Shown here: piece by piece, positions 1-64,000 of the stretch
How positions within the stretch are numbered: the first letter of the stretch is position 1
How the letters are laid out: each line of letters begins with the position of its first letter
Source of the DNA: a bacterium UBP14_UBA6098
GTDB taxonomy: Bacteria > UBP14 > UBA6098
Direction of reading: 5' to 3'
Assembly: GCA_002428525.1 (NCBI GenBank)
Contig: DIWU01000032.1
Location: 1,269 to 65,268, forward strand
Length of the DNA: 64,000 nt
Position numbers and translations under genes: made by a program
The notes under the pieces: generated by a model
Told to the model about the DNA's origin: nothing
The model's database searches: none
Seen by the model: only the letters and a program-made list of their open reading frames with translations

Positions 1-73
1 GAGGATTCGAACCTCCGAAGGCGTCGCCGACAGATTTACAGTCTGTTCCCTTTGGCCGCTCGGGAACCCCACC
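1..73 (-). tRNA. tRNA-Tyr (anticodon GTA), 3' end truncated by the window edge
   Basis: The reverse complement reads GGTGGGGTTCCCGAGCGGCCAAAGGGAACAGACTGTAAATCTGTCGGCGACGCCTTCGGAGGTTCGAATCCTC. It has a cloverleaf with a long variable arm, a CTGTAAA anticodon loop and a GGTTCGAATCC T-loop. It is nearly identical in architecture to E. coli tRNA-Tyr. Confidence 0.85.
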
Positions 74-97
74 CTAAAAGAGCAAAAGAATTTCAAC

Positions 98-169
98 AGC
101 CGACGGTGGGAATCGAACCCACAACCTGCGGTTTACAAGACCGCTGCTCTACCCTTGAGCTACATCGGC
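98..169 (-). tRNA. tRNA-Thr (anticodon TGT)
   Basis: The reverse complement reads GCCGATGTAGCTCAAGGGTAGAGCAGCGGTCTTGTAAACCGCAGGTTGTGGGTTCGATTCCCACCGTCGGCT. The 7-bp acceptor stem pairs, the anticodon loop CTTGTAA gives UGU, and the T-loop is GGTTCGATTCC. Confidence 0.85.
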
Positions 170-263
170 GAAATCGCCGGGTCACAGTTTCGCCAAATAA
201 ATACATCGGAGCCATAAAAGTCAAGGAATTTTTTTATTTTTTTAACTTTTTTTATTATTGTTG

Positions 264-292
264 TTGACTTTCGATATGTTCAGGAATATTAT
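264..292 (+). promoter_or_regulatory. sigma70-like promoter TTGACT-17-TATTAT upstream of the small Zn-ribbon ORF
   Basis: TTGACT sits at 264-269, a 17-nt spacer follows, and TATTAT sits at 287-292. It lies about 55 nt upstream of the GTG start at 347 and is divergent from the tRNA pair. Confidence 0.5.
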
Positions 293-346
293 AAAGCTCG
301 TTTTTAGCCCGGATAACGAAATCGATTGATTGTATAGGAGGAGATA

Positions 347-547
347 GTGGCCAAGAAACAGAAGAGTTTTACCGATAAAATCGCCAAGGGGACAGGTGTC
401 CGCGGGCAGGTTTGCCCCGTCTGCGAACAGGTCATTCGCGAGATCAAGGTCATCCGCGCGGCGCGGAACGAGGAAAAGGATTCGTGGCGATTTCTCGAGT
501 CGGTCGAGAAGGTTTGCAAATGCAACGAAAAGGAAGTCCTCGGTTAA
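347..547 (+). CDS. small hypothetical protein (66 aa) with CPVC...CKC cysteines, possibly a zinc ribbon
   Basis: It has a GTG start preceded by GGAGGAG, its own promoter and a strong downstream terminator. Cysteines are spaced CxxC...CxC. No family was recognised. Confidence 0.4.
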   Translation: MAKKQKSFTDKIAKGTGVRGQVCPVCEQVIREIKVIRAARNEEKDSWRFLESVEKVCKCNEKEVLG

Positions 548-578
548 GTTCCGTTGGGGACTCCCCTGCTATTATCGA

Positions 579-606
579 ACGGCCGAAACCTTTTCGGCCG
601 TTTTCT
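579..606 (+). terminator. rho-independent terminator
   Basis: ACGGCCGAAA-CCT-TTTCGGCCGT forms a 10-bp stem followed by TTTCT, immediately after the small ORF. Confidence 0.7.
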
Positions 607-718
607 ATTATGGATCGCTCTCCTTCTCATGCCGGCATAACGATTCCGAGCCTGCGAGAGGGATTCTCGAGCTCTGGAAAAAGTGTTTATTTTTTAACAA
701 AATAATATTTATTTCCGC

Positions 719-747
719 TTGAAATGGCCCGCGTAAATTTATATAAT
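719..747 (+). promoter_or_regulatory. near-consensus sigma70 promoter TTGAAA-17-TATAAT for the zapB-like/zapA operon
   Basis: TTGAAA is at 719-724, a 17-nt spacer follows, and TATAAT is at 742-747. The AGGGGG Shine-Dalgarno site and ATG at 795 follow. Confidence 0.65.
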
Positions 748-794
748 CTAAACAGAAAGCGAAACCAATTAGAGTAATATATTAGGGGGTTATA

Positions 795-1073
795 ATGGAT
801 TTGGCATATTTTCAGGCTCTCGAAGAGAAGGTCAACGGTCTTATAAACCGTATGGTCACGCTTCGCAACGAGAACAGCGAAATGGCTCAGGCTAACCGCC
901 TCCTCGAGGAGAAGATGCAGAACCTTATGGGCGAGATAACCCATCTTCGCGAGGAAAACGACAGGCTTAATTCCAAGGCGAGCGAGCTTTCCGCCTCGAG
1001 CGCTCACGATAACGAGATCGCAAGCCGTCTTCAAGAGATACTTCGCAAGATTGACGAGGTCGTCGAGGCTTGA
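795..1073 (+). CDS. coiled-coil cell-division protein, ZapB-like
   Basis: The 92-aa protein is entirely heptad-like coiled coil (LEEKVNGLINRMVTLRNENSEMAQANRLLEEK...). It sits immediately upstream of zapA, as is typical for ZapB-like partners. Confidence 0.5.
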   Translation: MDLAYFQALEEKVNGLINRMVTLRNENSEMAQANRLLEEKMQNLMGEITHLREENDRLNSKASELSASSAHDNEIASRLQEILRKIDEVVEA

Positions 1074-1089
1074 ATTTAGGACTATCGGG

Positions 1090-1398
1090 ATGATAGACGA
1101 AAACAGGAATAGCAAATCAACGATAAGAGTTAATATCTTCGGAAAAGAATATTCTATCCGAAGTAACGAAAATACCGAGTATGTCGCCGAGGTCGCGCGA
1201 TTCGTCGATAGCAAAATGATCGAGGTCGATCGGAGTATAGCCTCGTCCAATCCGGTGCAGGTCGCGGTTCTCGCGGCGATGAATATCACGGACGAGTTCT
1301 TTTCCGAGCGAAAAAAGACCGAGGATAATCTTTCCAAGGTCGATCAGCGATGCAAGGAGCTTATAGAACGGATTTCTTCGGTTCTACACCCGGATTAA
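1090..1398 (+). CDS. zapA: cell division protein ZapA
   Basis: IRVNIFGKEYSIRS...QVAVLAAMNITDEF matches the ZapA fold pattern (single strand then coiled coil). The start was moved to the internal ATG at 1090, after the upstream stop. Confidence 0.65.
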   Translation: MIDENRNSKSTIRVNIFGKEYSIRSNENTEYVAEVARFVDSKMIEVDRSIASSNPVQVAVLAAMNITDEFFSERKKTEDNLSKVDQRCKELIERISSVLHPD

Positions 1399-1500
1399 GC
1401 TGAAAATTCCCCTATCGTCTACCCTCCCCTCCGCTTTTCGAGCGGCGGTGTTTTTTATTTTGACCCGCCCCGAAAGATCATAGTCCTCCATTTACAAGTT

Positions 1501-1526
1501 TTGAAAACCATTGAAGGTCGTATAAT
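1501..1526 (+). promoter_or_regulatory. putative promoter for rny (TTGAAA-14/15-TATAAT, suboptimal spacer)
   Basis: TATAAT is at 1521-1526 and TTGAAA at 1501-1506. The spacer is short, so confidence is low. Confidence 0.3.
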
Positions 1527-1585
1527 CACTCGCAGGCTTATTTACTGCGGACGGCCGGATAGTTCGATATAAATCGGAGGTCATT

Positions 1586-3151
1586 TTGGAAGCGATCCTT
1601 ATCCCTGCAATCGTTGCAATATTAGGCCTTTTGGCGGGTGGAACTGTAGGCTGGATTATCGCCAGCAAGGCCGGTAAAAGCCGCCTTCGCGACGCCGAGG
1701 CCAAGGCCCAACAGATAATCGCCGAGGCAAACCACCGCTCGGAGATCCTCATCAAAGAGGCCGATCTCGCCGCAAGAGACAAATTAATTCAAATAAAACA
1801 AGATTTCGAGCGTGAAACTCAGACCAAACGGAACGAAATCATCCGTGAGGATAAAAAGCTCATTGAAAAAGAAAGCTCGATAGAACGAAAGATGGACCTC
1901 CTCCGAAAAAAGGAACGCGATATACAAACGCGCGAGCGCCTCACCGCGATAGAGGAAAAACAGCTTAAGTCCAAACAGAACGAACTCGACGATTTAATCG
2001 AGCATCAGAATAAACAGCTCGAGAAGGTCGCGATGATGAGCGCCGGCGAGGCCAAAGCGCTTCTTATGGAGAACCTCGAAAACGAGGCGCGTGCCGAGGC
2101 GGCCAAGATCATCAAGGATATCAAGGAAAGAGCCGAGGCAAACGCCGAACGCGAAGCCCGTCAGATCATCGTCGATTCGATTCAACGCTGTGCCGCGGAC
2201 ACCACCGCGGAATCGACGGTTAGTGTGGTCAGCCTTCCGACGGACGAGCTGAAGGGCAGAATTATCGGCAGAGAAGGCCGAAATATCAGAGCCTTCGAGA
2301 CCGCGACCGGTGTCGATGTCATTGTTGACGACACACCGGACACCGTTATTCTGTCTGCCTTCGACCCGATTCGCAGAGAAACCGCGCGAATCGCCCTCGA
2401 GAAGCTGATCGTCGATGGAAGAATCCACCCCGCAAGGATTGAAGAGGCCGTTAAAAAGGCCGAAAAGGAGATGGAGGTCATAATCCGCGAGGCCGGCGAA
2501 CAGGCCTGTTTCGAGGTGGGAATACACGATCTCGACCCCGAGCTGGTGAAACTCCTCGGTCGCTTGAAATACAGAACTTCCTACGGACAGAATGTTTTGC
2601 TCCACGCTATCGAGGTCGCCCATCTTTCGGGCTATATTGCCTCGATGCTCGAGCTGGATCCAATTATGGCAAAGCGTTGCGGCCTGCTCCACGATATAGG
2701 TAAATCGGTCGATAAAGGCCAAGAGGGAACACACACCGAACTTGGATATGCAATCGCGAGAAGGCATAATGAAAATCAGATTGTCCTCAATGCGATCCTA
2801 TCGCATCATGAGGATGTCGATGCCGAAACCCCCTATGCGATCATCACAAAGGCCGCCGATGCGATTTCTGGGGCTCGCCCCGGCGCTCGCAGGGAAACCT
2901 TGGAGAACTACGTCAAGCGCCTCGAGCGCCTCGAGAAGGTCGCGGACGGCTTCCCGGGAGTCGAGAAGTCCTACGCAATTCAGGCGGGCAGAGAGATTCG
3001 CGTGATAGTCGAACCGGAGGAGGTTAGCGACAAAGAATCCACGCTCATCGCTTCCGAGGTGGCACAGAAAATCCAAGAGGAACTCGAATACCCCGGTCAG
3101 ATCAAGGTGACGGTTATTCGCGAGACCCGAGCAGTCGATTACGCGAGATAA
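1586..3151 (+). CDS. rny: ribonuclease Y
   Basis: It has an N-terminal TM helix, a coiled coil, a KH domain (GRIIGREGRNIRAFE) and an HD domain (LLHDIGK...HHE). It has a TTG start with GGAGG upstream and is about 520 aa. Confidence 0.9.
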   Translation: MEAILIPAIVAILGLLAGGTVGWIIASKAGKSRLRDAEAKAQQIIAEANHRSEILIKEADLAARDKLIQIKQDFERETQTKRNEIIREDKKLIEKESSIERKMDLLRKKERDIQTRERLTAIEEKQLKSKQNELDDLIEHQNKQLEKVAMMSAGEAKALLMENLENEARAEAAKIIKDIKERAEANAEREARQIIVDSIQRCAADTTAESTVSVVSLPTDELKGRIIGREGRNIRAFETATGVDVIVDDTPDTVILSAFDPIRRETARIALEKLIVDGRIHPARIEEAVKKAEKEMEVIIREAGEQACFEVGIHDLDPELVKLLGRLKYRTSYGQNVLLHAIEVAHLSGYIASMLELDPIMAKRCGLLHDIGKSVDKGQEGTHTELGYAIARRHNENQIVLNAILSHHEDVDAETPYAIITKAADAISGARPGARRETLENYVKRLERLEKVADGFPGVEKSYAIQAGREIRVIVEPEEVSDKESTLIASEVAQKIQEELEYPGQIKVTVIRETRAVDYAR

Positions 3152-3154
3152 CCG

Positions 3155-3961
3155 ATGCGAGTCCTTTTCATCGGAGATATCTTCGGAAAACCCGGCAGGA
3201 TGGCCCTTTATGAGTATCTTACTGCGCTGAAGGAGGATTATTCGCCCGATTTCACCGTCGCAAATGCCGAGAATATCGCCGGCGGTTTCGGGATTACGGA
3301 CAATCTCTGCAAGAAGATATTCAAATACGGTGTCGATGTTATCACTACCGGCAATCATGTATGGGACAGGCCCGAGGCGGATGAGTTTCTCCAGAGGGAG
3401 AGGTTGATCCTTCGGCCTATTAATTTCCCCGAGGGAACTCCGGGATTCTCTTCGGCGATCGTCGAGAAGAGCGGAGGCCCGAAACTGGCGGTGATCAACG
3501 CTCAGGGGCGGATATTCATGCGCGCTATCGACGACCCCTTCAGAACTGTGCTTGCCGAGGTCGAGAGGCTCAGAGAGATAACACCCAATATACTTATCGA
3601 TTTCCACGCCGAGGCCACCTCCGAAAAGATGGCGATGGCCTATTTCCTCGACGGCAAGGTCAGCGCGGTTCTCGGAACACATACTCATGTCCAAACCGCG
3701 GACGAGCGCATCCTCGAACACGGCACCGCCGCAATTACCGATGCCGGCATGACCGGCCCTCACGATTCGATCATCGGGGTCAAATCCGAGCTTGCGCTCA
3801 AATTCGCGATGTCGGGGCGCAATGTCCGCTTCTCCCCCGCCGAGGGCAATGTCCGAATTCAGGGATGTATAGTCGATATCGAAGAGGCCACCGGCAAAGC
3901 CCAATCGATCGAAAGAATAGATATTAGCGTCGAGACAAATTTAAGTTCGGGAGAAGGGTGA
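3155..3961 (+). CDS. ymdB: YmdB-family metallophosphoesterase (2',3'-cyclic nucleotide phosphodiesterase-like)
   Basis: MRVLFIGDIFGKPGR...GNHVWD is the TIGR00282 signature. rny-ymdB synteny is conserved. Confidence 0.8.
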   Translation: MRVLFIGDIFGKPGRMALYEYLTALKEDYSPDFTVANAENIAGGFGITDNLCKKIFKYGVDVITTGNHVWDRPEADEFLQRERLILRPINFPEGTPGFSSAIVEKSGGPKLAVINAQGRIFMRAIDDPFRTVLAEVERLREITPNILIDFHAEATSEKMAMAYFLDGKVSAVLGTHTHVQTADERILEHGTAAITDAGMTGPHDSIIGVKSELALKFAMSGRNVRFSPAEGNVRIQGCIVDIEEATGKAQSIERIDISVETNLSSGEG

Positions 3962-4845
3962 TGTCAAACTCAAGCGAAGTGCTTTACACAAATCTCGGAA
4001 GAAAGCCCGATTATTCGGGAAAGGTGCGGGATATTTACGAACTCGGCGATAGGCTGATGATCGTCGCCACCGATAGGCTCAGCGCCTATGACCGAATCCT
4101 CCCGAATGGAATCCCCGAAAGAGGCAAAATCCTCACCGAGATGAGCGTCTTTTGGTTCAATATGATGTCGCCGCTCGTCCCAAATCACCTGATCTCGGCC
4201 GATGTGGCCGATTTTCCGCCCGAAATCGCAAAATACCGCGATCAGCTCGAAGGCCGGACGATGCTTTGCCGTAAAGCCCAAAGAGTCGATATCGAGTGCG
4301 TCGCGCGTGGATACCTCGCAGGTAGCGGATGGAAAGAGTATCGCCAGACCGGAAAGGTATGCGGTATCGAACTTCCCCCCGGGCTTCGCGAGTCGGATAG
4401 GCTCCCCGAGCCGATCTTCACGCCCGCAACCAAGGCCGAACAGGGCGAGCACGACATCAATATCTCGGTCGAACGGGCTGGAGAGCTTGTCGGAACCGAA
4501 CTTGCCTATCAGCTGAAAAAACTTACACTCGATATCTACTCCAAAGCCGCCGAGTTCGCTCTCTCGAAGGGTATTATAATCGCCGACACAAAGTTCGAGT
4601 TCGGCTTCATCGAGGGCAAACTCAGCCTCATAGACGAAATCCTCTCGCCCGACAGCAGTCGCTTCTGGGACGCGGAAACCTATGCCCCCGGCAAACCCCA
4701 AGACAGTTTCGATAAGCAGTTCGTCCGCGATTGGCTCACGAAAACAGGCTTCACCGGCGATGGAACTCCCCCCTCGCTTCCCAGCGAAGTCGTCCAAGGA
4801 ACACTCGAAAGATACTCGCAAGTCCGCGATCGATTGATAGGCTGA
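3958..4845 (+). CDS. purC: phosphoribosylaminoimidazole-succinocarboxamide synthase (SAICAR synthetase)
   Basis: GKVRDIYE...DRLSAYD... is the PurC signature. The gene overlaps the ymdB stop by 4 nt. Confidence 0.9.
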   Translation: MMSNSSEVLYTNLGRKPDYSGKVRDIYELGDRLMIVATDRLSAYDRILPNGIPERGKILTEMSVFWFNMMSPLVPNHLISADVADFPPEIAKYRDQLEGRTMLCRKAQRVDIECVARGYLAGSGWKEYRQTGKVCGIELPPGLRESDRLPEPIFTPATKAEQGEHDINISVERAGELVGTELAYQLKKLTLDIYSKAAEFALSKGIIIADTKFEFGFIEGKLSLIDEILSPDSSRFWDAETYAPGKPQDSFDKQFVRDWLTKTGFTGDGTPPSLPSEVVQGTLERYSQVRDRLIG

Positions 4846-4857
4846 CCGAAACCACCC

Positions 4858-4980
4858 CGCGTGCGGCGTCGGCCCGACCGAAGGTCGGCGCGGGGCGATC
4901 GAGAGGTAATTTCCAACAATAAGCGATCTGCGCCTCGACCGCCCCGCCGGCGTCCGAAGGACGCGCCGACGCCGCACGCG
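4858..4980. other. GC-rich nested inverted-repeat element (16-bp closing stem around two GAA-loop hairpins)
   Basis: CGCGTGCGGCGTCGGC (4858-4873) pairs with GCCGACGCCGCACGCG (4965-4980). Inner hairpins are CCGACC-GAA-GGTCGG (4874-4888) and GCGTCC-GAA-GGACGC (4950-4964). No T-tract follows. Confidence 0.5.
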
Positions 4981-5092
4981 ATCGCCGCAAGCTGTCGAGT
5001 TTATATCCAAAACCGATTTTGCTTGACTTTTTTTTATTAAAGAGTAGTTTTGCTTTCCGAAAAATAACAAATTTATGTTAAGAGAGGTTGAG

Positions 5093-6013
5093 ATGAAACG
5101 CGACTTTTTATCGATCGACGACTTGAATGCTAAGGAGATAAAGGATATCCTCGCCGGCGCGAAGGTTTTGAAGCACATGTCGAGTTGGGGCGACAACAGG
5201 CGTCCTCTCGAGGGGAAATCTGTTGCGCTTATCTTCCGCAAGCCGAGCCTCAGAACACGCGTCAGCTTCGATGTCGGTGTTTCGCAGTTCGGCGGACATC
5301 CGATAGTTATCTCGGACGCCGAGATCGGAATGGGCAAGCGCGAAACGGTGCATGATATTGCGAAGGTTCTTTCGCGTTATGTTTCCATGATCGTGATTCG
5401 CACCTTCGAGCAATCCGAGGTCGAGGAGTTGGCGAAGTATGCCGATGTTCCGGTTATCAACGCCTTAACGAATCTCCTTCATCCTTGCCAGATTATGGGC
5501 GATGCGCTTACAATCATGGAGCACAAGGGTTCTATCGACGGCATGAAGATCGCCTATGTCGGCGACGGCAATAATATTGTAAATAGCTGGTTGAATTTTG
5601 CAAAGAAGATCAAGATCGACCTTCGAATCGGGACCTCGGCCAACACGCATCCGGATACCGCAATCCTTTCGGCGGCGAAGGCGGCGGGTATGAGCCAGAT
5701 CACTCTCACTCACGACCCGATCGAGGCTGTGCGGGATGCCGATGTCGTTTATACAGATGTTTGGGCGAGTATGGGCGAGAAGGAAAGGGCCGCTGAAAAG
5801 GCCGCTCAGCTCGGAAATTTCCAGATTAACAGTGAGCTTATGAAAAACGCGTCACCGAACGCTATCGTGCTCCATTGTCTTCCGGCGGAACGCGGCCGAG
5901 AGATCACAGACGAGGTTATCGACGGACCGCAAAGCGTCGTCTTCGACGAGGCAGAAAACAGGCTTCATATACAGAAGGCGATTATGCAGTTCTTGACTAC
6001 CGGATTAGTCTAA
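5093..6013 (+). CDS. argF: ornithine carbamoyltransferase
   Basis: It has the SLRTR carbamoyl-phosphate motif, HPCQ and HCLPA motifs. The start was set to ATG 5093, which follows AGAGAGG. Confidence 0.9.
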   Translation: MKRDFLSIDDLNAKEIKDILAGAKVLKHMSSWGDNRRPLEGKSVALIFRKPSLRTRVSFDVGVSQFGGHPIVISDAEIGMGKRETVHDIAKVLSRYVSMIVIRTFEQSEVEELAKYADVPVINALTNLLHPCQIMGDALTIMEHKGSIDGMKIAYVGDGNNIVNSWLNFAKKIKIDLRIGTSANTHPDTAILSAAKAAGMSQITLTHDPIEAVRDADVVYTDVWASMGEKERAAEKAAQLGNFQINSELMKNASPNAIVLHCLPAERGREITDEVIDGPQSVVFDEAENRLHIQKAIMQFLTTGLV

Positions 6014-6032
6014 TCTATTATTAGACAATCGC

Positions 6033-7574
6033 TTAGGAGCCTCGCCAGTATTTTCTGTCGAGGCTTCTGTATTGTATGGCCTCGGAAACATGGTGCGGTG
6101 CGATCTCGGGCGAATCGTCGAGGTCGGCGATTGTTCGCGAAAGCTTTAGGATTCGGTCGTAAGCCCTCGCCGAGAGGCCGAGCTTTGTGATAGCCATTCG
6201 AATAAGGGCCTCGGAGGGCTCGTCGAGTTGGCAAAAAGTCCGAATGAGCTTTGTTCCCATATGCGCGTTGCAGAAGACCTTCTCGATGCCCCTGAATCTT
6301 TCGCTTTGGTGCCTTCGACTTCGTGAAACACGCTCGCGGATTTTGTCCGAATGGTCGCCGGAACTCGGGCCGGAGAGCTCGTGATACTTCACAGCCGGAA
6401 CCTCGATATGAATATCTATTCGATCTAAAAGCGGGCCTGATATCCTGCCGACATAGTTTTGAATCTGCGCCGGAGTGCAGGTGCATTCGTGGTAGGGATC
6501 GCCGAAATAGCCGCACGGACATGGGTTCATCGCCGCGACGAGTGTGAACTGCGAGGGAAAGGTCAGAGTCACCGCCGCTCTTCCGATCGTCACATGGCCG
6601 TCCTCCATGGGCTGGCGCATCACCTCGAGGACATTCTTCTTGAATTCGGGAAGCTCGTCGAGAAAGAGCACGCCGTGATGGGCAAGCGAGACCTCCCCCG
6701 GCCTCGGATAGACCCCGCCGCCGATGAGGCCGGCGTCCGAGATAGTGTGGTGCGGCGCTCTGAAGGGTCGTGTCGCGATGAGGGCCGTTTCACCGGGGAG
6801 TGTGCCGGCAACCGAGTGAATCTTTGTCGTCTCGAGCGATTCCTCGATAGAAAGAGGCGGGAGTATCGATGGGAAGCGCCTCGCGAGCATGGTCTTGCCC
6901 GACCCGGGGGGACCGATCATGAGGACATTATGCCCGCCCGCCGCGGCGACCTCGAGCGCGCGTTTGACATGATCTTGGCCGCGCACATCGCTAAAATCCG
7001 CCGAATATATACTCGCCGCTTGAAAAACATCCTGCACGCTCGCCTTGAAGGGATCGATGTCGAGATTCCCGCATATGAAATCGACGGCTTCCTTCAAGTT
7101 CGATACCGGATACACCGGCGCTCCCTGCGCGATAGCCGCTTCACGGGCGTTCGCCATCGGGACTATCATTCCGGCCGCTTTTTCCTTTTTTGCCAAAATC
7201 GAGATCGGAAGCATACCCCTAACCGGCGCGACCGAGCCGTCGAGCCCAAGCTCACCCGCAATATAATAGCCCTCGATATTCTGTAGCGGGATTATCCCGA
7301 TAGCCCCCAAAAGCCCTAAAGCTATCGGAAGATCGAAGGCGCTACCCTCTTTCTTGATATCCGCAGGGGCTAAATTGAGTGTGATCTTCCCCTGCGGAAA
7401 CGGTAGGCCGGCGTTCTTTATAGCGCTCATCACGCGCTCGCGGCTCTCCCTGACAGCGTTGTCCGGAAGGCCGACTACATTGAACGACGGCAACTTAGCC
7501 GAGACATCGGTCTCGACATCGACACGATATGCGTCGATTCCGAAAAGTGCGGCTGTGATAATTCGAGAAAACAT
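6033..7574 (-). CDS. comM: YifB/ComM-family Mg-chelatase-like AAA+ ATPase
   Basis: The N-terminal Lon-like domain is followed by Walker A GPPGSGKT and a C-terminal domain, about 510 aa. The gene is convergent with argF. Confidence 0.85.
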   Translation of the reverse strand: MFSRIITAALFGIDAYRVDVETDVSAKLPSFNVVGLPDNAVRESRERVMSAIKNAGLPFPQGKITLNLAPADIKKEGSAFDLPIALGLLGAIGIIPLQNIEGYYIAGELGLDGSVAPVRGMLPISILAKKEKAAGMIVPMANAREAAIAQGAPVYPVSNLKEAVDFICGNLDIDPFKASVQDVFQAASIYSADFSDVRGQDHVKRALEVAAAGGHNVLMIGPPGSGKTMLARRFPSILPPLSIEESLETTKIHSVAGTLPGETALIATRPFRAPHHTISDAGLIGGGVYPRPGEVSLAHHGVLFLDELPEFKKNVLEVMRQPMEDGHVTIGRAAVTLTFPSQFTLVAAMNPCPCGYFGDPYHECTCTPAQIQNYVGRISGPLLDRIDIHIEVPAVKYHELSGPSSGDHSDKIRERVSRSRRHQSERFRGIEKVFCNAHMGTKLIRTFCQLDEPSEALIRMAITKLGLSARAYDRILKLSRTIADLDDSPEIAPHHVSEAIQYRSLDRKYWRGS

Positions 7575-7624
7575 ATCATCCAGACTCAGTGGCGCGCAGA
7601 ACGAATGCGCTCCGAAGCGCCTTG

Positions 7625-7984
7625 TTAACAGGTTGCTTTAAAGCCCTCGTGAAAAAAGACAAAACCTTGCGGAAAAGTTCCATCAAACGAAAGAACGGAG
7701 AAAACCTCCGGCGGCACACCTTCGTGCGATAGCTCATCAATATTTTCAAAGCCGAATTGTCGATAGTATTGTGGGTGCCCGACAACACGGCCATTCACCT
7801 CTGCAACCAATGAAACTGTAAGCGCATTTGCGGATCTAAGTGCATCGACGATATAATGTTCCGTATGATTGCTGATCTCCATTTTTTCAAATGCCACACA
7901 AGTAACTTCCGAGATGGCGGGATGATCATCGCTCGTCTCGTCTCTGATCAATAACTCAAGCTTCGCCAAACTAATTGCCTCCAA
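7625..7984 (-). CDS. GNAT-like (YhbS-type) acetyltransferase remnant, apparently lacking the acetyl-CoA-binding core
   Basis: The N-terminal (SLVAEVNGRVVGH) and C-terminal (YYRQFGF) blocks resemble YhbS-type GNATs. The protein is only 119 aa and has no Q/RxxGxG/A motif. Confidence 0.45.
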   Translation of the reverse strand: MEAISLAKLELLIRDETSDDHPAISEVTCVAFEKMEISNHTEHYIVDALRSANALTVSLVAEVNGRVVGHPQYYRQFGFENIDELSHEGVPPEVFSVLSFDGTFPQGFVFFHEGFKATC

Positions 7985-8116
7985 TTGGCATTCTCAAACT
8001 ATTCAGTCAGTATTTGAATATACTCTCGATTTATAGCCCTGTAAAGCGCTTTCTGTAAATTCCGTATTCTTTTTGTCTCCATAAGATCCCGCAAACTGAC
8101 ACCCGCGCTCACAAAA

Positions 8117-8236
8117 GGGGGCTTCGGGCGAGCATGCTCGCACCGAAGCGGTCGGCGAACAATCTCGCAAGAACTGAAATCGCCGAGCCGACCGCTTCGG
8201 GCTGATCTGCGTATTCGCAGATCAGCCGAAGCCCCC
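8117..8236. other. highly structured GC-rich intergenic element (nested stems)
   Basis: The outer stem GGGGGCTTCGG (8117-8127) pairs with CCGAAGCCCCC (8226-8236). Inside are the palindrome GCGAGCATGCTCGC (8128-8141), a 14-bp stem (8143-8156 with 8187-8200) and a perfect 11-bp hairpin GCTGATCTGCG-TATT-CGCAGATCAGC (8201-8226). Confidence 0.55.
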
Positions 8237-8288
8237 GAGGCCTCTGCCGGCGCCGGATTTTCAAAATAGGTCGATTAGGTTAAATGAT

Positions 8289-10502
8289 TTATTCGGATGG
8301 TTTTAGGGCGAATTTATTGCCCTGTTCGAAGGAAAGGCGTATTCGCGAGTCGAGGGCGGTGCACCTATGGCTCGATTCTGATCGACCGATGGCGATAGAC
8401 AATGCCGAGGGCTGGCCGACTAATACACAAAGGCGTTTTGCGCGGGTGATCGCGGTATATAAAAGATTTCTATTTAAAAGGATGAAATGCTCTTTGTAAA
8501 CCGGCATCACAACGCAGGGGACCTCTCCCCCTTGCGACTTATGGGCGGTGATCGCATAGGCCAAAACGATATCCTCGGCCGAGTCGCGGTCATATGTCAC
8601 AAGGCGATTGAAATCGACTGTTAAAGAATCCTTTGTGATGGATTCTACGAAACCTATATCGCCGTTGAAAACATTAAGGTCGTAATTATTGCGGGTTTGC
8701 ATCACTTTGTCGCCCTGAAAAAACCTTGAATCGGATCGCTTATCGGCGAAATTTAGCTCTCGGCGTAGCGATTCGTTGAGGGCGTTGGCTCCGCAGATGC
8801 CCTTATACATTGGGACAATGACCTGAATATCGCGTATCGGGTCCAGACCGTATGTTTTCGGCAACCGCCTCGACACTAAGTCAACTATCGTTTTCAGGCC
8901 TGCTTCTCGGTCTTCTTCATGGATGAAAAAGAAGTCGCCGGAGGGGTCGTTGCGAAGATCGGGCATTCTGCCATTGATAATATTGTAAGATTCATGTATA
9001 ATTCTGCTTTTCTCGGCTTGTCGGTGTATCGATTCGAGCCTGACAACCGGAACTTTACCGCTCGAGATGATATCCGACAGAACCTGTCCCGGACCGACAC
9101 TCGGGAGCTGATCGGCGTCGCCGACGACGATAACGCGCGTTCCGGGCTTCAAGGCCGTAAGTAACGAAGAAAGAAGCTCGATATCGACCATGCTCGCTTC
9201 GTCGAGGATCAGCATTCCGGTGTCGAGTGTTCGGCCTTGGCCGTATTTGAATCCTTGTCCGGGCGTCCATTCTAAAAGCCTGTGAATCGTGAAAGCCTCG
9301 TGGTCGGTGGTCTGCGAAAGCCTATTCGCGGCCCTTCCGGTCGGGGCGCATAGTAGCGGCTGAAAAGAGGCTTTTCGCGCCAACGAGACTATTGCTTCGA
9401 TAACAGTAGTTTTGCCGGTTCCGGGGCCGCCGGTTATCACTGAAACACAATTTTCGCATAAACCCGACTCCACCGCGGCCCTTTGCTCTCGTGTAAAGAC
9501 AATCCCCCTTTCGCGTTCGAAGGCCTCAAGGCGCTTTTCCACTTCCTCCCTCGGCAACGACCTCGACGGGTTGCGCGCCAATAATGCGAGGGCTTCGGCG
9601 GATTGGATCTCTGCACGATAAAGCGATGGCGGATAGACCCTGTCCTGATCGGCGATCAGCTTTCCCGAAAGCGCTAACACCTCTATAGATTTAGCGATCG
9701 GGGCGCGGTCGAGGCCGAGCAAGCTCGATGCGTTGTCGGCGAGCGCATAACTCGGAACAAAGCAATGGCCGTCCTCGGTGGCTTTTTTTAGGGTATATAG
9801 AACACCGGCGCGGATTCTCGAGGGCGAGTCCTTCGGCGTGTTCATCTTCTTCGCGATTTTATCGGCGATCTGAAAGCCGATTCCCTCCATCTCGTCCGCG
9901 AGCCTGAAGGGATCGCGCGAAAGGATATCGAGCGCCGCGCCCTTATATTTGCTGTAAATCTTTCGAACCTTTGCCGGGCCTATGCCCTCACCGAGCAGTC
10001 TTATCGAAAGCTCGCGAATGATCTGCGCCTCTCGGTCCTCCGCGGTAATCGCCTTACATATAGATTCGGCCTTTTTCTTGCCGATTCCCTCGACCTCGAG
10101 AAGCCTCTCCGGATGTTCGCGAATTATCTCGAGGAGGTTTTCGCCGAAATGGGACACCAATCTCGCGGCAAACTTCGGCCCTATCCCCTCGATCAGGTCG
10201 CTTGCGAGGTATTTTTTCAAGGACTCCAGACTATCCGGCTCGGCAACCGTGAAACTATCGACAACAAACCTGAAGCCCCAACCCTCCTTCATTTCCCATT
10301 TGCCCGAAAGCAAGAGCCGTTCGCCCGGAGTTCTTCTGCCGAGCGAACCGACAGCATCCAAAACTCCGCCTTTGCCGGTCTTCAGCTTGATCACGGAATA
10401 ACCGTTCTCTTCGTTGTAGTAAACAACACGCTCGACCGACCCGGATATCTTTTCAGCCCCGGTTTTCCCGCCATCGTTTTTCATGATTGAAAAATACTGC
10501 AT
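8289..10502 (-). CDS. recD2: RecD2-type ATP-dependent DNA helicase (SF1B, RecD-like)
   Basis: It has an N-terminal OB/SH3-like region, HhH motifs, Walker A GGPGTGKTT and a C-terminal UvrD-like part. The start was placed at MQYF (10502), so the tool ORF is over-extended. Confidence 0.85.
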   Translation of the reverse strand: MQYFSIMKNDGGKTGAEKISGSVERVVYYNEENGYSVIKLKTGKGGVLDAVGSLGRRTPGERLLLSGKWEMKEGWGFRFVVDSFTVAEPDSLESLKKYLASDLIEGIGPKFAARLVSHFGENLLEIIREHPERLLEVEGIGKKKAESICKAITAEDREAQIIRELSIRLLGEGIGPAKVRKIYSKYKGAALDILSRDPFRLADEMEGIGFQIADKIAKKMNTPKDSPSRIRAGVLYTLKKATEDGHCFVPSYALADNASSLLGLDRAPIAKSIEVLALSGKLIADQDRVYPPSLYRAEIQSAEALALLARNPSRSLPREEVEKRLEAFERERGIVFTREQRAAVESGLCENCVSVITGGPGTGKTTVIEAIVSLARKASFQPLLCAPTGRAANRLSQTTDHEAFTIHRLLEWTPGQGFKYGQGRTLDTGMLILDEASMVDIELLSSLLTALKPGTRVIVVGDADQLPSVGPGQVLSDIISSGKVPVVRLESIHRQAEKSRIIHESYNIINGRMPDLRNDPSGDFFFIHEEDREAGLKTIVDLVSRRLPKTYGLDPIRDIQVIVPMYKGICGANALNESLRRELNFADKRSDSRFFQGDKVMQTRNNYDLNVFNGDIGFVESITKDSLTVDFNRLVTYDRDSAEDIVLAYAITAHKSQGGEVPCVVMPVYKEHFILLNRNLLYTAITRAKRLCVLVGQPSALSIAIGRSESSHRCTALDSRIRLSFEQGNKFALKPSE

Positions 10503-10604
10503 ACCGAGCTCTATGTCAAAGCATTTCGATGAACACTCACCGACGGTGCCTCGGGAGATTCTGTTTGAGTTAAGTGAAATAAATCTTTTTAGGGCATATT
10601 GTCT

Positions 10605-10633
10605 TTGACAAATTCGTATTCGAGAGTTATATT
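10605..10633 (+). promoter_or_regulatory. consensus sigma70 promoter TTGACA-17-TATATT for gyrA
   Basis: TTGACA is at 10605-10610, a 17-nt spacer follows, and TATATT is at 10628-10633. A GGAAGG Shine-Dalgarno site and ATG at 10697 follow. Confidence 0.65.
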
Positions 10634-10696
10634 TATTAGATTTTTTCAATCTGAGTTCTGCGAGGTTTTTACCCCGAAATAAATCGGAAGGTCACA

Positions 10697-13174
10697 ATGG
10701 ACGAGAATTATATTGGCGACGTAATGCCGGTCGATATCGAAGATGAGATGCGTAGAAGCTACATCGATTATGCGATGAGCACAATCATCAGCCGCGCCCT
10801 GCCGGATGTCACCGACGGACTGAAACCGGTGCACCGCAGGTGCCTTTATGCCATGTTCGACATGGGAATCCTGCACAACCGCTCCCATGTCAAATCCGCA
10901 AGGCTTGTCGGCGAGGTCATGGGTAAATACCACCCGCATTCGGACTCCGCTATCTACGACACCGTTGTCAGGCTGGCACAGGATTTCCGAATGAGATACC
11001 CGCTCGTCGATGGGCAGGGCAATTTCGGCTCGATCGACGGCGACCCCGCGGCCGCCACGCGATATACCGAGGTTCGCATGGCGAGGATCGCAGAGGAGCT
11101 TCTTCAAGATATCGACAAAGAGACGGTCGATTTCGTCCCAAACTACGACAACTCGCTTACAGAGCCCATGCTCCTTCCCGCGAGATTCCCTAACTTCCTC
11201 GTTAACGGCAGTTCCGGCATCGCGGTAGGCATGGCCACCAATGTTCCGCCTCACAACCTTGTCGAGGTATGCGATGCTGTAATCCATCTCGTCGATCATC
11301 CGGACGCCACGATCAAAGACCTCATGCAATTCGTCCTCGGGCCGGATTTCCCGACCGGCGGAGTTATACTCGGGACCAGAGGGATCAGGGAGGCCTACGA
11401 AACAGGCAGAGGCTCTATAGTCATGCGAGCGCGAGCCTTCATCGAGCCGGTTCACAAGGGCACCAAAGAGGCGATTATCGTCAACGAGATCCCCTATATG
11501 GTCAATAAATCGACACTCATCGAGCAGATCGCAGATCTTGTCAAGGATAAAAAAATCGAATCGATCTCGGATATTCGCGACGAATCCGACCGCGAGGGAA
11601 TGCGTATCTATATCGAACTCAAACGCGGCGAGAATGCGCAAGTCGTTCTCAATAAACTCTTTAAGATGACACGCCTCACCGAGAACTTCGGTGTCATTAT
11701 GCTCGCTATCGACAAAGGCGTGCCGAAAGAAATGAACCTAAAAGAGGTGCTTAAGGCCTATGTCGAGCATCGCCGACAGGTTATCATAAGAAGAACGATC
11801 TTCGATCTGCGCAAAGCGAAAGAACGCGCTCATATATTGAAGGGGCTCGCTATCGCCCTTCAAAATATCGATTTGGTTGTCAAGATAATAAAAGAGTCCA
11901 GAACCGTCGGAGAAGCCTCCGAAACGCTACAGGCTAAGCTCGGCCTATCGGAGATTCAGGCCAAGGCCATCCTCGATATGCGGCTCGCGCGCCTCACCGG
12001 CCTCGAGCGCGACAAGATTATCTCCGAGCTCGAGGATATTTTGAAGCTCATCGAGTATTTGCAGGGCATCCTCGACGACGAGACCAAGGTCATGGACTTG
12101 ATCAAAGCGGATATGGCCGACATCAAAGAAAAATTCGGCGACAAGCGCCGGACCCAGATCGTTCCGAACTTCGAGGAGATGTCCGCCGAGGATTTCATCG
12201 TCGATGAGGAGGTCGTCGTCAGTGTGACGCACCGGGGTTATATCAAACGCACCCCGACGAGTATCTATCGCCAACAACACCGCGGCGGAAAGGGCATTCA
12301 GGCAATGGGCACCCGCGACGAGGATTTCGTCGAAAAGCTCTTCACCGCAACAAACCACGACACTATACTTCTCTTCAGCTCGAGCGGAAAGGCTTATTCG
12401 CTCAAGGTTTACGAGATCCCCGAGGCCTCGAGGACAGCCCGCGGCATGGCGATCGTCAATCTGATCGGCCTCGCCGGCGGCGACAGCATCGCGAGCTGTT
12501 GCAAAATTCGGGACTATGAGGAAGAAAAGGATATTATCTTCGCGACTGCAAAGGGCAAGGTTAAACGGACATGCCTGTCCGAATATGTCAACGCCAAGAA
12601 AACCGGCGTCATCGCGATAAATGTCAACGACGGCGACCGCCTTATCTCGGCGGAGCTGGTCGATGAGCCGGATCGCGAGATTCTGCTCTTCACCCGCGAG
12701 GGTATGTGTATTCGCTTCAATGTCGAAGAAGTCCGCCAGATGGGCCGTTCCGCTCAGGGGGTCATCGGAATCGGTCTTCGAGATAAGGACGAGCTTGTCG
12801 CGATGATCGCCCTCACGCCCGAGGGCAAGATCCTCACCGCGACCGAGAAGGGCTATAGCAAACGTAGCAATCTCGAGGAATACCGCCAACAACACCGCGG
12901 CGGTGTCGGCATTATAGGCCATAAGATCACTCCGAAAACCGGCGGGGTCGTTGCGGCACTTCAGGTAAACGAGGACGAGGAGATTATCGTCATCACCTCC
13001 GAGGGAGTCCTGCTACGCACCACTGTCTCGAGCATCAGCGAATACGGCCGATCGACGCAGGGCGTCAAGCTCATGCGCGTGCCGGCCGGACACGCAATCT
13101 CGGGGGTTGCCAGAGTGATGGACAACGACGAGGAACCGGCCGATGAGACCGATCAAACCGAGTTGGATGTTTAA
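10697..13174 (+). CDS. gyrA: DNA gyrase subunit A
   Basis: SYIDYAMS...[16 protein letters not shown] and the active-site Tyr region are present, with C-terminal beta-pinwheel repeats. The protein is 825 aa. Confidence 0.95.
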
Positions 13175-13935
13175 AGGGTGAAATCCCTTACGATGAATTG
13201 ATCCCCAACCTGAACGACGGTTTTGCCGAAATCGCCTGAAAAGGCCTCCTTGGCCTCTTCGAGGACAATCTTTGGAAGATTGTTCGCGCGCGAAAGATGG
13301 CTGAGAAGAAGCGCTTCGAGGTTGCATCGGTTCATCTCACGAAGGAGCGCTCCCGAGGTCTTGTTGGAAAGGTGACCCACCTCGCTGGCTATCCTCGCTT
13401 TCAGATATTCCGGATAAGGCCCGTATTTAAGCATATGCTCGTCGTGGTTCGACTCGAGCACCAGCACTCTCGCTCCATCTACAACCTGTCTGATCTCGTC
13501 GGTTACCTTGCCGGTATCTGTCGCGAGGACAATATCCCCCTCGTCCGAGAAGATTCGAAAGCCCACCGGATCGACCGCGTCGTGCGATACCGGGAATGGC
13601 AGTATCTTCAGGTTGCCCTTCTCAAACGGCCTCCCGGAGTGAAAGAAACTGACCTCTTCGACCTGCCGGTGTTTGGAAACCTCGGTATAGGTTCTGAAGC
13701 TCATGAATGCGGGAATACCTAAACGCTTAGTCAGAGTATAGGCTCCTCCGATATGATCGGAGTGTTCGTGGGTAATCAGCAGGGCATCGATTTTCTTTGT
13801 ATCGACACCGTTCTCCGCAAGCCGCTCGATAGCCGAGCGGGCGGAAATGCCGCAATCCACGAGGATGTTTGTGTTCGCGGCGGATACAAAGTAACAGTTT
13901 CCCGAAGATCCGCTCGCCAGGGAGAGAACACGCAT
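13171..13935 (-). CDS. MBL-fold metallo-hydrolase (YycJ/WalJ-like)
   Basis: The HEHSDH metal-binding motif is present. The start was set to the ATG preceded by AAAGGA. The gene overlaps the gyrA stop by 4 nt (convergent). Confidence 0.75.
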   Translation of the reverse strand: MRVLSLASGSSGNCYFVSAANTNILVDCGISARSAIERLAENGVDTKKIDALLITHEHSDHIGGAYTLTKRLGIPAFMSFRTYTEVSKHRQVEEVSFFHSGRPFEKGNLKILPFPVSHDAVDPVGFRIFSDEGDIVLATDTGKVTDEIRQVVDGARVLVLESNHDEHMLKYGPYPEYLKARIASEVGHLSNKTSGALLREMNRCNLEALLLSHLSRANNLPKIVLEEAKEAFSGDFGKTVVQVGDQFIVRDFTL

Positions 13936-14098
13936 CTCGTCCTTTCGCGTCAAATTTTTACTTCAAAAATATAAAGACTTATTGGCGACTTTGCAAAGCC
14001 TTTCTGAGGAAAATACGCCGGGGATACCCTGCGATTCGATTTGCATATTCGGGAAAAAGTATATATATTTGATAGATTTTAACTTGAAGGAGCGGACG

Positions 14099-14506
14099 AT
14101 GGCCTTTTATAACGACGGCCTGAGATTTACTTGCCAAAGATGCGGCGACTGTTGCAAGGGCGCCGACGCCTATGTTTGGCTTTATTCCGACGACCTCTCG
14201 AATATGGCGGCCTATCTCGGCATTACCGAACGCGAATTCCGCGCCGAATATACCTCGGTATTCGATAAAGCGCTTGTCCTGAAGAGCTTTCCGAACGGCG
14301 ATTGCATCTTCTTTGACGAGAAAAAGGGTTGCCGCGTTCATCCCGCCCGACCGACTCAATGCCGAACATTCCCTTTTTGGGCGGAGTATCTTCGCAACGA
14401 GAATTCGTGGGCGTTAGTCGCAAAGCGATGCCCGGGGGTCAATATCGGAGAGCTCCACTCGAAGGAGGAGATTATGCATAACCTCAAAGAAATGGGCGGT
14501 TTTTAG
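14099..14506 (+). CDS. YkgJ-family cysteine-cluster protein (UPF0153, putative Fe-S/zinc)
   Basis: CQRCGDCC...C motifs are present. The start is ATG 14099 after GGAGCGGACG. The upstream part of the tool ORF was rejected. Confidence 0.7.
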   Translation: MAFYNDGLRFTCQRCGDCCKGADAYVWLYSDDLSNMAAYLGITEREFRAEYTSVFDKALVLKSFPNGDCIFFDEKKGCRVHPARPTQCRTFPFWAEYLRNENSWALVAKRCPGVNIGELHSKEEIMHNLKEMGGF

Positions 14507-15276
14507 TGGATTGCTACGAAGTGCGTCGCGAAATAATCGGCTTCATCCGCTCCTATTTAGCCGAAACTCCCTGTAAAGGCGTTGTTATAGGCCTTTCGGG
14601 GGGGCTCGATTCTGCGGTCGTCGCGGCGCTTTGTATCGAGGCCGCCGGCGCGGAGGCGGTCGATCTCGTGGCAATGCCCTATCGTTCGAGCGACGGCTCG
14701 AGCCTCGAGGATGCGCGCAGGATCGCTCGTCATCTCGACCGACCGCTCGAGGTGATCGATATATCCCCCCCGGTCGATTCGCTCGCAGAAACGCTCGGGA
14801 GTTTGACTAACCTTCGATTAGGCAATATGTTAGCTCGAATGAGGATGATAATCCTCTATGACCTCTCAGCCTCCCGCGGAAGGCTTGTTGTAGGGACTGG
14901 CAACCTTAGCGAGGCTTTGCTCGGATATTCGACCCTCTGGGGCGATACGGCCTGCGCATTCACTCCAATTGGCGGGCTTTACAAAACACAAGAGCGCAAA
15001 CTCGCGTCTGTGCTTGGCCTTCCGCAATGGATAATCGAGAAAACCCCGACAGCCGACCTCTGGAAAGGCCAAACCGACGAAGGCGAGATGGGCATTTCAT
15101 ACGAAACTGCGGACAAAATCCTATTCAATATCAACGAGCGGGGTCTTTCGCCCGAAGAGCTCGAGTCCCTCGGCATCTCGGCCAAAGATATAAAAATCGT
15201 GCTCGAAAGAGTGAAAAGAAGCGAATTTAAAAGGAGAATGCCGGTTTACCCGACTTTTGAGGGTCTGCCGCTTTAA
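14506..15276 (+). CDS. nadE: NH3-dependent NAD+ synthetase
   Basis: The PP-loop SGGLDSAVVAAL is present. It has a GTG start that overlaps the previous stop by 1 nt. Confidence 0.85.
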   Translation: MDCYEVRREIIGFIRSYLAETPCKGVVIGLSGGLDSAVVAALCIEAAGAEAVDLVAMPYRSSDGSSLEDARRIARHLDRPLEVIDISPPVDSLAETLGSLTNLRLGNMLARMRMIILYDLSASRGRLVVGTGNLSEALLGYSTLWGDTACAFTPIGGLYKTQERKLASVLGLPQWIIEKTPTADLWKGQTDEGEMGISYETADKILFNINERGLSPEELESLGISAKDIKIVLERVKRSEFKRRMPVYPTFEGLPL

Positions 15277-15281
15277 GTAAT

Positions 15282-16238
15282 ATGAGTGTAAAAGTAATAT
15301 CTGAGCTTCTTCAGGCCGAATCGGCCGCAATCGCAAACCTCGTCGGAAAAATCGAGGGGCAGATAGTAAGCGCCGCAGACCTCTGCAGTTCATGCTCCGG
15401 TCGCATAATCGTAATGGGCCTCGGCAAAAGCGGCCTCGTCGGCCGCAAGATCGCCTCAACTCTGGCCTCGACTGGAACATCGAGTGTCTTTATCCACGCC
15501 GCTGAGGCGCTCCACGGCGATTTGGGCATGATAACCGATCGCGACTGCGCAATACTTATATCGAAAAGCGGTTGCACGCCCGAAACACTGATGCTGATCC
15601 CGCCGTTAAAGCGTTTGGGCGTGAAAATAATTGTCATCACCGGGAATCCGGCCTCGCCGGCGGCCAAAGAGGCCGATGTAGTCCTCGATATAGGCGTTTC
15701 AACCGAGGCCGAACCGATAGGCGTCGTCCCGACGACCTCGACTACTGTGACTATGGCCATCGGCGATGCGCTCGCTATCGCGCTTATGACGCGAAAGGGT
15801 TTCTCGAAGTCCGATTTCGCCCAGATACATCCGGCCGGCAACCTCGGAAGCCTTTTGAAGCGAGTCTCAGAGGTGATGCACACTGGGAATGCAATTCCAC
15901 AGGTGCCGCCATCGGCCTCGACCATGGAGGGGATATTAGAAATGAGCGAAAAGCGCCTCGGGCATGTTTTAGTGGTCAAAGAAGGGAAACTGCTCGGGAT
16001 CTTCTCCGACGGCGACCTGCGAAGAGCGCTTCAAGCGCATCCTAACGAGGACATCACCTCGCTTTCGATAACCGCCCTCGCCACAGCCGGACCTAAAACA
16101 ATCGACGCCGGTGCTCTCGTCGAGGAGGCGGTCCGGACAATGGAGACGAAGAAGATCACAGCATTGCCCGTGCTTTCGGACGGTCTTCTCGTCGGAATAG
16201 TGCATCTTCATGATATTTTATCTGCGAGGGCCGTTTAG
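15282..16238 (+). CDS. kdsD: KpsF/GutQ-family arabinose-5-phosphate isomerase (SIS + tandem CBS)
   Basis: The SIS domain (GLGKSGLVGRKIASTLASTG) is followed by two CBS domains. Confidence 0.85.
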   Translation: MSVKVISELLQAESAAIANLVGKIEGQIVSAADLCSSCSGRIIVMGLGKSGLVGRKIASTLASTGTSSVFIHAAEALHGDLGMITDRDCAILISKSGCTPETLMLIPPLKRLGVKIIVITGNPASPAAKEADVVLDIGVSTEAEPIGVVPTTSTTVTMAIGDALAIALMTRKGFSKSDFAQIHPAGNLGSLLKRVSEVMHTGNAIPQVPPSASTMEGILEMSEKRLGHVLVVKEGKLLGIFSDGDLRRALQAHPNEDITSLSITALATAGPKTIDAGALVEEAVRTMETKKITALPVLSDGLLVGIVHLHDILSARAV

Positions 16239-16241
16239 GCG

Positions 16242-17690
16242 ATGTCCCTCAAGCGCGATCTGATACGCGATACGGCCCTTTACGGCCTCGGCGATATTCT
16301 CACAAAGGCTATCGCTTTCCTGCTTATACCCCTCTATACGAACTCCCTCGTGCCGGAGGAATACGGTATCTACCAGTTGGTCGTCCTGTATGTCACAGTC
16401 GCGATGGTTTTCTCTCTGAGCGGTATGAATGTCGCATTGTTCAAGCATTTTGTCGTCACACCGGAGGAGGGGAAGCGGCGAGAGCTTTTTACGATTACTG
16501 TTTTGTGGGTGTTTTTAAGCTCGGCGCTGATAATCGGTCTTTCGATGCTTCTTTCCGGGCCGCTTTCGGAGCTTGTGGCCGGCAATACCGGCCGAAGAGA
16601 TATCGTCGGGCTCGCGGCGCTCAGTTCCGGCCTCGACACGCTTTTACTCGTGCTCCTTTTGATCTTTCGCATGGAAAAACGCCCGATCGGCTATATAACC
16701 TTTTCCCTGATAAAGATTGTCGTTATTTTGGCCGGCAATTATTTTCTGGTTTGGAAGATGGGCATGGGCGTCGTCGGGATATTGATCGCGGGGATAATCG
16801 CGAATCTTGTTATCCTGATTCCGCTTTTGATCAAGGTCGGTAACTACTTCATCTGGCCGGTTTCGAGAAAGCTATTCATTGAGCTCCTTGTATGGGGAAT
16901 CCCGTTCATCCCTTCATCGCTGTCTTCGGTGATCTTGACGCTTTCCGACAGGCTCGTTCTTCGTTATATGGCGGGTTTCGACTCGGCGGGGATTTATTCG
17001 GTGGGCTATAAGATCGGCGGTGCGGTTTTACTTCTATATACAGCTTTCAGGTTCGCGTGGGGGCCGTATATGTTCGAGCTTGCGAAGGATATCGAAACCG
17101 CCCGAAAGACCTACCCGAGGGTTTTAAATGTGCTTATTGCACTGCTCGGGTTGGCGGCGCTCGGGCTGGTCGGCTTTTCGAGCGAGATCTTCCGGTTTTT
17201 CGTTGGAGAGCTTTATTATTCGGCGCGTGCGGTGCTGATCCCAATATCGCTGTCCGTTCTCTTCGACGCCTCCTCGCTGTTCTTCGGCGCGGCACTCCAG
17301 ACGCGCGATAGGACAATCTATATCCCCGTGGTCACCGGTCTTGCGGCTGTCTCGAATATCCTGCTGAATATACTGCTCATCCCGAAATACGGTTTCATGG
17401 GCGCGGCTTGGGCGACACTCGCTTCCTATATCGCCTTGGCCTATATGAACTTCCGTGTTGCGAACCCCTTCATGCCGGTGAAATACGATTGGCTTAAGCT
17501 GACCTCGATAGTCGCCTCGGTGTCCGGCGGGATGGCGCTTATGTGGTTCGTGGAATCCTTTGTTTTAAGGATAGTATTATTTATTGGAGTCAGTGTGATA
17601 GTTTTCTTTATCTCCTGTGAAAACCCTAAAAACTTTGTTAATAGTATTTACCGCTCGTCGAATATGTATCATCGGCGATGCTCTAAATAA
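16242..17690 (+). CDS. Wzx-like polysaccharide flippase (MOP/PST family), core-GC copy
   Basis: The protein is 482 aa with about 12-14 predicted TM helices and a typical PST-family N-terminus. Confidence 0.7.
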   Translation: MSLKRDLIRDTALYGLGDILTKAIAFLLIPLYTNSLVPEEYGIYQLVVLYVTVAMVFSLSGMNVALFKHFVVTPEEGKRRELFTITVLWVFLSSALIIGLSMLLSGPLSELVAGNTGRRDIVGLAALSSGLDTLLLVLLLIFRMEKRPIGYITFSLIKIVVILAGNYFLVWKMGMGVVGILIAGIIANLVILIPLLIKVGNYFIWPVSRKLFIELLVWGIPFIPSSLSSVILTLSDRLVLRYMAGFDSAGIYSVGYKIGGAVLLLYTAFRFAWGPYMFELAKDIETARKTYPRVLNVLIALLGLAALGLVGFSSEIFRFFVGELYYSARAVLIPISLSVLFDASSLFFGAALQTRDRTIYIPVVTGLAAVSNILLNILLIPKYGFMGAAWATLASYIALAYMNFRVANPFMPVKYDWLKLTSIVASVSGGMALMWFVESFVLRIVLFIGVSVIVFFISCENPKNFVNSIYRSSNMYHRRCSK

Positions 17691-17725
17691 CAATATTCAG
17701 ACTCAAATACAGCAGACTTGAACAA

Positions 17726-19222
17726 ATGATGAATGACAACAACTACATTCAACAAAATGGGCAATTATCCCGATCTGTAGTTTCTGGTGGTATATGGATT
17801 ACATTATCTAAGATATTACAACATAGTTTAAATTTCATTAGGACAATAACACTTGCTCGTTTGCTCTCTCCAGACAACTTCGGCCTTTTCGGCATAGCAA
17901 TGCTCGCGCTTACAGCAATAGATAAATTTTCTTTCACTGGTTTCGATCAAGCACTGATTCAGAAAAGAGAGAATATTGAGCCTTATCTCGATTCTGCATG
18001 GACTATTCAGGTTATTCGCGGTTTAATCTTAGGATTATTATTGTTTTGCACAGCACCTCTTGTCGCGAAATTCTTCCATGAACCGCAGGTTACATTACTA
18101 TTAAAAGTTCTGGGCTTTTCAATTTTCATTGGAGGTTTCAGAAACATAGGTATCGTGTTTTTCCATAAGAATATCCAGTTCAATAGAATGTTTATATATG
18201 AATTAAGTGGTACAATAACTGATTTTGGAGTCGCGCTAACTGCCGCCATTATATTGCGTAACGCATGGGCGCTAGTCTTTGGTTTCACGGCAAGGAATAT
18301 TGTCCAAACAATTGTTTCGTATGTCATCCATCAATATAAACCGCGCTTTAAAATTAATTGGAAGCATACAAAGGACCTCTTGAGTTTCGGCCAATGGATT
18401 TGGGGTAGCACGATACTGATATTTCTGCTAACTCAAGGAGACGATATTTTAGTTGGAAAGATACTTGGAACAACAGCGTTAGGGTTTTACCAAATGGGAT
18501 ATAAAATCTCGAACCTTCCAGCTACAGAGATTACTCATGCCCTTTCGCAAGTGATTTTCCCAGCCTATTCAAGACTGCAGGACAATATTCCAAAGCTTAG
18601 AGCCGCTTTCTTGAGAGTTTTCCAAATGATGACATTTATCACCTTTCCAATTGCGATACTGATATTCGTCCTCGCGCCAGATTTTACTATTGTTTTTCTC
18701 GGCGAAAAATGGATGCCTATGGTGCCGGTGATGAAAACACTATGCTATTTTGCTGTTATTAGGACGATTAATTCTGTGTTTTCAGCTGTGTTAACTGCAT
18801 TGGGCAAGCCGCGTATTTCAACGATAGGATCGTTTTTCCAATTGATATTATTCGTAATAATTGTGTATCCATTGATAATAAACTTCGGACTAGTTGGTGT
18901 AGCTTATGCCACTATTATCCCGAATGCTTTCTTCCTGATATATATCGGCATCAGGCTACTGAAAGAAATTGACACACAGTTTTCAAAGCTGTTGAGTGTT
19001 ATCCTTCCATCGATTGCGGGATGTCTATCAACTTATTTATCTGTAACCTTTGTGAATAATACGTTTTCTTTTAATGCCTCTGTGATCTCCATTATTTCAC
19101 TCGCTATTTTAGGGGGTGGAGTATATATTGTTGTTGTTTATTTGTCGGATATTCTAACAAAGGGAAGTCTTACTAATAGTGTTAAACAGATTCTTTTATA
19201 TAAACGAGCGGATTTATTATGA
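17726..19222 (+). CDS. Wzx-like polysaccharide flippase (MOP/PST family), low-GC copy
   Basis: The protein is 498 aa, multi-TM and AT-rich. Its stop overlaps the next start (ATGA). Confidence 0.7.
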   Translation: MMNDNNYIQQNGQLSRSVVSGGIWITLSKILQHSLNFIRTITLARLLSPDNFGLFGIAMLALTAIDKFSFTGFDQALIQKRENIEPYLDSAWTIQVIRGLILGLLLFCTAPLVAKFFHEPQVTLLLKVLGFSIFIGGFRNIGIVFFHKNIQFNRMFIYELSGTITDFGVALTAAIILRNAWALVFGFTARNIVQTIVSYVIHQYKPRFKINWKHTKDLLSFGQWIWGSTILIFLLTQGDDILVGKILGTTALGFYQMGYKISNLPATEITHALSQVIFPAYSRLQDNIPKLRAAFLRVFQMMTFITFPIAILIFVLAPDFTIVFLGEKWMPMVPVMKTLCYFAVIRTINSVFSAVLTALGKPRISTIGSFFQLILFVIIVYPLIINFGLVGVAYATIIPNAFFLIYIGIRLLKEIDTQFSKLLSVILPSIAGCLSTYLSVTFVNNTFSFNASVISIISLAILGGGVYIVVVYLSDILTKGSLTNSVKQILLYKRADLL

Positions 19223-19902
19223 GCGATGAACTAAATAAATTCAACGAAGCATATACCGGTAACAGGCCGGATGTCCAACAATTGATTCCCGATAATGTTC
19301 AGAGGGTTCTGGATTGTGGTTGTAGTGTAGGCGCTCTCGGGGAAGAGATCGCAAAAAGGCCTAATAAACCCGAGGTCTGCGGGATAGAATTAGACGAACA
19401 AACTGCACAAATCGCTAAGAGTAAGTTAGATCGTGTCATTATCGGAAATCTCGACACGATCGATTTCGCGGAACACTTCCAAAAGGGATACTTCGATTGT
19501 ATAATATTCTCCGATGTGCTCGAACATACACAAGACCCATGGGGTATTCTAAAGAATGCAATGCCTTTTCTAAACAACGATGGTTTCGTGATAATCAGTA
19601 TTCCAAATATTCGTCACTACACCACGATATGCAATCTAATCTTTCGCGATTATTGGCCATATAGAGAAAGAGGTCTTCACGATAAAACACACCTAAGGTT
19701 CTTCACGCTTAAAAGTATTAAAGAACTATGTGAAAATGCCGGCCTCCAAATCCAAAGATTGGAACGCAATTATCGGATCTACGAAAGGCCACATTATAGG
19801 AACAGGTTCGCGAAATACTTAGCCATCCCGTTCTTGCGCGGTTTTCTTGTTTTCCAGTATCTCATTGTCGCAAAAAAAAGAGGGCCGCATGGCGGGGAAT
19901 AG
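19219..19902 (+). CDS. class I SAM-dependent methyltransferase
   Basis: Motif I is VLDCGCSVG and motif II is DCIIFSDVLEH. Confidence 0.75.
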   Translation: MSDELNKFNEAYTGNRPDVQQLIPDNVQRVLDCGCSVGALGEEIAKRPNKPEVCGIELDEQTAQIAKSKLDRVIIGNLDTIDFAEHFQKGYFDCIIFSDVLEHTQDPWGILKNAMPFLNNDGFVIISIPNIRHYTTICNLIFRDYWPYRERGLHDKTHLRFFTLKSIKELCENAGLQIQRLERNYRIYERPHYRNRFAKYLAIPFLRGFLVFQYLIVAKKRGPHGGE

Positions 19903-20956
19903 AAAAACTACAATGAGACTTAAAATATCCTCATACTTGAGGAGAATAGCATCTAAAGAAAAAAATTCATTTTCGGAGAAGCTCGCACTTTTTGCACGAG
20001 CTATTTATTTGAAGCTAAAAAGTGTGTATAAAGCTATCATGCTGTCAATGTCGAAAAGTAACTCAAAAATGGTCTCAAGGCTTTACCTGAAGCAAAGAAG
20101 TTTCATGAGAGCCAAGCTTGAAGGGCGCTATTCTTTCGTCACAATCGACGAACTCGTTCTGTGGACGATGGATTGGATTAAAACCAACAAAATCGACCAC
20201 GACATTATTGTCGGAATACCGCGGAGCGGATTATTAGTCGCTAATATACTGGCATTAAAACTTGGGAAACCTTTATCTACGCCGGAGCTTTTCGTGCAAG
20301 GTTCCCTCTGGAATAGCAAGTATATTGAATTAACCGAAAACATTAAGAGTGTTCTATTGGTCGATGACACAGTTAGTTCGGGTAAAACTCTGGATGATAA
20401 TCTGCAAGTTATACTCCCCTATTGCGAAAAACGAGGAATTTCGATTACCAAAGCGGCTCTTATCGTTACCGACGAAGCGCTTTCTTCAGTGGATGCTTTC
20501 TATAAGATCCTTCCTCAACCGAGGCTATTCGAATGGAACTTGATGCACTCCAAAAAGGGGATTATTTGTTCGGATATGGACGGCGTTATATGTGAAAATT
20601 GTCCTCCCGGCGTGGATGCCGATGAAGACCGGTATCTCGAGTGGCTCGATAATGCAAAGCCATATATGATACCTGCTTTTGAAATCGATGTTATTGTTTC
20701 GGGGCGTCTGGAAAAGTATCGGGAGCAAACAGAACATTGGCTCAAAAAATATAAAGTCCGATATAAAGAGCTTTGCCTTTGGGATTTGGAATCCAAAGAA
20801 CTAAGATTAGGCAATTATGTTAAACATAAAATCGATGTAATCTTGAAGACAAAGCCGGATATGGTATTCGAAAGCGAGCATAACCAAGCTGAAGAGATAT
20901 GGAAAGCTACTCATGTCACTACAATATGCACTGACGATATGATTATCTTCTCATAA
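19889..20956 (+). CDS. fusion of an N-terminal type I phosphoribosyltransferase domain and a C-terminal HAD-like phosphatase domain
   Basis: The PRPP-binding motif is VLLVDDTVSSGKTL (PRTase). HAD motif I is SDMDGV, with a downstream S/T and Lys. The start is uncertain (19889 or 19913) and the tool ORF is over-extended. Confidence 0.6.
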   Translation: MAGNRKTTMRLKISSYLRRIASKEKNSFSEKLALFARAIYLKLKSVYKAIMLSMSKSNSKMVSRLYLKQRSFMRAKLEGRYSFVTIDELVLWTMDWIKTNKIDHDIIVGIPRSGLLVANILALKLGKPLSTPELFVQGSLWNSKYIELTENIKSVLLVDDTVSSGKTLDDNLQVILPYCEKRGISITKAALIVTDEALSSVDAFYKILPQPRLFEWNLMHSKKGIICSDMDGVICENCPPGVDADEDRYLEWLDNAKPYMIPAFEIDVIVSGRLEKYREQTEHWLKKYKVRYKELCLWDLESKELRLGNYVKHKIDVILKTKPDMVFESEHNQAEEIWKATHVTTICTDDMIIFS

Positions 20957-21171
20957 TACATTCAAAGAAGAGGATATATTGCAAATTCGTCTGACAAGCT
21001 TGATAATCCATGGGTTAATAATCGACAAAGAACACTTCGAGAAATAGAGTGAGTATTCTTTGAGAATCTTCAGAAACATAAATAAACTTGGCCAAAAACC
21101 CCATAATCAGCTTAAGTTCTGTAGATATCCATACGACATCTCTTCCATAATCAAAGAGGTGTATATTTGAT

Positions 21172-22293
21172 ATGAAGATACTCTTTACCACAGGAAGGAT
21201 ACATCAAATCGGAGGCGGTGCTGAAAGATCGGCGACGACTCTCATAAGAAAACTATCTGAAAAGCATCATGTATGTGTGTTCAATATAGTATTTGAACCA
21301 CAGCCTGAAAAGAATCCAGGGCTTATAGGAAGCAACATCGAGATAATCGACTGGAATTTCCCCATAAAGACAAAGAAAACTCTTAGAATGCCATATCACG
21401 CCAGATTACTCTCCTGCGATATTCAAGCACAGAGGGAACTTAACAAGATAGCGAGAAACTTCCAGCCGGAAATTGTAATAGCTCAGAAACCTCCTGTGGT
21501 ATATGAAGATCCTATTCCGAGCAATAAAGCACCAATCATCACATTTGTTAGAGATACGGAGTATTTAGACCCATTCAACATAGAACATAAGTGTTTTATT
21601 CATTACAACACCCTATTTATGAAATTAAGGCAAAAAAGGATGCTAAAATTATTGAAAAAAAGTAACTTGCTTATTGTCGCAAGTGATTTTATGCGGGAGA
21701 AGCTCAATGGATTCGGCTTGTCCGCTGAGGTCGTTCCACCCTTTATTGAATTTGAAAAATATGCCTCTAACCCTGCGGGTGATAGAGATTCCATTACAAT
21801 GATAGCCGCAAATCTTGCAAAACATAAAGGGGTAGATATCTTTTTGCGTATTGCTGAGAAGTGTCCCGATTTGAAGTTTCTGTTGGTAGGGCGTTTGCCA
21901 GAAGAGCATGGAGATTTGCCTTCCAATGTTGTCCATTTGAGATGGACAGACGATATCAAGTCGATACTTGCGAAAACGATGCTTCTTCTTGTTCCGTCCC
22001 GCTGGGAAGAACCTTTTGGTAGATTGCCGGTAGAGGCGGGAGTTAACGGCATTCCCTCTATTGCAAGCAACAGAGGAGGGCTGGTCGAAGCCGTTGGAGA
22101 AGGAGGTATATTGATTCAAAATTACGAGGATATCGACCTTTGGGTTGAGGCAATTACAAGTGTTCTCAATAATTCTGCTATATATAACTCTCTGTCAAAA
22201 AACGCTATAGAGAATGCTAATCGTTTTGAATTTTGCTATTCTTATGCTAAATTTACATCTTTGGTAAAAGAGTATTTTGGGATTGAGCTGTGA
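21172..22293 (+). CDS. GT4-family glycosyltransferase (GT-B, retaining)
   Basis: The EX7E motif is EPFGRLPVEAGVNGIPSIAS. The gene is AT-rich. Confidence 0.8.
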   Translation: MKILFTTGRIHQIGGGAERSATTLIRKLSEKHHVCVFNIVFEPQPEKNPGLIGSNIEIIDWNFPIKTKKTLRMPYHARLLSCDIQAQRELNKIARNFQPEIVIAQKPPVVYEDPIPSNKAPIITFVRDTEYLDPFNIEHKCFIHYNTLFMKLRQKRMLKLLKKSNLLIVASDFMREKLNGFGLSAEVVPPFIEFEKYASNPAGDRDSITMIAANLAKHKGVDIFLRIAEKCPDLKFLLVGRLPEEHGDLPSNVVHLRWTDDIKSILAKTMLLLVPSRWEEPFGRLPVEAGVNGIPSIASNRGGLVEAVGEGGILIQNYEDIDLWVEAITSVLNNSAIYNSLSKNAIENANRFEFCYSYAKFTSLVKEYFGIEL

Positions 22294-22384
22294 AATCGGC
22301 CGCAGTTTATTCCCTTTGGTTTTTGTCGTTTATTAAGTCCATTAAAACAGTAATGAATACATCTTGTATTTCAAGGCGGAGTTC

Positions 22385-23494
22385 ATGAGAATAGCAATCG
22401 ACATTTCTACATTGTGTAGATCGCGGACTGGCGTAGCACTATTCACATATTATACATTGCGTGAGCTTACACTTATTGATAATTCCAATACGTACTTTCT
22501 CTATGTTAATAAGGCCGTTTCCCTCGATTTCCCTCTGCCGCCGAACTTCTTCATCCGCCCGACGCAGATCCCCTTGCCGCAGTTCCAGCTGTGGTTTCAC
22601 ATCGGCCTGCCGATGTTTTTGCGAAGTGATAAAATCGACATCTTCCACGGGACGAATTTCCTCATCCCGCCTTTCCCCGGGTGCAAGACGGTCTCGACGG
22701 TTCACGACCTTTCGAGCCTTGTTATGCCATCACAACATAAGACTTTTCATCGAATCTCTCACGGCCTTTTCCTCAAAAACTCTATGCGCAGAGCGGATGC
22801 GATTATCGCAGTCAGCGAGTTCACGCGGAGCGAGATTTCCCGCCTCTTTCCCGAAATGTCTGATAAGACTGTCGTTATTCACGAGGCAGTATCGCCGGAA
22901 TTTCGGGCAATAGAAGATGTCGCCCTATTGCGCAATATCAGCGAAAAACACGGCCTCCCCGAACGCTTCATTCTCTTCGTCGGCACGCTGGAGCCGAGGA
23001 AAAACATCGAGGGCCTCATGCGAGCGTTCGCTGGAATCAAGGGCCAAATTCCCCATAAACTCGTTATCGTCGGCGGAAGGGGTTGGAAGTTCTCCGGAAT
23101 ATTCGATCTGGTGAAAAGGCTCGATATCGAGGATGATATAATTTTCACCGATTATGTCCTCGCAGGGGATCTCCCGGTGATATACAACCTCGCTGATATT
23201 TTCTGCTATCCATCTTTTTACGAGGGCTTCGGACTGCCGGTGCTCGAGGCGATGGCCTGTGGAACTCCGGTGTTGACCTCTAATGTCAGCTCCTTGCCGG
23301 AGGTCGCCGGGAATGCGGCCCTACTATTCGACCCCCGTTCACCGGAGGATATCGCGGAGAGGATAATTCAGCTGGCCAATAACGAGACCCTCCGCGCGGA
23401 GCTTTCCAAAGCGGGCCTTCGACGCGCGTCCGAATTCTCTTGGGCGGATACCGCGAAAAAAACACTCGAGACCTACCGCCGCGCCCTCGAATAA
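22385..23494 (+). CDS. GT4-family glycosyltransferase
   Basis: EGFGLPVLEAMACGTPVLTS is present. The start is ATG 22385 after AAGGCGGAG. The first ~40 codons are AT-rich and the rest is GC-rich. Confidence 0.8.
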   Translation: MRIAIDISTLCRSRTGVALFTYYTLRELTLIDNSNTYFLYVNKAVSLDFPLPPNFFIRPTQIPLPQFQLWFHIGLPMFLRSDKIDIFHGTNFLIPPFPGCKTVSTVHDLSSLVMPSQHKTFHRISHGLFLKNSMRRADAIIAVSEFTRSEISRLFPEMSDKTVVIHEAVSPEFRAIEDVALLRNISEKHGLPERFILFVGTLEPRKNIEGLMRAFAGIKGQIPHKLVIVGGRGWKFSGIFDLVKRLDIEDDIIFTDYVLAGDLPVIYNLADIFCYPSFYEGFGLPVLEAMACGTPVLTSNVSSLPEVAGNAALLFDPRSPEDIAERIIQLANNETLRAELSKAGLRRASEFSWADTAKKTLETYRRALE

Positions 23495-23576
23495 AGACCC
23501 TCTTTTCCCACTTGTTAATAAAGCCGAATTTTATATATTACTATAGAAACTTTCTATCGAGCTATTTGGAGGAACG

Positions 23577-24587
23577 ATGAAAAAAGCCCTTATAACCGGC
23601 ATTACCGGACAGGACGGCTCCTATCTCGCCGATTTTCTTCTCGAAAAGAGATACAGCGTTTACGGCATGATCCGGCGTAATTCCACGGAAAACCTCGGGC
23701 GCATCGAGCATATTAGAGATAGAATACAGCTTGTTCAAGCGGATCTTCTCGACCAGATGTCGATAATGAAACTTATTCGCGAGATACAGCCCGACGAAAT
23801 ATATAATCTTGCGGCTCAGTCCTTCGTCCCGACATCGTGGAGCCAGCCGCTTTACACCGGAGAGGCTACCGCCCTCGGCGTCACGCGCATGCTCGAGGCT
23901 ATGCGTTATGAAAAAAGCGACAGCAAATTCTACCAAGCCTCGTCTTCCGAGATGTTCGGCAAGGTGCTCGAAATGCCCCAAAGCGAGAACACACCGTTCT
24001 ATCCGCGAAGCCCCTACGGCGTCGCCAAGGTTTACGGCCATTTTATTACTGTGAACTATCGCGAAAGCTACGACCTCTTCGCCGCTTCGGGGATTCTTTT
24101 CAACCACGAATCGCCGCGCCGCGGCAAGGAGTTCGTCACGCGCAAGATCACAAACGCGGCGGCAAGAATCAAGTTCGGCCTGCAGGATATTCTCGAGCTG
24201 GGAAACCTCGACGCCAAGCGCGACTGGGGTTTCGCCGGCGATTATGTCCGAATGATCTGGCTTATGCTCCAGCAGGACAGCCCCGACGATTATGTCATCG
24301 GAACCGGTGTCGCCCATTCGGTGCGCGAATTCGCCACACACGCCTTCGAGACCGCCGGCTTCGATATCGCGTGGGAAGGAACCGGTATCGACGAGGTCGG
24401 GTTCGACCGAAAGACCGGCAAGCCCTTGGTGAGGTTGTCCGAGGAGTTCTTCCGCCCGGCCGATGTCAATCACCTTTTGGCGAACCCCTCCAAGGCGAAG
24501 GCCAAACTCGGATGGGAACCGACGGTGAGCTTCGAGGAACTCGTTCGTAAGATGACCGAGGCCGACATCGAAAGCTATCGGAGGTAG
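23577..24587 (+). CDS. gmd: GDP-mannose 4,6-dehydratase
   Basis: [19 protein letters not shown] is present, together with the YGxxK catalytic region. Confidence 0.9.
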
Positions 24588-24590
24588 GGT

Positions 24591-25538
24591 TTGCGTGTTT
24601 TTATAACAGGCATCGAGGGATTCGTCGGCCGACACCTTGTCATGGAGTTGGTCAAAGCCGGCCACGAGGTTTCGGGTTTATACTTCGACAAGATGGATCT
24701 CGATGAAATCGAAGCTTTGGCTGAGAGGCTTTATCGCGGCGATCTTCGCGATAGTGTTTCGTTGAACCAAATCCTCGATTCCGCCCGACCCGATGCGATC
24801 GTCCACCTCGCGGCGATCAGCTTCGTCCCGGCCGCGTCGAGCGATCCGCGAACCGCTTGGGATATCAACCTTGGCGGGACTTTAAACATACTGGAGTGGA
24901 TCAGGGTGGCAAAGCCCGATACACACCTGCTTTTCGTCTCAACCTCCGAGGTTTACGGCCGTTCGGATGGCGGCGACTTGCCCTTCACCGAGGAAACCCC
25001 GCTCAGGCCGGCGAATATGTATTCCGCAACCAAGGCCTCCGCGGATATGGCCGCGGATCAGTATCGAAGCCTCTTCAGTTTGCGAATCGCAACCCTGCGC
25101 CCGGCCAATCATATCGGCCCCGGCCAGTCGGAGAATTTCGTTGTATCGAGTTTTGCCAGACAGGTCGCGGAGGCCGCCTTGGGACTCGGCGATGGAGTTA
25201 TTCGCGTCGGCAACCTCTCCGCGATGCGCGATTTTCTCGATGTCCGCGATGTCGTTCGGGCATATAGGCTCGTTCTCGAACAGCAAATCACCGGCATCTT
25301 CAACCTCGGCTCCGGCAAAGCGGAGCGAATCTCAGATATTTTGGATAGCTTGGTCGAGATCGCCGGTGCGAGGATCTCGGTCGTGGTCGATAAAGAAAGG
25401 CTTCGTCCCGTCGATGTCCCGATTATCTTCATCAGCCGTGAAAAACTTTCGGCCGAATCGGGCTGGACTCCCGAGATTCCGCTGATAAAAACCCTCGAGG
25501 ATACTCTCAAATGCTGGAAAGACAAGCTCCGCAAATAA
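24591..25538 (+). CDS. rmd: GDP-4-dehydro-6-deoxy-D-mannose reductase (GDP-D-rhamnose forming), Rmd-like SDR
   Basis: It has GxxGxxG, and VHLAA...NLGGTLN and RPANHIGPGQSENFVVSSFARQ...RDFLDVRDV closely resemble Pseudomonas Rmd. It sits directly downstream of gmd. Confidence 0.8.
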   Translation: MRVFITGIEGFVGRHLVMELVKAGHEVSGLYFDKMDLDEIEALAERLYRGDLRDSVSLNQILDSARPDAIVHLAAISFVPAASSDPRTAWDINLGGTLNILEWIRVAKPDTHLLFVSTSEVYGRSDGGDLPFTEETPLRPANMYSATKASADMAADQYRSLFSLRIATLRPANHIGPGQSENFVVSSFARQVAEAALGLGDGVIRVGNLSAMRDFLDVRDVVRAYRLVLEQQITGIFNLGSGKAERISDILDSLVEIAGARISVVVDKERLRPVDVPIIFISREKLSAESGWTPEIPLIKTLEDTLKCWKDKLRK

Positions 25539-26701
25539 TTACCGCTCGCGGAACAAAACCGAGAGTCGCGATAGTTCACGATTTTCTCAACCAATCCGGC
25601 GGAGCCGAGGAGGTGCTCCGCGAGATTAAGGGCCTTTTCCCCGAAGCGCCGATTTTCACCCTCGCTTACGACAAGAAGCGCGTCCCGTCGGACTTCAACG
25701 AATGGAAGATCGAACCTTTGGGCTGGTCGAAGCGGCTTCCTAAAATGCACAAATGGTATAAGTATTACATGCCGCTTTACCCCACGATGATCGAGCAGAT
25801 GAACCTTCAGGACTTCGACCTCGTGATCTCGAGTAGCTATCTCGTCGCCCATGGCGTTCTGACGCGAAGCGAGACGGCTCATCTGTCCTATTGCTACACT
25901 CCAATGCGTCAGGCATGGGAGCTGTATTTCGACTACAAACATGATTACACGAAAACCGGCTTCAAACCGAAACGCGACCTATTCAAATTCTTCTATCCGA
26001 TTGTCTTCAACTATGTTCGAATGTGGGACCGCCTCGCCTCCGAAAGGGTTGATTTTTATTCATGCATCTCGGAAACGACAAGGCGAAGGATCGATAAATT
26101 CTACTCGAGAACCGCGGATATTATCTATCCGCCTGTTCACACAGGCAAGTTCAAAGTCAGGCCGAAGAATGAAATTGGCGAATTTTACCTTTGTCTTTCG
26201 CGTCTCGTGCCTTATAAGCGGATCGATATTGCGGTCGAGGCCTTCAGGAAACTCGATCTTCCGCTGATAATCGCGGGTGATGGCGTTCAAATCAACTATT
26301 TGAAGAAGATTGCCGGCCCGAAAACCAAGTTCTTGGGATGGATCGACGAGGCAGAGAAAATCGAGCTTTTAGAAAGTTGCAGGGCCTTAGTTTTCCCCGG
26401 TGTCGAGGATTTCGGGATCGTTCCGGTCGAGGCTCAGGCCGCCGGTCGGCCGGTAATCGCGCTCGGCGAGGGCGGCGCGACCGAAACTGTTATTCCCGAA
26501 CAGACCGGTGTTTTCTTCGAACACCAGTCGGCCGAGTCTTTGCTCGATGCTGTCGAGAGGTTTCAAAGGCTCGACTTCGATCCGGCGATCATCGCAAACT
26601 CGGCTAAGCGTTTCGATACCGCGGTATTCCGCGAAAATTTCAAGCTGTGGGTGGAAAAGAGATTCTCGGAATTCTCAAGAAAAATTCAGGAGGGGAAATG
26701 A
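25511..26701 (+). CDS. GT4-family glycosyltransferase (WbpX/Y/Z-like, possible D-rhamnosyltransferase)
   Basis: It has VAIVHDFL near the N-terminus and VEDFGIVPVEAQAAGRPVIA (EX7E). It lies downstream of gmd-rmd. Confidence 0.7.
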   Translation: MLERQAPQIITARGTKPRVAIVHDFLNQSGGAEEVLREIKGLFPEAPIFTLAYDKKRVPSDFNEWKIEPLGWSKRLPKMHKWYKYYMPLYPTMIEQMNLQDFDLVISSSYLVAHGVLTRSETAHLSYCYTPMRQAWELYFDYKHDYTKTGFKPKRDLFKFFYPIVFNYVRMWDRLASERVDFYSCISETTRRRIDKFYSRTADIIYPPVHTGKFKVRPKNEIGEFYLCLSRLVPYKRIDIAVEAFRKLDLPLIIAGDGVQINYLKKIAGPKTKFLGWIDEAEKIELLESCRALVFPGVEDFGIVPVEAQAAGRPVIALGEGGATETVIPEQTGVFFEHQSAESLLDAVERFQRLDFDPAIIANSAKRFDTAVFRENFKLWVEKRFSEFSRKIQEGK

Positions 26702-29478
26702 AACAAACAGCCATCTTTTTATGCGCAATTTGTATTCTTTTTGCGGAGACATCGCCCGCATCTTTTTCGGGCTTCGAGCCGGAGGCCTCGCCCTTCGATT
26801 CGACGATAACCCCGACATTCTTTTCACTTGTCGCGCTCTCCGATTGGATTCCGGACGGCGGTGCGCAGGTAGTTATTCTGTTTCCGAAAACACCTATCGG
26901 TTACGGCATCGATCCGGGCTGGTCGGGGTCGGCGCGACCGAACATTTTCTGCGAGAGCACTGTCGATATGCCGTTCTTGCAGGATCCGATGACCGGCCTT
27001 CCGATCGAAACTATCGCGAGTTCGGCCTCGATGGGCCTCGCATTGCTTCGGGCCTCTGGAAGCGGCTATTTCAGTATTTCGGCTAAGGACAATCTCGGCC
27101 TTATAAAACCATCGATGCCGCTTCTATTCGAGGTGATCCCATCCGGCACCTCCGCGATCGAATGGCAAATACACGGGCCGAGCCGGATGAATTACCCCGG
27201 CGATTTCTCGATTCATTGGGCCGTCGCGGCGGATTTCGAGGGCAGACCGGTTCCCTCGGCCTTTCCGGGCCTTGTCAGCAGTGTAGTCCGCGTCAGGATC
27301 GCCGGTGAAAGCAGGCCGGACTCGAGCGCCCGCGTCGCTAACGCCTTCGACAGAACACCTGTTTTCGAGGCAAGCCTCACAGGCTTCTACGGCATCTTCC
27401 CGTTTATCATCACAAACGACCAGCCGGAGACAGTCACTGTGGTGGCGGAGGACCTCGCCGGAACATTAGCCGGTAGCGATACCTTCGAGGTAGTCTTCTT
27501 GCCGGGGGACGATCCCGCCAACCTGCTGATCTTCCCCGCCAACGGCATCCGAGTAGCCCGGAATACTAACGCCGGCCTCGTTGCGATGGCCTTTTCGAAC
27601 GGCTTTCCCGATCCGGTGAACTACTCGACGCGCGTCCGGATCAGCTCTGTCGATCTTTCGGGCGCTCCGAGCGTCTCGATCACGCCCTCGGGATGGCAAA
27701 CCCTGATCGGCGGGGTCGCAGGCTTCACATTCAGGGACACCGAGGCCGACACAAACTGGGTCTTTTTCCGCGCTGATATCGATTCCACGCCGCTCCTATT
27801 CGCCCCGATCAAAACACCGATTCAGGTCGTTCCCGAAGAAACAGCGATCAAGCTCGATATCGAATGCCCGAGCGTTGGCTTTCCCTTGGACTCGATCCCG
27901 CTAATAGTCTCGGCCCTGAACTCGCGCGGCGAGATTGACAACGATTGCGCGGGCTGGTTTATCCTCGACCTCCAATGCGAAGGGCCCGGAGCAATTTCGA
28001 TAATCGATTCGCTCAGCGGTGAGGTTTTTTCGCCCTCGGAACTCGCCTCGCGAGGGATCCAGCTCAATGCAGGTCGGCGGGTTTTCACTATTTACGAAGA
28101 CTCGGGGGCAACCATCGAGATTCAGCTCTCAGCCTCGGATGCCGAAATCGTCGGGCTTTTCGACAACGGCATGCTTCTTCCCGGCGCTACTGAAAACCTC
28201 TCCATCGGGATGCCGGACACCGGCGCTGTGGCCTACTCCTTCGTCACACCTTCAGAGGAGTATTTCCGCACGGGCGAGGAATTGATCATCACCGTCACCG
28301 CGCGAACCGGCATGACCTCGCTAATCGACCGTAGCTATTACGGAAGCGCGTCGATATCGGTCACCGGCGGCGCCTTCACCGTTCCCTCAGACGGCATCAT
28401 CGATTTTCACGGCGGAATCGCGACCTTCGCGCTGATCGACACAGTCTCCGAGGCGGTCGATATCGAGGTTAGCGGCCCGCTTTTCCCCGACACGCTAAGG
28501 GTTCGCTTCGTCCGCACCGGGGTTATGGCCTATTCGCAGGATTACAACTGGATTCCCCTCGGTGCGCAGAGAAATATGCGCATGGCGATTTTCAACGAGA
28601 CCTTCATCGCCACCGAATTCTGCGGCCCCGCCACGATCTCGGCCATCGAGCCGGATGGCGATGCGAGCGCGGTATTTCCAACCACCGTCGATTTCGTCTC
28701 GGGGATCGGGTTTTTCCCGCTTTCGAACTCCGATGCCGAGATAGTGACAGTCTTTGTCGATGGCGGCCCCGATGTCGGTTCCACGAGTTTTATCCTCGAA
28801 AGCCGTGCGCGGGTGAATTTCTCTTTGCCCCCGGTCACTCAGGTCGCCGCGGCCTTAGATACAATCCTCTTCGAGCTGACCGATTTTTACGGCGCGCATT
28901 ACTCCGCCGATTGCACAATCACAATCGATATCTCGGAGCAATTCGAAAACACCTCCGTTTCTTACGAAAACACGCTTGTCTTCGAGGATGGCAGTGCGGT
29001 TTTCACTCTCGAAAACTCCGAACCCGAATCGATATGGCTTCATGTTAGAATCCCCGAAGGACAGCTTCTCTATATGGATTCCGAGGAAATAGCCGATTGG
29101 GAATACTATATCGGCGCCCTCGATTATGTCGTCTGCGATATCGAGGAGACCGATCTTCCGCGAACGATCTCGCTCAGCGCTCATCCGAACCCATTCAACT
29201 CCGCGGTCAAGATCGTTCTCGATTCACCAAGCGGCCTCGATGCCTCGAGCTTGGAGATGGAAATCTTCGATATCGCGGGGCGGATCGTCGCCCGCACGGG
29301 CACCGAAGACCCGGTTGGCAACCCCTCAAACGAATTAAGCCGGAATACAAAGAGCGCTTCGACGGCTCATGAGTTCATATGGCACCCCGGAGAGTCCCAC
29401 GGTTCGGGCGTTTATTTCGTTCGAGTATCCTTACCGACTGGCGTTCCGATGACTATTAAGGCGGTTTATTTGAAATGA
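26698..29478 (+). CDS. large secreted protein (927 aa) with T9SS type-A C-terminal sorting domain, function unknown
   Basis: The signal peptide is MKQTAIFLCAICILFA. The C-terminus reads HPNPFNSAVKIVL...EIFDIAGRIV...SGVYFVRV...KAVYLK. The start overlaps the GT4 stop (ATGA). Confidence 0.6.
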   Translation: MKQTAIFLCAICILFAETSPASFSGFEPEASPFDSTITPTFFSLVALSDWIPDGGAQVVILFPKTPIGYGIDPGWSGSARPNIFCESTVDMPFLQDPMTGLPIETIASSASMGLALLRASGSGYFSISAKDNLGLIKPSMPLLFEVIPSGTSAIEWQIHGPSRMNYPGDFSIHWAVAADFEGRPVPSAFPGLVSSVVRVRIAGESRPDSSARVANAFDRTPVFEASLTGFYGIFPFIITNDQPETVTVVAEDLAGTLAGSDTFEVVFLPGDDPANLLIFPANGIRVARNTNAGLVAMAFSNGFPDPVNYSTRVRISSVDLSGAPSVSITPSGWQTLIGGVAGFTFRDTEADTNWVFFRADIDSTPLLFAPIKTPIQVVPEETAIKLDIECPSVGFPLDSIPLIVSALNSRGEIDNDCAGWFILDLQCEGPGAISIIDSLSGEVFSPSELASRGIQLNAGRRVFTIYEDSGATIEIQLSASDAEIVGLFDNGMLLPGATENLSIGMPDTGAVAYSFVTPSEEYFRTGEELIITVTARTGMTSLIDRSYYGSASISVTGGAFTVPSDGIIDFHGGIATFALIDTVSEAVDIEVSGPLFPDTLRVRFVRTGVMAYSQDYNWIPLGAQRNMRMAIFNETFIATEFCGPATISAIEPDGDASAVFPTTVDFVSGIGFFPLSNSDAEIVTVFVDGGPDVGSTSFILESRARVNFSLPPVTQVAAALDTILFELTDFYGAHYSADCTITIDISEQFENTSVSYENTLVFEDGSAVFTLENSEPESIWLHVRIPEGQLLYMDSEEIADWEYYIGALDYVVCDIEETDLPRTISLSAHPNPFNSAVKIVLDSPSGLDASSLEMEIFDIAGRIVARTGTEDPVGNPSNELSRNTKSASTAHEFIWHPGESHGSGVYFVRVSLPTGVPMTIKAVYLK

Positions 29479-30443
29479 CGCTCGCGAGAGTTGGAATTAG
29501 TCTCGGCGACCCGGGCGGAATCGGCCCGGAGGTTCTATGCAAGGCTTTGCCGCAGTTTGCCGAATCGAATGCGACCTTTAAAATATTCTGCGACCGGTTT
29601 TTCTTCGAGCGCTTGGCTAATCGTTGCTTATGGATTCGGCCCTTCCTCGATTTCGCCGAGATCTCCGGAAAGATTGAATTCTCCGAGGATTGCACCTTCG
29701 AATGGAACGGCTTGTTCGGTCGAGAAGATCCCCTTAACGGCCTCTTTGCCTTCAGGTCTCTTGAAGCCGCCGTCGATTCCGCACTTAGCGGCGAAATCAC
29801 CGCCCTCGTGACGGCCCCGCTCTCGAAGAATGCCGTCGAGATGGCCACTCGAAGCGGCTTCCGCGGTCATACCGAATACCTTCGCGACCGCACGGGGGTC
29901 GAAGATATCGTTATGATGCTGATCGCCGGAGATTTCAGGGTAGTCCCCGTGACAAGGCACATCCCGATATCGGAGGTTCCGTCGAATCTTAACGAGCGCT
30001 TGATCCGCAGGTCGGTCGAAATAGTTGCGCTGGCGATGTCGAGATACGAGCACCTCGAGCGCCCATCGATAGGGGTTCTCGCGCTCAACCCGCACGCCGG
30101 CGACAACGGCCTTTTCGGCACCGAGGAGGCAATGATCGCACGTGCGGTGAAATCCTTCGAGGGTGCTAACTTCGAGGTCGTCGGGCCGCTTGTCCCGGAT
30201 ATCGCTTTCATTCCGCGGTTTCGGACTAAATACGACGCAATCGTCGGGATGTTCCACGACCAAGTGCTGATACCATTAAAAATGGCCGGCTTTGACCACG
30301 GAGTCAATGCCACATTGGGTTTGCCCTTCATCCGAACAAGCCCGGATCACGGCACCGGCTTCGATATCGCCGGCGAGAATATTGCCGATCCCTCCAGCAT
30401 GATCGAGGCGATCTCCCTCGCGATCCGCTGGGCGGATAAATAA
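29475..30443 (+). CDS. pdxA: 4-hydroxythreonine-4-phosphate dehydrogenase
   Basis: GDPGGIGPE and the HxGxxE-like metal site are present. Confidence 0.9.
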   Translation: MTLARVGISLGDPGGIGPEVLCKALPQFAESNATFKIFCDRFFFERLANRCLWIRPFLDFAEISGKIEFSEDCTFEWNGLFGREDPLNGLFAFRSLEAAVDSALSGEITALVTAPLSKNAVEMATRSGFRGHTEYLRDRTGVEDIVMMLIAGDFRVVPVTRHIPISEVPSNLNERLIRRSVEIVALAMSRYEHLERPSIGVLALNPHAGDNGLFGTEEAMIARAVKSFEGANFEVVGPLVPDIAFIPRFRTKYDAIVGMFHDQVLIPLKMAGFDHGVNATLGLPFIRTSPDHGTGFDIAGENIADPSSMIEAISLAIRWADK

Positions 30444-30508
30444 GATAATATGTTTACTTCGATATATAATTTATTATAATTTATAATAACGATACGAGGT
30501 GGCTTTTC

Positions 30509-32371
30509 ATGATGAAAAAAATAATCTTACTGCTTGTAATACCCATCTTTAGCCTATTTGCGTGGGAGGAGATCGGCCCGATAGGCTTCTCCGCCAATCG
30601 TGTTCTCCCCGACCCAACTCGGCCGGACTCGATCTATGCAATAATCGGCGGAGGCGCTTCGGAAAGGCGTCTCGAACTCGTGCGAACACCGGACCGAGGC
30701 GCTAGCTGGGATTCCCTCGGCGAGTACGAAAGCGCCGTCCTTCATCCGGCGACCGCAGAGACCGTTTTCGCCTCTCTCGGCATCGGCTCTTTCTCCGACG
30801 GAGTTTGGCGAAGCAACGATTTCGGGCGAACCTTCGAGTTCCCGCCGCCGGACTGGCTTTATCTCGCAAAAGGTGCGATTTATGATCCCCGAGACCCCTC
30901 GAGGCTCTTCGCTTGGGGCTCTACGATCGACCGATCGACCGACGGCGGGAGTAGCTGGGAGGTTGTCTATTCGACAATCGGCACACCGGACATGTATTTC
31001 ACCGGTGTTGCAGTTGACCCGGTTTATAACCACCGCGTCTATGCTTGGGACGGCATGGGCCGCCTCTTTCACTCGCTCGACTACGGCTCCTCATGGCGCC
31101 TTCTTTTCACCTTCACCGAGCATATGTCGCCCAACGAGATAGCGGTTTCCCCTCGGGATTCTTGCATCCTTTACGCCGCTTGTTGGTGCGGCTTCGCCTT
31201 CAGCCGAAACTGCGGTTTTGATTGGGAATATGTTGACCTCGATCCGCAACCCTCGAATTGTATCTTCGTTCAGGGCGGAGCAACAGAGCATATATATATC
31301 GGCGGGGCTTACGGCGCGTTGGCCTCGGAGGACGAGGGCATGTCATGGGCGCCGCTCGGCGACGATATACCCTGCGCGGTTTTCGATATTGCCCAAGGCC
31401 CGGAACCATCCGGGGGACAGTATTTATACGTAGGCACCGAGCGCTTTGGCGCAATGCGTATGCCGATCGGGCCTTCCTCAGAGGGGCCTATCGTCGGGCC
31501 ATACAGCCCGCTAAACGGCGCATGGGTCTCTCTCGATAGTTTCGCTATCTTCGTAGGTTTGCGCGATCCCGATGGCATCGACGAGGCAAGCCTGATTTTT
31601 TCGGTTAATGACGTAGAATTCGATTGCTCTAATCCTCAGCTTTCCTTGGCAGATTCTGGCATGTTATTTATAAGCGAATATACTGATGGCGAGACCCTGC
31701 ACCTCGCCCTCGAACGGGCAAACGACTGCTTGGGTAATCCCTCGGACATGCTCCCCCTCGAATGGACGATCTATATCGACCGCTCACCCGCGGCAATGCT
31801 TTATCGCCATCCGGATTCGGCCGATGTCGTGATTGGCTCGGATATTACTGCAAAATTCTATATCCGCGATCTCGGCGCAGGAATCGACACTTCAACCTTT
31901 TACGCCGTTTTCGGCTCCGATACCGTCAGATTGTCCTCCATGGCGGCCATCTTCGATGCGGACACGTTCATTATACACCTCCCCACCGCTGGAATTTCCC
32001 CCGCACCCGGCGAGACCGTGTCGGTGGAGGTCGGAATCGCCGACAAAGCAACATTTGCGGGGCCAAACTCGATGCTTCGCAGATGGTTTTTCAGCGTCAG
32101 CCCGACAGGCCTTTCCGAGGCCAGTTTGCCGTCCGGTCTTGAGCTCTCTGTTCATCCCAATCCATTCAACTCCGCTCTAACAGTCGAGACCAATCTACCC
32201 GTAAAGATAGAAATCATCGATATTTCCGGCCGATCCGTCGCAAAACTCGATTACCCCGGCGGTGTTGCACATTGGCAACCGGATGTTTCTATTCGTTCCG
32301 GGCTATATCTTCTCCTCATCAGGACTGAGAGGGGAGAGGTTTTCACGAGAAAGATATTCTTATTGAAGTAA
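30509..32371 (+). CDS. secreted BNR/Asp-box repeat protein with T9SS C-terminal domain
   Basis: The signal peptide is followed by multiple SxDxGxSW motifs (STDGGSSWE, SLDYGSSWR). The C-terminus reads HPNPFNSALTVE...IIDISGRSV...SGLYLLLI...K. Confidence 0.65.
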   Translation: MMKKIILLLVIPIFSLFAWEEIGPIGFSANRVLPDPTRPDSIYAIIGGGASERRLELVRTPDRGASWDSLGEYESAVLHPATAETVFASLGIGSFSDGVWRSNDFGRTFEFPPPDWLYLAKGAIYDPRDPSRLFAWGSTIDRSTDGGSSWEVVYSTIGTPDMYFTGVAVDPVYNHRVYAWDGMGRLFHSLDYGSSWRLLFTFTEHMSPNEIAVSPRDSCILYAACWCGFAFSRNCGFDWEYVDLDPQPSNCIFVQGGATEHIYIGGAYGALASEDEGMSWAPLGDDIPCAVFDIAQGPEPSGGQYLYVGTERFGAMRMPIGPSSEGPIVGPYSPLNGAWVSLDSFAIFVGLRDPDGIDEASLIFSVNDVEFDCSNPQLSLADSGMLFISEYTDGETLHLALERANDCLGNPSDMLPLEWTIYIDRSPAAMLYRHPDSADVVIGSDITAKFYIRDLGAGIDTSTFYAVFGSDTVRLSSMAAIFDADTFIIHLPTAGISPAPGETVSVEVGIADKATFAGPNSMLRRWFFSVSPTGLSEASLPSGLELSVHPNPFNSALTVETNLPVKIEIIDISGRSVAKLDYPGGVAHWQPDVSIRSGLYLLLIRTERGEVFTRKIFLLK

Positions 32372-32479
32372 ATTATTATTATTGTTATTCATAGTATTCA
32401 TTATGTAATATTACTCTTTAAACATTTAACCGCATCATTAAAGCATTTGTCAATAATTAGTATTATATCATAAAGGAGT

Positions 32480-33475
32480 ATGATGAGAGATATAAATATC
32501 GATAGAATACTATCGCTTCATACGAAAGCACCGCTAGTCGATCTTCACGCGGATACCTTCTCGATGTCGAAAGATTCGCCTCGTTTCGTCGAGGGATCGT
32601 TCGAAACCAAGCTCGATCTCCCTCGGATGTTCGAGGTAGGGCTTTGGGCGGAGGCCTTCAGCCTCTTTGTATATCCTAAATGGGGTGACGAAATCCCCGA
32701 AAAATGGCGCGAAATAGCGCATAAACAACTTATCGGGATAGAAAGTGCAATAGCGAGTTCCGGCGGAAAGCTCCGTCTTGCGAGGAACTCGACCGAGCTT
32801 CTCGAAAACCGCAATAACGGGGCAGTTAGCGCGATAATAGAGGTAGAGGGTTTACATTCCCTTTGCGGCAACCTCGAAGATATTAACATGCTTTTCAATC
32901 GCGGAGTCCGTATTTTTACTCTTACTTGGAACAACTCAAACGATTGGGCGACCTCGTGTATGGATCCCTCGGCTAACTCCAAGGGGCTCACAGCTTTAGG
33001 AGAAGAGGCAGTGCGCAAAATCGACGCTCTCGGCGGACTGATCGATTTTTCTCATTCAGGTGAAAAAACATTCTGGGAAACAATGAGTATCATCAGGAAA
33101 CCACCGATTTGCACCCATTCGTGTTGCATGTCCCTTCAAACCTCGCCGAGGAACCTCACCGACGAACAAATTTGCGCAATCATAGACAAACAAGGCATCA
33201 TCGGTGTTAATTTCTATCCCGGATTTCTCTCCCCTAAGGACAAATCCGAGGTCACTTCGGCGGATATCGTCGATCATATCGAGCACATAGTTTCGCTCGG
33301 CGGTGAAGAAAATGTCGGCCTCGGCTCGGATTTCGACGGCGTCAGTTACCTGCCGACAGACATCTCCGACTGTCACGGGCTTGTCAATATCACTCGAGAA
33401 ATGATCATTCGCGGCTTCGACGAAGAAACCTTGCTTAGGGTTTTAGGAGGAAATTTTCTTAGAGTATTTCAATAG
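32480..33475 (+). CDS. membrane dipeptidase (peptidase family M19)
   Basis: DLHADT, FTLTWN and HSGEK are M19 signatures. Confidence 0.8.
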   Translation: MMRDINIDRILSLHTKAPLVDLHADTFSMSKDSPRFVEGSFETKLDLPRMFEVGLWAEAFSLFVYPKWGDEIPEKWREIAHKQLIGIESAIASSGGKLRLARNSTELLENRNNGAVSAIIEVEGLHSLCGNLEDINMLFNRGVRIFTLTWNNSNDWATSCMDPSANSKGLTALGEEAVRKIDALGGLIDFSHSGEKTFWETMSIIRKPPICTHSCCMSLQTSPRNLTDEQICAIIDKQGIIGVNFYPGFLSPKDKSEVTSADIVDHIEHIVSLGGEENVGLGSDFDGVSYLPTDISDCHGLVNITREMIIRGFDEETLLRVLGGNFLRVFQ

Positions 33476-33790
33476 AATATTTCGTAAATATTGAAGTGAG
33501 AAAAAAATCAGCAAAGTTAAAAATTGTTTGAAATTCTAAGCATTTATTTGTAAATTATGTCGAGCATCCTAAAACCAGTGGTGAATTAGGCCATGGAGAA
33601 ATCGAAATGAGCGCATCAAACAACGAAAATCGTAACTGCGTCGAACCGAATCTTAGCGATCGAGACGACCCCGGACCACGACGAAAGTTCCTCGCGGCCG
33701 CTCCCGCGAAAGCGCCTACGCTCTGATCGAGCCTTCCCGCTTCGCCTCCGGCCGCAATGGAAATAGTCTGCGGCGGATAGGAGGCGAGAG
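33476..33790 (+). promoter_or_regulatory. long (about 315 nt) untranslated leader upstream of mgtE, candidate cis-regulatory RNA
   Basis: No plausible ORF is present. The region is GC-rich and ends with the GGAGG Shine-Dalgarno site of mgtE. mgtE genes are often riboswitch-controlled. Confidence 0.3.
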
Positions 33791-35173
33791 ATGAAAAATA
33801 CAAATCCCCTTCTCGTTCCGGAACTTCGCGAACTGCTCGCGACGAAGGACGGCAAAACAATCCGCGATCTCTGCGAGACAGGCCATCCGGCTAATGTCGC
33901 GGATCTGATCTCCCCGCTCGAGCCTAAAGAGGTTTGGGCGATCCTCGAGTATTTGAACTCAGAGCTTCGAGCCGAGATTTTCCGGCATTTAGACGAGGAT
34001 GTTCAAATCGAAATAATGGAGGATCTCCCCCGAAAGGAGGTTGCCCATATACTCGCCGAGATGCACCCCGACGACAGAGCCGACCTTTTCAAACAGCTTC
34101 CCGAAAGCCTTCAGGAATCGGTCCTTCCAGCCATGGCACAAGCCGAACGCGAGGATATTCGCAGGCTGATCTCCTTCCGTGAAGGAACCGCGGGGGCCGT
34201 GATGACCTCCGATTACGCCGCTCTTCCTCCGCAACTCACTGCCGCGCAAGCGATAGACAGGCTTCGAGAGGTCGCACCCGACAAAGAAACGATCTACTAT
34301 GCTTATGTAGTCGATGACGAGCGCAAATTGCTCGGTTATGTTTCCTTGAAAGACTTGATCATCGCGCGGAGGGATGCGAGAGTCGAGGCGATTATGCAAA
34401 CCGAAGCAGTTTACTGCCGTGTTGACGACGACCAAGAGGACGCCGCGAGGAAGATCCAAAAATACGACCTTTTGGCACTGCCGGTCCTCAACGGCGGCGA
34501 CGCGCTCGTCGGCATCATCACTCATGACGACGCCCTCGATATCATCACTCAAGAGCATACCGAGGATATGGAGAAATTCATGGCGATCGCGGGGAGCCAC
34601 GAGGATTCGGTTTATATTAAAACCTCGGCTTGGAGGCATTTCAAGAACCGCGCTCCGTGGGTCGTGCTCCTCGCTATCCTCGGACTTTTATCGGGGTTTA
34701 TCGTGCAGTCGTTCGAGGGCCTTCTTTTTCAGTTTGCGATACTCCTCACATTCATGCCGATGCTCGCCGCTACCGGCGGTAACACCGGTAGCCAAGCCGC
34801 TTCCCTCGTTGTGCGAGCCCTCGCACTCCGCGAAATCCACCCGAGGGATATCCTCGGGATATTAACTAAGGAATTCCAAGTCTCACTGATGCTCGCTATA
34901 TTGCTCGGTGTAATTGCCTTCGCCAGAGTGATGATCTTCGAAGGCAACGCCAATACCCCCGGAAACTCACTCCTAACAGTGGGTTTAGCGATATCTATCG
35001 CCCTCGGGCTTCAAGTTATAACCTCGACTCTCATCGGAGCGCTTCTTCCACTCGGAGCCGCAAAACTCAAACTCGACCCCGCGGTGGTTGCAAGCCCGGC
35101 ACTTACAACCATCGTCGATATTACAGGCCTCCTCATCTTCTTCCTCACAGCGAAAACAATGCTCAGTATATAA
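33791..35173 (+). CDS. mgtE: magnesium transporter MgtE
   Basis: It has the MgtE N domain, tandem CBS domains and a C-terminal 5-TM domain with PMLAATGGNTGSQA. Confidence 0.9.
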   Translation: MKNTNPLLVPELRELLATKDGKTIRDLCETGHPANVADLISPLEPKEVWAILEYLNSELRAEIFRHLDEDVQIEIMEDLPRKEVAHILAEMHPDDRADLFKQLPESLQESVLPAMAQAEREDIRRLISFREGTAGAVMTSDYAALPPQLTAAQAIDRLREVAPDKETIYYAYVVDDERKLLGYVSLKDLIIARRDARVEAIMQTEAVYCRVDDDQEDAARKIQKYDLLALPVLNGGDALVGIITHDDALDIITQEHTEDMEKFMAIAGSHEDSVYIKTSAWRHFKNRAPWVVLLAILGLLSGFIVQSFEGLLFQFAILLTFMPMLAATGGNTGSQAASLVVRALALREIHPRDILGILTKEFQVSLMLAILLGVIAFARVMIFEGNANTPGNSLLTVGLAISIALGLQVITSTLIGALLPLGAAKLKLDPAVVASPALTTIVDITGLLIFFLTAKTMLSI

Positions 35174-35434
35174 ACTTCAGCCCCTTCGTTCAGGGGCGTC
35201 GGGATTTCGGCGGCCTCCGGAAAGCTCGCTTTCCTCTGGCCGTCGAAATCGCCGTCGAGCCGGAGCACGATCGCGCCCATAACTCCTCTATCGTCCCGGC
35301 CCGACGGCCCGCGCATGCGCGACCGACGCCCCGAAGCGCGGAACATGATCTGTTCAAACCACTAATCTCTTGGGCGATGAACATTTGTGGAGGTCCGAAG
35401 CGGAATTTGAAAATCTATTATTAATAATAATGGC

Positions 35435-35462
35435 TTGACAATACCGTTTATCGACTTATATT
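35435..35462 (+). promoter_or_regulatory. near-consensus sigma70 promoter TTGACA-16-TATATT for cmk-rpsA
   Basis: TTGACA is at 35435-35440, a 16-nt spacer follows, and TATATT is at 35457-35462. Confidence 0.6.
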
Positions 35463-35509
35463 TCACCGATTATTGTAAAATTTGGAGAGGACTCCAAAGG
35501 GGTATTGAT

Positions 35510-36184
35510 TTGTCTGGAAAGAAGATAAGAATTGCAATCGACGGACCTGCAGGTTCAGGGAAATCCACAATAGCGAGGCTTTTAGCCGAACGCCTTGGCT
35601 ACACCTATCTCGACACGGGTGCGATGTATCGCGCCCTGACACTGATCGCGATCGAGGAGGGCATCGATCCCGCGGACGGCGAAGCGCTTGCCGAAAGGTT
35701 GCATTCGATGGAGATACGCCTTGAGCCGGGAAGAACGTTTATCGGCTACGACGATGTGTCCGAGGCGATTCGCACACCTCGGGTCGATGCATTGGTCTCG
35801 CAGGTTTGCGCTCATCCGGCGGTTCGGCGCGAGATGGTTCGGCGACAACGCGAAGGGGCGCAAATAAATTCTATTATCATGGAGGGCCGCGATATAGGCA
35901 CTGTAGTTCTCCCAGATGCGGAAATCAAGCTTTTTCTGACAGCGACTTCCCTTTCGAGGGCCAAACGCAGGGCAAAACAACTCGAGCAAGCCGGGATCGA
36001 TTTCGATTTAGAGGCGCTCGAAAGCGACATAATCCGCCGAGACAGGATGGACTCCACTCGCGCGGACAGCCCCCTTCGCAAGGCCGAGGACGCGATCGAG
36101 ATCGACAATACCGACGAAACACTAATCGAATCGGTAGATCATATCGAACGAATTGTCCGTAACTACTTGGAAGATAATAACTAA
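35510..36184 (+). CDS. cmk: cytidylate kinase
   Basis: IRIAIDGPAGSGKST is present. The start was set to the in-frame TTG at 35510 after AAAGGGG, and the tool start at 35435 coincides with the -35 box. Confidence 0.85.
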   Translation: MSGKKIRIAIDGPAGSGKSTIARLLAERLGYTYLDTGAMYRALTLIAIEEGIDPADGEALAERLHSMEIRLEPGRTFIGYDDVSEAIRTPRVDALVSQVCAHPAVRREMVRRQREGAQINSIIMEGRDIGTVVLPDAEIKLFLTATSLSRAKRRAKQLEQAGIDFDLEALESDIIRRDRMDSTRADSPLRKAEDAIEIDNTDETLIESVDHIERIVRNYLEDNN

Positions 36185-36206
36185 CCCATAATTAAGGAGA
36201 AACCCG

Positions 36207-38420
36207 ATGAACCAACAAGTCCCAGAGGAGTATTTCGAGGAGGCTCAATCGAGCCCGACTCCCGAATACCAACCGACCGATGAGGCCGGCGACGAGATCG
36301 CCGAAAAGGCCTCAACGGCCGAACCGGACCCCGTTCCGGAAGAAGAAACCTCTTTCGCCGGCCGCGAAGAGCTGGCCGATGAGTCAATCGCTACTAAAAC
36401 AGCGGAAAAAACAAAGCCGGAAAAGGCCTTTACTCCTCAGCCTTCCAAACTCGTCCCCCTCTTCTCCGAGGGCGATGTTCCCGACGACGACGACCTCTCC
36501 GAGGACTACACCCCGGAAGAGCGCCTCGCTATGTTAGAGCGCATGGAAGAGACTATGACCACGCTCAAACAACACGAGGTCATCGAGGGTAAAATCCTTC
36601 GTTTTTCAGGCGAAGATGTCGTTGTCGATATCGGCTTCAAGTCCGAGGGTATTGTCCCGCGCGCAGAGTTCGAGGGCGAGATCAAGATAGGCGAAACTAT
36701 ACTCGTTTTTGTCGAACAACTCGAAGACGAACACGGACAGGTTGTTATCTCCAAGCGCAAGGCCGATTTCGTCCGCGTTTGGAAGGAGATCCGCGAGGCC
36801 TATGAATCGGGCGAGCTCGTAAAGGGCATCATCCGCAAGCGCATCAAGGGCGGCATGGTAGTGGATATCATGGGCGTCGATGCCTTCCTCCCCGGAAGCC
36901 AGATCGCCCTTCGCCAAGTCCCCGACTTCGACGCGCTCATCAATCAAGAGATGGACTTCCGCGTTATCAAGCTCAATAAGATCCGTAGGAATATAGTCGT
37001 CAGCAGGCGTATCGTCCTCGAGGACGAGCGTTGCAACAAGCGCCAAGACCTGCTCTCGGAGATCGAGGAGGAACAGGTTCGCCTCGGTATCGTCAAGAAC
37101 ATCACCGACTTCGGCGTGTTCATCGACCTCGGCGGCCTCGACGGCCTTCTGCACATCACCGATATGTCTTGGTCGAGGATCAAACACCCCTCCGAGATGG
37201 TCAAGATCGGCGACGAGATCAATGTCAAGATATTGAAATACGACAAAAAGAAGGAAAGAATCAGCCTCGGACTCAAACAGCTCACGCCTTCGCCTTGGGA
37301 GGCCGTCGAGGAGAAATACCCCGAAGGCGCCCGTATTCGCGGCAAGGTCGTCAATATCACCAAGTATGGTGCGTTTGTCGAGCTTGAAGAGGGCATCGAG
37401 GGGCTGGTTCATATCTCCGAGATGTCTTGGACGAAGCATATCAACCACCCCTCCGAGGTCATCGCCCTCGGCGACGAGATCGATGTCATCGTCCTTTCGG
37501 TCGATAAGGAAAACCAGAAGATCTCCCTCGGCGTCAAACAACTTCAGCCCGATCCGTGGACGATGCTTGCGGCCAAGTATCCCCCCGGAACGAGAATCAC
37601 CGGCGTCGTCCGCAACCTCACAAGCTTCGGCGCATTCGTCGAGGTCGAGGAGGGGATCGACGGTTTGGTTCACATCTCCGATATGTCTTGGACGAAGCGC
37701 ATTATGCACCCCTCCGAGATCATGAAGAAGGGCGACGAGAAGGAACTCACCGTCCTGAATATCGACCCGGAGAACAGGCGCGTCAGCCTCGGCCTCAAAC
37801 AGCTCGAGAAAGACCCATGGCCGGAGCTTTCCGGCAAATACTCGGTCGGGCGCGAGACAGAGGGCAGAATCCTCCGTATGAACGACCGCGGCGTCACAGT
37901 CAAGCTCCCCGACGATGTCGAGGGCTTCGTTCCGGTGACCCAGCTCGGAAAAGAGGTCAACAGGCCGCAGGACGCCTTTGCGGACGGCGATCTTCTTCCT
38001 CTCAAGGTGCTCGAGTTCGACAAAAACGAGCGCCGAATCGTCCTCAGCGTGAACGCCTTCTTCGATACCAAAGAGCAATCCGATCTCGAACGCTACCTCG
38101 GCGCGCATCCCACCAAGACAGCGGCCTTTGGCGACGCACTCGGCGAGGCGCTCAATATCGAGAACGAGCCTGAGGCTCAGGACTTCGGGTCGGCCGAAGA
38201 GCCGGTAGCTTTTGAAGAGGCTCCGGTCGAGGCTCCTGTCGAAGAGCCTGTTGAGGAGACTCTTGAGGAGACTATCGAGGAAACGGTCGAAGAACCGGTT
38301 GTCCTCGAGGAGGCTCCAGTCGAAGCCCCTATCGAAGAACCGGCCGAAGAACCGGCTGTTTCCGAGGAGGCTCCGATCGAGGAAATCGCAGAGACCACTG
38401 ACGAAACTGAAAAAAAATAA
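36207..38420 (+). CDS. rpsA: 30S ribosomal protein S1 with N- and C-terminal acidic low-complexity extensions
   Basis: Six S1 domains are present, and cmk-rpsA synteny is conserved. The C-terminal ~110 aa are an E/P/V-rich repeat (EEAPVEAPVEEPVEE...). Confidence 0.9.
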   Translation: MNQQVPEEYFEEAQSSPTPEYQPTDEAGDEIAEKASTAEPDPVPEEETSFAGREELADESIATKTAEKTKPEKAFTPQPSKLVPLFSEGDVPDDDDLSEDYTPEERLAMLERMEETMTTLKQHEVIEGKILRFSGEDVVVDIGFKSEGIVPRAEFEGEIKIGETILVFVEQLEDEHGQVVISKRKADFVRVWKEIREAYESGELVKGIIRKRIKGGMVVDIMGVDAFLPGSQIALRQVPDFDALINQEMDFRVIKLNKIRRNIVVSRRIVLEDERCNKRQDLLSEIEEEQVRLGIVKNITDFGVFIDLGGLDGLLHITDMSWSRIKHPSEMVKIGDEINVKILKYDKKKERISLGLKQLTPSPWEAVEEKYPEGARIRGKVVNITKYGAFVELEEGIEGLVHISEMSWTKHINHPSEVIALGDEIDVIVLSVDKENQKISLGVKQLQPDPWTMLAAKYPPGTRITGVVRNLTSFGAFVEVEEGIDGLVHISDMSWTKRIMHPSEIMKKGDEKELTVLNIDPENRRVSLGLKQLEKDPWPELSGKYSVGRETEGRILRMNDRGVTVKLPDDVEGFVPVTQLGKEVNRPQDAFADGDLLPLKVLEFDKNERRIVLSVNAFFDTKEQSDLERYLGAHPTKTAAFGDALGEALNIENEPEAQDFGSAEEPVAFEEAPVEAPVEEPVEETLEETIEETVEEPVVLEEAPVEAPIEEPAEEPAVSEEAPIEEIAETTDETEKK

Positions 38421-38427
38421 TCTATCG

Positions 38428-39780
38428 ATGTTTCGCATCATCGACAAAAACAGCGTGATCGGCTATTGGGCGGCTCTCCGCCCGATAGCCGTCGCCGTTT
38501 TGACCCTATTTGCCCCGCTGAACGCCGCGCCAGTTGTTCGCTTCGGCGTTGAAGCCAACCTCGCCAATCAAAACTATTCCGAGATTACAAGCTCTGAGAT
38601 GAACTCGGGGGCCTTTCTCGAGTTTTCGAGAAGCGTCGATTGCCCGATGAGATTATCCGGCGGCGTCAGAGCTGTCTCGATAACCTCGGACGACTTAGGT
38701 TATCTTCTTGTGGGGCCGGAGGTTAACGCATTTTACTATCTTCCCCTCGCGAGAAGGATAAGCCTATCCGGCGGCCTCGGCGCTGGATATCTTATCTCGA
38801 ATGCAGACGAGATCGAGAGCGGAGCTTATTGTCGCGTCGCGGTTGGCGCGAAAATTAACCCCTTGCCCGTTATAGATTTACGGTTATCACTATCCGCGAT
38901 TCCATTTAAATCGCCCAACGAAACAGCATTCTCGAACTACGGTTTCGGCCTCGGGATTTCCTATATGTTCGGCTTTAAGGACAGAGACCGCGACTGGGTT
39001 TCAAACGATCTTGACATATGCCCGAATACACCTCGCGGCGCTAAGGTTGACGAGATGGGTTGCGCCTTCGACAACGACGGCGACGGCGTTTTCGACGGTC
39101 TGGACAAATGCCCGAACACCGCTTCGGGATGTATCGTTGACGAGGATGGTTGCCCGGTGGACTCCGATGACGACGGAGTTTGCGACGGTGTAGATAAATG
39201 CTCAGAAACTCCGGGCCATATTGAGGTCGATTCGACCGGTTGCCCCAAGGACTCCGATGGCGACGGCGTGCCGGATTACATGGATAAATGCCCGGGCACT
39301 CCTCGAAAAGCGATAGTTGACGAGTTCGGTTGCCCCAAAGACTCCGACGAGGACGGCGTGCCCGACGGCCTCGACCAATGCCCGCAAACACCGAGCGGAT
39401 TTATCGTAAATTCGGTCGGTTGTCCCTTTGTCTCCCCCGTCGAATATGAGGAGATCCGCGACGCCTACGATATCAGTCTGAGCCTCAAGGCCGCCGCGAT
39501 GCAGAAACTGGAAAACATCGCCGAACGGCTCAGGGCCTACCCATTCCGCATCGTGGAAATCGGCGTTTATACAGACAGCGAGGGCAGTGTCACCTATAAT
39601 ATCAACCGCGGAATGCGTGTCGCGGAAAAGGTTAGAGATGTGTTGGTCGCGCGTGGCGTCACGGCCGACCAGCTTAAGCTCAAGGGCTACGGCGAGGCCG
39701 ATCCCGTGGCGCCGAACTCCACCTCGGAGGGCCTTCTTCAGAATAGAAGAATTGTGTTCAAATATATAAACGATAAGTAA
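38428..39780 (+). CDS. OmpA-family outer-membrane protein with thrombospondin type 3 (TSP3) calcium-binding repeats
   Basis: The N-terminal signal/beta region is followed by about 7 DxDxDGxxDxxDxCP repeats. The C-terminal OmpA peptidoglycan-binding domain reads GYGEADPVAPNSTSEGLLQNRRIVF. The start is ATG 38428, and the tool ORF start inside rpsA was rejected. Confidence 0.75.
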   Translation: MFRIIDKNSVIGYWAALRPIAVAVLTLFAPLNAAPVVRFGVEANLANQNYSEITSSEMNSGAFLEFSRSVDCPMRLSGGVRAVSITSDDLGYLLVGPEVNAFYYLPLARRISLSGGLGAGYLISNADEIESGAYCRVAVGAKINPLPVIDLRLSLSAIPFKSPNETAFSNYGFGLGISYMFGFKDRDRDWVSNDLDICPNTPRGAKVDEMGCAFDNDGDGVFDGLDKCPNTASGCIVDEDGCPVDSDDDGVCDGVDKCSETPGHIEVDSTGCPKDSDGDGVPDYMDKCPGTPRKAIVDEFGCPKDSDEDGVPDGLDQCPQTPSGFIVNSVGCPFVSPVEYEEIRDAYDISLSLKAAAMQKLENIAERLRAYPFRIVEIGVYTDSEGSVTYNINRGMRVAEKVRDVLVARGVTADQLKLKGYGEADPVAPNSTSEGLLQNRRIVFKYINDK

Positions 39781-39813
39781 AAACAAAGCCATTTTGCCCC
39801 GACAGGAGGGAAA

Positions 39814-41736
39814 ATGAAGAAATTGCTGTTAGCTCTAGTGATGTTAGTTCTCGTCGGAAGTTTAGCCTTCGGCGAAGAGGTGCTCTACAAGTTTTCCGCA
39901 GGCCCAAGCGCCGGTTTAGTCAAAACCGGTGGAGTCTTCGACTATTGGGCACTCGGACAAACCTACGGCGGCGTGTTTAAGTTCGGGATTACTAAAGAAT
40001 TCGAAATTGGTATTCAAGGGGCTTATAACTATTCCTACCCGGGGAATAATATCAGCATCTTCCCCTTCCCCCTCAGAGATGCGGAAACAAAGGTTTTGCT
40101 CCCCCTTACCGACTTCCATCCTCCGGGAAACGCCTTCGTTGTCATTCCGGATTCTACAAACATCAACGGCTATCGGCTCGAGAGCTACAAAAAGATCCGC
40201 TTCTCAATGGATAGGCACCCCAACCTGCCGATTAAGCTCACAGCTATACCGATCGAGCTTTTCATGCAGTGGCGCAGTTTCACGCATACAATCTTCAATC
40301 CATATATCCAAATCGGCGGCGGCCTGATGTCATGGAAGGCTGTCAATGACGAAACCGGCAAGCTGTTCGAGGTCGCATATGAACCGGACGCTAGGTATGG
40401 CGATGTTCTGCCCGAAACGACATGGGTCGAGTTCAAGGGTCGCCATTTCCATATGATGCTCGGTCTCGGCTTCGAGGTATTCCCCGTCGAACAGGTCGGT
40501 ATCGATGTCGGTTTCCGCGGATACTATCCGTTCATGGACGATATGGCTGTCTTCACCCTCGACACTATCGTCGGTTGGGCGGAGATCTCCGCGAGGCTGA
40601 ATTTCTACTACGGCGGTGTCCGCGATAGCGATAAGGACGGCGTCTTCGATAAGGACGATAAGTGCCCGCATACACCATTCGGCGCTATCGTCGATGAATT
40701 CGGCTGTCCCGTGGATACCGACGGCGATGGTATCTTTGACGGCCTCGACAAATGCCCCAACACGGCGATCGGCTGTATCGTCGATATTGAGGGCTGTCCG
40801 TTAGATATCGATGGCGACGCTATTTGCGACGGTATCGATAGATGTCCCGAAACACCCTCCGGCGTGAAAGTTGACGAATTCGGATGTCCGGTCGATTCCG
40901 ACGGCGACGGCGTGCCGGATTATTTGGACAATTGTCCGAATACACCGCTCGGGGCCTTGGTCGATGTCAGCGGCTGTCCGATGGACACCGACGGCGACGG
41001 CGTTTACGACGGCCTCGACAAATGCCCCAACACTCCTATCGGCACTGTTGTTAACCAGTTCGGTTGCCCGCAAACGAAGGCCGATACCGATGGCGACGGC
41101 ATCTCCGACGATCAGGACAGGTGCCCCGACACACCGCGTGGCGCAAGGGTCGATGATTTCGGTTGTCCGGTCGATTCCGACAGCGATATGGTGCCCGATC
41201 ATAAGGACAAATGCCCGAACACCACAAAGGGCTGTATCGTCGATGCCGATGGTTGCCCGCTCGATTCCGACGGCGACGGCGTCTGCGACGGCCTCGACAA
41301 ATGCCCGAATACTCCAAAGGACATCGAAGTCAACGAGGACGGCTGTCCTAAGCTGAAGAAGCTCAAGAAGGGCGAATCGATTCGTGTTAAGGTCTATTTC
41401 GAAACGGCCAAATGGGACATCACTCCTCAAGGTGCTAAAGACCTGCAAATCGCCTTTAACACCCTCAAGGCCTACCCCGAAATGATGGTCGTGATCGAGG
41501 GCCACACAGACGCGAGAGGCGCTGAGGATTACAACCGTGAGCTATCGATCAAACGCGCGAAGAGCATCAAGGAATGGCTCGTCAAACAGGGCATCGAGGA
41601 TAGCCGCCTCGAAACTGTAGGCTATGGCGAATCCCGCCCGGTTGACACAAACGAAACCGCGGAGGGAATGGCGAACAACCGCAGAATCGAATTCAGATGC
41701 ACGAGCGGTTGTGCCGAAGAGGTCGAATTCGAATAG
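39814..41736 (+). CDS. OmpA-family outer-membrane protein with TSP3 repeats (paralog)
   Basis: The signal peptide is MKKLLLALVMLVLVGSLAFG. About 12 TSP3 repeats are followed by an OmpA C-terminal domain (NRRIEF). AGGAGGG precedes the start. Confidence 0.75.
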   Translation: MKKLLLALVMLVLVGSLAFGEEVLYKFSAGPSAGLVKTGGVFDYWALGQTYGGVFKFGITKEFEIGIQGAYNYSYPGNNISIFPFPLRDAETKVLLPLTDFHPPGNAFVVIPDSTNINGYRLESYKKIRFSMDRHPNLPIKLTAIPIELFMQWRSFTHTIFNPYIQIGGGLMSWKAVNDETGKLFEVAYEPDARYGDVLPETTWVEFKGRHFHMMLGLGFEVFPVEQVGIDVGFRGYYPFMDDMAVFTLDTIVGWAEISARLNFYYGGVRDSDKDGVFDKDDKCPHTPFGAIVDEFGCPVDTDGDGIFDGLDKCPNTAIGCIVDIEGCPLDIDGDAICDGIDRCPETPSGVKVDEFGCPVDSDGDGVPDYLDNCPNTPLGALVDVSGCPMDTDGDGVYDGLDKCPNTPIGTVVNQFGCPQTKADTDGDGISDDQDRCPDTPRGARVDDFGCPVDSDSDMVPDHKDKCPNTTKGCIVDADGCPLDSDGDGVCDGLDKCPNTPKDIEVNEDGCPKLKKLKKGESIRVKVYFETAKWDITPQGAKDLQIAFNTLKAYPEMMVVIEGHTDARGAEDYNRELSIKRAKSIKEWLVKQGIEDSRLETVGYGESRPVDTNETAEGMANNRRIEFRCTSGCAEEVEFE

Positions 41737-42594
41737 ATGAAGCCCTTCATCCTGATAATAACGCTTTTCATCGTGGCAGGGGCGGCGTTTGCCGCCCCCT
41801 TGCCCGATGAAGAGGTCGGGGACAGTATCCCAACCCTCGAAAGGCCGCTTGCACTTCAACTTTACAATCCCCCTGAACCACAAATCGTGCCGTGGAGATT
41901 GGGAGTCTATTCCGCGATGACACTCGGACTTGTCGGCTACTGCTTTTCCCGCATGGACGACTGGTGGGGCCGAATTTACTGTCCCTTTCATATCAAACAC
42001 AACGACTGGGCGGGGGATAATCTCGCTCAAACCGACGAAGTAAGCCACGCCTTCGTATCTTACAAGATCGCTCAGGCCGCGACAGGTTTGTCCAATTGGA
42101 GCGGCTTCAAGCCCGGGACATCGCGGATAATCGGAGGCGCCTTCGCGGGATCTATTATGCTCTTCGTCGAGTATCCGGTGGACGCACACAACCTGTATCA
42201 GGGGTTCGGCTACTCGGATATGATCGCAAATTCCCTCGGAATTACCCTCGCCCTCGCGAAGAACAGATGGCCGAAATACCTCGACCCTATCGATTTTCGT
42301 TTCTCGATAAAGGATTTGAGCGAAACGCCCAACGAGCTTATAGCTCAAACATTCGCGCAGAATGACAACTACATCTATTGGTTGACTGTCAATCCAATAG
42401 ATGATTACCCTTTCCATTTCGGTGTGGGATATTCGGCGAACCATGATAATCCGGAGTTTGCGGCCGAGCGCGAAGTTTACCTCGGCTTTGGGACAAGCAT
42501 CGCGGAACTCGCCGGTCTATATAACCCAAAATGGAAAAAGAGCCTTCAAACCTTTAATTTCTACGAACTCTCCTTTGCTTTGAGGGTTCATTAG
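41737..42594 (+). CDS. hypothetical secreted protein or lipoprotein co-transcribed with the OmpA pair
   Basis: A signal peptide is present. The start abuts the ompA stop. No family was confidently recognised (possibly DUF2279-like). Confidence 0.45.
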   Translation: MKPFILIITLFIVAGAAFAAPLPDEEVGDSIPTLERPLALQLYNPPEPQIVPWRLGVYSAMTLGLVGYCFSRMDDWWGRIYCPFHIKHNDWAGDNLAQTDEVSHAFVSYKIAQAATGLSNWSGFKPGTSRIIGGAFAGSIMLFVEYPVDAHNLYQGFGYSDMIANSLGITLALAKNRWPKYLDPIDFRFSIKDLSETPNELIAQTFAQNDNYIYWLTVNPIDDYPFHFGVGYSANHDNPEFAAEREVYLGFGTSIAELAGLYNPKWKKSLQTFNFYELSFALRVH

Positions 42595-42686
42595 GCACCG
42601 CGACTTAAGATATTAGTTTAACATTTTGAACTAATCTTAATATTGGGCTTGATTTACACCGTCAGTTTACTATTATTTTAATTACT

Positions 42687-44015
42687 ATGTCGTCTGAAGA
42701 TAAAAAAAGTATTTTCATCGAGACACTCGGATGCCCCAAAAACCAAGTGGATTCGGATATTCTCGCGCAATCCTTGGTTGGCTCGGGATGGCATATCGTC
42801 GATCGCGCCGCCGACGCAAATATTGTAATTGTCAATACCTGCGGATTCATTGAGGACGCCAAGGCGGAGAGCATCGAGTCGATATGGGAATACATCAGGG
42901 CAAAGCAATGCGGTCAAATCGACTCGGTCGTCGTCACGGGATGCCTCGCTGAGAGGTATCCCTCGGTTCTCGAGCAAGAAATGCCCGAAATCGACCTCGT
43001 TTTCGGCAACCGTAACCCAAAGCTCATAGCCGAAGCGATACTCGGAGGCACCGCCCAAAAACCCCGCCTTTCTGTTCCATCGAATTTCCTTGTGGATTGG
43101 TATGAACACCCCCTTGGCACTAACGGTCACTATTGGGCATATCTGAAAGTCACCGAGGGATGCAACAACCGCTGTAGCTATTGCGCTATCCCCTCGATTC
43201 GCGGCGGTTTGCGGAGCGCGCCAATAGAATCCCTTATAGCTCAAGCGAGGTTTTATATCGAGTCCGGTATCAAGGAGATTATCTTAGTCGGGCAAGACAC
43301 AAGCGCATACGGCCTCGACACCGGCAGGTCTCGATTCCCGGAGCTTCTGCGCCGAGTCTCGGAGATCGAGGGCGATTTCTGGATTCGGATTCTCTATACC
43401 CATCCGCGAAATATGACCGACGAGGCTATCGCCGCGATAGTTGAAACACCCAAGGTCTTACCCTATATCGATATGCCGATTCAGCATATCTCCGATCGTT
43501 TGCTGGCGCGTATGGAACGCCACGTGAATAGCGAGCAGATCAGGGAAATAGTCCGCAAACTCAAATCCGGCAAGCCGGATATCGTCCTTAGGACAAGCGT
43601 TATCGTCGGCTTCCCCGGAGAAACACAGGAGGATTTCGAGCAACTCTCCGCCTATCTCGACGAGGGGCATTTCATCCACGGCGGTGTTTTCGCCTATTCG
43701 CCGGAGGATGGCACGCCGGCTGTTAGCTTTAAAGATGAACTTGAACGCGACACGATAGCCGAGCGCAAGATGTTCATCGAGATGATCTTCGATAGGATAA
43801 GACAGGAGACAAATTCGGCTTTGCAGAACCGAGTTTTAGAGGTTCTCGTCGAAAAAGAGGGATCGCGATCCGGCGTTATGTGGGGCCGAACGCGCTACGA
43901 TGCCCCCGAGATCGACAGGACTGTCCGTTTCCGCGGCTCGGCGAAGATAGGTTCTTTCGCTCAGGTGATGATAATAAAAGGCTCGGGATTTCATCTTCTG
44001 GGAGTGCAAAAATGA
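42687..44015 (+). CDS. rimO: ribosomal protein S12 methylthiotransferase RimO (radical SAM MTTase)
   Basis: It has an N-terminal MTTase domain (LGCPKNQVDSD), a radical SAM CNNRCSYC motif and a C-terminal TRAM domain. Confidence 0.85.
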   Translation: MSSEDKKSIFIETLGCPKNQVDSDILAQSLVGSGWHIVDRAADANIVIVNTCGFIEDAKAESIESIWEYIRAKQCGQIDSVVVTGCLAERYPSVLEQEMPEIDLVFGNRNPKLIAEAILGGTAQKPRLSVPSNFLVDWYEHPLGTNGHYWAYLKVTEGCNNRCSYCAIPSIRGGLRSAPIESLIAQARFYIESGIKEIILVGQDTSAYGLDTGRSRFPELLRRVSEIEGDFWIRILYTHPRNMTDEAIAAIVETPKVLPYIDMPIQHISDRLLARMERHVNSEQIREIVRKLKSGKPDIVLRTSVIVGFPGETQEDFEQLSAYLDEGHFIHGGVFAYSPEDGTPAVSFKDELERDTIAERKMFIEMIFDRIRQETNSALQNRVLEVLVEKEGSRSGVMWGRTRYDAPEIDRTVRFRGSAKIGSFAQVMIIKGSGFHLLGVQK

Positions 44016-45082
44016 GGCGATTGCCATGCATCGCTTTGCTTCTCGCCCCCGCCTTCGTCGCGACGGCCGCGCCTAATTATAATGCGGTTTACAACGAGGC
44101 CTATCAGCTCCTCGAAGCGGGACGGAACTCCGAGGCGCGAAGCAAGTTCCAGATAGTACTCGAGGCCCCGCCGGAAAGCGGCCTCCTCGATAACGCCGAG
44201 TATTGGATCGCAAACAGCTTTCTTCGGGAGTCCAACTACAACGAAGCGGTCAGGCACTACAAGCGCGCGCAGGTTCTTCCCGACGGCAATAAGCACGCCG
44301 CCTCGCAGTTCGAGCTTGCAAAGGCGCTCTCTATGGCCGGCGACTCGATCGGTGCGGTGATCGAATACTACAAGGTTTTAACACTCTATCCCGACGAGGA
44401 CGAGGGGAATCTTGCAAAACGGGCTCTCGCCCGAATCGATTCTCTGGGAGATTTCTCAAAACCCGCCGCGACCGACTCCCAATCCACCTCGCCACCTCTG
44501 TATTCCCCGCAAACACGCCCCACACCCGCTTCGATAGCTTCAATAAAACCACGGGTTCAAACCCAGACTCAAACTCCACCACCGCCAAAGCCTGAAGCTG
44601 TAAAACCCGAAGCGCAAACCGCCGCCCCTAAAGCGTATGCGCAGGTTCAACCCCAATCCAAACCGGAGACTGCACCTGCACCTCCACAGACAATCGCGGT
44701 GAAACCGGAGTCAGCCGCGGTAGGCAAACCCGCCGAGGGAAACGCTCAGCAGAAGACGACTCCGCCACCGCCGGTAACTCAGCCACAGGGGGAAACCGCA
44801 CAGGCTCAACAACCTCCCGCCCCGGCTCCGATAACCCCTCAACCCGCGCAAACCGCCGAAGGGCAAGACTCTACCGGCTCCGCGCCTGCGATCGGCGGAC
44901 TTGCGCAGTATTCACAGGATTCGATGAATACCCAATATACCCAAGATTACCCCGAGGGCGAGGTCCCCGGAGTGCCATGGGATCAGCCTTCACCAGTTAA
45001 ACGCGAAGACGGGATTCTCACACTGCCCCTCCACGCCGATCCGCGAACATTAATCTTACCTAAAGACAAGCAGGGATTTTGA
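44012..45082 (+). CDS. secreted TPR-like protein with long Pro/Gln/Thr-rich low-complexity linker
   Basis: The signal peptide is MRRLPCIALLLAPAFVATAA. A YbgF/BamD-like TPR region is followed by a proline-rich region of about 170 aa. The start overlaps the rimO stop (ATGA). Confidence 0.55.
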   Translation: MRRLPCIALLLAPAFVATAAPNYNAVYNEAYQLLEAGRNSEARSKFQIVLEAPPESGLLDNAEYWIANSFLRESNYNEAVRHYKRAQVLPDGNKHAASQFELAKALSMAGDSIGAVIEYYKVLTLYPDEDEGNLAKRALARIDSLGDFSKPAATDSQSTSPPLYSPQTRPTPASIASIKPRVQTQTQTPPPPKPEAVKPEAQTAAPKAYAQVQPQSKPETAPAPPQTIAVKPESAAVGKPAEGNAQQKTTPPPPVTQPQGETAQAQQPPAPAPITPQPAQTAEGQDSTGSAPAIGGLAQYSQDSMNTQYTQDYPEGEVPGVPWDQPSPVKREDGILTLPLHADPRTLILPKDKQGF

Positions 45083-45846
45083 TGAATTTTCCACGATTTC
45101 TCACAGGCCTTATCTTGATTTCCACACTCTTTTTTGCATGCTCGAAAGCCCCAGTCCTTACGAACCAAGGGGATTCCGCGAAATCCGACCTTCTCTTCGA
45201 GCGGGGGATGAAGTTTTTCGACGCGGGCAAATTCGACAAAGCGGCCACAGTTTTCAACGAGTTCGTCTATTCCTATCCATACCATGAAGATATCGCCAAA
45301 GGAACATTCATGTTGGCGGAATCCTATTTCAAAGACGGCCAATTCGAGTTGGCCTCGATGGAATACCGCCGAATCTCACAGCGCTTCGAGGATAGCGAAT
45401 ATGCCGAGCGTGCCGAACTCATGATCGGCGAATCCTATCTTTCTGCCTCGCCGAGAACCGACCTCGAGCAGGACAAAACCAAGACCGCGCTCGAATACTT
45501 CAAAGATTTCCTGACCTTCCGCCCCGGCTCCGAGTTTGTCCCGATGGCCGAGGACGGTATCCGCCGATGCCGGGAAAAGCTCGCAAAGAAGGAATTCGAT
45601 ATCGCCCTTAGCTATTTCAAGCTGACACAGTTCGACGCGGCGATCCTCTATTGCGATCTCATCGAGGAGGAATACGGCGGCACTATTTATGTGCCTCGAG
45701 CAAGACTATTGAAGGCGAGATCGTTGATAGGCCTCGAAAAAATCGAGGACGCGCGCCCGATTTTAAACGAACTCGCCGATTCCTCGGCAACAGATGAGAC
45801 CTCGAAAGAGGCGACTAAACTTTTAAAAAAAATAGACCAACGATAA
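45079..45846 (+). CDS. bamD: outer membrane protein assembly factor BamD (TPR lipoprotein)
   Basis: The lipobox is LFFACS. TPR-like repeats are present, and the size and arrangement are typical of BamD/YfiO. Confidence 0.7.
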   Translation: MMNFPRFLTGLILISTLFFACSKAPVLTNQGDSAKSDLLFERGMKFFDAGKFDKAATVFNEFVYSYPYHEDIAKGTFMLAESYFKDGQFELASMEYRRISQRFEDSEYAERAELMIGESYLSASPRTDLEQDKTKTALEYFKDFLTFRPGSEFVPMAEDGIRRCREKLAKKEFDIALSYFKLTQFDAAILYCDLIEEEYGGTIYVPRARLLKARSLIGLEKIEDARPILNELADSSATDETSKEATKLLKKIDQR

Positions 45847-45967
45847 CGGTTTTTATAAGCTGACGAAAATCGGCCTTCCGGAACAAAACTTTTCTATTGC
45901 TCGCTTAGGTCGATGCATTGAACACTCGAGACTTATAAACCGGCCAATCCGGCACTCAAGAGGGAAA

Positions 45968-46576
45968 ATGTCACGGCGAGGAATATTCGGTGGCACATTC
46001 GACCCCCCTCATGTGGGGCATATCTCCTTGGCCTCGAATATGGCCGACCTAATTCCCCTCGACACAGTCCATTGGGTTCCCGCAAAAACACCGCCACACA
46101 AGAACGAACGGGCGATCTCCCCCGCAGAACATCGCGTCGCCCTGCTCGAACTTATCATCGATATGGACCCTCGATGGGAACTTTGCAGATTCGAGCTGGA
46201 GTCCGAGCAACCGCCGTGGACTGTCTTCCTGCTCGAACGCTTCAAGCGCGAATACCCCGGCGACAAGCTTCATCTTTTGATCGGCGGAGATTCGCTCGCC
46301 GAACTGACAACTTGGCGGGACTATCGCCGCCTTTGGGAACTCGCCGAGATCGATGTCGCGGTGAGGCCCGGCTGGAAACTCTCGGAGGTCGATGAGGAGG
46401 TTGTTTCCAATGTCGTCCTTATCCCCTGTCCTCAGATAGAGATCGGATCGACCGAGATTCGCGGCCGAATCCGCCGCGGAGAGCCTGTCGATGGCCTTGT
46501 GCCGGCGAGGGTTCTCGATTATATTGTGCAGAACGGCCTTTTTTCAAACATTCTTCACGGGAGTGAAAATGAGTAA
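45968..46576 (+). CDS. nadD: nicotinate-nucleotide adenylyltransferase
   Basis: GIFGGTFDPPHVGH is present. Confidence 0.85.
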   Translation: MSRRGIFGGTFDPPHVGHISLASNMADLIPLDTVHWVPAKTPPHKNERAISPAEHRVALLELIIDMDPRWELCRFELESEQPPWTVFLLERFKREYPGDKLHLLIGGDSLAELTTWRDYRRLWELAEIDVAVRPGWKLSEVDEEVVSNVVLIPCPQIEIGSTEIRGRIRRGEPVDGLVPARVLDYIVQNGLFSNILHGSENE

Positions 46577-48287
46577 AGAATTTCTCGCCGAGTCGATCGC
46601 TGTAGCCCTTGGAGAAAGACCCGCCGATCTCGTTTTGCGCGGGGCAAAGATTGTCAACACGTTGTCCGGCGAGGTGCACGGCGGCGATGTCGCAATATTC
46701 GCCGGAAGGATAGCCGGTATCGGGAGTTACGACGGCGAAAGCATCGTCGATCTCCACGGAGGCTATCTCGTTCCCGGGCTTATAGATAGCCATTGCCATA
46801 TCGAATCCGGAATGCTCGCGCCGGCCGGTTACGCCGCGGCGGTTCTCCCCTTCGGAACGACGACGGTCTTCGCCGACCCCCATGAGATCGCCAATGTTAT
46901 GGGCATCGAGGGAATCGAGCTGATGATTCGCCTTTCCGAGCACCTGCCCCTGTCGATACGATTCTTAGTGCCTTCCTGCGTTCCGGCCACCGATATGGAA
47001 AGCTCCGGCGCATCGATAGGCGCCGAGGAGGTCGCGGCTTTGCTTGGAAATAAAGCGATCGTCGGCCTCGCCGAGATGATGAATTACCCGGGGGTTATAT
47101 ATCGTGTTCCGGCAGTTCTCGACAAGATCGAAGCCGCGTTAGGGCGAATAATAGACGGCCATGCGCCGGGGCTTTCGGGGAAAGCCCTCAACGCTTACGT
47201 CTCCGCCGGAATCAGCTCCGAGCATGAGGCGACGACGGTCGAAGAGGCGGCGGAGAAACTTCGTGCAGGCATGTATCTCATGATTCGCGAGGGAACCGGC
47301 GCGCGCAACCTCGAGGCCCTACTGCCCGTTATCAATCGTGCCAATTCGCGCAGAATCCTCTTCGCCTCCGACGACCTCCATCCGCCCGAATTACTCTGTA
47401 GAGGCCATATCGACTACATGATCCGCAAAGCAATCGATTTCGGGGTCGAACCGATAGAGGCTATCCGAATGGGAACATTGAATGCCGCAGAGCATTTCGA
47501 GCAAACCGATATCGGCGCTATCGCCCCGGGGCGAGCGGCGAATTTAGTCTGGGTCGAGAGCCTCGAGGAATTCCACCCGAGGATGGTCTGGGCAAAGGGT
47601 GTCCTTCGCGCCGAGGACGGCCTTTTGATCGACAACAAATGGCAATCCGGCAGAATAGAGCCGCCAAACACTATGAATACGGCCCCCTTCGACGAATCCG
47701 ATTTTGCGATTATCGCCGAAGACCAAAAAAAGGCCCATATCATCGGTCTCATTCACGGCCAGATCGTCACCGATAACCTCCTCGAACCGGTGAAGGTCGA
47801 GGGCGGCCTCGCGGTCGCGGACATCGAACGCGATATCCTCAAACTCGCGGTAATAGAGCGCCATCGCGCCACCGGAAATATCGGCCTCGGATTCGTGAAG
47901 GGCTTCGGCTTGAAGCGCGGGGCGCTTGCAAGCTCAGTCGCGCACGATTCGCATAACCTCATAGTCGTAGGAACAAACGACGCCGATATGAGCCTCGCCG
48001 CAAAGGCGGTTGTCGAGATGCGCGGCGGTTTCGCGGCGGTAGCCGAGGGGAGGGTTTTGGGAACCCTCGCCCTTCCGCTGGCCGGCTTGATGGCCATCGA
48101 TAACGCGGCCAATATCGACCGACGTCTCGGGGAGATGAAATCGCTTGCCGAGTCGATGGGATGCGTGATCGAGGATCCATTCATGTTGCTCGGTTTTCTT
48201 GCACTGCCCGTGATACCGAAGCTAAAGCTAACCGACCGGGGCCTCGTCGATGTCGAACGGTTCGCGCCGATAGGCCTTTTCGATTAA
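46569..48287 (+). CDS. ade: adenine deaminase
   Basis: GLIDSHCHIESGM is the amidohydrolase signature, followed by an adenine deaminase C-terminal domain. The start is MSKEF at 46569, overlapping the nadD stop. Confidence 0.8.
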   Translation: MSKEFLAESIAVALGERPADLVLRGAKIVNTLSGEVHGGDVAIFAGRIAGIGSYDGESIVDLHGGYLVPGLIDSHCHIESGMLAPAGYAAAVLPFGTTTVFADPHEIANVMGIEGIELMIRLSEHLPLSIRFLVPSCVPATDMESSGASIGAEEVAALLGNKAIVGLAEMMNYPGVIYRVPAVLDKIEAALGRIIDGHAPGLSGKALNAYVSAGISSEHEATTVEEAAEKLRAGMYLMIREGTGARNLEALLPVINRANSRRILFASDDLHPPELLCRGHIDYMIRKAIDFGVEPIEAIRMGTLNAAEHFEQTDIGAIAPGRAANLVWVESLEEFHPRMVWAKGVLRAEDGLLIDNKWQSGRIEPPNTMNTAPFDESDFAIIAEDQKKAHIIGLIHGQIVTDNLLEPVKVEGGLAVADIERDILKLAVIERHRATGNIGLGFVKGFGLKRGALASSVAHDSHNLIVVGTNDADMSLAAKAVVEMRGGFAAVAEGRVLGTLALPLAGLMAIDNAANIDRRLGEMKSLAESMGCVIEDPFMLLGFLALPVIPKLKLTDRGLVDVERFAPIGLFD

Positions 48288-48488
48288 AATAAGCCGCATC
48301 GTGCCGTCACACAAGCATTTGCGGATTTCCTTGCCTCAATTCAATGCTGGAAAGCGCAAGCTTTTTTCTATCCCGCCTTTCGGGGACTTAAGAAAATTTT
48401 TAGTTGAACGAACTTAAGTTAATGCATATTATTATAATTGAGTGTTTCATAAGCGCTTTCGCGCTGTATTCGTTCAACGGAGGTTGAG

Positions 48489-50192
48489 ATGGCTCTTCGA
48501 CTCGGCGAGATGTTAATTAGAGCTGGTAGGATAACTCAAGCCCAACTCGACGAAGCCCTTGTGGCACAAAAGGATTCCGGCGAAAAACTCGGGCAGGTGC
48601 TTCTCAATCTCGGCTATATCCGCGACGAGAATGTCATCAACGAGTTCGTCGCGAAACAGCTCAATGTCGGCACAATCAAGCTCGAAGACCTCGAGCTGGA
48701 CCCCAATGTCGTCGAGCTGATCCCTGTCGATATCGCCCGCAAATTCTTTGTTATCGCAACGATCAAGGTCGGGCGAATGCTCTTCGTCGCAACCGAAGAC
48801 CCCACTAACCTTTTCGTCCTCGACACCCTGAAATTCGTGACGAACTGCGATATTCAGCCGGTGATGGCCACTAAAGGCCAGATTACCACCGCAATCGATA
48901 AGTATTACGGCTCGGATGTCGAAACCATCGACGATATTCTCGAGGACATGGCCGGTGAAGAAGACCTCGATGTTATCGAGGACAAAGACGACGATTTCTC
49001 CGAATCCGACCTCCAACAGGCAATCCAAGAAAAACCGCTTGTTAAATTAGTGAACTCGATTATCATGGACGCAATCCGCCGAAACGCCTCGGATATCCAT
49101 ATCGAGACCTTCGAGAAGCGAACCCGTTGCCGAATGCGTATCGACGGCCGCCTCTACGAGATGGCGCCGATGCCCTTCAGGCTTAGATACGCCGTTGTCA
49201 GCCGTATCAAGATCATGGCCAAGCTGAATATCTCGGAGCGAAGGCTTCCTCAGGACGGCAGAATCAAGGTTCACGCACAGGGCAGGTCTATCGACCTTCG
49301 TGTGTCCGTACTTCCGACGATCTTCGGGGAAAAGGTCGTTATGCGTCTCCTCGACCCGGAAACCCTCATGCTTGATGTCACGAAGCTGGGCTTCCCGAAG
49401 CGGGCGCTCAAAGAATTCAACAAGGCCATTCATATGCCATTCGGGATGGTGCTCGTCACGGGGCCTACAGGCTCGGGTAAAACGACTACGCTTTATTCGG
49501 CATTGAGCCAACTCAACACGCCGGAGATCAACATCATGACCGCGGAGGACCCGGTCGAGTTCAACCTCGACGGAATCAATCAGGTGCATATGCATTCCGA
49601 GATCGGACTCACCTTCGCCGCGGCGCTAAGAAGCTTCTTGCGTCAGGACCCCGATGTCATCCTCGTCGGCGAGATCCGCGACGGCGAAACCGCCTCGACG
49701 GCAATCAAAGCCGCTCTTACCGGTCATTTGGTCTTCAGCACGCTTCACACAAACGACGCCCCGAGCACGATCACAAGGCTTGTCGATATGGGCACGCCGC
49801 CGTTCTTGGTCGCCAGCTCGATCAGGCTGATCATGGCGCAGAGGCTTCTGCGGCGTGTATGCAAGTTCTGTAAACACGAGATAAAACCGGATCCGGAGAT
49901 GCTCGAGATCATCGGAATGAGCTCCGAGGACGCCGAAAAGGTGACCTTTTATGAAGGTGCCGGCTGTCCGCAGTGCAACGGCTCGGGATACAAGGGCCGT
50001 ATCGCGGTTTTCGAGGTCATGCCGATGTCAATCGGGCTTGAAAAGATGATTATCGAGGGTGCGAGCGCTCTCGAACTCAGCGAACAGGCCGCAAAGGACG
50101 GAATGAGAACGCTCCGTCAAGAGGCCATCAGGTTTATGATCGAGGGGATCACCTCGATAGAGCAGGTTATCACCGAAACAGCCGCTCATTAG
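48489..50192 (+). CDS. pilB: type IV pilus assembly ATPase PilB (GspE family)
   Basis: It has an N-terminal GSPII_E_N domain, Walker A GPTGSGKTT and a C-terminal tetracysteine CKFC...CPQC. The protein is 567 aa. Confidence 0.85.
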   Translation: MALRLGEMLIRAGRITQAQLDEALVAQKDSGEKLGQVLLNLGYIRDENVINEFVAKQLNVGTIKLEDLELDPNVVELIPVDIARKFFVIATIKVGRMLFVATEDPTNLFVLDTLKFVTNCDIQPVMATKGQITTAIDKYYGSDVETIDDILEDMAGEEDLDVIEDKDDDFSESDLQQAIQEKPLVKLVNSIIMDAIRRNASDIHIETFEKRTRCRMRIDGRLYEMAPMPFRLRYAVVSRIKIMAKLNISERRLPQDGRIKVHAQGRSIDLRVSVLPTIFGEKVVMRLLDPETLMLDVTKLGFPKRALKEFNKAIHMPFGMVLVTGPTGSGKTTTLYSALSQLNTPEINIMTAEDPVEFNLDGINQVHMHSEIGLTFAAALRSFLRQDPDVILVGEIRDGETASTAIKAALTGHLVFSTLHTNDAPSTITRLVDMGTPPFLVASSIRLIMAQRLLRRVCKFCKHEIKPDPEMLEIIGMSSEDAEKVTFYEGAGCPQCNGSGYKGRIAVFEVMPMSIGLEKMIIEGASALELSEQAAKDGMRTLRQEAIRFMIEGITSIEQVITETAAH

Positions 50193-50209
50193 GGCTTTTA
50201 GGAAGATCT

Positions 50210-51376
50210 TTGATAGAGACTCAAACATCGGTTAAAAGCGAGAGTTTACTGAAGATGCTTCTCGGAGAGATGATCCGAAAGCAGGCGACCGATATGCATA
50301 TATCGGCGGATAGCTCGCCGATGCTCAGGATCGACGGGAAGCTTATTATGATGCAATTGCGACCGTTTTCAGAAGAAATGACCAAGATGTTGGCCTATTC
50401 GCTTATGACCAACGCCCAAAGACGCAAATTCGAGCGAGATCTCGATCTCGATTTTTCTTTCGGGGTGAAGGGGCTTTCGAGGTTTCGTTGCAATGTTTTT
50501 CACCAGCGCGAATCGATAGCGATCTCGATAAAATCGATACCTTACGAAATAAAGACTCCGCAAGACCTCAGGATTCCACCGGAGGTTTTTCAATTCGGCG
50601 AGGTCAAGAACGGCTTGGTTTTAGTCACCGGCCCGAGAGGTTCCGGCAAATCCACGACCTTGAGCGCTTTGATCAAACGGCTTAACGAAGAGCGGCGCTC
50701 GCATATTCTAACTGTCGAAGACCCTATTGAACTTGTGTATAATTCGATGAGCGGAATAGTGAACCAGCGTGAGGTTTTGAAGGACACCAAGGCCTATGAG
50801 ATAGCCCTCGCATCGGTGCCGAGGCAGGATGTGGACATTCTGTTCGTTAGCGAAGCGAACGACGCCGAAAAACTGCTCTCCACCTTGAAGGTGGCCGATA
50901 TGGGCCTTTTGGTTTTTGCAACTATGCGTTCGAGAGACGCGGTGAGCGCGGTGATGAGGTTTATCGATCTGAATATGCCGTATTATCTGATAAACGGCGC
51001 TTTGAGGATGATCATCTCTCAGAGGTTGCTTCGACGAATATGCCCTAATTGCCGGCGCGTCGTGACCCCCGACGACGACCTTCTAAGGTCGATCGGGATC
51101 GATCCGATGAAGGTGAAAAACTACAATTTTTACCGGGGGTCGGGTTGCCCGAAATGCAACGGCACCGGTTATCAGGGAAGGATCCCTGTTTTCGAGTCTT
51201 TAAAAATAACGCCCGTCATAAGGACGATGATCCAAGCCGGAACCTCGGTGATCGAACTCTGGCGCGAGGCGGTGAACGAGGGCATGATACCCATGAGAAA
51301 AGTAGCGCTTAGATATATGCTCGAAGGCGAAACGACGCTCGATCAGGTCGCCTCGGAGACTATTAGTTACCAATAG
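50210..51376 (+). CDS. PilT-like retraction ATPase paralog carrying a GspE/PilB-type C-terminal tetracysteine zinc motif
   Basis: The PilT-like N-terminus reads ATDMHISADSSPMLRIDGKL. Walker A is GPRGSGKST. The C-terminus has CPNC...CPKCNGTGYQGRIPVFE. The exact start is uncertain (TTG 50210 or downstream). Confidence 0.75.
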   Translation: MIETQTSVKSESLLKMLLGEMIRKQATDMHISADSSPMLRIDGKLIMMQLRPFSEEMTKMLAYSLMTNAQRRKFERDLDLDFSFGVKGLSRFRCNVFHQRESIAISIKSIPYEIKTPQDLRIPPEVFQFGEVKNGLVLVTGPRGSGKSTTLSALIKRLNEERRSHILTVEDPIELVYNSMSGIVNQREVLKDTKAYEIALASVPRQDVDILFVSEANDAEKLLSTLKVADMGLLVFATMRSRDAVSAVMRFIDLNMPYYLINGALRMIISQRLLRRICPNCRRVVTPDDDLLRSIGIDPMKVKNYNFYRGSGCPKCNGTGYQGRIPVFESLKITPVIRTMIQAGTSVIELWREAVNEGMIPMRKVALRYMLEGETTLDQVASETISYQ

Positions 51377-51386
51377 AGGGAGAACC

Positions 51387-52604
51387 ATGCAGAAAGAAGA
51401 GCAAAACAATTTCGATCAGGGCGATGATTTTTTGGGGAGTGAACTGCCCGAAGAGATTAAGGATAAAAAACCCGCCCCGAAACCTTCGGACAATAAAACT
51501 CAAGCGCCACCGCCGAAGCGCGATCTCTCGATGCGCACACTGCTCGACGAGATGATCCACCGCGGTGCCTCGGATTTGCATATCACTGTTGGCTCGCCGC
51601 CGGTCTTTCGCCTCGACGGTAGCCTTCATAAGATGGCCGCGGATATTGTCACAGAGGATACCGCAAAGCGCTTCGCCTATTCGATCATGACCGAAAAACA
51701 AAAACAGCAATTTGAGGAGAACTGGGAGGTTGACCTTTCTTTCGGGATCAAGGGTCTCTCGCGCTTCAGATGCAATGCCTTCCTTCAGCGCGGCTCGGTT
51801 GCTTTAGCGGTTCGTGCGGTGCCGTTTAAGATTCACACGCTCGAAGAACTCGGTCTTCCCGCGACGGTTAACAAATTCTCGGATTACCCGCGCGGGCTTA
51901 TTCTCGTGTGCGGCCCTACAGGCTCGGGCAAATCGACAACGCTCGCCGCGATTATCGATAAGATCAACCGCGAGCGCCACGAGCATATTCTCACCGTCGA
52001 GGACCCGATCGAGTTCGTCCATCGCCATAAGAACTGCATTGTAAACCAGCGCGAGGTTCACAGCGACACTCTCTCCTTCTCCCGCGCCCTGAAATACGCC
52101 CTCCGCGAGGACCCCGATGTTGTCCTGATCGGCGAGATGCGCGATCTGGAGACGATCTCCTCCGCGCTGACAATCGCAGAAACAGGCCATTTGGCCTTCG
52201 CGACTCTGCACACAAACTCCGCCGCGGAAACTATCAACCGTATTATCGATGTCTTCCCTACGAACCAACAAACACAGGTCAGGGTTCAGCTTTCGTTCGT
52301 CCTGCAGGCTGTTCTTACACAGACCTTGGTGCCGAAGATCGGCGGCGGCCGCGTGGTTGCCACCGAGGTTATGGTCGCGACGGCCGCTATCCGCGCCCAG
52401 ATCCGCGACGACAAAGTTCATCAGCTCTATAGCTCGATTCAAGCCGGCGGGAAATATGGAATGCAGACCCTCAACTCGTCCCTCGCGGAACGCTATCTCG
52501 AGGGTGTCATCACTCTCGAGGATTGCCTCGGCCGTAGCCCCGACCAACAGGAGTTAAACGACATTATTGCCCGCAAGAGAATACAGAGCGAAGAGGGCAG
52601 ATAG
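51387..52604 (+). CDS. pilT: twitching-motility ATPase PilT (with an N-terminal extension of about 50 aa)
   Basis: GASDLHITVGSPPVFRLDG, GPTGSGKSTT and an AIRNLIRE-like region are present, and there is no C-terminal cysteine motif. Confidence 0.85.
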   Translation: MQKEEQNNFDQGDDFLGSELPEEIKDKKPAPKPSDNKTQAPPPKRDLSMRTLLDEMIHRGASDLHITVGSPPVFRLDGSLHKMAADIVTEDTAKRFAYSIMTEKQKQQFEENWEVDLSFGIKGLSRFRCNAFLQRGSVALAVRAVPFKIHTLEELGLPATVNKFSDYPRGLILVCGPTGSGKSTTLAAIIDKINRERHEHILTVEDPIEFVHRHKNCIVNQREVHSDTLSFSRALKYALREDPDVVLIGEMRDLETISSALTIAETGHLAFATLHTNSAAETINRIIDVFPTNQQTQVRVQLSFVLQAVLTQTLVPKIGGGRVVATEVMVATAAIRAQIRDDKVHQLYSSIQAGGKYGMQTLNSSLAERYLEGVITLEDCLGRSPDQQELNDIIARKRIQSEEGR

Positions 52605-52614
52605 GCGGTAAATT

Positions 52615-53814
52615 ATGCCTCAATTTAAATACGAGGGAAAAAGCGCGAGCGGCCAGATGGTCGAGGGGGTTCTCGAGGCGAGGAGCGCGGAGGAACTCAC
52701 CGCTTTTCTGAGACGGCAGAGAATCGTCGTCACGAAGATCAAGAAAAAGCCCAAGGCGATGAGTATGACAATCGGCACCGGCGTGAAGGCCGTCGAGATC
52801 TCGCGCTTCACCCGGCAGTTCGCGGTTATGATCGAGGCCGGTTTACCGCTGGTTCAATGTCTCGATATCCTCTCAGAGCAATCGGAGAATCCGGTTCTTG
52901 CTTCGACAATAGGCAAGGTCAGGGACACGGTTGCCTCAGGAACTACCCTCGCCGCGGCCCTCGCGAAGCATAAGAAGATATTCAACGAGCTCTACGTCAA
53001 CATGATCGAAGCCGGTGAAATAGGCGGCGCTCTCGAATCTATTCTCAGAAGGCTGGCGGATTATCAAGAAAAAGCGGACAGGCTCGCGCGAAAGGTCAAG
53101 GGCGCGCTCATCTATCCTGCTATGATGTTGGTCATGACTATCGGCATGACCTTCGTTATGCTCACATTCATTATCCCGATCTTCGCGGACATGTTCAACG
53201 AGCTTGGCGGAACCCTCCCCGCACCGACGAGATTTGTGATGTCGATCTCGAATGTGCTTGTCTCAAACCTTGTTTTCATTATTATCGGGGTTGCCGCTTT
53301 GATTGGCGCTTATGTTTTCTTCAACAGCAGAAAAGCCTCGCGGTATTATATCGATATGGCAAAACTGCAAATGCCGATGATCGGCTCGCTACTGAGAAAA
53401 ACAGCTGTCGCGAGATTCTGCCGAACACTCGGAACCCTGCTTCGAAGCGGTGTTAACCTCATCGACGCCCTGAATATCACCGCAAAAACCGCCGGAAACT
53501 TAGTCCTCACGAGGGCGATTCACAAATCGATGGTTTCTATCTCCGAGGGCGAGACTATCACCGCCCCGCTCGGCGAATCCAAGGTCTTCCCGACGATGGT
53601 GATTCAGATGATCGGCGTCGGCGAAAAGACCGGTAATATGGACGAGATGCTCGAGAAGATCGCGGAGTTCTACGACGAAGAGGTCGATGCGGCGGTATCC
53701 TCGCTCACCGCGATGATCGAGCCGGTGGTTATTGTCGTCATGGGAACGGTCATCGGAGGTATGCTTATCGCCATGTATCTTCCCATGTTCGATATTATCG
53801 GTCAGATTAAATAG
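52615..53814 (+). CDS. pilC: type IV pilus platform protein PilC (GspF family)
   Basis: It has two GspF repeats and three TM segments. The protein is 399 aa. Confidence 0.85.
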   Translation: MPQFKYEGKSASGQMVEGVLEARSAEELTAFLRRQRIVVTKIKKKPKAMSMTIGTGVKAVEISRFTRQFAVMIEAGLPLVQCLDILSEQSENPVLASTIGKVRDTVASGTTLAAALAKHKKIFNELYVNMIEAGEIGGALESILRRLADYQEKADRLARKVKGALIYPAMMLVMTIGMTFVMLTFIIPIFADMFNELGGTLPAPTRFVMSISNVLVSNLVFIIIGVAALIGAYVFFNSRKASRYYIDMAKLQMPMIGSLLRKTAVARFCRTLGTLLRSGVNLIDALNITAKTAGNLVLTRAIHKSMVSISEGETITAPLGESKVFPTMVIQMIGVGEKTGNMDEMLEKIAEFYDEEVDAAVSSLTAMIEPVVIVVMGTVIGGMLIAMYLPMFDIIGQIK

Positions 53815-53835
53815 CCGAAAGGAAAGCGATCACCG

Positions 53836-55620
53836 ATGTTCGATGAGACACGGGCGGAGAATATAGCCGGAACCTCGATCCCCTTCGAGCCTATCGACAC
53901 GGGCGATTACTTCCGGAGCAAGATCCGCTGGCTTCTCATCGCGCGATTCGCGATGTTTGTCTTCATCACCTCGGCGGTGTTGATTATTTTCGAAGGCAAA
54001 GGCCTGCTGTCAACCTTGCTCTTCTCCTACGGCCTTATCACTCTCGGCTATCTGCTGACCCTGTTCTATTGGGAAAAAACCCGCAGGGAACTCAGCTTTA
54101 GGTTTATTTGCGCTGTTCAGCTTTTCTTCGAGCTTTTGGTCGAGATAGGGATTATTCATTACTCCGGTGGCGCCGGGTCGCCTTTCATTCTGCTCTTCGC
54201 GCTATCGGTGATCACCTCGGCATTTATATTTCAACTGACAGGAACACTCATCACCGCCACCGGCTCGGTCCTGCTTCTCAGTGCGCTTGTGATTCTCGAA
54301 TACAGGGGCGTTATCGAGCTTGTCACCGACCGCTTTCCGATCACCGCGATGCTCTACACCGACGGCGACCTGCTGTTCTTAACGACCTATATTTACGCGC
54401 TCTTCATCTACCTCGTCGCGTTCATGATGGGCTATATATCCGGCAAATTGGGCGTCCGAACCGGAGAGCTGAAGGTGACCGGCGAGGCCCTGCGCCGAAT
54501 CAGTATGGACACCGACGACATACTCATGCATATGCGAAGCGGTCTCATCACACTCGACGCCGAGGGCAGAGTCGTTTATTTGAACAAGGCCGCGAGCGTG
54601 CTCTTGGGCATCGACGCGAAAAAGCTCAGGGGGAGGTTTCTCGACGAGATACTGCCTCCGGCCTCGAAGGTCTTCGCTACCAAGCTCGCCGAACTGCTCG
54701 GCGAGGGCGTTCACAGCGAGCGCACCGGCGAGTTCTTCCTGAAATCCGACGAGGGCATGCGGACAATGTATCTGACATGCAGTTTCCTCAATGCCCCCGA
54801 TGGCGGGCTTCGAGGGATAATCGCGCTTTTCGAGGATGTCACCGAACAGAAGCGGCGCGAGGTTTATCTCAAGGAGGTCGAGAAAATGGCCGCTATCGGC
54901 GAGCTTTCGGCCAGCCTCGCCCACGAGATTCGCAACCCGCTCGCCTCGATACGAGGCTCCGTCGAAACGATTATGAGCTCGGATAACTTCGCCGAGGGCG
55001 ATTACGAACGGCGCTTGATGAACCTCATCGTGAAAGAAACCGACCGACTCACCAACGTCCTCGAGGAATTCCTCGTTTTCGCGAGGCTCAAGGAACTCCC
55101 CGTCGATCACATCATATATAACAAAATCGATCTTTCGAGGCTGATCGCGGAGATCGTCCTGATGATTCGACATACCCCCGACTTCGCGGATCATATCGTA
55201 ATAGAGAACCTGCTCGAGGGCGAGCTTTGGACGCTCGGCCGCGAAGAGCAACTCAAAGACGCCTTTTACAACCTGATAATCAACGCAAAGGACGCAATCG
55301 GGAATCAACCGGGGACAATTCGTATCGAGCAGGCGCGCGAAAGATCGGGCTTCTACGCCGAAAAGCGCTTGATCGGAGTATGCATCAGCGACACCGGCCC
55401 GGGGATTCCCGAGGATATCCTGCCGCGGATATTCACACCCTTCTTCAGCACAAAACCGCGTGGAACCGGCCTCGGCCTCGCGATCGCTCAGGGGATAGTC
55501 AACCGCCATCGCGGTATTATCGAGGCTGAAAATATCGAAGGCGGAGGCGCCAGATTTACCGTATTTTTGCTCAAAGCGATCTCCCAACAGGAAAACCTTT
55601 TCGGACCTGATTCCATGTAA
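53836..55620 (+). CDS. PilS-like membrane sensor histidine kinase (multi-TM, PAS, HisKA, HATPase)
   Basis: It has about 6 N-terminal TM helices, a PAS domain, an H-box (ELSASLAHEIRNPL) and a G-box (GTGLGLAI). It sits directly downstream of pilC. Confidence 0.75.
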   Translation: MFDETRAENIAGTSIPFEPIDTGDYFRSKIRWLLIARFAMFVFITSAVLIIFEGKGLLSTLLFSYGLITLGYLLTLFYWEKTRRELSFRFICAVQLFFELLVEIGIIHYSGGAGSPFILLFALSVITSAFIFQLTGTLITATGSVLLLSALVILEYRGVIELVTDRFPITAMLYTDGDLLFLTTYIYALFIYLVAFMMGYISGKLGVRTGELKVTGEALRRISMDTDDILMHMRSGLITLDAEGRVVYLNKAASVLLGIDAKKLRGRFLDEILPPASKVFATKLAELLGEGVHSERTGEFFLKSDEGMRTMYLTCSFLNAPDGGLRGIIALFEDVTEQKRREVYLKEVEKMAAIGELSASLAHEIRNPLASIRGSVETIMSSDNFAEGDYERRLMNLIVKETDRLTNVLEEFLVFARLKELPVDHIIYNKIDLSRLIAEIVLMIRHTPDFADHIVIENLLEGELWTLGREEQLKDAFYNLIINAKDAIGNQPGTIRIEQARERSGFYAEKRLIGVCISDTGPGIPEDILPRIFTPFFSTKPRGTGLGLAIAQGIVNRHRGIIEAENIEGGGARFTVFLLKAISQQENLFGPDSM

Positions 55621-55636
55621 CTCATTGGGAGGAAAA

Positions 55637-56914
55637 ATGTTGAACAAGTCTATTATTGCCGCGCTGTGCCTTTATATCTTGACCGCGATGGCCTATTCGC
55701 TCAATCCCGATATTCCATACTACCCCGAGGGCACAGCCCCGAATCCGCCTAAAAATATGCTCGATGTCTATGTCCCGAGCGGGATTATCGAGGCGGCTCC
55801 CGTTTTGTTCTTCGTTCACGGCGGGACATGGACCTACGGCGACCGATCAGACTACACGGCCGTCGGCGCTTATCTTGCCGATCAAGAGGGCTATGTCACG
55901 GTCGTGATTTCATACAGCCTCAGCGATTCGCTCCATCCCGAGGTCTCGCACCCCGACCATATCCTCGATGTTGCGCAGGCCTTCAAATGGACTGTGGACA
56001 ATATTGCCGATTACGGCGGCGATCCCTCGCGCATCGTTGTGATCGGGCATTCCGCCGGAGCGCACCTCGCGACGTTGCTCGCTACCAACACGCGTTTTCT
56101 CGACTCGCTGTCGATCGGGATCGAGTCAATCAAGGCCGTTGTGTCATTCAATATGGGCATCTATGATATTCCCAAGCTCTATCGCGATTGCGGCATGCTC
56201 GGACCCACAGGATATAGCATGATGGGTTTTTCGGCGATCTTCGGCCCGATTGCCGACAGCTCCTTCAATTGGTATGACGCCTCGCCGAAGTATCATGTCT
56301 CCGAGGAAACTCCGCCTTTCGTGTTCTTCGTTTCGACAGCGGATATGGAACAGATCATCGGCGGCGACTTCGGCGGTTACGGTGTTCTGATTCTTCCCGG
56401 CGAGGTTCAGTTCACATACAGCGATTTCCGCGCCTATCAGCCTTCGGACACCTTTTGGCTCGTCGGCGACCACAACAGCGCATTCTCGGACTTTGTTTAC
56501 GATCGGCTCTCGCGCGGGCGGGTTCTGACTATGGCCTTCCTCGACGAGGTTTTCACTGGAATCGAGGAAGACAGGGACTTGCCGACAGACCTTGTGATTT
56601 CCGCCCACCCGAACCCCTTCAACTCCGCGGTGACGATTTCCCTCGACGGCGCGGCCATTTGTCATTCCCGCGAAAGCGGGAATCCAGAAGGCGTTCGCGT
56701 GGAGATTTTCGACCTCGCGGGGCGAATCGTCGAAACCCTCCGGCCTTCGGCCACCACCCTTGAAAAGGGAGGCCAAGAAATCCAAATTCTTGAGGGGGGT
56801 TCCGTCCTTTGGACACCCGCCCCCTCGGTCGGCTCGGGCGTATATCTCGTGCGTGTTGGGTTCGGCCCTTCGGACGTTAAGGCCGCGGCGAAGAGGCTGG
56901 TTTATCTGAAATAG
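55637..56914 (+). CDS. secreted alpha/beta-hydrolase (esterase/lipase) with T9SS C-terminal sorting domain
   Basis: A signal peptide is present. The HGGTW oxyanion motif and GHSAG nucleophile elbow are present. The C-terminus reads HPNPFNSAVTISL...EIFDLAGRIV...SGVYLVRV...K. The start is ATG 55637 after GGAGG. Confidence 0.7.
   Translation: MLNKSIIAALCLYILTAMAYSLNPDIPYYPEGTAPNPPKNMLDVYVPSGIIEAAPVLFFVHGGTWTYGDRSDYTAVGAYLADQEGYVTVVISYSLSDSLHPEVSHPDHILDVAQAFKWTVDNIADYGGDPSRIVVIGHSAGAHLATLLATNTRFLDSLSIGIESIKAVVSFNMGIYDIPKLYRDCGMLGPTGYSMMGFSAIFGPIADSSFNWYDASPKYHVSEETPPFVFFVSTADMEQIIGGDFGGYGVLILPGEVQFTYSDFRAYQPSDTFWLVGDHNSAFSDFVYDRLSRGRVLTMAFLDEVFTGIEEDRDLPTDLVISAHPNPFNSAVTISLDGAAICHSRESGNPEGVRVEIFDLAGRIVETLRPSATTLEKGGQEIQILEGGSVLWTPAPSVGSGVYLVRVGFGPSDVKAAAKRLVYLK
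56650..56676. repeat. 27-nt palindromic hairpin repeat (ATTCCCGC-GAAA-GCGGGAAT core) embedded in-frame in the esterase CTD
   Basis: TGTCATTCCCGCGAAAGCGGGAATCCAGAAG encodes CHSRESGNPE in the gene frame. The opposite strand encodes IPAFAGMT, the hallmark translation of a widespread small palindromic repeat. Confidence 0.6.
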
Positions 56915-57059
56915 CGAGTTTCACTCGAAAACCCGCTTTAAAGATCGAGTTCAACTCGGCAAAACTTCCTTCAAAGAATTAAGCTTTTCCGGCTTGATTT
57001 CGCTTTAATTCGCCAATTCTTTCAATATAATATGGCGAATTTACAAGCTGGAAAAACGC

Positions 57060-57779
57060 ATGAAAAAAACCGCTCAAAAGAAAAGACTTTTCAAAATAGT
57101 ATTGTTCGCGATCGCGCTTTTGCCCCTGCTTGCGGCGGCAAAGATCGCCTTCGCCGTTTATGTTCGCCCGAATATCGACAGCATCGAGAAGGGCTTTCCA
57201 AAGGAAACCGCTATGATGCGCCACAACGGCGACGCAGGCAAGGTCAAGCTTTCGCCGGTTCCGCTTTCGAGCATCTCGCCCAAGCTCATTCGCGCCGTGC
57301 TTTTGTCCGAGGATATCTCGTTCTTCTATCACAACGGTATCGACTGGGCGGAATTTCGCCTCTCGATGGAATATAACTGGAAGAGGAAGGAGATTCGCCG
57401 CGGCGGTTCGACAATCACGATGCAACTCGCGCGGAACCTTTTCCTGTCGCCGGCGAGAAATCCCTTCAGGAAAATCGAGGAGATGCTACTCGCAAAGCGC
57501 ATCGAACGCCGGCTTTCCAAGCGGCGCATTCTGGAGCTTTACCTGAATATCGCCGAGATGGGGCCTCATATCTATGGTATAGAGCCGGCCGCGCGGCACC
57601 ATTTCGGGGTCTCGCCATGGCAGTTGAGTGTCGAGCAATCCTGCGCGATCGCTTCTATCCTGCCCTCGCCGAAGAAATGGGATCCAGCCAATCCAAGCAA
57701 GGGCGTTCAAAAAAGGATAGATTCTTTGATCAAGCGTTATCAAACCTCACCGCTGAGGTTGCCGGAGGATCTTTCGTAA
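57060..57779 (+). CDS. mtgA: monofunctional biosynthetic peptidoglycan transglycosylase (GT51)
   Basis: It has an N-terminal TM anchor and the motifs EDISFFYHNGID and RGGSTITMQLARN. Confidence 0.85.
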   Translation: MKKTAQKKRLFKIVLFAIALLPLLAAAKIAFAVYVRPNIDSIEKGFPKETAMMRHNGDAGKVKLSPVPLSSISPKLIRAVLLSEDISFFYHNGIDWAEFRLSMEYNWKRKEIRRGGSTITMQLARNLFLSPARNPFRKIEEMLLAKRIERRLSKRRILELYLNIAEMGPHIYGIEPAARHHFGVSPWQLSVEQSCAIASILPSPKKWDPANPSKGVQKRIDSLIKRYQTSPLRLPEDLS

Positions 57780-57800
57780 AGTTAGGGGGTCTTTCTCGAT

Positions 57801-59474
57801 TTAGCGCTCATAGCTCGCGGGAAGCTCGATATAGAAGGCACAACCCTCACCGAGAGTCGATTCGACCCAAACCTTGCCGGCGTGCTTCTCGACAATCTTC
57901 TTCACAACGGATAGCCCCAAACCTTCGCCGTTGCCGGAATTGGTGTCGATCTTGTAGAACAAAAGGAAGATGTCCTCGATCTTATCCTTTGGAATTCCAA
58001 TTCCGTCATCGCGGACACAATAGACTACTCGCTTCCCCTTTTTCTTTCCGCTGATCCATATATGGCCTTGCTTTTCCGGCTTTTGGAACTTTATCGAGTT
58101 CTCGATGAGGTTCGAGAAGACCTGTGTGATCTTCGCCTTGTCGGCCACACAGGGCGGAAGTGTTTCGAGGTCGAAACTCAATCCTGTCTCGCCGATATGG
58201 AACATCGCGGAATCGAGGATTTTTCGGACAATTTCGGTCATATCGACCAGCTCGAGATTCAACTCTTGGCGTCCGGTTCGCGAATAAACAAGCAGGGCAT
58301 CGAGCATCAACTGAATCCTGTCAACACCCGAGGACATGAACTTGAGCGACGAGAGGATATCCTCGTCGATGAGGAATTTGATCTCGCTCGCGTTTTCGCC
58401 TAAATCGATATCCTCTGATTCGAGGTGCGAGATTATGCTCTTGAGGGCCAATGCGATCTCGTGGCTGAAGCCGGCGATGGTCACGAGCGGGGTTCGCATA
58501 TCGTGGGATGCGACGAAGATTATCTGCTCGAGTTCTCGATTTTTCTCTTTAAGCTCGATATTTGCGCGGTCGAGTTTTTCCTCGGCGGCCTTTCTCTCCT
58601 CGATCTCGCGCTTCAAGTCGTCCATAAGGTTGAGCATCGAGCGCTGAATCGTCCGCAGTTCTTCATTCGCGAGGTGAAGCTCGGTGCTCCTTTTTTTCTC
58701 GATCTCAGCGATATGCGAGGCCTTCTCGCGAAGGGATTTTATCTCGCCGAGCTTGCCAATCCATCCCGCGAGTGCTTCGATGAAGACCGCCTCGTGCTCA
58801 TCTATAAGCGGGCGTTCGCATTCCTCATCGACTGCAACCTCGATCTCGCCGACCTTGTTGCCATATTCGAGGATATCGTATTTGAAATGACTTTGTGCAT
58901 TTTCGACAAGGCCGCTCTCGAATTGGTTGAATTTGTAGGAGATTTTAAAATAGACATCTTCGGGGCAGTGAAAGAGCGCGGGCAGGTTTTCCACTATCGA
59001 GTCGAAGATATCCATCTCTGTGGTGTCGGCGGCCATCGCCAAATCGGCGATCTCGTATATACAGCGCTTCCGATCACAGGCGAATTCGAGCTGTTCTCGG
59101 GGGATCGGTTCGGTTTTTCGAACGAAACACCAAATCTCGGGGGGATTCCCCGACTCGCTGAGAATCGAGATCGCAAAGACCTCTGCGGGAAACTCCGCAC
59201 CGTCCGATTTGTCAAATCCAATCTCGAGCAACTCGGTCTCGGCCTTTCCAGAGCTTAATTCTCGGAGGGCTTTTTCAACGCGCCTCTGAAAGCGCCTCGA
59301 GATCATCTCCAAGAATGAGGCGCCTTCGAGGCTCGAGAGCGCTCTCCCGACCAGCTGAGCGAATACATCGTCCGCCTCGACAACTTCGCCCTCGGCCGAA
59401 AGCCTTAGCGCACCCTCCCGAGGGTTGTGTTTAAGTTTGTCCCAGATTGCATTTTTACTTCGATTATTGATCAT
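57801..59474 (-). CDS. cytoplasmic PAS-domain sensor histidine kinase
   Basis: PAS/GAF-like N-terminal regions are followed by HisKA (ASHDMRTPL) and HATPase_c (NLIENSIKF...GLGLSVVKKIV). Confidence 0.8.
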   Translation of the reverse strand: MINNRSKNAIWDKLKHNPREGALRLSAEGEVVEADDVFAQLVGRALSSLEGASFLEMISRRFQRRVEKALRELSSGKAETELLEIGFDKSDGAEFPAEVFAISILSESGNPPEIWCFVRKTEPIPREQLEFACDRKRCIYEIADLAMAADTTEMDIFDSIVENLPALFHCPEDVYFKISYKFNQFESGLVENAQSHFKYDILEYGNKVGEIEVAVDEECERPLIDEHEAVFIEALAGWIGKLGEIKSLREKASHIAEIEKKRSTELHLANEELRTIQRSMLNLMDDLKREIEERKAAEEKLDRANIELKEKNRELEQIIFVASHDMRTPLVTIAGFSHEIALALKSIISHLESEDIDLGENASEIKFLIDEDILSSLKFMSSGVDRIQLMLDALLVYSRTGRQELNLELVDMTEIVRKILDSAMFHIGETGLSFDLETLPPCVADKAKITQVFSNLIENSIKFQKPEKQGHIWISGKKKGKRVVYCVRDDGIGIPKDKIEDIFLLFYKIDTNSGNGEGLGLSVVKKIVEKHAGKVWVESTLGEGCAFYIELPASYER

Positions 59475-59519
59475 GATCTTTTCAATATAATGTGTTTTTT
59501 CTCGAGAACAAGCGATTTG

Positions 59520-60179
59520 TCAATCGGAGATGGAGTATTTCGGCTTCTCGCCTCTCTCGGTTAGAAACCGGTTAACCTCCTCCTTAAGCTCGATCATCTT
59601 AAGCTCCCTTCCGCTCAAGAAACCGATCACATTCTTAAGATCCTCGATCTTTTCAGCAATCTCGATCCTCGCTTTGCTGATCTCGCACATATCACGAATG
59701 ATCGCGATGACTATTCCCCTGCCGTTTATCGTCCCGAAGGTCGCTTTGATATTCACAGGAAGCTCCGTGCCGTCCGCGCAGACAAGGCTTTCGTTGATAT
59801 CGTTATCCGGAGGCCGGCCGAGCAGTTCCTCGAATCGGGTCCGTGTCTGTTTTGGAGAATACTTTGGGAAAAGCCTGTTAGCGGCCATTTGAGTGAACTC
59901 GTTTTTTGAATAGCCGAATATCTCGACGGCCTCTTTGTTCGTCTCGACTATCGAGAGGGTTTCGAGGTCGATAACGATTATCGCATCCTTAATGGCATCG
60001 AATAGCGAGCGAAACTTGATCTCGCTCTCGACGACCGCCCTTGCGGATCTTTCCCGATTGATAAGCGCAAGAGCGATACAGTATATCCCAAAGGAGACTA
60101 AACCGCCGAATGTTAGTGCCGAAACGATGAATATCATTTTAATAGCGATTTCCATAGTATCCCAGAAACTCCAAGCCAT
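59520..60179 (-). CDS. membrane-anchored PAS domain protein
   Basis: It has one or two N-terminal TM helices and a PAS fold (FRSLFDAIKDAIIVID...). It sits directly upstream of the HK in the same operon. Confidence 0.55.
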   Translation of the reverse strand: MAWSFWDTMEIAIKMIFIVSALTFGGLVSFGIYCIALALINRERSARAVVESEIKFRSLFDAIKDAIIVIDLETLSIVETNKEAVEIFGYSKNEFTQMAANRLFPKYSPKQTRTRFEELLGRPPDNDINESLVCADGTELPVNIKATFGTINGRGIVIAIIRDMCEISKARIEIAEKIEDLKNVIGFLSGRELKMIELKEEVNRFLTERGEKPKYSISD

Positions 60180-60805
60180 AATGTATAGCTGAAAATCAGC
60201 GATACGGTGTTAAGGTTGTAGTTGTCGTTGAAGGATTTGGCGAGGTAGAACGACACTACCATCTGGAAGCAGAAAAAAACAAGGAAACTGAAAGTGATAA
60301 TGAACAACTCGAGGTTCACGCGAAGTGCGTCTCCAATTATAATCTTGCCGAGCACAAAGAAGCATATTCCTGTCTTCACGACCAACGCTAAGAAATCGAC
60401 GATATTCAGCAGATCGAAGGAGTTGGCAATAAGCGTCGCGATCATAGCGATGATCATCAGCTCGGAGATAAGGATAGCGAGCAGTGTCACTGCGGAGTTC
60501 TTAGCGGAGAATTCGGCGGAGATCGAGCCGATGATGAAGAACTCGTAAACCACTATCGCCGTGAAGAATATTGTGAATACAACATTGCTGAAACCGGAGG
60601 CTATCATCGCCATATCCTGCGCGAGTATCGCAGTGAAATAGACGACAAGCATAGCCTCCAGCCTCGGAACAACAGGCCCGTCGCTATTGGAGTGGCGTGT
60701 CGAGAGTGAATTCGACGAAGACAGGGGTTTCCGTCGATCTCTCCTGAACAGCAAAAACCACGAGGCAAGATTAGCGATCACCAGTATTTCGGTGATAACC
60801 GCCAT
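60134..60805 (-). CDS. polytopic membrane protein (about 6 TM), possible sensor membrane module
   Basis: It is hydrophobic throughout. It overlaps the downstream PAS gene by 46 nt in a different frame, so a frameshifted single 7TM-PAS gene is possible. Confidence 0.4.
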   Translation of the reverse strand: MAVITEILVIANLASWFLLFRRDRRKPLSSSNSLSTRHSNSDGPVVPRLEAMLVVYFTAILAQDMAMIASGFSNVVFTIFFTAIVVYEFFIIGSISAEFSAKNSAVTLLAILISELMIIAMIATLIANSFDLLNIVDFLALVVKTGICFFVLGKIIIGDALRVNLELFIITFSFLVFFCFQMVVSFYLAKSFNDNYNLNTVSLIFSYTLWLGVSGILWKSLLK

Positions 60806-60811
60806 TGCGCG

Positions 60812-61270
60812 CTATTCCTCGGATTCTCTTCCGCCCCAACCCTTGGGCTTCCATGCCGATCTCGAGCCTGTAATGGAGATAGGCACTACAGTGCCGGATG
60901 CGGCGTAAATACCGATTGTCGAGATAGTCGAGTTCGGCTCGAGCTTGTAAGTCTGCCCTTGCGCATCCATATACTCGCCATCCCCGACAAAAGAACCGAC
61001 ATAGACCGTTGTCGGGCCGTCGGGAAACTCGACTCGGTTATTGCCTAAAAGCTCTGCGACATACGTTTGGCCGTTGGTGTTTCGAGCCTCGTAGTTCTCA
61101 AGCATCGCTTGGCCTTGCGTGGCGGGCATCCACTGCGAATAGGGAGTTTTATATTCCGTTTCCTTGGGGACTACCGTCAGGTATGCCACCACAGACCTCG
61201 TCTCGGCTTCTTCGGTTGCAATAACCGAGCAGGCAATGGTCGCGAGAATCAAATAGATCAGGCCTTTCAT
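60812..61270 (-). CDS. small secreted hypothetical protein (152 aa)
   Basis: The signal peptide is MKGLIYLILATIACSVIA. It is the first gene of the minus-strand operon. Confidence 0.5.
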   Translation of the reverse strand: MKGLIYLILATIACSVIATEEAETRSVVAYLTVVPKETEYKTPYSQWMPATQGQAMLENYEARNTNGQTYVAELLGNNRVEFPDGPTTVYVGSFVGDGEYMDAQGQTYKLEPNSTISTIGIYAASGTVVPISITGSRSAWKPKGWGGRESEE

Positions 61271-61595
61271 TCAACCTCCTTTAAGTTGTTTTTGGGGATC
61301 ATCCCTTTTGTGATTGAGAGTATAACAATCGTATTTGGGATTTCAAGACAAATCAAATATTACATCGATTATTGTTAATATTTTTAATTAGTATAATTTC
61401 AACAAATATCTATTTAGTGAATTTATTACATTAATATGTGCACATTATCCTTATCTTATTACTTTAACTCCTTGTTTTATAAATATTTTTCATTTTGCTA
61501 TTGAAATATGTTGATAAATATGTATTATGTTTTTAAAATTATACTATGATATGAATATCTAATATTTAGAAAGAATTACAAGAATTGAAGCCTCA
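61271..61595. promoter_or_regulatory. extremely AT-rich (about 20% GC) divergent intergenic control region
   Basis: It lies between the minus-strand signalling operon and the plus-strand receiver genes. It has A/T tracts and multiple TATAAT/TTGATA-like boxes. Confidence 0.5.
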
Positions 61596-62063
61596 ATGAT
61601 GAACCAGAACACGCAAATCGTGATATCCGAAGACAACGACGGCCATGCCGCGCTGATCGAGAGAAACCTGCGTCGAGCAGGTATCAAAAACGATATCATT
61701 CGATTCGAGGACGGGTATAAAACACTCGAATACTTCGCTAAGTTCAAAGAGGACATCGACTTTCGGCCATACAACAGCTTCATTCTAATCCTCGACCTCA
61801 AGATGCCGAAAATCGGCGGAATCGAGGTCCTGAACGAGGTCAAAAAGAGCCTGCTCCTGCGCAAGATCCCAATCATCGTTTTCACGACAACAAACAGCCC
61901 CCAAGAGGTCGATAGATGCTACTCCCTAGGATGTAGCAACTATGTCCAAAAACCGATAGACTACACGGAGTTCGTCAACGCGATCAATCTCATAGGCAAA
62001 TTCCTGCTGGTCAATGAGATGCCCAGCCTCGAAAGAGAGGTTATCTATGATATTTCAAGATAA
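61596..62063 (+). CDS. single-domain CheY-like response regulator receiver
   Basis: The receiver fold has a conserved Asp (ILILDLKMP) and Lys (VQKP). Confidence 0.75.
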   Translation: MMNQNTQIVISEDNDGHAALIERNLRRAGIKNDIIRFEDGYKTLEYFAKFKEDIDFRPYNSFILILDLKMPKIGGIEVLNEVKKSLLLRKIPIIVFTTTNSPQEVDRCYSLGCSNYVQKPIDYTEFVNAINLIGKFLLVNEMPSLEREVIYDISR

Positions 62064-63795
62064 GGCTCAGAAGGCGATTGAGCCGGACAAATGGACCATC
62101 CTTGTCGTCGAGGATGACGAGGGGCTGAACTCTCTCCTTCGAAAGAATCTCGAACGCGCCGGTTTCACCGCCCTTGGCGCGACAACCGCGGAGGGCGCAC
62201 TCGAATTATTTCCAACTAAAAGCGATATACTGGTCATACTCGACTATTGCCTTCCGGAAATGGATGGAATCCGCTTCGTCGAAGAACTCACCAAACGCGA
62301 AAAGGCGGTTCCCTTTCTGGTCCTCACCGGCCAAGGCGACGAGCGAACCGCGGTCGAGATGATGAAGCTCGGAGCGAGGGACTATCTCGTAAAAGAGCCG
62401 AGCATTCTCGAATACCTTCCGGAGAGCGTCGAGAAGGTTATCAGAGACATCGAGACCGAGCGGCGCCTGCGCTTAGCGGAACGGGCACTTGTCGAGAGCG
62501 AGGAAAGATATAGGGCGCTTCTTCAGAACCTGAACGAGGGCGTCGCGGTCTTCAATCGCGAGGGAACTCTTACCTACGCTAATCCCTCCGCGGAGAGCAT
62601 CTTCGGCTTTGAAACAAACTCACAGCTGGGGAAAAACACGGTTGAGTTTCTCTCAGAATCACAGATCGAAGCTGTCAAAAAACAGATTGAAAAATCGGAT
62701 AATAAGTCCGTCTCAAACATCGACCTGATAATCTCAAAACCTGACGGCGAGCCGCGCGATATCATCGCGAGTGTCGTTATGTTGCCCCCTTCGGAAAGCC
62801 GAATCGAGGGCTATTTAGTGACCTTCAGGGATATCACCGAGCGCATTCAAGCGCAGGAGAAGGTTAAATACCTTGCAAAACTCGTCGAGGGCGTTTCCGA
62901 CGCAATTATATCCACCGACTCGGATTTCAATATCGCCTCTTGGAACTCCGCCGCAGAGAAGCTTTACGGTTGGAAGGCCGAGGAGGTGATCGGGAAACCG
63001 ATCGGCGAGGTTTTGAAAACCGAATACCCCGAAAAGAGCGAAGATGAGGAGTTCGGCGAGGTCAATCAGTTGAGCAAATGCGGGAAGAAGATCTTCGCTT
63101 TGCCCTCGGTTTCCTTTCTTCGAGAAAACGGCAAAGAAACTAACGGCATGGTCGTCGTCTATCACGATATCACCGAGCGGCGAAACGCAGAGATCGAGCT
63201 GAAAAAGAGCTTCGAGAAGCTGAAGCAGATCTTCAACAGCGTTGTCGATATCGTGGGACGAATCGTCGAGGTCAGAGACCCCTACACCGCCGGGCACGAG
63301 CGTAGAGTCGCGAAGCTCTCCGTTGCGATCGCCAAGAAAATGGGCCTTACTCAGGACAAGATCGACGCGATTCGAACCTCGGCGCTCGTTCATGATATTG
63401 GAAAAATCTATGTTCCCTCGGAGATACTCAGCAAGCCGGGACGACTCACCAAGCAGGAATTCGACCTCATAAAGGCCCATCCGTTAAAGGGTTATGAGAT
63501 TTTAGAGGCTGTGGAGTTCCCATGGCCGGTCTCGACTATCGTCCTACAACACCATGAGAGACTCGACGGCTCCGGCTATCCCAACGGCCTGAAATCCCCC
63601 GAAATCCTGACCGAGGCGAAGATACTCGCCGTCGCCGATGTCGTCGAGGCTATGTCCTCGCATCGGCCATACAGGCCGGCCCCGGGCGTCGATGCCGCCC
63701 TCGAAGAGGTCATCCAAAACCGAGGCAAGCTGTTCGACCCGCAAGTCGTCGATATATGTCTCAACCTATTGCGAGACAATAGCTTCACTTTTTAA
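62047..63795 (+). CDS. response regulator with receiver, two PAS domains and an HD-GYP c-di-GMP phosphodiesterase domain
   Basis: The N-terminal receiver reads ILVVEDDEG...ILDYCLPEMDG. PAS domains follow. The C-terminal HD-GYP reads HERRVAKLS...LVHDIGK...HHERLDGSGYPNGL. Confidence 0.8.
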   Translation: MIFQDKAQKAIEPDKWTILVVEDDEGLNSLLRKNLERAGFTALGATTAEGALELFPTKSDILVILDYCLPEMDGIRFVEELTKREKAVPFLVLTGQGDERTAVEMMKLGARDYLVKEPSILEYLPESVEKVIRDIETERRLRLAERALVESEERYRALLQNLNEGVAVFNREGTLTYANPSAESIFGFETNSQLGKNTVEFLSESQIEAVKKQIEKSDNKSVSNIDLIISKPDGEPRDIIASVVMLPPSESRIEGYLVTFRDITERIQAQEKVKYLAKLVEGVSDAIISTDSDFNIASWNSAAEKLYGWKAEEVIGKPIGEVLKTEYPEKSEDEEFGEVNQLSKCGKKIFALPSVSFLRENGKETNGMVVVYHDITERRNAEIELKKSFEKLKQIFNSVVDIVGRIVEVRDPYTAGHERRVAKLSVAIAKKMGLTQDKIDAIRTSALVHDIGKIYVPSEILSKPGRLTKQEFDLIKAHPLKGYEILEAVEFPWPVSTIVLQHHERLDGSGYPNGLKSPEILTEAKILAVADVVEAMSSHRPYRPAPGVDAALEEVIQNRGKLFDPQVVDICLNLLRDNSFTF

Positions 63796-63805
63796 AGGAT
63801 TGTCC

Positions 63806-64000
63806 ATGGGCGAAAGCGATCATATCATTCCCTACAGTAACGGCAACGGAAAACCAATTGTAATCGTTGTCGAGGACGATGTCTGCCTCAACCGACTACT
63901 CCAGCGGATTATCGCGCGCTCGGGCTACAAGGTCGCGGGTGCGACAAGCGGCGAGAAGGGCATCGACCTGATCTCCTCGTCGCAAAACAGCTTCCTCGTT
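63806..64000 (+). CDS. response regulator receiver domain protein (5' part, runs off the window)
   Basis: AAAGGA sits before ATG 63806. The visible protein reads PIVIVVEDDVCLNRLLQRIIARSGYKVAGATSGEKGIDL. Confidence 0.65.
   Translation, partial: MGESDHIIPYSNGNGKPIVIVVEDDVCLNRLLQRIIARSGYKVAGATSGEKGIDLISSSQNSFLV

Follow-up and report, generated by a model that had tools for sequence, protein, structure and literature searches.

A predicted four-way-junction palindrome after purC and its sibling extragenic elements in a Zixibacteria genome

We analysed a stretch of 64,000 nucleotides (hereafter the window), whose encoded proteins have their nearest named relatives in candidate division Zixibacteria. 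A GC-rich inverted-repeat element of 123 bases, here called E1, occupies the spacer between purC and argF, and two sibling elements, E2 and E3, occur farther along (Table 1). The distance from the preceding stop codon is 12 nt for E1 (purC), 52 nt for E2 (recD2) and 19 nt for E3 (mgtE), and each element precedes an AT-rich region upstream of the next gene; E3 lies 102 nt before cmk. The gene block argF-comM-orf114 has E1 at one edge and E2 at the other. The GC content of the elements is 0.64-0.72, compared with 0.53-0.55 in their flanks, and intergenic spacers in the window other than the elements are mostly between 0.2 and 0.45. We dismissed an open reading frame at 4861-5040 on inspection, as it is an Arg-rich read-through of the GC-rich palindrome. 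Elsewhere in the window, positions 17700-23500 form a low-GC island (0.39-0.40, versus 0.54 elsewhere) that encodes two Polysacc_synt flippases, a methyltransferase, a PRTase-like protein and two GT4 glycosyltransferases, and is probably a horizontally acquired polysaccharide cluster.

Table 1. Genes, elements and element parts at the purC locus, elsewhere in the window and in related genomes. Positions are those of the window unless another source is named.
Feature	Position	Strand	Description
purC	3961-4845	+	PF01259; last gene of the co-directional zapB-like/zapA/rny/ymdB/purC block
E1 closing stem, 5' arm	4858-4873	+	CGCGTGCGGCGTCGGC; family core GCGTCG at 4866-4871
E1 hairpin 1	4874-4888	+	CCGACC-GAA-GGTCGG; abuts the closing stem, 0 unpaired bases between
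E1 central hairpin	4890-4947	+	GCGGGGCG (4890-4897)/CGCCCCGC (4940-4947); TCGAG (4899-4903)/CTCGA (4934-4938); AT-rich distal loop
E1 hairpin 3	4950-4964	+	GCGTCC-GAA-GGACGC
E1 closing stem, 3' arm	4965-4980	+	GCCGACGCCGCACGCG
argF promoter block	5013-5053	+	CGATTTnnCTTGAyTTT; TTGACT at 5023-5028; TAGTTTTG at 5045-5052
argF	5093-6013	+	OTCase
E2	8117-8236	-	Closing stem 8117-8126/8227-8236 (GGGGGCTTCG/CGAAGCCCCC); hairpins 8128-8141, 8143-8200, 8201-8226
E3	35193-35332	+	Closing stem GGGGCGTCGG/CCGACGCCCC (35193-35202/35323-35332); hairpins 35203-35250, 35251-35308, 35310-35321
L087 element	10904-11027 (L087)		E2 orthologue; between convergent purC and recD2; MAG GCA_023145965.1 (PurC 75%, ArgF 88% identity)
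L110 element	8949-9151 (L110)		200-nt version, inserted between rny and ymdB
Core, E1			GCGGCGTCGGC
Core, E2			GGGGGCTTCGG; one substitution
Core, E3			GGGGCGTCGG
Core, L087			GGGGCGCGTCGA
Core, L110			CTGGCGTCGCGC

The original prediction described a nested inverted repeat 3' of purC, closed by a perfect 16-bp stem and containing two 6-bp hairpins with GAA loops, and direct reading of the bases bears out each of these features. The 3' arm of E1 is the exact reverse complement of the 5' arm, and the two arms form the longest inverted repeat within 300 nt anywhere in the window. Hairpins 1 and 3 are identical at 11 of 15 positions in the same orientation, and their four differences make up two compensated pairs. 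The hairpins had been described as separated by a 56-nt linker, and a three-way-junction RNA had been suggested as one likeness. However, the intervening segment is 61 nt long (4889-4949) and forms a third, central hairpin, so E1 is predicted to fold into a four-way junction made of the 16-bp closing stem and three hairpins, with only three unpaired bases at the junction. The predicted minimum free energy (MFE) was -86.6 kcal/mol for plus-strand RNA (z = -5.3), -94.8 kcal/mol for minus-strand RNA (z = -5.2) and -55.3 kcal/mol for single-stranded DNA (z = -5.95). The fold was identical in all three cases, and none of 200 shuffled sequences reached the MFE of E1. By these predictions, the 123 bases are an almost perfectly self-pairing DNA segment with a four-armed junction.

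When MFE was scanned in sliding windows over the 64 kb and corrected for GC, E1 and E2 stood out as the two strongest outliers, on both strands. The only sites for its 16-mer in the window are the two arms themselves, and the next best site has three mismatches. Because the sequence is identical across four independent assemblies (ENA, two from JGI, and Logan), we reject an assembly artefact as its source.

To our detector, which takes a perfect short inverted repeat as a seed, folds the region around it and retains cases in which the closing helix encloses at least three branches, E1, E2 and E3 were exactly the three clear outliers over 64 kb. Their MFE per nucleotide ranged from -0.62 to -0.69, compared with -0.51 or weaker for background candidates, and 73-75% of their bases were Watson-Crick paired, compared with at most 70%. 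Loci from other phyla, about 1.35 Mb in total, held about one comparable case. In E2 (z = -7.9 and -8.4), a long central hairpin with an AT-rich loop stands between a short hairpin and a further one, and E3 gave z = -6.6 and -4.8. Two further elements were found in relatives. The L087 element lies in the position of E2, and the L110 element sits in a rny-ymdB spacer of 335 nt that measures 3-121 nt in six other genomes. We interpret these as a small and previously undescribed family, with five members in four lineages, of extragenic palindromes that are defined by the four-way-junction fold and a 6-nt core, not by sequence repetition.

The genome sequence searched for repetition came to about 76 kb (64 kb plus 2 kb plus 9.8 kb), and within it neither the 16-mer of E1 nor any element sequence has a second copy. 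The 9.8-kb extension contained no additional member, leaving three elements in the ~76 kb. Local and global alignment of non-orthologous members gave no significant similarity apart from the core. The suggestion that E1 is a REP-like unit thus holds for its position and palindromy, but not for a repeated sequence unit, and a search for further copies in the genome yielded siblings of like architecture in place of copies.

What recurs among the members, besides architecture, is a GCGTCG-type core in the closing stem, close to the junction. Each of the four independent lineages has GCGTCG in its closing 5' arm, and the consensus of the closing stem is approximately GGGGCGTCGG/CCGACGCCCC. Any 6-mer common to all four arms was obtained in 41 of 200,000 composition-preserving shuffles. 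Elsewhere in the window, GCGTCG is an unremarkable hexamer, occurring at 4.6e-4 per position. Neither the 16-mer of E1 nor pairs of GGGGCGTCGG and CCGACGCCCC were found beyond the five elements in the window and the collected Zixibacteria loci, and in about 1.7 Mb from other phyla the pattern GCGTCG...CGACGC gave many chance matches in high-GC genomes but no clean junction. The conservation of this core suggests recognition by a putative protein.

E2 and the L087 element are the sole pair of elements with significant global similarity (alignment z = 5.2, with none of 300 shuffles as good), and both lie in the same place after recD2. Of the 40 base pairs in their four helices, 24 are invariant, 12 have changed on both sides while remaining Watson-Crick, none has changed on one side only, and four are broken, all of them in the L087 central stem; these numbers come from one orthologue pair and depend on the register, with the closing stem showing three to six double changes by offset. 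Controls in which the register was slid gave zero to two double changes. From this comparison, the fold appears to have been maintained across a deep divergence (75% PurC identity).

Pairing in the family is almost purely Watson-Crick. On the plus strand, the five elements have 248 Watson-Crick pairs versus 12 G-U pairs, nine of which belong to L110; the remaining G-U pairs are mostly in distal central hairpins. Restricting the count to the three window elements and L087 gives 180 Watson-Crick pairs versus three G-U pairs. Together with the lack of one-sided changes, these near-pure stems point to a constraint or origin at the DNA level, and not to selection on RNA only. An excess of G-U pairs on the sense strand, used as a test for selection on RNA, was inconsistent across members, and for E1 the better-pairing strand disagrees with the sense strand. 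Several hairpins are also perfectly palindromic across the apex (with GCATGC in E2 at 8128-8141 and in E3 at 35310-35321, and with ATGCAT in L110 at about 8975-9005). Among the four-base loops, approximately three in eight are self-complementary, compared with an expected 1 in 16, which is consistent with an origin by fold-back or template switching.

Unlike E2, E1 seems young and patchy. The closest relative, L086, has 89.5% nucleotide identity through purC and keeps the 5' arm of E1, hairpin 1 and the start of the central stem. Its homology to the window stops at about 4897, inside the central hairpin, where a convergent dinB-like gene follows, and the 3' arm is absent from the L086 contig. 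In this relative the stem of hairpin 1 is conserved but its loop is TAAA instead of GAA, so the GAA loops, which had been taken as a shared design, are not a conserved feature. Comparison with relatives, which had been proposed as a check, gave a divided answer: the orthologous purC-argF spacer of L089 (72% PurC identity), 107 nt long and AT-rich, has no element, and L086 keeps only the 5' half, but structural siblings exist at other sites of the genome. Nor is an element present upstream of argF in L113 and L114. We interpret E1 as younger or less constrained than E2.

Searches for additional orthologous regions gave few comparisons. The best PurC identity among the matches listed from GTDB genomes was 63%, which added no close relatives to the comparison. 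A metagenome search with RecD2 returned relatives of 40-48% only, and the 3' regions of their recD2 genes carry unrelated structures. A search with MgtE for an orthologue of E3 gave best matches of 72% from other phyla, none of them usable. The labels of these best non-self homologues of mgtE (33791-35173), the gene preceding E3, were Thermodesulfobacteriota, Bacillota, Syntrophorhabdus and Fermentibacteria, which hints at horizontal transfer of this gene.

Position is, in our view, the strongest clue to a role, since the window elements and the L087 element sit where an operon transcript should end. The argF promoter block does not vary among the four Zixibacteria regions upstream of argF that were compared, and three of these lack an element. 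As this block lies 3' of E1, E1 belongs to the purC 3' region and, if the promoter is used, falls outside the argF leader. We favour, at a probability of roughly 45%, the reading that E1 is a lineage-specific REP/BIME-like extragenic palindrome that forms the structure at the 3' end of the purC operon mRNA. What the analysis shows is the structure, the family, the positions, the core motif and the compensatory evolution of one member. The elements, we infer, would be transcribed as the last part of an operon (in this case zapA-rny-ymdB-purC) and form the 3' end of its mRNA, where a very stable structure could block 3'-to-5' exonucleases, help to stop RNA polymerase, or both. Rho may act downstream where a U-tract is missing. 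The result would be a defined mRNA 3' end, with purC transcription insulated from the argF promoter, which lies 42 nt farther 3'.

There is precedent for such a role. In E. coli, transcripts that depend on Rho for termination have their ends immediately 3' of stable stem-loops, which have no U-tract and protect against PNPase and RNase II (PMC6061677), and most REPs follow a coding region and have unidirectional or convergent genes on either side (PMC3733652). The perfect stems may be kept both by selection on the fold and by symmetric mutation at the DNA level, either template switching or arm-to-arm conversion. Template switching has been documented to create and repair stems (PMC8794818), and the near-exclusivity of Watson-Crick pairs, the excess of double over single changes (12:0) and the palindromic apexes indicate that symmetric processes at the DNA level take part in making and repairing these stems.

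Several observations count against a 3'-end role. E1 is dispensable in relatives, being absent from L089, L113 and L114 and present as a half in L086. The L110 member lies within an otherwise tight rny-ymdB junction, which would be an odd site for a terminator. The near-pure Watson-Crick pairing, with the DNA-level constraint or origin that it points to, a core suggestive of protein recognition and the mismatch between the better-pairing and the sense strand of E1 weigh in the same direction. In addition, this genome uses hairpin-plus-T-tract terminators at other sites. Since E1 and E3 lack a U-tract while canonical terminators are available, the elements are not the standard solution at operon ends but a minority. 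Textbook terminators at other operon ends were seen in the window at 577-603 and in L115 at about 14022-14062, 15727-15757 and 20005-20035; some are bidirectional, with flanking A and T tracts.

An alternative that we consider unlikely, but still worth weighing, is that the elements are non-autonomous mobile palindromes of MITE or REPIN type with no host function, inserted where intergenic DNA makes insertion safe. The GCGTCG closing stem would then be a terminal inverted repeat for a transposase or an HUH/tyrosine enzyme encoded elsewhere. Patchy presence fits this well, including the insertion between rny and ymdB in L110 and the missing E1 in L089, L113 and L114, as do a GC content 10-18 points above that of the flanks, the significant sharing of a core within the terminal inverted repeat, and near-pure Watson-Crick pairing that is symmetric at the DNA level. 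There are also known REP dimers that carry a CGTC tag and a structured spacer (PMC3733652). Mobility is harder to reconcile with the lack of significant similarity beyond the core among non-orthologous members, the single occurrence of every element in ~76 kb, the lack of a transposase in the neighbourhoods examined, and the direct reading of the insertion sites, where none of the five members has a visible target-site duplication. Moreover, E2 and the L087 element have been kept in place, with compensatory changes, since a divergence of 75% in PurC, which is unexpected of neutral selfish DNA. Less probable again is a by-product of mutation without function, in which nested perfect palindromes would arise and become homogenised when replication switches template or folds back at terminator hairpins already in place, and would be tolerated in intergenic DNA. 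The near-pure Watson-Crick stems with 12 double and no single changes, the perfectly palindromic apexes and the known ability of template switching to create or repair stems (PMC8794818) are all in line with such an origin, and the E2 closing stem followed by TTTT resembles an ordinary terminator whose loop has been filled. This leaves unexplained the shared GCGTCG core, the constant three-hairpin architecture in five members and the long persistence of E2.

We give about the same low weight to the elements being structure-defined recombination sites or fragile palindromes, at which crossover or breakage would insert, excise or rearrange gene blocks in an attC-like manner. Both synteny breaks around purC fall at elements. 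In the L087 MAG, argF-comM-orf114, the block exactly flanked by E1 and E2 in the window, is absent between purC and recD2, which a single element joins, and argF-comM is on another contig; the homology of L086, in turn, ends within the central hairpin of E1. Conservation of architecture and a short core, but not of sequence, would also suit a recombination site. On the other hand, operon ends are common rearrangement boundaries in any case, the sample is two breakpoints, and the outgroup L089 has purC and argF adjacent without an element. The L087 element looks wholly E2-like instead of an E1/E2 hybrid, there is no integrase nearby, and the genes concerned, unlike promoterless cassettes, have housekeeping functions and promoters of their own. 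A bolder version is, in our estimate, slightly less probable still. In this version, the elements would form a new class of DNA sites in Zixibacteria that are defined by structure and that, as four-way junctions in cruciform or single-stranded form with the GGGGCGTCGG/CCGACGCCCC stem, would be used by a putative recombinase, transposase or nuclease to move gene blocks such as argF-comM. By analogy, they might be a chromosomal counterpart of integron attC acting on housekeeping operons. Finally, since E1 lies upstream of argF on the same strand, it might be read as a cis-regulatory leader, riboswitch or small RNA for argF. This is very improbable: the conserved argF promoter block is 3' of E1 and is kept by three relatives without the element, E1 has no Rfam family at threshold, and its siblings follow the unrelated genes recD2 and mgtE. 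Given the conserved downstream promoter, we reject the argF leader or riboswitch reading.

Comparison with known families did not place the elements. A gathering-level scan of the window against Rfam 15 returned only a tRNA-Thr at 98-169, and ARAGORN likewise called a tRNA there only, with no tRNA-like call for the elements. E-value scans of E1, E2 and E3 gave only miRNA-hairpin models far below threshold; the best Rfam match of E1 was a plant miRNA hairpin model at 33 bits, compared with a gathering score of 168. The closest known system is that of REP/BIME and REPIN elements, and the nearest case within it is that of CGTC-tagged REPs in head-to-head dimers with structured spacers. REP/BIME elements resemble those described here as GC-rich intergenic palindromes mostly located 3' of genes, between co-directional or convergent genes, and their proposed roles are mRNA 3' stabilisation and termination. 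In REP dimers (Di Nocera 2013, PMC3733652), inverted units can pair into a larger structure, some with small stem-loops at both ends of the spacer, and in CGTC-tagged REPs a CGTC-containing motif flanks hairpins. The extragenic location typical of REPs is shared by E1-E3 and the L087 element, all 12-52 nt after a stop codon, with L110 as the exception. However, REPs are tens to hundreds of near-identical units of 20-40 bp, whereas each element here has its own sequence around a 6-nt core, and many copies were not found in ~76 kb. REPs are also associated with a RAYT (Y1 transposase) gene; over this ~76 kb, the gene tables and the scanned proteins contained no transposase. A fixed four-way junction with three hairpins is not a REP feature. 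The unit anatomy also differs. CGTC REPs have 8-9 bp stems initiated by A or T, loops of 4-5 nt, an unpaired tag and a CCA tail (PMC3733652), none of which occurs here. In our elements, CGTC is paired inside the closing stem, and the hairpins have 5-14 bp, are initiated by G or C, have loops of 3-4 nt and lack a CCA tail.

Similarities to termination signals are also partial. The Rho-dependent 3' ends of E. coli share with E1 a very stable stem-loop without a U-tract soon after the stop codon, but they are simple hairpins (some of them REPs) and not branched. The 80 nt 3' of E1 contain 15 C versus 14 G, and are thus not clearly C-rich and G-poor. The original prediction that E1 is not a canonical intrinsic terminator agrees with the absence of a T-tract immediately 3' of the element, where the sequence is ATCGCCGCAAGCTG, and with E1 being unlisted in a terminator scan. 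E1 is followed by AUCGCCGC and E3 by GAAGCGCG. Only E2 has a U-tract (UUUUG), with the closing stem GGGGGCTTCG followed by TTTTG on its sense strand, the minus strand, as in an intrinsic terminator. The L087 element, between convergent genes, is reminiscent of bidirectional terminators, and its pairing, if Watson-Crick only, would serve both strands. In contrast with intrinsic terminators, the "loop" here is approximately 100 nt and holds three more hairpins.

Among mobile and recombining systems, the closing stem resembles the terminal inverted repeat of a MITE and has a shared core. The copies here have no internal homology, and target-site duplications are visible at none of the five members. 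Integron attC sites lie 3' of genes, conserve structure and not sequence, and carry short core boxes in the closing stem. They differ in being single imperfect hairpins with extrahelical bases and RYYYAAC/GTTRRRY cores, located in arrays of promoterless cassettes by intI. The elements have the core GCGTCG/CGACGC and a branched fold, they adjoin housekeeping genes that have promoters of their own, and the gene tables contain no integrase. GC clusters and double-hairpin elements of fungal mitochondria are GC-rich multi-hairpin islands in AT-rich spacers with a patchy distribution among relatives. They are organellar and form sequence families, unlike the elements described here, and are not known to have a closing stem or four-way junction.

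If our interpretation is right, an uncultured phylum uses or tolerates extragenic palindromes whose identity lies in a branched fold and a 6-nt core, not in a repeated sequence. Elements defined in this way would be missed by repeat finders and Rfam-style searches. The E2 orthologue pair is also a clean natural example of stems evolving by double Watson-Crick changes only (12 versus 0, in one orthologue pair), a pattern relevant to whether helices are maintained by template switching. A protein that recognises the core, should there be one, would constitute a new DNA or RNA junction-binding system. As the elements coincide with synteny breakpoints, they are relevant to the assembly of MAGs and to the interpretation of gene order. 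Short-read contigs appear to break at these elements, and one assembly ends inside E1. That contig, the fifth from the same organism (L005, Logan SRR943313), stops at window position 4866, inside the closing stem, which suggests that coverage or assembly breaks at GC-rich palindromes.

Other palindromic structures were observed in the collected loci. A compact four-way junction of 68 nt is present at a distant recD2 locus (L093, 1979-2052), with CCGACAA/TTGTCGG occurring four times, and seems to belong to another multi-hairpin family. In the Zixibacteria relatives L113 (about 15-40) and L114 (about 2083-2103), argF is preceded by hairpins of similar form, GGGAGGG...CCCTCCC, which may be a small family of REP-like hairpins. 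In the expanded rny-ymdB spacer of L110, a separate simple hairpin, GGACGGTG-CTACAA-CACCGTCC, is found at 8910-8932, just 5' of the junction element.

Follow-up and report, generated by a model that had tools for sequence, protein, structure and literature searches.

A probable lineage-specific repeat with a four-way-junction fold behind recD2 and other genes of a Zixibacteria-like bacterium

Small structured repeats influence mRNA stability, operon boundaries and genome rearrangement, and, to our knowledge, nearly all catalogues of them concern cultured Proteobacteria and Firmicutes. REP elements occur at high copy number (tens to hundreds per genome) and are associated with the RAYT (Y1) transposase; in E. 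coli, their role at mRNA 3′ ends is established. Examples of structured MITEs are Correia (Neisseria), ERIC, RUP and BOX (pneumococcus) and bcr1 (Bacillus cereus group). An attC site lies at the 3′ end of a gene cassette; the core sites RYYYAAC and GTTRRRY mark the two ends of its imperfect palindrome. The unit of a REP is one imperfect palindrome of 20–40 bp that ends on one side in an unpaired tag, GTAG or CGTC, and REPs are thought to act in RNA as 3′-end stabilisers or terminators (PMC3733652). Besides these tagged superfamilies, REPs form composites such as BIMEs and REPIN doublets. In CGTC REPs, the stem is 8–9 bp long and starts with A/T, the loop has 4–5 nt and the tail reads CCA (Di Nocera et al. 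2013, PMC3733652). In mitochondria, the GC clusters of yeast and the repetitive hairpin-forming elements of sponges are GC-rich self-complementary islands in AT-richer intergenic DNA (PMC2800124).

The element considered here, element A, occupies positions 8117–8236 (minus strand) of the 64-kb stretch of DNA analysed (hereafter, the window) and lies behind recD2. We read it, with a probability of roughly 0.6, as a copy of a lineage-specific REP/BIME- or MITE-like 3′-UTR repeat that probably acts as an mRNA 3′-end structure. A preliminary description had offered a REP/BIME-like repeat as one of several options; the finding that A belongs to a dispersed family, whose members have their outer-stem motif and their architecture in common, now favours this option, although the definition of a REP unit does not describe these elements. 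The family comes from an uncultured Zixibacteria-like lineage of methanogenic hydrocarbon-degrading cultures and was previously uncatalogued. In the literature covered by our incomplete search, elements of this kind were not described for the lineage, and this is weak evidence of novelty.

The structured element behind recD2

Element A begins 53 nt past the recD2 stop codon, on the same strand, and by its sequence context is located in the predicted recD2 3′ untranslated region. The called recD2 gene (8289–10502, minus strand) encodes 737 aa within an ORF that extends to 10649 (786 aa), and four Pfam domains (HHH_RecD2, AAA_30, SH3_13 and OB_YrrC) confirm the identity previously given to it. 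Downstream of A lies a hypothetical ORF of 114 aa (7625–7969, minus strand), which had been labelled a 'GNAT remnant'. This label is unsupported, since the ORF has no Pfam match even at E ≤ 10. Two further ORFs that mechanically overlap A (8003–8170 and 8109–8264, minus strand) gave no Pfam match. A sigma-70-like promoter match (TTTACA, 17 nt, TATATT; a consensus match only) is found at 8017–8045 on the minus strand, between A and the 114-aa ORF. On the sense strand, the A outer stem is followed directly by a UUUU run (8113–8116, minus strand), which is absent after the other four members of the family described below. A terminator scan makes no call at A, and ordinary compact hairpin-plus-U terminators occur elsewhere in the genome.

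The ViennaRNA minimum-free-energy structure of the A region is a four-way junction: its outer stem, of 11 bp, encloses three hairpins, and no more than two bases at the junction are left unpaired. All four stems that the preliminary description had reported at 8117–8236 are present as it gave them, and an inverted-repeat search found arms of 14, 12 and 11 bp that are 100% complementary. In the outer stem, GGGGGCTTCGG (8117–8127) pairs with CCGAAGCCCCC (8226–8236) over 11 bp; in the sense RNA, the 5′ arm is GGGGGCUUCGG (8226–8236, minus strand), which has one mismatch to the family motif GGGGCGTCGG, and the 3′ arm is CCGAAGCCCCC (8117–8127, minus strand). Hairpin 1, an 11-bp hairpin with a TATT loop spanning 8201–8226, reads CUGAUCUGCG-AAUA-CGCAGAUCAG in the sense RNA (8202–8225, minus strand). 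Hairpin 2 (8143–8200, minus strand) has a perfect 14-bp stem, formed by 8143–8156 with 8187–8200, and an AU-richer 30-nt loop that gains extra G-U pairing on the sense strand only. Hairpin 3 (8128–8141, minus strand) is the palindrome GCGAGCATGCTCGC, which reads GCGAG-CAUG-CUCGC in sense. As RNA, A folds at −82.9 kcal/mol on the plus strand (z = −7.6) and at −91.5 kcal/mol on the minus strand (z = −7.8), and 0 of 200 dinucleotide shuffles folded as well on either strand. With DNA parameters, the z-score is −7.15.

Some further features were noted in and around A. Two loop-less palindromes, GAGGCCTC and CCGGCGCCGG, occupy window positions 8237–8256, between the recD2 stop codon and A. In both A and element C (see below), hairpin 3 is a full palindrome centred on GCATGC. 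The hairpin 2 loops of A (window 8160–8180) and of its counterpart in a relative (L022:12255–12265) have the octamer UCUUGCGA in common on the sense strand and are otherwise unrelated; by our rough estimate, the chance of such a match is about 1%, and the octamer is absent from the other three copies.

Copies of the fold and their covariation

By sequence, A is single-copy in the 64-kb window (exact and three-mismatch searches with parts of A), but by structure there are three copies in the window and two more in relatives. When the window was folded in sliding 140-nt segments, the three most stable folds were A, B and C, and they are all built alike: the outer stem encloses three hairpins, and hardly any base at the junction is unpaired. 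Element B (4858–4980, plus strand) has a 16-bp outer stem and three hairpins, and lies 13 nt past the purC stop codon and 95 nt before argF. Element C (35193–35332, plus strand), with the outer stem GGGGCGUCGG/CCGACGCCCC and three hairpins, lies 20 nt past the mgtE stop codon and 102 nt before cmk. In the stability ranking of these folds, B and C are first and third.

A structure-aware scan of 509 kb (the window and 40 loci of other bacteria) looked for outer stems of at least 8 bp that close at least three hairpins at a tight junction. Below −77 kcal/mol it returned only A, B, C and a fourth element, L022:12197–12320, the rest being weak folds in coding DNA. This fourth element (outer stem GGGCGCGUCGA/UCGACGCGCCC) lies 16 nt past recD2 in GCA_023145965.1 and has the same helix order as A, namely the outer stem, a 12-bp hairpin, a long hairpin with an A-rich loop and a small GCGAG/CUCGC hairpin. 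The CUGCG/CGCAG stem core of A hairpin 1 is also found in the L022 element, the hairpin 3 stem is identical in the two, and C has CGCG-CAUG-CGCG at the same place.

In a pairwise alignment of A and the L022 element, compensatory changes on both sides were seen in 13 of the 40 pairs and one-sided changes in a single pair (1/40). Overall, 96% of the cells were paired, compared to about 42% in a control where the 3′ partner was slid by 1–3 columns. Because MAFFT aligned A, L022, B and C in a way that was inconsistent with the structure, the model was built from A and L022 and the rest were aligned by Infernal. This first covariance model, with 39 pairs, matched the whole of A on the minus strand at 128 bits and scored B at 57 and 51 bits and C at 38 and 30 bits on the two strands, the next best match in 217 kb being at 16.7 bits (E = 0.4). 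Applied to two further loci, it found a fifth member, L055:802–1009 (47 bits, E = 7e-9). The L055 element (minus strand, 208 nt) has the outer stem GGGGGCGUCGUU/AACGACGCCCCC, three hairpins and a fold z-score of −9.35, and lies 81 nt past the stop codon of a metalloenzyme gene. Position 840, called as the start of the downstream nucleoside deoxyribosyltransferase-like gene, falls within this copy, and this start is probably miscalled.

A second covariance model, built from all hits, was searched over 575 kb in 45 loci of many bacteria and found only the A, B, C, L022 and L055 elements. In the model-guided alignment of the hits, which is fitted to the model and into which three elements entered on both strands, 96% of the cells pair and both-side changes are found in 26 of the 39 pairs. 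The outer stem is conserved in sequence, with six of its ten pairs invariant in this alignment, and each of the five copies carries the motif GGGGGCGTCG/CGACGCCCCC with zero to two mismatches. Compared to GGGGCGTCGG, the outer stems of A, B and C differ at no more than one position. Motif pairs in the loci L034–L036 were set aside as chance matches in GC-rich coding DNA, as was the one match of a motif scan of viral contigs, which lies within a high-GC coding region (z = −2.1). A blastn search against plasmids gave no match.

We also compared the helix lengths of the five copies. The outer stem varies from 10 to 16 bp and hairpin 1 from 6 to 13 bp, and their sum in the sense fold is 21, 22, 23, 23 and 22 bp in A, B, C, L022 and L055, respectively, as narrow a summed range being reached in 6 of 120 permutations. 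With five copies, this near-constant length of about 22 bp is only suggestive. It corresponds to two helical turns and comes close to the size of RNase III substrates.

In summary, it is highly probable that a repeat family with a four-way-junction fold exists, and as far as seen, it is limited to three related Zixibacteria-like genomes. The copies seen are three in about 83 kb of the genome that holds A, B and C, one in about 30 kb of the L022 genome and one in 15 kb of L055; no further copy was found in about 19 kb of new flanking sequence.

Position, strand and synteny of the copies

Each of the five copies follows a stop codon; four are flanked by co-directional genes and one by convergent genes, with none between divergent genes, and those with a co-directional next gene are nearer the upstream stop than the downstream start. 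Since they lie behind stop codons, the copies would be part of the upstream gene's mRNA, forming its 3′ end. The copies have 60–70% GC and are surrounded by more AT-rich intergenic DNA; the overall GC content of the L022 relative is 45%. No target-site duplications were found in the flanks of the five copies, and there was no transposase among the genes checked (Pfam, precomputed gene calls) in the approximately 83 kb examined.

We then compared the folds of the two strands, taking the strand of the upstream gene as sense. As the core stems are perfect Watson-Crick duplexes, both strands fold. For A, the sense and antisense folds have −86.2 and −78.2 kcal/mol with 5 and 0 G-U pairs; for the L022 element, −77.3 and −64.8 kcal/mol with 5 and 0; and for the L055 element, −128.1 and −108.4 kcal/mol with 6 and 1. 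The sense strand is thus 8–20 kcal/mol more stable in these three. B (−84.6 and −88.7 kcal/mol, 2 and 4 G-U pairs) and C (−87.4 and −88.7 kcal/mol, 1 and 2 G-U pairs) are neutral. The greater sense-strand stability in three of the five copies, together with the position behind stop codons, favours a 3′-UTR role, although a DNA-level constraint is still compatible with the same folds.

In the GTDB species representatives, no match to the RecD2 of this genome exceeds 43% identity, and the best named RpsA matches are from candidate division Zixibacteria. The same strain was assembled from several metagenomes of methanogenic hydrocarbon-degrading cultures; A is identical in all of them and hence gives no information on variation. 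Protein-guided scans of genome and metagenome contigs for the recD2 locus returned distant relatives only (38–48% identity), without the element, and closer relatives were located through exact-protein look-ups. In GCA_023145965.1, RecD2 is 61% and RpsA 85% identical, and the next gene after recD2 and the L022 element is a convergent purC. In a relative with a 66% identical RecD2, just a simple GC hairpin follows recD2, and relatives with 51–56% identical RecD2 have no element after recD2.

In the window, B and A bound a block made of argF (5075–6013, plus strand), comM (6033–7574, minus strand) and the 114-aa ORF (7625–7969, minus strand). This block is absent in GCA_023145965.1, where, in the interval L022:12181–12339, recD2 and purC converge on one element. 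The elements may mark or mediate a rearrangement. Around C, the L055 contig is otherwise syntenic with 35–46 kb of the window, so that the L055 copy is not at the position of C: it lies about 2 kb from the cmk–rpsA block, and C lies directly before cmk. No orthologue of C was found before cmk in either L054 or L055. In the window, cmk (35435–36184) and rpsA (36207–38420) are separate genes 22 nt apart; in GCA_023145965.1 (L054:5696–8393), they are called as one 899-aa fusion with Cytidylate_kin and S1 domains.

MgtE (window 33791–35173) is 69–73% identical to proteins named from Thermodesulfobacteriota, Syntrophorhabdus, Fermentibacter and Acidobacteriota, compared to RecD2, which drops to about 44% identity beyond the close lineage. 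Such identity across unrelated phyla suggests that mgtE, with C at its 3′ end, moves horizontally. The window also has a low-GC island (18000–23500; 0.39–0.40 against about 0.54 elsewhere) that overlaps glycosyltransferase genes and starts within the second of two Polysacc_synt (flippase-like) genes (16242–19222), which is typical of a variable surface-polysaccharide locus. A tRNA gene is found at 98–169 on the minus strand (Rfam, 74 bits), and the window apparently starts inside a second tRNA-like sequence (GAGGATTCGAACCTCC at 1–16).

Readings of the element and comparison with known systems

The 3′-UTR repeat reading can be put as follows. The family would consist of GC-rich extragenic palindromic elements of 120–210 nt, each predicted to form a tight four-way junction, in which a conserved outer stem of 10–16 bp (approximately the motif given above) closes three hairpins whose sequences vary while self-complementarity is kept. 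Copies, placed a few to some tens of bases past the stop codons of unrelated housekeeping genes, may have spread as a small non-autonomous repeat, like REP/BIME elements or MITEs. In a transcript, the stable structure could block 3′-to-5′ exonucleases and/or help to end the transcription unit. The fold, the family, its conserved outer stem, the covariation, the location behind genes and the G-U bias towards the sense strand in three of the five copies are observed; the transcription of the copies, their mobility and a stabilising or terminating role are inferred. The promoter-like match that follows A supports the end of a transcription unit there. On the other side, B and C lack a sense-strand advantage, the perfect Watson-Crick core stems fit a DNA-level constraint equally well, and the internal sequences are too diverged for a recent amplification. 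Also against this reading stand the lack of target-site duplications, the lack of a transposase among the genes checked, the restriction of a U-run to A in a genome with ordinary terminators and the small number of copies seen (three in about 83 kb).

Such a DNA-level constraint is central to a different reading, in which the elements are selfish or recombinational and the palindromes matter as single-stranded DNA or cruciforms, with any effect in RNA being incidental. A transposase or recombinase might recognise the conserved 10-bp termini, or intrastrand template switching might keep the palindromes perfect. This would fit the perfect core stems on both strands, the DNA fold of A, the equal folding of B and C on either strand, the loop-less palindromes that adjoin A and a pattern of conserved termini with variable interiors, as in transposon ends. 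The positions of copies differ among syntenic relatives (L055 compared to C), and the argF–comM–ORF block bounded by B and A is missing in a relative with a single element. However, the 5–6 G-U pairs found (almost) only in the sense strand of three of the five copies, with their gain of 8–20 kcal/mol, are unpredicted by a constraint acting on DNA only; there are neither target-site duplications nor a transposase or recombinase gene among the genes checked nearby, and the A and L022 copies have been kept at one site across the divergence to 61% RecD2 identity. We consider this reading rather unlikely. Another proposal is a new kind of structured element with the four-way junction itself as the functional unit, to which the conserved 10-bp closing stem, the coaxial helix of outer stem and hairpin 1 with its near-constant 22 bp or so (21–23 bp) and the location at the borders of the argF–comM–ORF block point. 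It would fit a dedicated protein partner, which could be a junction-specific recombinase or transposase that moves elements, or gene blocks between them, or else a double-strand-specific RNase for which the helix would be a ruler setting mRNA 3′ ends; this appears improbable to us.

At the level of RNA, A could be an intrinsic terminator dedicated to recD2, unusually branched and built from the outer stem and the UUUU run, with B and C serving purC and mgtE in a similar way. The distance of A from the recD2 stop codon, the U-run that abuts its outer stem, the promoter-like match for the next ORF after A and the gene-end location of all copies are as expected from such a function. The terminator scan nevertheless passed over A in a genome that has ordinary compact terminators elsewhere, the stem at the U-run is long-range and closes 98 nt instead of forming a compact hairpin, and a common outer-stem sequence would be unexpected for independent terminators. 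Since a U-run is present at A only, and with just four U, canonical intrinsic termination is not a property of the family; we doubt this reading strongly. The preliminary description had also considered an attenuator and a free-standing structured RNA, and the intergenic location and the complex multi-stem structure would suit a small RNA gene, or an attenuator or riboswitch acting in cis as the leader of the next gene. Neither is supported by the present results. The genes downstream of the copies are unrelated (the 114-aa ORF, argF, cmk and the deoxyribosyltransferase gene) and one copy faces the convergent purC, which argues against a leader or riboswitch; moreover, copies are nearer the upstream stop than the downstream start, and the promoter-like match comes after A, between it and the next ORF, and not before. 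As for ligand binding or an RNA gene, nearly every base at the junction is paired, internal loops that might bind a ligand are missing from the stems, no single-stranded motif is common to all five copies and no Rfam family comes near threshold. We regard this group of readings as very improbable. Lastly, an incidental, unconstrained palindrome that belongs to no family, which had been allowed for in case A proved to be single-copy, unconserved and without covariation, could appeal to the single copy by exact or near-exact sequence and to the identity of A across same-strain assemblies, which leaves within-strain variation uninformative. The fold z-score of about −7.7 speaks against it, and it is already refuted by the relative that has an A-like copy at this site, with 13 compensatory pairs, and by covariance models that recover five members and nothing else in 575 kb.

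If the copies of the favoured 3′-UTR repeat are transcribed, they would represent a natural, ready-made set of very stable 3′-UTR modules, and if they are mobile, a type of repeat that lacks the features typical of REPs or MITEs. As the covariance model separates the copies cleanly from the background, genome annotation could mask them, avoiding spurious ORFs such as the gene start called inside the L055 copy.

Several described systems can be set apart from the family. At gathering level, Rfam 15 has the tRNA at 98–169 as its sole hit in the whole window, and in a permissive Rfam search of A, B and C (E ≤ 10), the hits stayed far below their thresholds, with 17.8 bits (threshold 72), 33 bits (threshold 168) and 15.5 bits (threshold 70). 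An integron attC site was rejected, as the ends of A (GGGGGCTTCGG and CCGAAGCCCCC) are without the GTTRRRY core and no integrase was found among the nearby genes checked; CGTC-REP, tRNA-like and riboswitch readings were likewise considered and rejected. With mitochondrial GC clusters, the elements have in common that they are scattered, structurally constrained and presumed mobile, which is an analogy only, since those are organellar, of other sequences and with simpler folds. They resemble intrinsic terminators as a GC-rich structure closing a transcription unit, followed at A by UUUU, but they are branched, with a long-range closing stem of conserved sequence, and four of the five copies have no U-tract.

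The likeness to MITEs lies in a length of about 100–200 bp, conserved terminal inverted repeats, intergenic location, strong predicted RNA folds and, presumably here, co-transcription with neighbouring genes. Unlike MITEs, which are alike over their full length and have target-site duplications, the present copies have only about 10 conserved terminal bp and no duplications; no parent insertion sequence was found for them, and their interiors align by structure only. Compared to REPs, the present unit is far from a single palindrome, with 120–208 nt, four helices, the CGTC within the paired outer stem and no CCA tail, and its halves are not inverted copies of each other, save loosely in B, with interiors that are unconserved in sequence. 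Nevertheless, the outer-stem motif contains CGTC, as in the CGTC REPs, and, like REP/BIME elements, the copies are GC-rich, extragenic and dispersed, lie mostly downstream of genes (co-directional or convergent), lack target-site duplications, have a presumed function at mRNA 3′ ends and are capable of larger composite folds.

Follow-up and report, generated by a model that had tools for sequence, protein, structure and literature searches.

A surface-glycan locus of the Wzx type (LPS or O-glycan-like) occupies part of the window (the whole 64-kb stretch of DNA analyzed here), and the allele of its variable middle cassette, at about 17554 to 22513, was probably acquired horizontally, by homologous recombination. 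Its composition, the conserved flanks and the variable slot between them support the proposal, made in a preliminary description of this DNA, of a horizontal cassette replacement by homologous recombination without mobile-element machinery. The analysis likewise bears out the gene calls on which that proposal was built, i.e., two MOP flippases, a methyltransferase (MTase), a PRTase-HAD protein (PRT-HAD), two GT4 glycosyltransferases, kpsF and gmd (Table 1).

Table 1. Features of the glycan locus, with window coordinates
Feature	Position	Strand	Evidence and properties
kpsF/kdsD-type arabinose-5-phosphate isomerase	15282..16238	+	TIGR00393 298.8 bits (cut-off 203.7); GC3 0.63, host composition; left flank
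Flippase 1 (MOP/Polysacc_synt), codons 1-437	16242..17553	+	PF01943 76.5 bits; GC3 0.68, host composition
Putative left recombination junction	17531..17572		Change point 17554, GC 0.53 to 0.37, LLR 37.2
Flippase 1 AT-rich 3′ tail, codons 438-482	17554..17690	+	In frame; encodes last transmembrane helix
Flippase 2 (Wzx/WzxC-like MOP flippase)	17726..19222	+	PF13440 284 bits; GC 0.375, GC3 0.36; cassette-associated
SAM-dependent methyltransferase (Methyltransf_23)	19219..19902	+	PF13489 74 bits
PRT-HAD enzyme	19889..20956	+	Type-I phosphoribosyltransferase domain, motif VLLVDDTVSSGKT; HAD-type phosphatase domain, motif DMDGV
Intergenic gap, AT-rich, 215 nt	20957..21171		Within island
GT4a (GT4 glycosyltransferase)	21172..22293	+	PF00534 70.6 bits, PF13439 39.6 bits; GC3 0.385
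GT4b AT-rich 5′ end, codons 1-43	22385..22512	+	In frame; homologous to normal N-terminus
Putative right recombination junction	22504..22538		Change point 22513, GC 0.39 to 0.54, LLR 24.8
GT4b, codons 44-369	22513..23494	+	PF00534 138 bits; host composition; right flank starts here
gmd (GDP-mannose 4,6-dehydratase) and rmd-like reductase	23577..25538	+	gmd: TIGR01472 469 bits; host composition
GT396 (GT4-type glycosyltransferase)	25511..26701	+	PF00534 89 bits; right flank

Within the island, flippase 2 scores 233 bits against PRK10459, below the cut-off of 273, and its stop overlaps the MTase start by 4 nt. The PRT-HAD enzyme begins with three basic helices at its N-terminus, and GT4a is the final complete gene of the island. 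The 215-nt gap between these two genes carries four sigma-70-like consensus matches, no more than expected by chance in AT-rich sequence; the gap may act as an internal promoter, or it may mark where two sub-blocks meet.

A low-GC island at ~17.7-22.5 kb had been noted before, and the measurements confirm it. Positions 17691-22500 have a GC content of 0.391 as compared to 0.532 in the remainder of the window, and a scan of the window places the start of the 4.8-kb segment with the lowest GC at 17600. GC3 is 0.36-0.44 in island genes and 0.59-0.71 in host genes. The GC-normalized dinucleotide distance (delta*) of the island is 0.151, versus 0.035 +/- 0.0125 (maximum 0.072) in equal-size host segments, and its TETRA correlation is 0.495 versus 0.689 +/- 0.042. 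The low-GC block is real and its dinucleotide signature is foreign; both codon and oligonucleotide usage are non-uniform in windowed statistics. The flanking GC measures 51-56%, slightly lower than the "about 57%" given originally.

The edges of the block were placed by maximum-likelihood GC change points with 2-lnL support intervals, using same-size host segments as a control (mean LLR 7.1, sd 5.3); the few host segments with a high LLR are, without exception, short AT-rich intergenic spacers. The two edges are abrupt and each falls inside a gene; their support intervals span ~40 nt, and neither reading frame is broken. On the left, GC had been said to drop exactly at the start of flippase 2 (17726), but the actual edge is found ~172 nt upstream, inside flippase 1, with ~45 codons (137 nt) left before its stop. 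The GC3 of this tail is 0.36, whereas the terminal 45 codons of 43 other host genes have 0.61 +/- 0.065 and the homologous codons of relatives 0.43-0.68, which suggests that the tail is donor-derived. Its amino-acid identity to L008/L009 is 13-17%, versus 58-59% in the upstream part. The L013 tail shares 34% identity with the same two relatives, and the tail is weakly conserved across all pairwise comparisons (34-42%). Since it is so poorly conserved throughout, the protein comparison says little about a left-hand chimera, for which the case is mainly compositional.

On the right, the previously proposed junction inside the GT4 gene at 22385-23494 holds, as codons 1-43 of GT4b have a GC3 of 0.33 versus 0.58 +/- 0.10 in other host genes. 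Amino-acid identity to protein P0002 is 67% in these codons and 87% in residues 44-129, and nucleotide identity to L010 rises from 58-70% to 73-85% with a step at codon ~41. The 5′ end of GT4b thus is probably donor-derived as well. The AT-rich ends of both flippase 1 and GT4b stand out as outliers against 43 host genes, and they are missing from the orthologous codons of relatives.

Comparison with related genomes, which included one strain of the host species and hence reports on slot variation between genera or species, revealed conserved flanks around a slot of differing content, rather than an identical cassette throughout. The left flank (gyrA-lactB-CxxC-nadE-kpsF-flippase 1) and the right flank (GT4b-GT-big protein-pdxA) are kept in at least eight family-level relatives, and the combination of conserved flanks and a variable slot is seen in L008, L009, L013/L015, L016, L017, L018, L019 and L014/L061. 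Slot gene content differs from relative to relative, and slot GC is usually below that of the flanks (0.33-0.45 in L013/L015; 0.42-0.49 in L008, L009 and L018). In the left flank, kpsF has syntenic counterparts with 58-75% identity in L008, L009, L013-L019 and L061. Flippase 1 is 54-76% identical among family relatives with nothing above ~30% outside the family, and is the family-specific core gene. In the right flank, GT4b orthologs with 45-68% identity precede a GT396 ortholog in L008, L009, L010, L013, L015, L018 and L019, and GT396 itself is 63-73% identical and syntenic in every relative that has the right flank.

Two earlier assumptions about the locus have to be amended in this context. 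Conservation of kpsF, gmd and rmd had been anticipated, and this is the case for kpsF, but gmd and the rmd-like reductase were found only in the window and in L013/L015 (87% and 70% identity), its closest syntenic lineage, and neither gene was found in the loci of L008, L009, L018 and L019. Furthermore, the island was thought to have brought a flippase next to a native one. However, the slot of most relatives already holds a tandem second flippase, and the flippase pair is present in L008, L009, L013, L015, L016, L018 and L019. Judging from this distribution, the two-flippase layout is ancestral to the family, such that the island would have replaced a resident second flippase rather than adding one beside the native gene.

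A search of a database of 5.8 billion proteins and a metagenome scan returned no close donor, the best non-self identities being 61% (flippase 2), 60% (MTase), 55-56% (PRT-HAD) and 52% (GT4a). The best non-self match of flippase 2 is in the L013 lineage, followed by a plateau of 46-57% across many phyla, and GT4a is 52% identical to an L013/L015 slot gene and 44% to an L006 gene. That these two genes are closest to the L013 lineage would agree with an older low-GC slot that was in part inherited vertically. The MTase, on the other hand, is 60% identical to MTases of L058 and L059 (Omnitrophota), yet only 25-26% identical to the same-slot MTases of L013, L008 and L009. The best PRT-HAD matches (48-56%) are in low-GC contigs, and the relatives' slots contain no ortholog of either gene. 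Distant low-GC lineages, Omnitrophota among them, carry the same tight triplet of flippase, MTase and PRT-HAD (48-60% identity), and in L059 the module is likewise low in GC relative to its host. By sequence comparison, both MTase and PRT-HAD are therefore phylogenetically incongruent with the host family.

We envisage that a low-GC donor locus with the same overall architecture recombined homologously with the host locus. One crossover would have fallen near the 3′ end of flippase 1 (final ~45 codons) and the other ~43 codons into GT4b, such that both genes stay in-frame chimeras. The imported block would have displaced the previous slot content. Along with a Wzx flippase matched to the cassette, it would have brought a methyltransferase, a fusion of a PRPP-type phosphoribosyltransferase with a HAD phosphatase, and a GT4 glycosyltransferase.

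Could the slot instead have been AT-rich since the family ancestor? In that case, the low GC would be vertically inherited and maintained in flippase and glycosyltransferase genes by selection or mutational bias (e.g., low expression or translational throttling), and the window would display genes that diverged in place, along with minor gains and losses of genes, without the import of a cassette. The GC dip at the same slot in all syntenic relatives and in the unrelated Omnitrophota host of the module would argue in favor of this, as would the identity of flippase 2, which roughly follows relatedness (61% in L013, 53% in L016 and 46-48% in more distant relatives), and the L013 slot, which has the island's dinucleotide signature (delta* 0.061). 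Also, why wzx and wzy are so low in GC has been said to need explanation (PMC3715488). However, the boundaries cut through genes instead of following their borders, and AT-rich ends of flippase 1 and GT4b are peculiar to the window. Furthermore, MTase and PRT-HAD lack orthologs in the relatives' slots, yet have homologs with 48-60% identity in other phyla. Finally, flippase 1, a polytopic membrane protein of the same operon that adjoins the island, has a GC3 within the host range (0.64), and the soluble enzymes of the island are as AT-rich as its flippase. We therefore regard vertical inheritance of the slot as rather unlikely. Nonetheless, the recurrence of the GC dip in the relatives' slots and in the Omnitrophota host means that low GC cannot simply be read as "recent". 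AT-richness may in part be a lasting property of slot genes, besides being a donor footprint, and may have a sequence-intrinsic cause, so that it does not date the acquisition.

Two further explanations carry far less weight. A 5-kb block with foreign composition and sharp edges might be a site-specific mobile element (genomic island, ICE or phage remnant) inserted between the two flippase-region genes, but all five of its ORFs belong to glycan biosynthesis, and other glycan genes occupy the same slot in relatives. No integrase, transposase or recombinase domain was found among the profile matches, no tRNA lies near the island (the sole tRNA is at 98-169), and flanking direct or inverted repeats are at chance level. 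Both junction genes run on in frame with homologous sequence, which points to a replacement rather than an insertion, and a mobile element is very improbable. A metagenome assembly chimera, in which a low-GC contig was joined into a higher-GC genome via short shared sequences, has to be considered because the window stems from metagenome assemblies and contig L004 starts within the island (window position 20505). However, the ENA and JGI assemblies and three Logan assemblies of separate runs, five in total and drawn from at least three read sets, agree at 99.98-100% identity through both junctions, which argues against such an artifact. Moreover, the reading frame continues through either junction to give a full-length protein, and the gene order matches the relatives' architecture (flip1-flip2-MT-GTs-GT4b). 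An assembly chimera is the least probable of all these explanations.

Cassette replacement of this kind adds a new example to a textbook pattern and is real but ordinary, because O-antigen and capsule types swap likewise in well-studied bacteria. In Salmonella O-antigen clusters, wzx, wzy and glycosyltransferase genes have 28-37% GC, compared with 51-52% for the genome; the junctions are clear-cut and lie in shared genes, and wzx varies together with the sugar-specific genes (PMC3715488). Our locus resembles the enterobacterial rfb locus (Salmonella galactose-initiated serogroups, PMC3715488) in its low-GC center (here 39% versus 53%), conserved flanks, junctions in shared genes, a wzx gene that varies along with the sugar-specific genes, and probable homologous recombination without mobility genes. 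It differs in that the host is an uncultured FCB-group (Zixibacteria-like) bacterium, neither wzy nor wzz was seen in the slot, the left flank is formed by a second MOP flippase that is conserved, and the documented variation is that between genera or species rather than among strains of one species. As in the Klebsiella/Enterobacterales K-locus and pneumococcal cps (PMC7305143), sugar-specific genes are clustered between conserved genes, an arrangement that favors allele or gene swapping via homologous recombination (PMC7305143), and kpsF is a conserved flanking gene. Unlike in those loci, Wza/Wzc or KpsMT export machinery was not seen adjoining the slot in the window, and the slot is bordered by kpsF and a flippase on its left side and by a GT4 on its right.

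The new genes would give the lipid-linked glycan unit a different structure and supply a flippase suited to the altered unit. From the enzymes encoded, the change would consist of a methylated, possibly ribofuranosylated decoration and one hexose. With respect to the ribose, PRPP-dependent dual-domain ribofuranosyltransferases (gPRT + PRP) have been described from T. composti (7SHG), Klebsiella O4/O7, Hib (Bcs3) and C. jejuni (Cj1432) (PMC11231755, PMC12096443). The island PRT-HAD similarly pairs a phosphoribosyl-transfer domain with a HAD-type phosphatase in a glycan locus, and by analogy may follow the same two-step logic, in which ribose-5-phosphate is transferred from PRPP and the 5-phosphate is then removed.

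The low-GC island of the preliminary description is confirmed, although its left boundary has to be moved. Along the window, a sliding GC profile dips over several genes only once, at about 17.6-22.5 kb. The 4.8-kb stretch with the lowest GC in the entire 64 kb starts at 17600, and GC is 0.391 for 17691-22500 as compared to 0.532 for the remainder of the window. In the island genes, GC3 is 0.36-0.44, versus 0.53-0.71 in the 29 other window genes tested. The anomaly goes beyond base composition: the GC-normalised dinucleotide distance (delta*) of the island is 0.151, as against 0.035 +/- 0.0125 (maximum 0.072) for host windows, and its tetranucleotide z-score correlation is 0.495, as against 0.689 +/- 0.042. 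The central genes thus carry the atypical low GC and codon usage that are expected of a swapped polysaccharide cassette.

Maximum-likelihood change points place both edges inside genes. Their log-likelihood ratios (LLR) compare with a mean of 7.1 for host segments of equal size, whose few high values come only from short AT-rich intergenic spacers, the window's only other sharp GC change points. The right edge lies where it had been put before, 43 codons into GT4b, the glycosyltransferase gene that follows the island. The left edge had been assigned to the start of the second flippase, flip2, but instead lies 137 nt upstream of the stop codon of the first one, flip1.

Features of the glycan locus in gene order, other features of the window, and loci in related contigs (gene assignments from Pfam and NCBIfam)
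Feature	Position	Assignment or remark
tRNA	98-169	only tRNA of the window
CxxCxxCC protein		
NadE		
kpsF	15282-16238	KpsF/KdsD
flip1	16242-17690	MOP flippase
Left change point	17554	in flip1; support 17531-17572; LLR 37.2
flip2	17726-19222	WzxC-like MOP flippase
MTase	19219-19902	Methyltransf_23 methyltransferase
PRT-HAD	19889-20956	phosphoribosyltransferase-domain protein
Start of contig L004 (SRR943315_883)	20505	inside the PRT-HAD gene
GT4a	21172-22293	glycosyltransferase
GT4b	22385-23494	glycosyltransferase
Right change point	22513	in GT4b; support 22504-22538; LLR 24.8
gmd + rmd-like	23577-25538	Gmd, Rmd-like reductase
GT396	25511-26701	further glycosyltransferase
926-aa protein	26698-29478	conserved; without Pfam match
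AT-rich intergenic spacers	32350-32480; 33476-33790; 61271-61595	~0.19-0.25 GC
L014, slot	5798-6416	~600 nt AT-rich non-coding DNA
L019, fusion gene	13026-15434	802 aa
L058, flippase-MTase-PRT/HAD	5871-8966	contig of 35.5% GC
L059, flippase-MTase-PRT/HAD	5859-9017	Omnitrophota
L059, whole glycan locus	4500-12500	0.30-0.35 GC, flanks 0.44-0.49

The presumed recombination end points thus fall within shared genes, and a step in divergence accompanies the right one. The first 43 codons of GT4b have a GC3 of 0.33, as compared to 0.58 +/- 0.10, which makes them an outlier among the window's genes, and at codon ~41 GC3 climbs from 0.30-0.45 to 0.75-1.0. At the same codon, nucleotide identity to the GT4b gene of the related contig L010 jumps from 58-70% to 73-85%; amino-acid identity to the product of that gene, P0002, which is the closest homologue, is 67% over residues 1-43 and 87% over residues 44-129. 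No equivalent GC3 dip at the start of GT4b was found in L008, L010, L011 or L018. A general codon effect at 5' ends is ruled out as the cause, since only two other ORFs of the window start comparably AT-rich, and these two are probably over-extended TTG start calls. Because the first 43 residues align well with homologues, the donor itself had a homologous GT4b.

At the other edge, the last 45 codons of flip1 are likewise an outlier among the window's genes (GC3 0.36 versus 0.61 +/- 0.065), and GC3 stays at 0.43-0.68 in the matching codons of relatives. The residues that these codons encode still make up the hydrophobic helix at the end of the protein, with an identity to L008/L009 of 13-17%, as compared to 58-59% upstream. 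However, the flip1 tail is poorly conserved in every pairwise comparison, such that the case for a chimera on the left is mostly one of composition.

GT4b appears to be mosaic outside the island junction, too. Within the acceptor-side N-domain, residues 44-129 share 87% identity with P0002 from L010, but just 52% with the L013 lineage, which is otherwise the nearer one; for the C-terminal domain, the two are similarly close. Earlier recombination events within the gene are thereby suggested.

Relatives of the locus were recovered at the family level, by way of the neighbourhoods of GT4b homologues and by scanning genomes with a flip1 alignment. The closest of them is L014 (Candidatus Zixiibacteriota), with 76% identity in flip1 and 75% in kpsF; the placement of the window host rests on this relative and on Por_Secre_tail/T9SS-type neighbours. 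The left flank, gyrA-lactB-CxxC-nadE-kpsF-flip1, is kept in L008, L009, L013, L015, L018 and L019 as well as in L014, L016, L017 and L061, and the right flank, GT4b-GT396-big protein-pdxA, in the first six of these; the flank genes are conserved at 36-76% amino-acid identity. Between flip1 and GT4b, at least six slot types occur across lineages. The window has flip2-MT-PRT/HAD-GT4, L013/L015 have flip2-MT'-GT4-GT, and L008/L009/L018 have flip2-MT-GT4-GT2. L016 carries flip2-FkbM MTase-GT4-GT2-364 aa-GT2-GT4, L019 carries flip2-FrhB/pyruvyltransferase fusion-GT4-414 aa, and in L017 a 504-aa Epimerase_2-like gene stands immediately behind flip1. In L014, L060 and L061, the slot consists of AT-rich non-coding DNA only. 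Since its content differs by lineage while the flanks are kept, as the preliminary description had anticipated, cassettes do vary at this site.

This comparison also changes two details of the earlier picture. The island had been thought to bring its own flippase next to a native one, but in relatives the slots normally open with flip2, and the tandem flippase therefore was not added by the island. Of the genes named as conserved surroundings, kpsF indeed belongs to the kept left flank. The gmd-rmd pair does not: it is shared only by the window and L013/L015 (87% and 70% identity, with host-like GC), while L008, L009, L018 and L019 lack it between GT4b and the following glycosyltransferase. 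It thus represents a second indel rather than a universal flank.

Some of the slots have peculiarities of their own. In the fusion protein of L019, a polysaccharide pyruvyl transferase is joined to a domain that resembles the F420-hydrogenase beta subunit (FrhB). In L014, L060 and L061 (flip1 74-76%), the non-coding DNA is followed by an unrelated ORF, and neither a second flippase nor a glycosyltransferase stands behind flip1. In L061, a gene resembling flip2 (41% identity) lies some 6 kb upstream in another low-GC patch and is encoded on the opposite strand.

Taken together, the foreign composition, the kept flanks, the variable slot and the intragenic junctions support the earlier proposal that the cassette was replaced through homologous recombination in the conserved genes on either side, which we regard as the probable course of events. 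The island is not an assembly artefact: the ENA and JGI assemblies and those of three Logan runs, five in all, are 99.98-100% identical to the window over both junctions. These exact-match contigs represent one strain from one sample series, the next lineage having just 76% flip1 identity. One of them, L004, is an independent assembly that is broken within the island, and the break could stem from low coverage of AT-rich DNA or from strain heterogeneity of the cassette. That the island is AT-rich because it codes for a membrane protein is ruled out by the host-like GC3 of flip1 and by the soluble island enzymes, which are equally AT-rich.

Entry as an integrase-mediated genomic island, ICE or prophage would entail an integrase, an att target and direct repeats. 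In agreement with the preliminary description, neither Pfam nor NCBIfam returned an integrase, transposase or recombinase domain in any island ORF; no tRNA lies near the island, the short flanking repeats do not exceed chance, and a promoter/terminator scan gave nothing above chance. The low GC itself may in part be a standing property of the slot. In relatives, slot GC also lies below that of the flanks (0.33-0.45 in L013/L015; 0.42-0.49 in L008, L009 and L018), and the dinucleotide signature of the L013 slot is that of the island. As the slots of relatives and the glycan locus of Omnitrophota contig L059 are low as well, low GC is a feature that recurs in such cassettes. The idea that the island is younger than the slots of relatives was dropped, because L013 has a GC3 deficit of similar depth, and the date of the replacement cannot be read from low GC. 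Part of the cassette, namely flip2 and GT4a, could go back to an older low-GC slot shared with the L013 lineage.

A close donor was not found in the searched databases. In homologue searches, the best matches were 61% for flip2 (L013 lineage) and 55-56% for PRT-HAD; past L013, flip2 homologues form a plateau at 46-57% over many phyla. Flip2 matches the MOP flippase models (PF13440, 284.2 bits, cut-off 23; PF01943, 117 bits), but with 233 bits it stays under the cut-off of 273 of the NCBIfam equivalog PRK10459 and is therefore a family member, not a WzxC equivalog. For flip1, no homologue outside the family exceeds ~30%. A metagenome scan with GT4a returned no relative at all, and when DNA was scanned with a degenerate form of the flip1 motif beside the left junction, just two contigs came up, both from the L014 lineage, and no further strain of the window species. 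With the MTases of L058 (contig GC 35.5%) and the Omnitrophota MAG L059, that of the island shares 60% identity, but with those in the slots of relatives just 25-26%, and PRT-HAD is absent from every relative examined. These identities point to a clear phylogenetic incongruence between the two genes and the slots of relatives.

The recurrent low GC resembles that of Salmonella O-antigen clusters, in which wzx, wzy and glycosyltransferase genes have 28-37% GC in a genome of 51-52%, with demarcated junctions within shared genes (PMC3715488). The island is thus a fresh case of a well-known type of event, textbook material that will not surprise a specialist, in an unusual host. It means that the cassette-swapping logic of pathogens, with its conserved flanks, low-GC variable middle, co-transferred flippase and crossovers within shared genes, is also at work in an uncultured candidate-phylum lineage. 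Furthermore, the interval from flip1 through the slot to GT4b is a mapped hot spot that can be used for typing surface-glycan diversity in Zixibacteria-like MAGs.

Most worth following up is the flippase-MTase-PRT/HAD module. The earlier naming of the PRTase-HAD gene is borne out by a canonical PRPP motif, VLLVDDTVSSGKT, and the HAD motif DMDGV in its product. This fusion of a type-I PRT with a HAD phosphatase (~338 aa) has 411 matches at E<1e-10, and in glycan loci from distant phyla, family members repeatedly follow directly on a Wzx-type flippase plus a Methyltransf_23 MTase. The tightly packed triplet recurs in L058 and L059, and a single 730-aa database protein, P0127, unites flippase and MTase. 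Hosts seen so far are the Zixibacteria-like window host, Omnitrophota and other lineages; in L059, too, the module is AT-rich relative to its host.

From these associations, the family may, together with flippase and MTase, constitute an uncharacterised PRPP-dependent glycan-decoration module. Like gPRT-PRP (7SHG type), it has a HAD-type phosphatase fused to a PRPP-using transferase in a glycan locus, but PRT-HAD lacks the gPRT glycosyltransferase fold that the T. composti enzyme has, and its fold rules out membership in the 7SHG ribofuranosyltransferase family. By domain logic only, PRT-HAD would act in two steps, transferring ribose-5-P from PRPP to a glycan acceptor and then dephosphorylating it. 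It is conceivable, if rather unlikely, that the module crosses phyla, is AT-rich in every host and adds a ribofuranosyl, possibly methylated, from PRPP via the canonical purine-PRT fold; it would then be a second, independently evolved ribofuranosylation route beside gPRT-PRP, inserted in the window into a conserved LPS/O-glycan locus. The module is thus a candidate for a new way of making sugar decorations from PRPP, and one that is biochemically testable.

Finally, the 926-aa protein lies directly behind the glycosyltransferases. A Por_Secre_tail domain for T9SS sorting is present in its 913-aa orthologues from L008/L009 (37-38% identity), which hints that the glycan locus may be tied to type IX secretion cargo.

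Follow-up and report, generated by a model that had tools for sequence, protein, structure and literature searches.

Introduction

A glycan locus of an uncultured bacterium raises the question of what a phosphoribosyltransferase (PRT) joined to a HAD-type phosphatase does among flippase and glycosyltransferase genes. Does this PRT-HAD protein install ribofuranose (Ribf) on a surface glycan, and to which kind of enzyme does it belong? We examined its gene within a stretch of DNA of 64,000 nucleotides, hereafter the window (Table 1).

A PRT-HAD gene in a low-GC glycan cassette

The initial annotation had described a PRTase-HAD fusion lying between a flippase/methyltransferase and GT4 glycosyltransferases. 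We confirmed a real ORF with both domains, and Pfam assigns the neighbouring genes as described. The start codon is preceded by GAGGG 4 nt upstream, and an identical protein is encoded on 11 metagenome contigs, where the metagenome gene callers' start is the same ATG. The composition profile reveals a low-GC island that coincides with a four-gene cassette encoding Wzx, the methyltransferase, PRT-HAD and a GT4, flanked on both sides by parts of the locus with the GC content of the host. No meaningful direct or inverted repeats were found around the cassette. Parts of the same arrangement recur elsewhere. A Wzx gene also neighbours PRT-HAD homologues in loci L008, L011, L001 and L055 and in Bosea, a methyltransferase gene adjoins the homologue in loci L005, L008, L010, L011, L065 and L087, and a GT4 gene takes the same place relative to it in loci L008, L010 and L011. 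Found again in other phyla, the four-gene cassette appears to be mobile between phyla.

Table 1. Features of the glycan locus and of the PRT-HAD protein (positions in the window)
Feature	Position	Strand	Basis and remarks
KpsF/KdsD-like SIS+CBS protein	15282-16238	+	Pfam; upstream host-GC part of the locus (15282-17690)
Second Wzx-like protein	16242-17690	+	Pfam; upstream host-GC part
Low-GC island	17600-22400	.	GC 0.35-0.43 versus 0.50-0.60 in the flanks; composition profile
Wzx-type flippase, first cassette gene	17726-19222	+	Polysacc_synt_3, 284 bits
Methyltransf_23 methyltransferase	19219-19902	+	Pfam; 14-nt overlap with the PRT-HAD start
PRT-HAD gene, WbaM-family candidate ribofuranosyltransferase	19889-20956	+	355 aa plus stop; ORF, translation, homologues
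N-terminal basic three-helix extension	19889-20128	+	Residues 1-80; AF2 model helices 2-21, 28-56, 60-78
Type I phosphoribosyltransferase domain	20129-20539	+	Residues 81-217
PPi-binding loop GIPRSG	20213-20230	+	G109-G114; conservation; aligns with SRGG loop of E. coli Gpt
PRPP-binding loop VLLVDDTVSSGKTL	20351-20392	+	Residues 155-168; aligns with DDLVDTGGT loop of Gpt
Capless (C0-type) HAD phosphatase domain	20558-20953	+	Residues 224-355
HAD motif I DMDGV	20573-20587	+	Residues 229-233; nucleophile D229, acid/base D231
HAD motif II SGR	20699-20707	+	S271, R273; conservation; aligns with SGR of Pnkp1
HAD motif III Lys	20828-20830	+	K314; K in 80/82, others gaps
HAD motif IV Glu-Ser	20870-20875	+	E328-S329; E, S in 80/82, others gaps
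GT4 glycosyltransferase, last cassette gene	21172-22293	+	Pfam
GT4	22364-23494	+	Pfam; downstream host-GC part of the locus (22364-26701)
GDP-mannose 4,6-dehydratase	23577-24587	+	Pfam; downstream host-GC part
NAD-dependent epimerase/reductase	24591-25538	+	Pfam; downstream host-GC part
GT4	25511-26701	+	Pfam; downstream host-GC part

The protein has three parts, namely a basic N-terminal extension of three helices, a type I PRT domain and a capless HAD domain. The AF2 model depicts a soluble alpha/beta protein without a membrane-spanning segment. The extension carries a net charge of +17 (mean +10.5 in 32 homologues), while the rest of the protein is close to 0. It belongs to a 'long form' only and is absent from the E. 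coli, Flavobacterium and rhizobial members. Its role may be docking at the membrane or near the acceptor.

The phosphoribosyltransferase domain

Conservation was counted over 82 family members with 33-56% identity. A translation check placed the PRPP-loop string of the initial annotation, as well as its DMDGV string, at the residues listed in Table 1. In the PPi loop, G109, P111, R112 and G114 are invariant. In the PRPP loop, D160 is invariant, D159 is D or E, and almost no variation is seen at S/T164 and G165. The window protein scores 29.7 against PF00156 (Pfam cut-off 26.3), and it has the five-stranded parallel alpha/beta core of type I PRTs, with a PPi loop following the first strand. Judged by its sequence, the domain is a member of the type I phosphoribosyltransferase superfamily, and it is predicted to turn over PRPP.

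By both structure and sequence, the best neighbours of this domain are XGPRT, HGXPRT and OPRT. E. coli Gpt, H. pylori XGHPRT (7KL6) and S. solfataricus HGXPRT (4Z1O) share with it the PPi loop (SRGG / PRSG), the PRPP loop and a C-terminal F-x-W motif. However, those are stand-alone salvage enzymes, whereas the window PRT is HAD-fused and encoded in a glycan locus. The stand-alone form of about 150-180 residues was not encountered in the family, in which a HAD domain always follows the PRT (profile coverage 66-338). The position aligned with Gpt D92, the catalytic Asp of the D-T-G triplet in the PRPP loop of 6-oxopurine PRTs, is S163 in the window protein and varies in the family (A in 37, S in 13, G in 9, N in 9 and D in 4 of the 82). 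The hood alignments disagree on the equivalent of the purine-stacking aromatic Gpt W134, which is P211 by HMMER and L213 by hhalign; near this uncertain position, R212, F214 and W216 are conserved across the family. Because the hood retains these aromatic and basic residues, a small planar acceptor would be compatible with the sequence alone.

Best homology to salvage PRTases had been named beforehand as a finding that would refute a ribofuranose function. Such homology, to XGPRT and HGXPRT, is literally what we found, but the ribofuranose reading stands, because the identity to salvage PRTs is only 15-22%, the family has not kept their catalytic Asp, and the genomic evidence points overwhelmingly to glycans.

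The phosphatase domain

The HAD half of the protein gave no significant HAD match in Pfam and nothing in NCBIfam, so this domain was recognised by structure alone: HAD motifs I-IV lie on a Rossmannoid core. Loss of the catalytic Asp, also named beforehand as refuting a ribofuranose function, is not seen. D229 and V233 of motif I are kept in 81 of the 82 members, and D231 and G232 are invariant. The downstream S/T and Lys of the initial annotation correspond to S271 (T or S in 81/82) and K314, and R273 beside the former is invariant. Motif IV is Glu-Ser versus the usual Asp-Asp, and it aligns with the DD of Pnkp1.

The closest relative of the HAD domain is the phosphatase of T4 polynucleotide kinase, with which it shares the capless core. 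Searches with HAD_PNKP / PNK3P gave no significant match, PF25109 matched one of 27 members at E 0.055, and phmmer to Pnkp1 gave E 0.006-0.025. The T4 Pnkp 3'-phosphatase and bacterial Pnkp1 (HAD subfamily III, capless) have the same DxDGT/V, SGR and R...K pattern, and an active site open to a sugar phosphate at a polymer end, as we propose for the window protein. They differ from it in overall sequence (16-17% identity), in motif IV (DD versus ES) and in their kinase and nucleic-acid-repair context; no kinase domain or repair context was found beside the PRT-HAD genes. HAD enzymes of the capless class tend toward large substrates.

Homology to WbaM and WbsZ of E. coli and Shigella

In the E. 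coli O183 cluster, the window protein matches the sole PRT gene (wbaM) with 33% identity (E 2e-42, residues 82-355), and in the O105 cluster it matches the sole PRT gene there with 34% identity (E 1e-47). The latter is WbsZ in S. boydii, and the names of sequence clusters in the family include 'WbsZ' (Q6QQW5) and 'Putative phosphoribosyltransferase' (G3XGB6). Only nine E. coli serogroups (O105, O183, O5, O20, O54, O114, O153, O178 and O185) have D-Ribf, and the O183 and O105 O antigens contain plain beta-D-Ribf (PMC7685785). A passage of that review reports the role of wbaM in beta-D-Ribf transfer as confirmed (PMC7685785). In the O105 and O183 clusters, the PRT gene alone is not a gene for a Leloir glycosyltransferase, wzx, wzy or a precursor pathway.

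At blastn sensitivity, the window gene has no match in E. coli genomes; a Vibrio homologue served as a stepping stone to the E. coli genes. A WbaM-type gene was then detected by blastn in 13 of 5,426 complete E. coli genomes, and the three places inspected are all galF-gnd intervals that hold an O105 or O183 cluster.

In WbaM (S. boydii type 10 / E. coli O183) and in WbsZ (S. boydii type 11 / O105), as in the window protein, the type I PRT comes first and the capless HAD second, and all three keep GIPRSG, LLVDDS, PR-x-FEWN, DxDGVxC, (S/T)xRLEKYR, the Lys and the ES pair. Their loci are also alike, being Wzx/Wzy-type glycan clusters with the gene beside wzx and among glycosyltransferases. From the homology of both domains and the retained catalytic motifs, we conclude that the window protein is a member of the WbaM/WbsZ family. 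It differs from WbaM and WbsZ in an extra 80-residue basic helical N-terminus and in the lack of their C-terminal tail of about 45 residues. The window gene, unlike wbaM and wbsZ, is part of an apparently mobile low-GC cassette that includes Wzx, methyltransferase and GT4 genes of its own. The identity of just 33% and the added N-terminal extension weigh against a direct transfer of the WbaM function to the window protein.

A literature search found no biochemical characterisation of any PRT-HAD member of the WbaM/WbsZ type and no description of this architecture or its distribution. The window protein is an addition to a known, biochemically uncharacterised kind.

Distribution, fusions and gene neighbourhoods

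We found 415 close homologues with the same PRT-HAD architecture, and the family comprises 1,241 representative clusters (50% identity, E<=1e-30); the architecture is therefore not due to chance. At least 535 species of bacteria and archaea are represented. Source annotations call the homologues "phosphoribosyltransferase family protein", "hypothetical", or an adenine/guanine, orotate or hypoxanthine PRT.

Fusions tie the module to glycan synthesis. It is fused to GT2, GT4, GT8, GT28, RgpF or TOD1-like domains in 14 of 20 long relatives scanned, and to an FkbM methyltransferase in four of the 20 and also in the homologue of locus L038. These fusions mirror the multi-enzyme polymerases Bcs3 and Cj1432 (PMC10299916, PMC12096443), and PRT-HAD/GT multi-enzyme fusions could serve the glyco-engineering of Ribf-containing antigens.

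Of 74 loci, taken from different species, at least 55 have recognised glycan genes within five genes of the PRT-HAD homologue. A common operon in Flavobacteriia has the order PGT-OEP-Wzz-Wzx-Wzy-PRT/HAD-membrane GT2-GT4-GT4, and archaeal copies are found near AglB. The S. fredii cassette contains a PGT, Wzx, an unassigned polytopic membrane protein of 496 aa and a GMC oxidoreductase, with no Leloir glycosyltransferase. No usable structure of a ribose-containing glycan was found in the literature for the Sinorhizobium or Flavobacterium carriers. A minority of homologues (loci L007, L015, L018 and L039, and R. phaseoli) have no evident glycan genes nearby; the R. phaseoli gene adjoins a caspase-family gene and T6SS genes.

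Comparison with known ribofuranose systems

All characterised pairs of a PRPP-dependent transferase and a phosphatase in glycan loci install a pentofuranose (PMC11127046, PMC10299916, PMC11294581, PMC12096443). We compared the window protein with gPRT-PRP (K. pneumoniae O4 ORF5, T. composti 7SHG, Salmonella STM0726) and CriT-CrpP (H. influenzae Bcs3, C. jejuni Cj1432). Their chemistry is the one proposed here, in which PRPP donates Ribf-5-P to a hydroxyl of the glycan and a HAD-superfamily phosphatase then takes off the 5-phosphate. Like the PRT-HAD family, they are fused to or found beside Leloir glycosyltransferases, and the catalytic core of CriT is a five-stranded PRTase-like alpha/beta fold (PMC10299916).

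In other respects they are different. When the PDB was searched with a profile, none of these proteins was matched at E<=10. Their order is phosphatase then transferase, the reverse of that in the window protein. The PRP/CrpP phosphatase bears an alpha-helical cap some 100 residues long, whereas the window HAD is capless, and the gPRT/CriT fold, with a PRPP pocket flanked by helical bundles, is not recognisable by sequence or structure in the window protein. The glycans of K. pneumoniae O4/O7 and Salmonella T1 and the Hib capsule are exported by ABC transporters, in contrast to the mostly Wzx/Wzy loci of the PRT-HAD family. We therefore rejected membership of the window protein in gPRT-PRP/CriT-CrpP, to which it is related at the superfamily level only. 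Of the ribofuranose-installing module proposed earlier, the PRPP transferase/phosphatase acting on a surface glycan is supported by WbaM/WbsZ, the fusions and the loci, while the suggested kinship with the gPRT-phosphatases of Klebsiella, Citrobacter and Thermobacillus is not borne out. Searches in which the PRP domain serves as marker would overlook the WbaM-type family.

Proposed function and alternatives

The product of the window gene is probably a WbaM/WbsZ-type ribofuranosyltransferase that works in two steps in the cytoplasm, a reading favoured because of the homology to WbaM/WbsZ, the fusions to glycosyltransferases and the glycan-locus context. In the first step, three conserved elements would bind Mg-PRPP, namely the PRPP loop with D159, D160, S164 and G165, the PPi loop (G109-I-P-R112-S-G114), and D202. 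An undecaprenyl-diphosphate-linked glycan intermediate would attack C1 through one of its hydroxyls and displace pyrophosphate with inversion, giving a beta-linked ribofuranose-5-phosphate. In the second step, the adjoining capless HAD would strip off the 5-phosphate, with D229 as the nucleophile and D231 as the acid/base, S271, R273 and K314 holding the phosphate, and E328 holding Mg2+. The open Pnkp-like active site would suit a polymer-bound sugar phosphate. In this long-form member, the basic N-terminal helices probably keep the enzyme at the membrane, and the neighbouring methyltransferase, GT4 and Wzx may modify, extend and flip the unit. The predicted glycan of this uncultured bacterium contains ribofuranose and is probably methylated and deoxyhexose-containing. 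Several points count against this reading. To our knowledge, the canonical type I PRTases characterised so far form N-glycosidic bonds, and for PF00156 an O-glycosidic product would be out of the ordinary. The solved structures closest to the PRT domain are purine-salvage PRTs, HAD motif IV departs from Asp-Asp, and a minority of homologues have no evident glycan genes nearby.

The same transfer might lead to something other than plain Ribf, in that the installed phosphoribose is finally O-methylated, oxidised, epimerised (for example, to arabinofuranose) or left partly phosphorylated. We consider this unlikely. A Methyltransf_23 gene adjoins the module in at least seven loci and FkbM is fused to it in at least five proteins, the two methyltransferase families being unrelated; the S. 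fredii copy adjoins the GMC oxidoreductase gene, and mycobacterial DPR is epimerised to DPA after analogous steps (PMC11127046). Nevertheless, the product in E. coli O183 and O105 is plain beta-D-Ribf (PMC7685785), and the methyltransferase could target any other sugar of the unit.

It seems decidedly unlikely that the acceptor is undecaprenyl phosphate rather than the glycan. The protein would then be a soluble analogue of PPPRS-PRP, and its product, Und-P-ribofuranose, would be flipped and used outside the cytoplasm. The UbiA-type systems DPPRS/Rv3807c (M. tuberculosis) and ORF15 PPPRS-PRP (C. youngae) work in this manner, with PRPP as the donor and subsequent 5-dephosphorylation, and bring a pentofuranose to a surface glycan (PMC11127046). 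The window has two tandem Wzx-like genes, one of them inside the cassette, and the strongly basic helical N-terminus suggests membrane contact. The composition of the S. fredii cassette and DUF2206 membrane proteins near two homologues point in the same direction. However, the UbiA-type PRTs are integral membrane proteins of nine helices whose acceptor is a lipid phosphate and which depend on a flippase and a GT-C enzyme, whereas the window protein is soluble. No GT-C-like protein was found in the window locus, where the 943-aa ORF encodes a secreted protein, and neither a GT-C-type transferase nor a GtrA-like flippase is among the genes annotated in the O183 and O105 clusters. The N-terminal helices are missing from the short forms, E. 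coli WbaM among them, and in each of the 14 transferase fusions the partner is a soluble cytoplasmic Leloir glycosyltransferase domain, never a membrane domain.

A nucleotide or nucleoside enzyme is very improbable. The PRT would make a 5'-monophosphate from a free base and PRPP, the HAD would be a 5'-nucleotidase, and the glycan context would be incidental or point to a small-molecule precursor. The nearest relatives of the PRT domain, the salvage names given to homologues, the conserved aromatics of the hood and the few homologues in non-glycan contexts agree with this. Against it stand the low identity to those relatives, the variable D92 position (mostly A, S, G or N), the capless Pnkp-type HAD, the covalent joining of the module to glycosyltransferases, and the location of the genes in O-antigen/EPS operons between wzy, wzx and glycosyltransferase genes. 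In addition, wbaM is described in the above review passage as needed for Ribf addition (PMC7685785).

Also highly improbable is a non-catalytic sensor of PRPP or nucleotides in the style of PyrR, PurR or GfcR, whose HAD would act as a protein/lipid phosphatase regulating export (for example, on a Wzc-type kinase), or a PRTase defence effector: the flavobacterial operons carry Wzz/GNVR tyrosine-kinase-type genes, weak matches exist to PRTase-CE (E 0.0037) and PADLOC PRTase_III-A (22 bits), and there are the R. phaseoli neighbours, but the residues binding PRPP, PPi and metal are invariant or nearly so, as for a catalyst, no BY-kinase is found in the cassettes of the window, Omnitrophota and archaea or in the E. 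coli O-antigen clusters, and the defence-family scores lie far under any membership threshold. PADLOC called no system among the neighbours, with no match for the transferase and flippase and only generic methyltransferase matches for the methyltransferase. We rejected the defence-system reading, for which the PADLOC result was a generic PRTase match.

Beyond the two-step ribofuranosyltransferase itself, we are evenly divided over a broader proposal. The WbaM-type module would be an evolutionarily independent second solution for ribofuranose, in which a PF00156 PRTase of the nucleotide-salvage type, retooled to form an O-glycosidic bond to a glycan, is combined with a capless HAD of the polynucleotide-phosphatase type in place of the capped PRP. 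It would be the main Ribf route in Wzx/Wzy glycans across Bacteria and in archaeal AglB-linked loci, and the cassette methyltransferase would cap an exposed hydroxyl of the ribose. If the chemistry holds, a canonical type I PRTase that makes O-glycosides would extend what this fold is known to do. Through domains other than those now taken as canonical for it, the WbaM-type family ties the 2005 genetic observation on wbaM to the modern PRPP-then-phosphatase mechanism.

The 943-aa ORF mentioned above (26647-29478) was tried as a candidate GT-C membrane transferase and ruled out; its product is secreted and has a T9SS-like C-terminal tail. The window host encodes proteins with T9SS-type C-terminal sorting domains.

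The PRT-HAD fusion protein and its locus

The initial annotation had described a fusion of a type I phosphoribosyltransferase (PRT; donor PRPP) with a HAD phosphatase domain, encoded between a flippase/methyltransferase pair on one side and GT4 glycosyltransferases on the other. Its reading frame, on the plus strand, and its neighbours stand, and so do the two motifs that it quotes: we located the PRPP loop (VLLVDDTVSSGKTL) at residues 155–168 and DMDGV at residues 229–233. GAGGG lies four bases 5′ of the ATG; a longer frame could be read from a TTG at 19847 but need not be assumed. The same ATG is also picked by metagenome gene callers, and the identical protein is present on 11 contigs from public samples.

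Features of the PRT-HAD locus (window positions in nucleotides; residues refer to the AlphaFold model)
Feature	Position	Remark
KpsF-like SIS+CBS protein and second Wzx-like gene	15282-17690	upstream end of the wider locus
Second Wzx-like gene by itself (upstream member of the Wzx tandem)	16242-17690	at host GC
Low-GC island (17.6-22.4 kb)	17600-22400	
Wzx-type flippase	17726-19222	within the low-GC island
Methyltransf_23 methyltransferase	19219-19902	overlaps PRT-HAD start by 14 nt
PRT-HAD ORF	19889-20956 (+)	ATG 19889 to stop 20956; 355 residues
Three N-terminal helices	residues 2-78	
Alpha/beta PRT core	residues 82-214	
Second alpha/beta domain	residues 226-354	
GT4 glycosyltransferase	21172-22293	
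GT4 glycosyltransferase	22364-23494	
367-aa ORF	23562-24665 (-)	antisense to GDP-mannose 4,6-dehydratase
GDP-mannose 4,6-dehydratase, epimerase/reductase, third GT4	to 26701	downstream end of the wider locus
943-aa ORF	26647-29478	directly 3′ of the last GT4
BNR/sortilin-like protein	30509-32371	next-but-one ORF after the 943-aa ORF

The PRT domain is the one part of the window protein with a Pfam match (PF00156, residues 101–173; 29.7 bits, cut-off 26.3), and the C-terminal half was undetected by the Pfam HAD models both here and in 27 homologues. The AlphaFold model, built on an alignment of 32 full-length homologues, has a pLDDT of 92.7 and a pTM of 0.84. Net charge is concentrated at the N-terminus, where the first 80 residues have +17 (homologue mean +10.5, n = 32) and the remainder of the protein about zero. 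The PRT domain is a canonical type I domain, whose best 50 Foldseek matches in the PDB are all XGPRT, HGXPRT or OPRT. Modelled alone (pLDDT 94.5), the C-terminal domain adopts a HAD fold of about 130 residues, which is capless because only a single helix separates motifs I and II.

Residue conservation

We compared 82 non-redundant members, down to 33% identity, drawn from 185,579 species genomes. Invariant or nearly so in the PRT domain are D105, G109, P111, R112, S113, G114, L156, D159 (D/E), D160, S/T164, G165, D202, P211, F214, W216 and N217. The corresponding HAD residues are D229, D231, G232, V233, C235, T/S271, R273, L274, E275, R278, T281, W284, L285, R306, K314, E328, S329 and C347. 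Judged from these residues, both domains appear to be catalytically competent. Motif IV of the HAD domain is an invariant Glu-Ser instead of the usual Asp-Asp. Two of the conserved HAD residues are cysteines, C235 (20591-20593), six residues past the nucleophile, and C347 (20927-20929); C238 is conserved in long forms only. The two cysteines may serve in a disulfide, at a metal site or in catalysis.

Relation to WbaM, WbsZ and known ribofuranosyltransferases

D-ribofuranose (Ribf) is known from capsules, pneumococcal 19B and 19C among them, as well as from O antigens. In E. coli it occurs in nine serogroups, O5, O20, O54, O105, O114, O153, O178, O183 and O185 (PMC7685785). According to this O-antigen review, which reports the work second-hand, the role of wbaM in Ribf transfer was confirmed in 2005, and wbaM comes next after seven shared genes that lie 3′ of galF (PMC7685785). 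Starting at the DNA level from a Vibrio hangzhouensis homologue, which bridged the distance to E. coli, we detected PRT-HAD genes in 11 complete genomes of that species; both of the two inspected carry the PRT gene in an O105 cluster (galF-rfbBDAC-GT-wzy(O105)-GT-GT-GT-PRT-wzx(O105)-gnd). The O105 gene as query yielded two further E. coli genomes, and the one inspected has an O183 cluster (galF-GT2-GT4-wzy(O169/O183)-GT4-GT-manC-manB-PRT-wzx(O183)-gnd; PRT protein WP_072130354.1). There the PRT gene occupies the exact position given for wbaM, and the cluster contains no other PRT gene. Aligned over residues 82–355, the window protein shares 34% identity with the O105 protein (E 1e-47) and 33% with its O183 counterpart (E 2e-42), both of which keep every motif. 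The 90%-identity clusters of these two proteins include Shigella boydii sequences, and the O105-type cluster is named WbsZ. At blastn sensitivity, 13 of 5,426 complete E. coli genomes have a PRT-HAD gene, all of them of the O105 or O183 type. A truncated O183-type protein of 232 aa from Shigella boydii genomes (P0272, in the cluster of L098:9935-10918) might, speculatively, be an inactivated wbaM of the ribose-lacking type 6 O antigen.

The prototypes of the characterised ribofuranosyltransferase-phosphatases (gPRT-PRP and CriT-CrpP) are K. pneumoniae O4 ORF5, T. composti 7SHG, Salmonella STM0726, Bcs3 CrpP-CriT and Cj1432, and in every one a capped HAD phosphatase is N-terminal to the gPRT/CriT domain (PMC11127046, PMC10299916, PMC11294581, PMC12096443). 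This family, which the initial annotation had chosen as comparator, proved to be the wrong one: a PRT-HAD family profile searched against the PDB at E ≤ 10 found neither 7SHG nor 8A0C, and the domain order of the window protein is reversed, with the transferase preceding the phosphatase. The same profile found purine PRTs at 2e-7. The window protein resembles the gPRT-PRP enzymes in logic, not in family membership. Among those enzymes, STM0726 carrying the D14A mutation traps a product that still bears its 5-phosphate.

Distribution, neighbourhoods and domain fusions

The PRT-HAD family is present in at least 535 species genomes and comprises at least 415 homologue clusters at 90% identity; at 50% identity there are 2,938 representatives at E ≤ 1e-3, including 1,241 at E ≤ 1e-30. 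Long forms with basic N-terminal helices are found in Omnitrophota, Dehalococcoidia, Woeseiaceae, Methanolobus and Methanomassiliicoccales. Short forms are found in Flavobacterium, Polaribacter, Algibacter, Maribellus, Draconibacterium, Paludibacter, Vibrio, Lachnospiraceae, rhizobia, haloarchaea and E. coli. All ORFs of 83 non-redundant loci were grouped into clusters, of which the most frequent neighbours were annotated.

Commonest gene clusters within five genes of PRT-HAD
Neighbour	Loci (of 83)	Directly adjacent
GT4 (cluster a)	45	8
GT4 (cluster b)	41	19
Membrane GT2	36	29
Wzy_C protein	33	17
Wzx-like protein	27	0
Wzz/GNVR	26	0
Second GT2	21	1
Outer-membrane efflux (OEP-family) protein	19	0
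Bac_transf initiating transferase	16	0
Acyltransferase	14	0

A recognised glycan gene lies near PRT-HAD in at least 55 of the 74 loci having enough flank, a lower bound because singleton clusters were left unannotated. Flavobacteriia have a fixed operon, PGT-OEP-Wzz-Wzx-Wzy-PRT/HAD-membrane GT2-(acyltransferase)-GT4-GT4-GT2. The Methanolobus copy adjoins the same kind of methyltransferase as in the window, with AglB a few genes away. On a Sinorhizobium fredii SMH12 megaplasmid (L093 7122-14371), a minimal cassette flanked by transposases contains only a PGT, a GMC-type oxidoreductase, PRT-HAD, a convergent Wzx and a 496-aa polytopic membrane protein. No Leloir glycosyltransferase was found in this cassette, and PRT/HAD is therefore the sole candidate for second-sugar addition. 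The adjoining oxidoreductase recalls, by analogy, the DprE1-type ribose oxidation of the arabinofuranose pathway.

A minority of the family lacks evident glycan genes; loci L007, L015, L018 and L039 contain metabolic genes, a restriction-type helicase, a 2-hydroxyacid dehydrogenase or haloarchaeal regulators. On Rhizobium phaseoli plasmid pRphaR650d (L091 9818-13290), a homologue of 432 aa, which retains all motifs of both domains and is extended at its C-terminus by about 150 residues, is encoded directly 3′ of a caspase-family protein and near T6SS genes, a context not obviously glycan-related. The family may be functionally non-uniform.

Long proteins are numerous among the representatives, and we scanned 20 of them with Pfam. 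Glycosyltransferase partners are GT8 (P0206), GT2 (P0227, P0219, P0226), GT4 (P0220, P0203), GT4 with DUF6270 (P0224), GT4 with GT2 (P0223), GT4 with a TupA-type ATP-grasp (P0212), GT4 with an FkbM methyltransferase (P0257) and GT28-C (P0240). Others are TOD1-like with RgpF (P0253, P0222), TOD1-like alone (P0250) and FkbM alone (P0221, P0232 and, in addition to these 20, a 708-aa Lachnospiraceae protein); Pfam found no partner domain in P0191 and P0237. These fusions place PRT-HAD in series with glycosyltransferases within one polypeptide, an architecture mirroring the multi-enzyme polymerases Bcs3 and Cj1432. In P0157 (628 aa) and P0166 (640 aa), the partner is a second PRT-HAD module in tandem, as if for adding two ribose residues or polymerising. 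The 708-aa FkbM fusion (L038 6858-14211, Lachnospiraceae bacterium MC2017) lies between several LicD-family proteins, a setting that hints at a phospho-sugar or teichoic-acid-like polymer in this Gram-positive organism.

Predicted function

The window protein is probably a PRPP-using Ribf-5-P transferase and 5-phosphatase acting on a lipid-linked glycan. Its type I PRT domain has intact PRPP, PPi and metal ligands; its capless, Pnkp-like HAD domain has an intact nucleophile, acid/base, and phosphate and metal ligands; its context is glycan assembly, and it is homologous to WbaM and WbsZ. The ribofuranose-installing transferase and phosphatase first proposed for this gene thus gains support from this homology, the glycan loci, the glycosyltransferase fusions and the retained motifs. 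The PRT domain would transfer ribose-5-phosphate from PRPP to a hydroxyl of a lipid-linked repeat unit with inversion, giving a beta-Ribf-5-P product. The HAD domain would then take off the 5-phosphate; as in T4 Pnkp, its site is open, which suits substrates attached to a polymer. The basic helices at the N-terminus would hold the long-form enzyme at the membrane, and the cassette methyltransferase, GT4 and Wzx would act on the product afterwards.

That the same chemistry serves a glycan whose final sugar is modified is unlikely, and a three-component-like route with Und-P as acceptor is somewhat less probable still. Nucleotide or nucleoside metabolism, the business of the salvage enzymes that the PRT domain matches in fold, is very improbable. 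In 6-oxopurine PRTs, an Asp (D92 in E. coli Gpt) acts as the catalytic base. Gpt D92 aligns with a variable position, S163 in the window protein and mostly A/S/G/N across the family. As to base contacts in the hood, the stacking Trp of Gpt falls opposite P211 or L213, two alignments disagreeing, and the hood residues R212, F214 and W216 are kept across the family. A loop carries a further aromatic residue, W/Y141. A regulatory or defence role is equally improbable.

For the favoured ribofuranosylation, it is already known genetically that Ribf in a Wzx/Wzy O antigen depends on a WbaM-type phosphoribosyltransferase, and other families provide established cases of the PRPP-then-phosphatase logic. 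The window gene is a divergent new member with an extra N-terminal extension, from an uncultured lineage. In the accessible literature we found no description of the build from a salvage-type PRTase and a Pnkp-type capless HAD, of the family's unrelatedness to gPRT-PRP, of its very wide spread including archaea or of its many glycosyltransferase and methyltransferase fusions, all of which Kelly et al. 2022 may cover.

A low-GC cassette and other features of the locus

GC content falls from 0.50–0.60 to 0.35–0.43 exactly across the island, which spans four genes: Wzx, the Methyltransf_23 methyltransferase, PRT-HAD and the first GT4. All four recur in identical order at L008 and L011 (an Omnitrophota genome) and three of them at L010 (another Omnitrophota genome), and the gene order is seen again in unrelated phyla. 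No repeats flanking the cassette were found. It looks like a four-gene glycan-modification cassette that was horizontally acquired as a unit.

The tandem Wzx-type genes suggest two different lipid-linked substrates or redundant import. The 367-aa antisense ORF has no Pfam match and is almost certainly a spurious shadow ORF. The 943-aa ORF, likewise lacking a Pfam match, begins with a signal-like segment and ends in a tail similar to a T9SS sorting domain, and the BNR/sortilin-like protein has a Por_Secre_tail; these two ORFs point to a Bacteroidota/FCB-group host.
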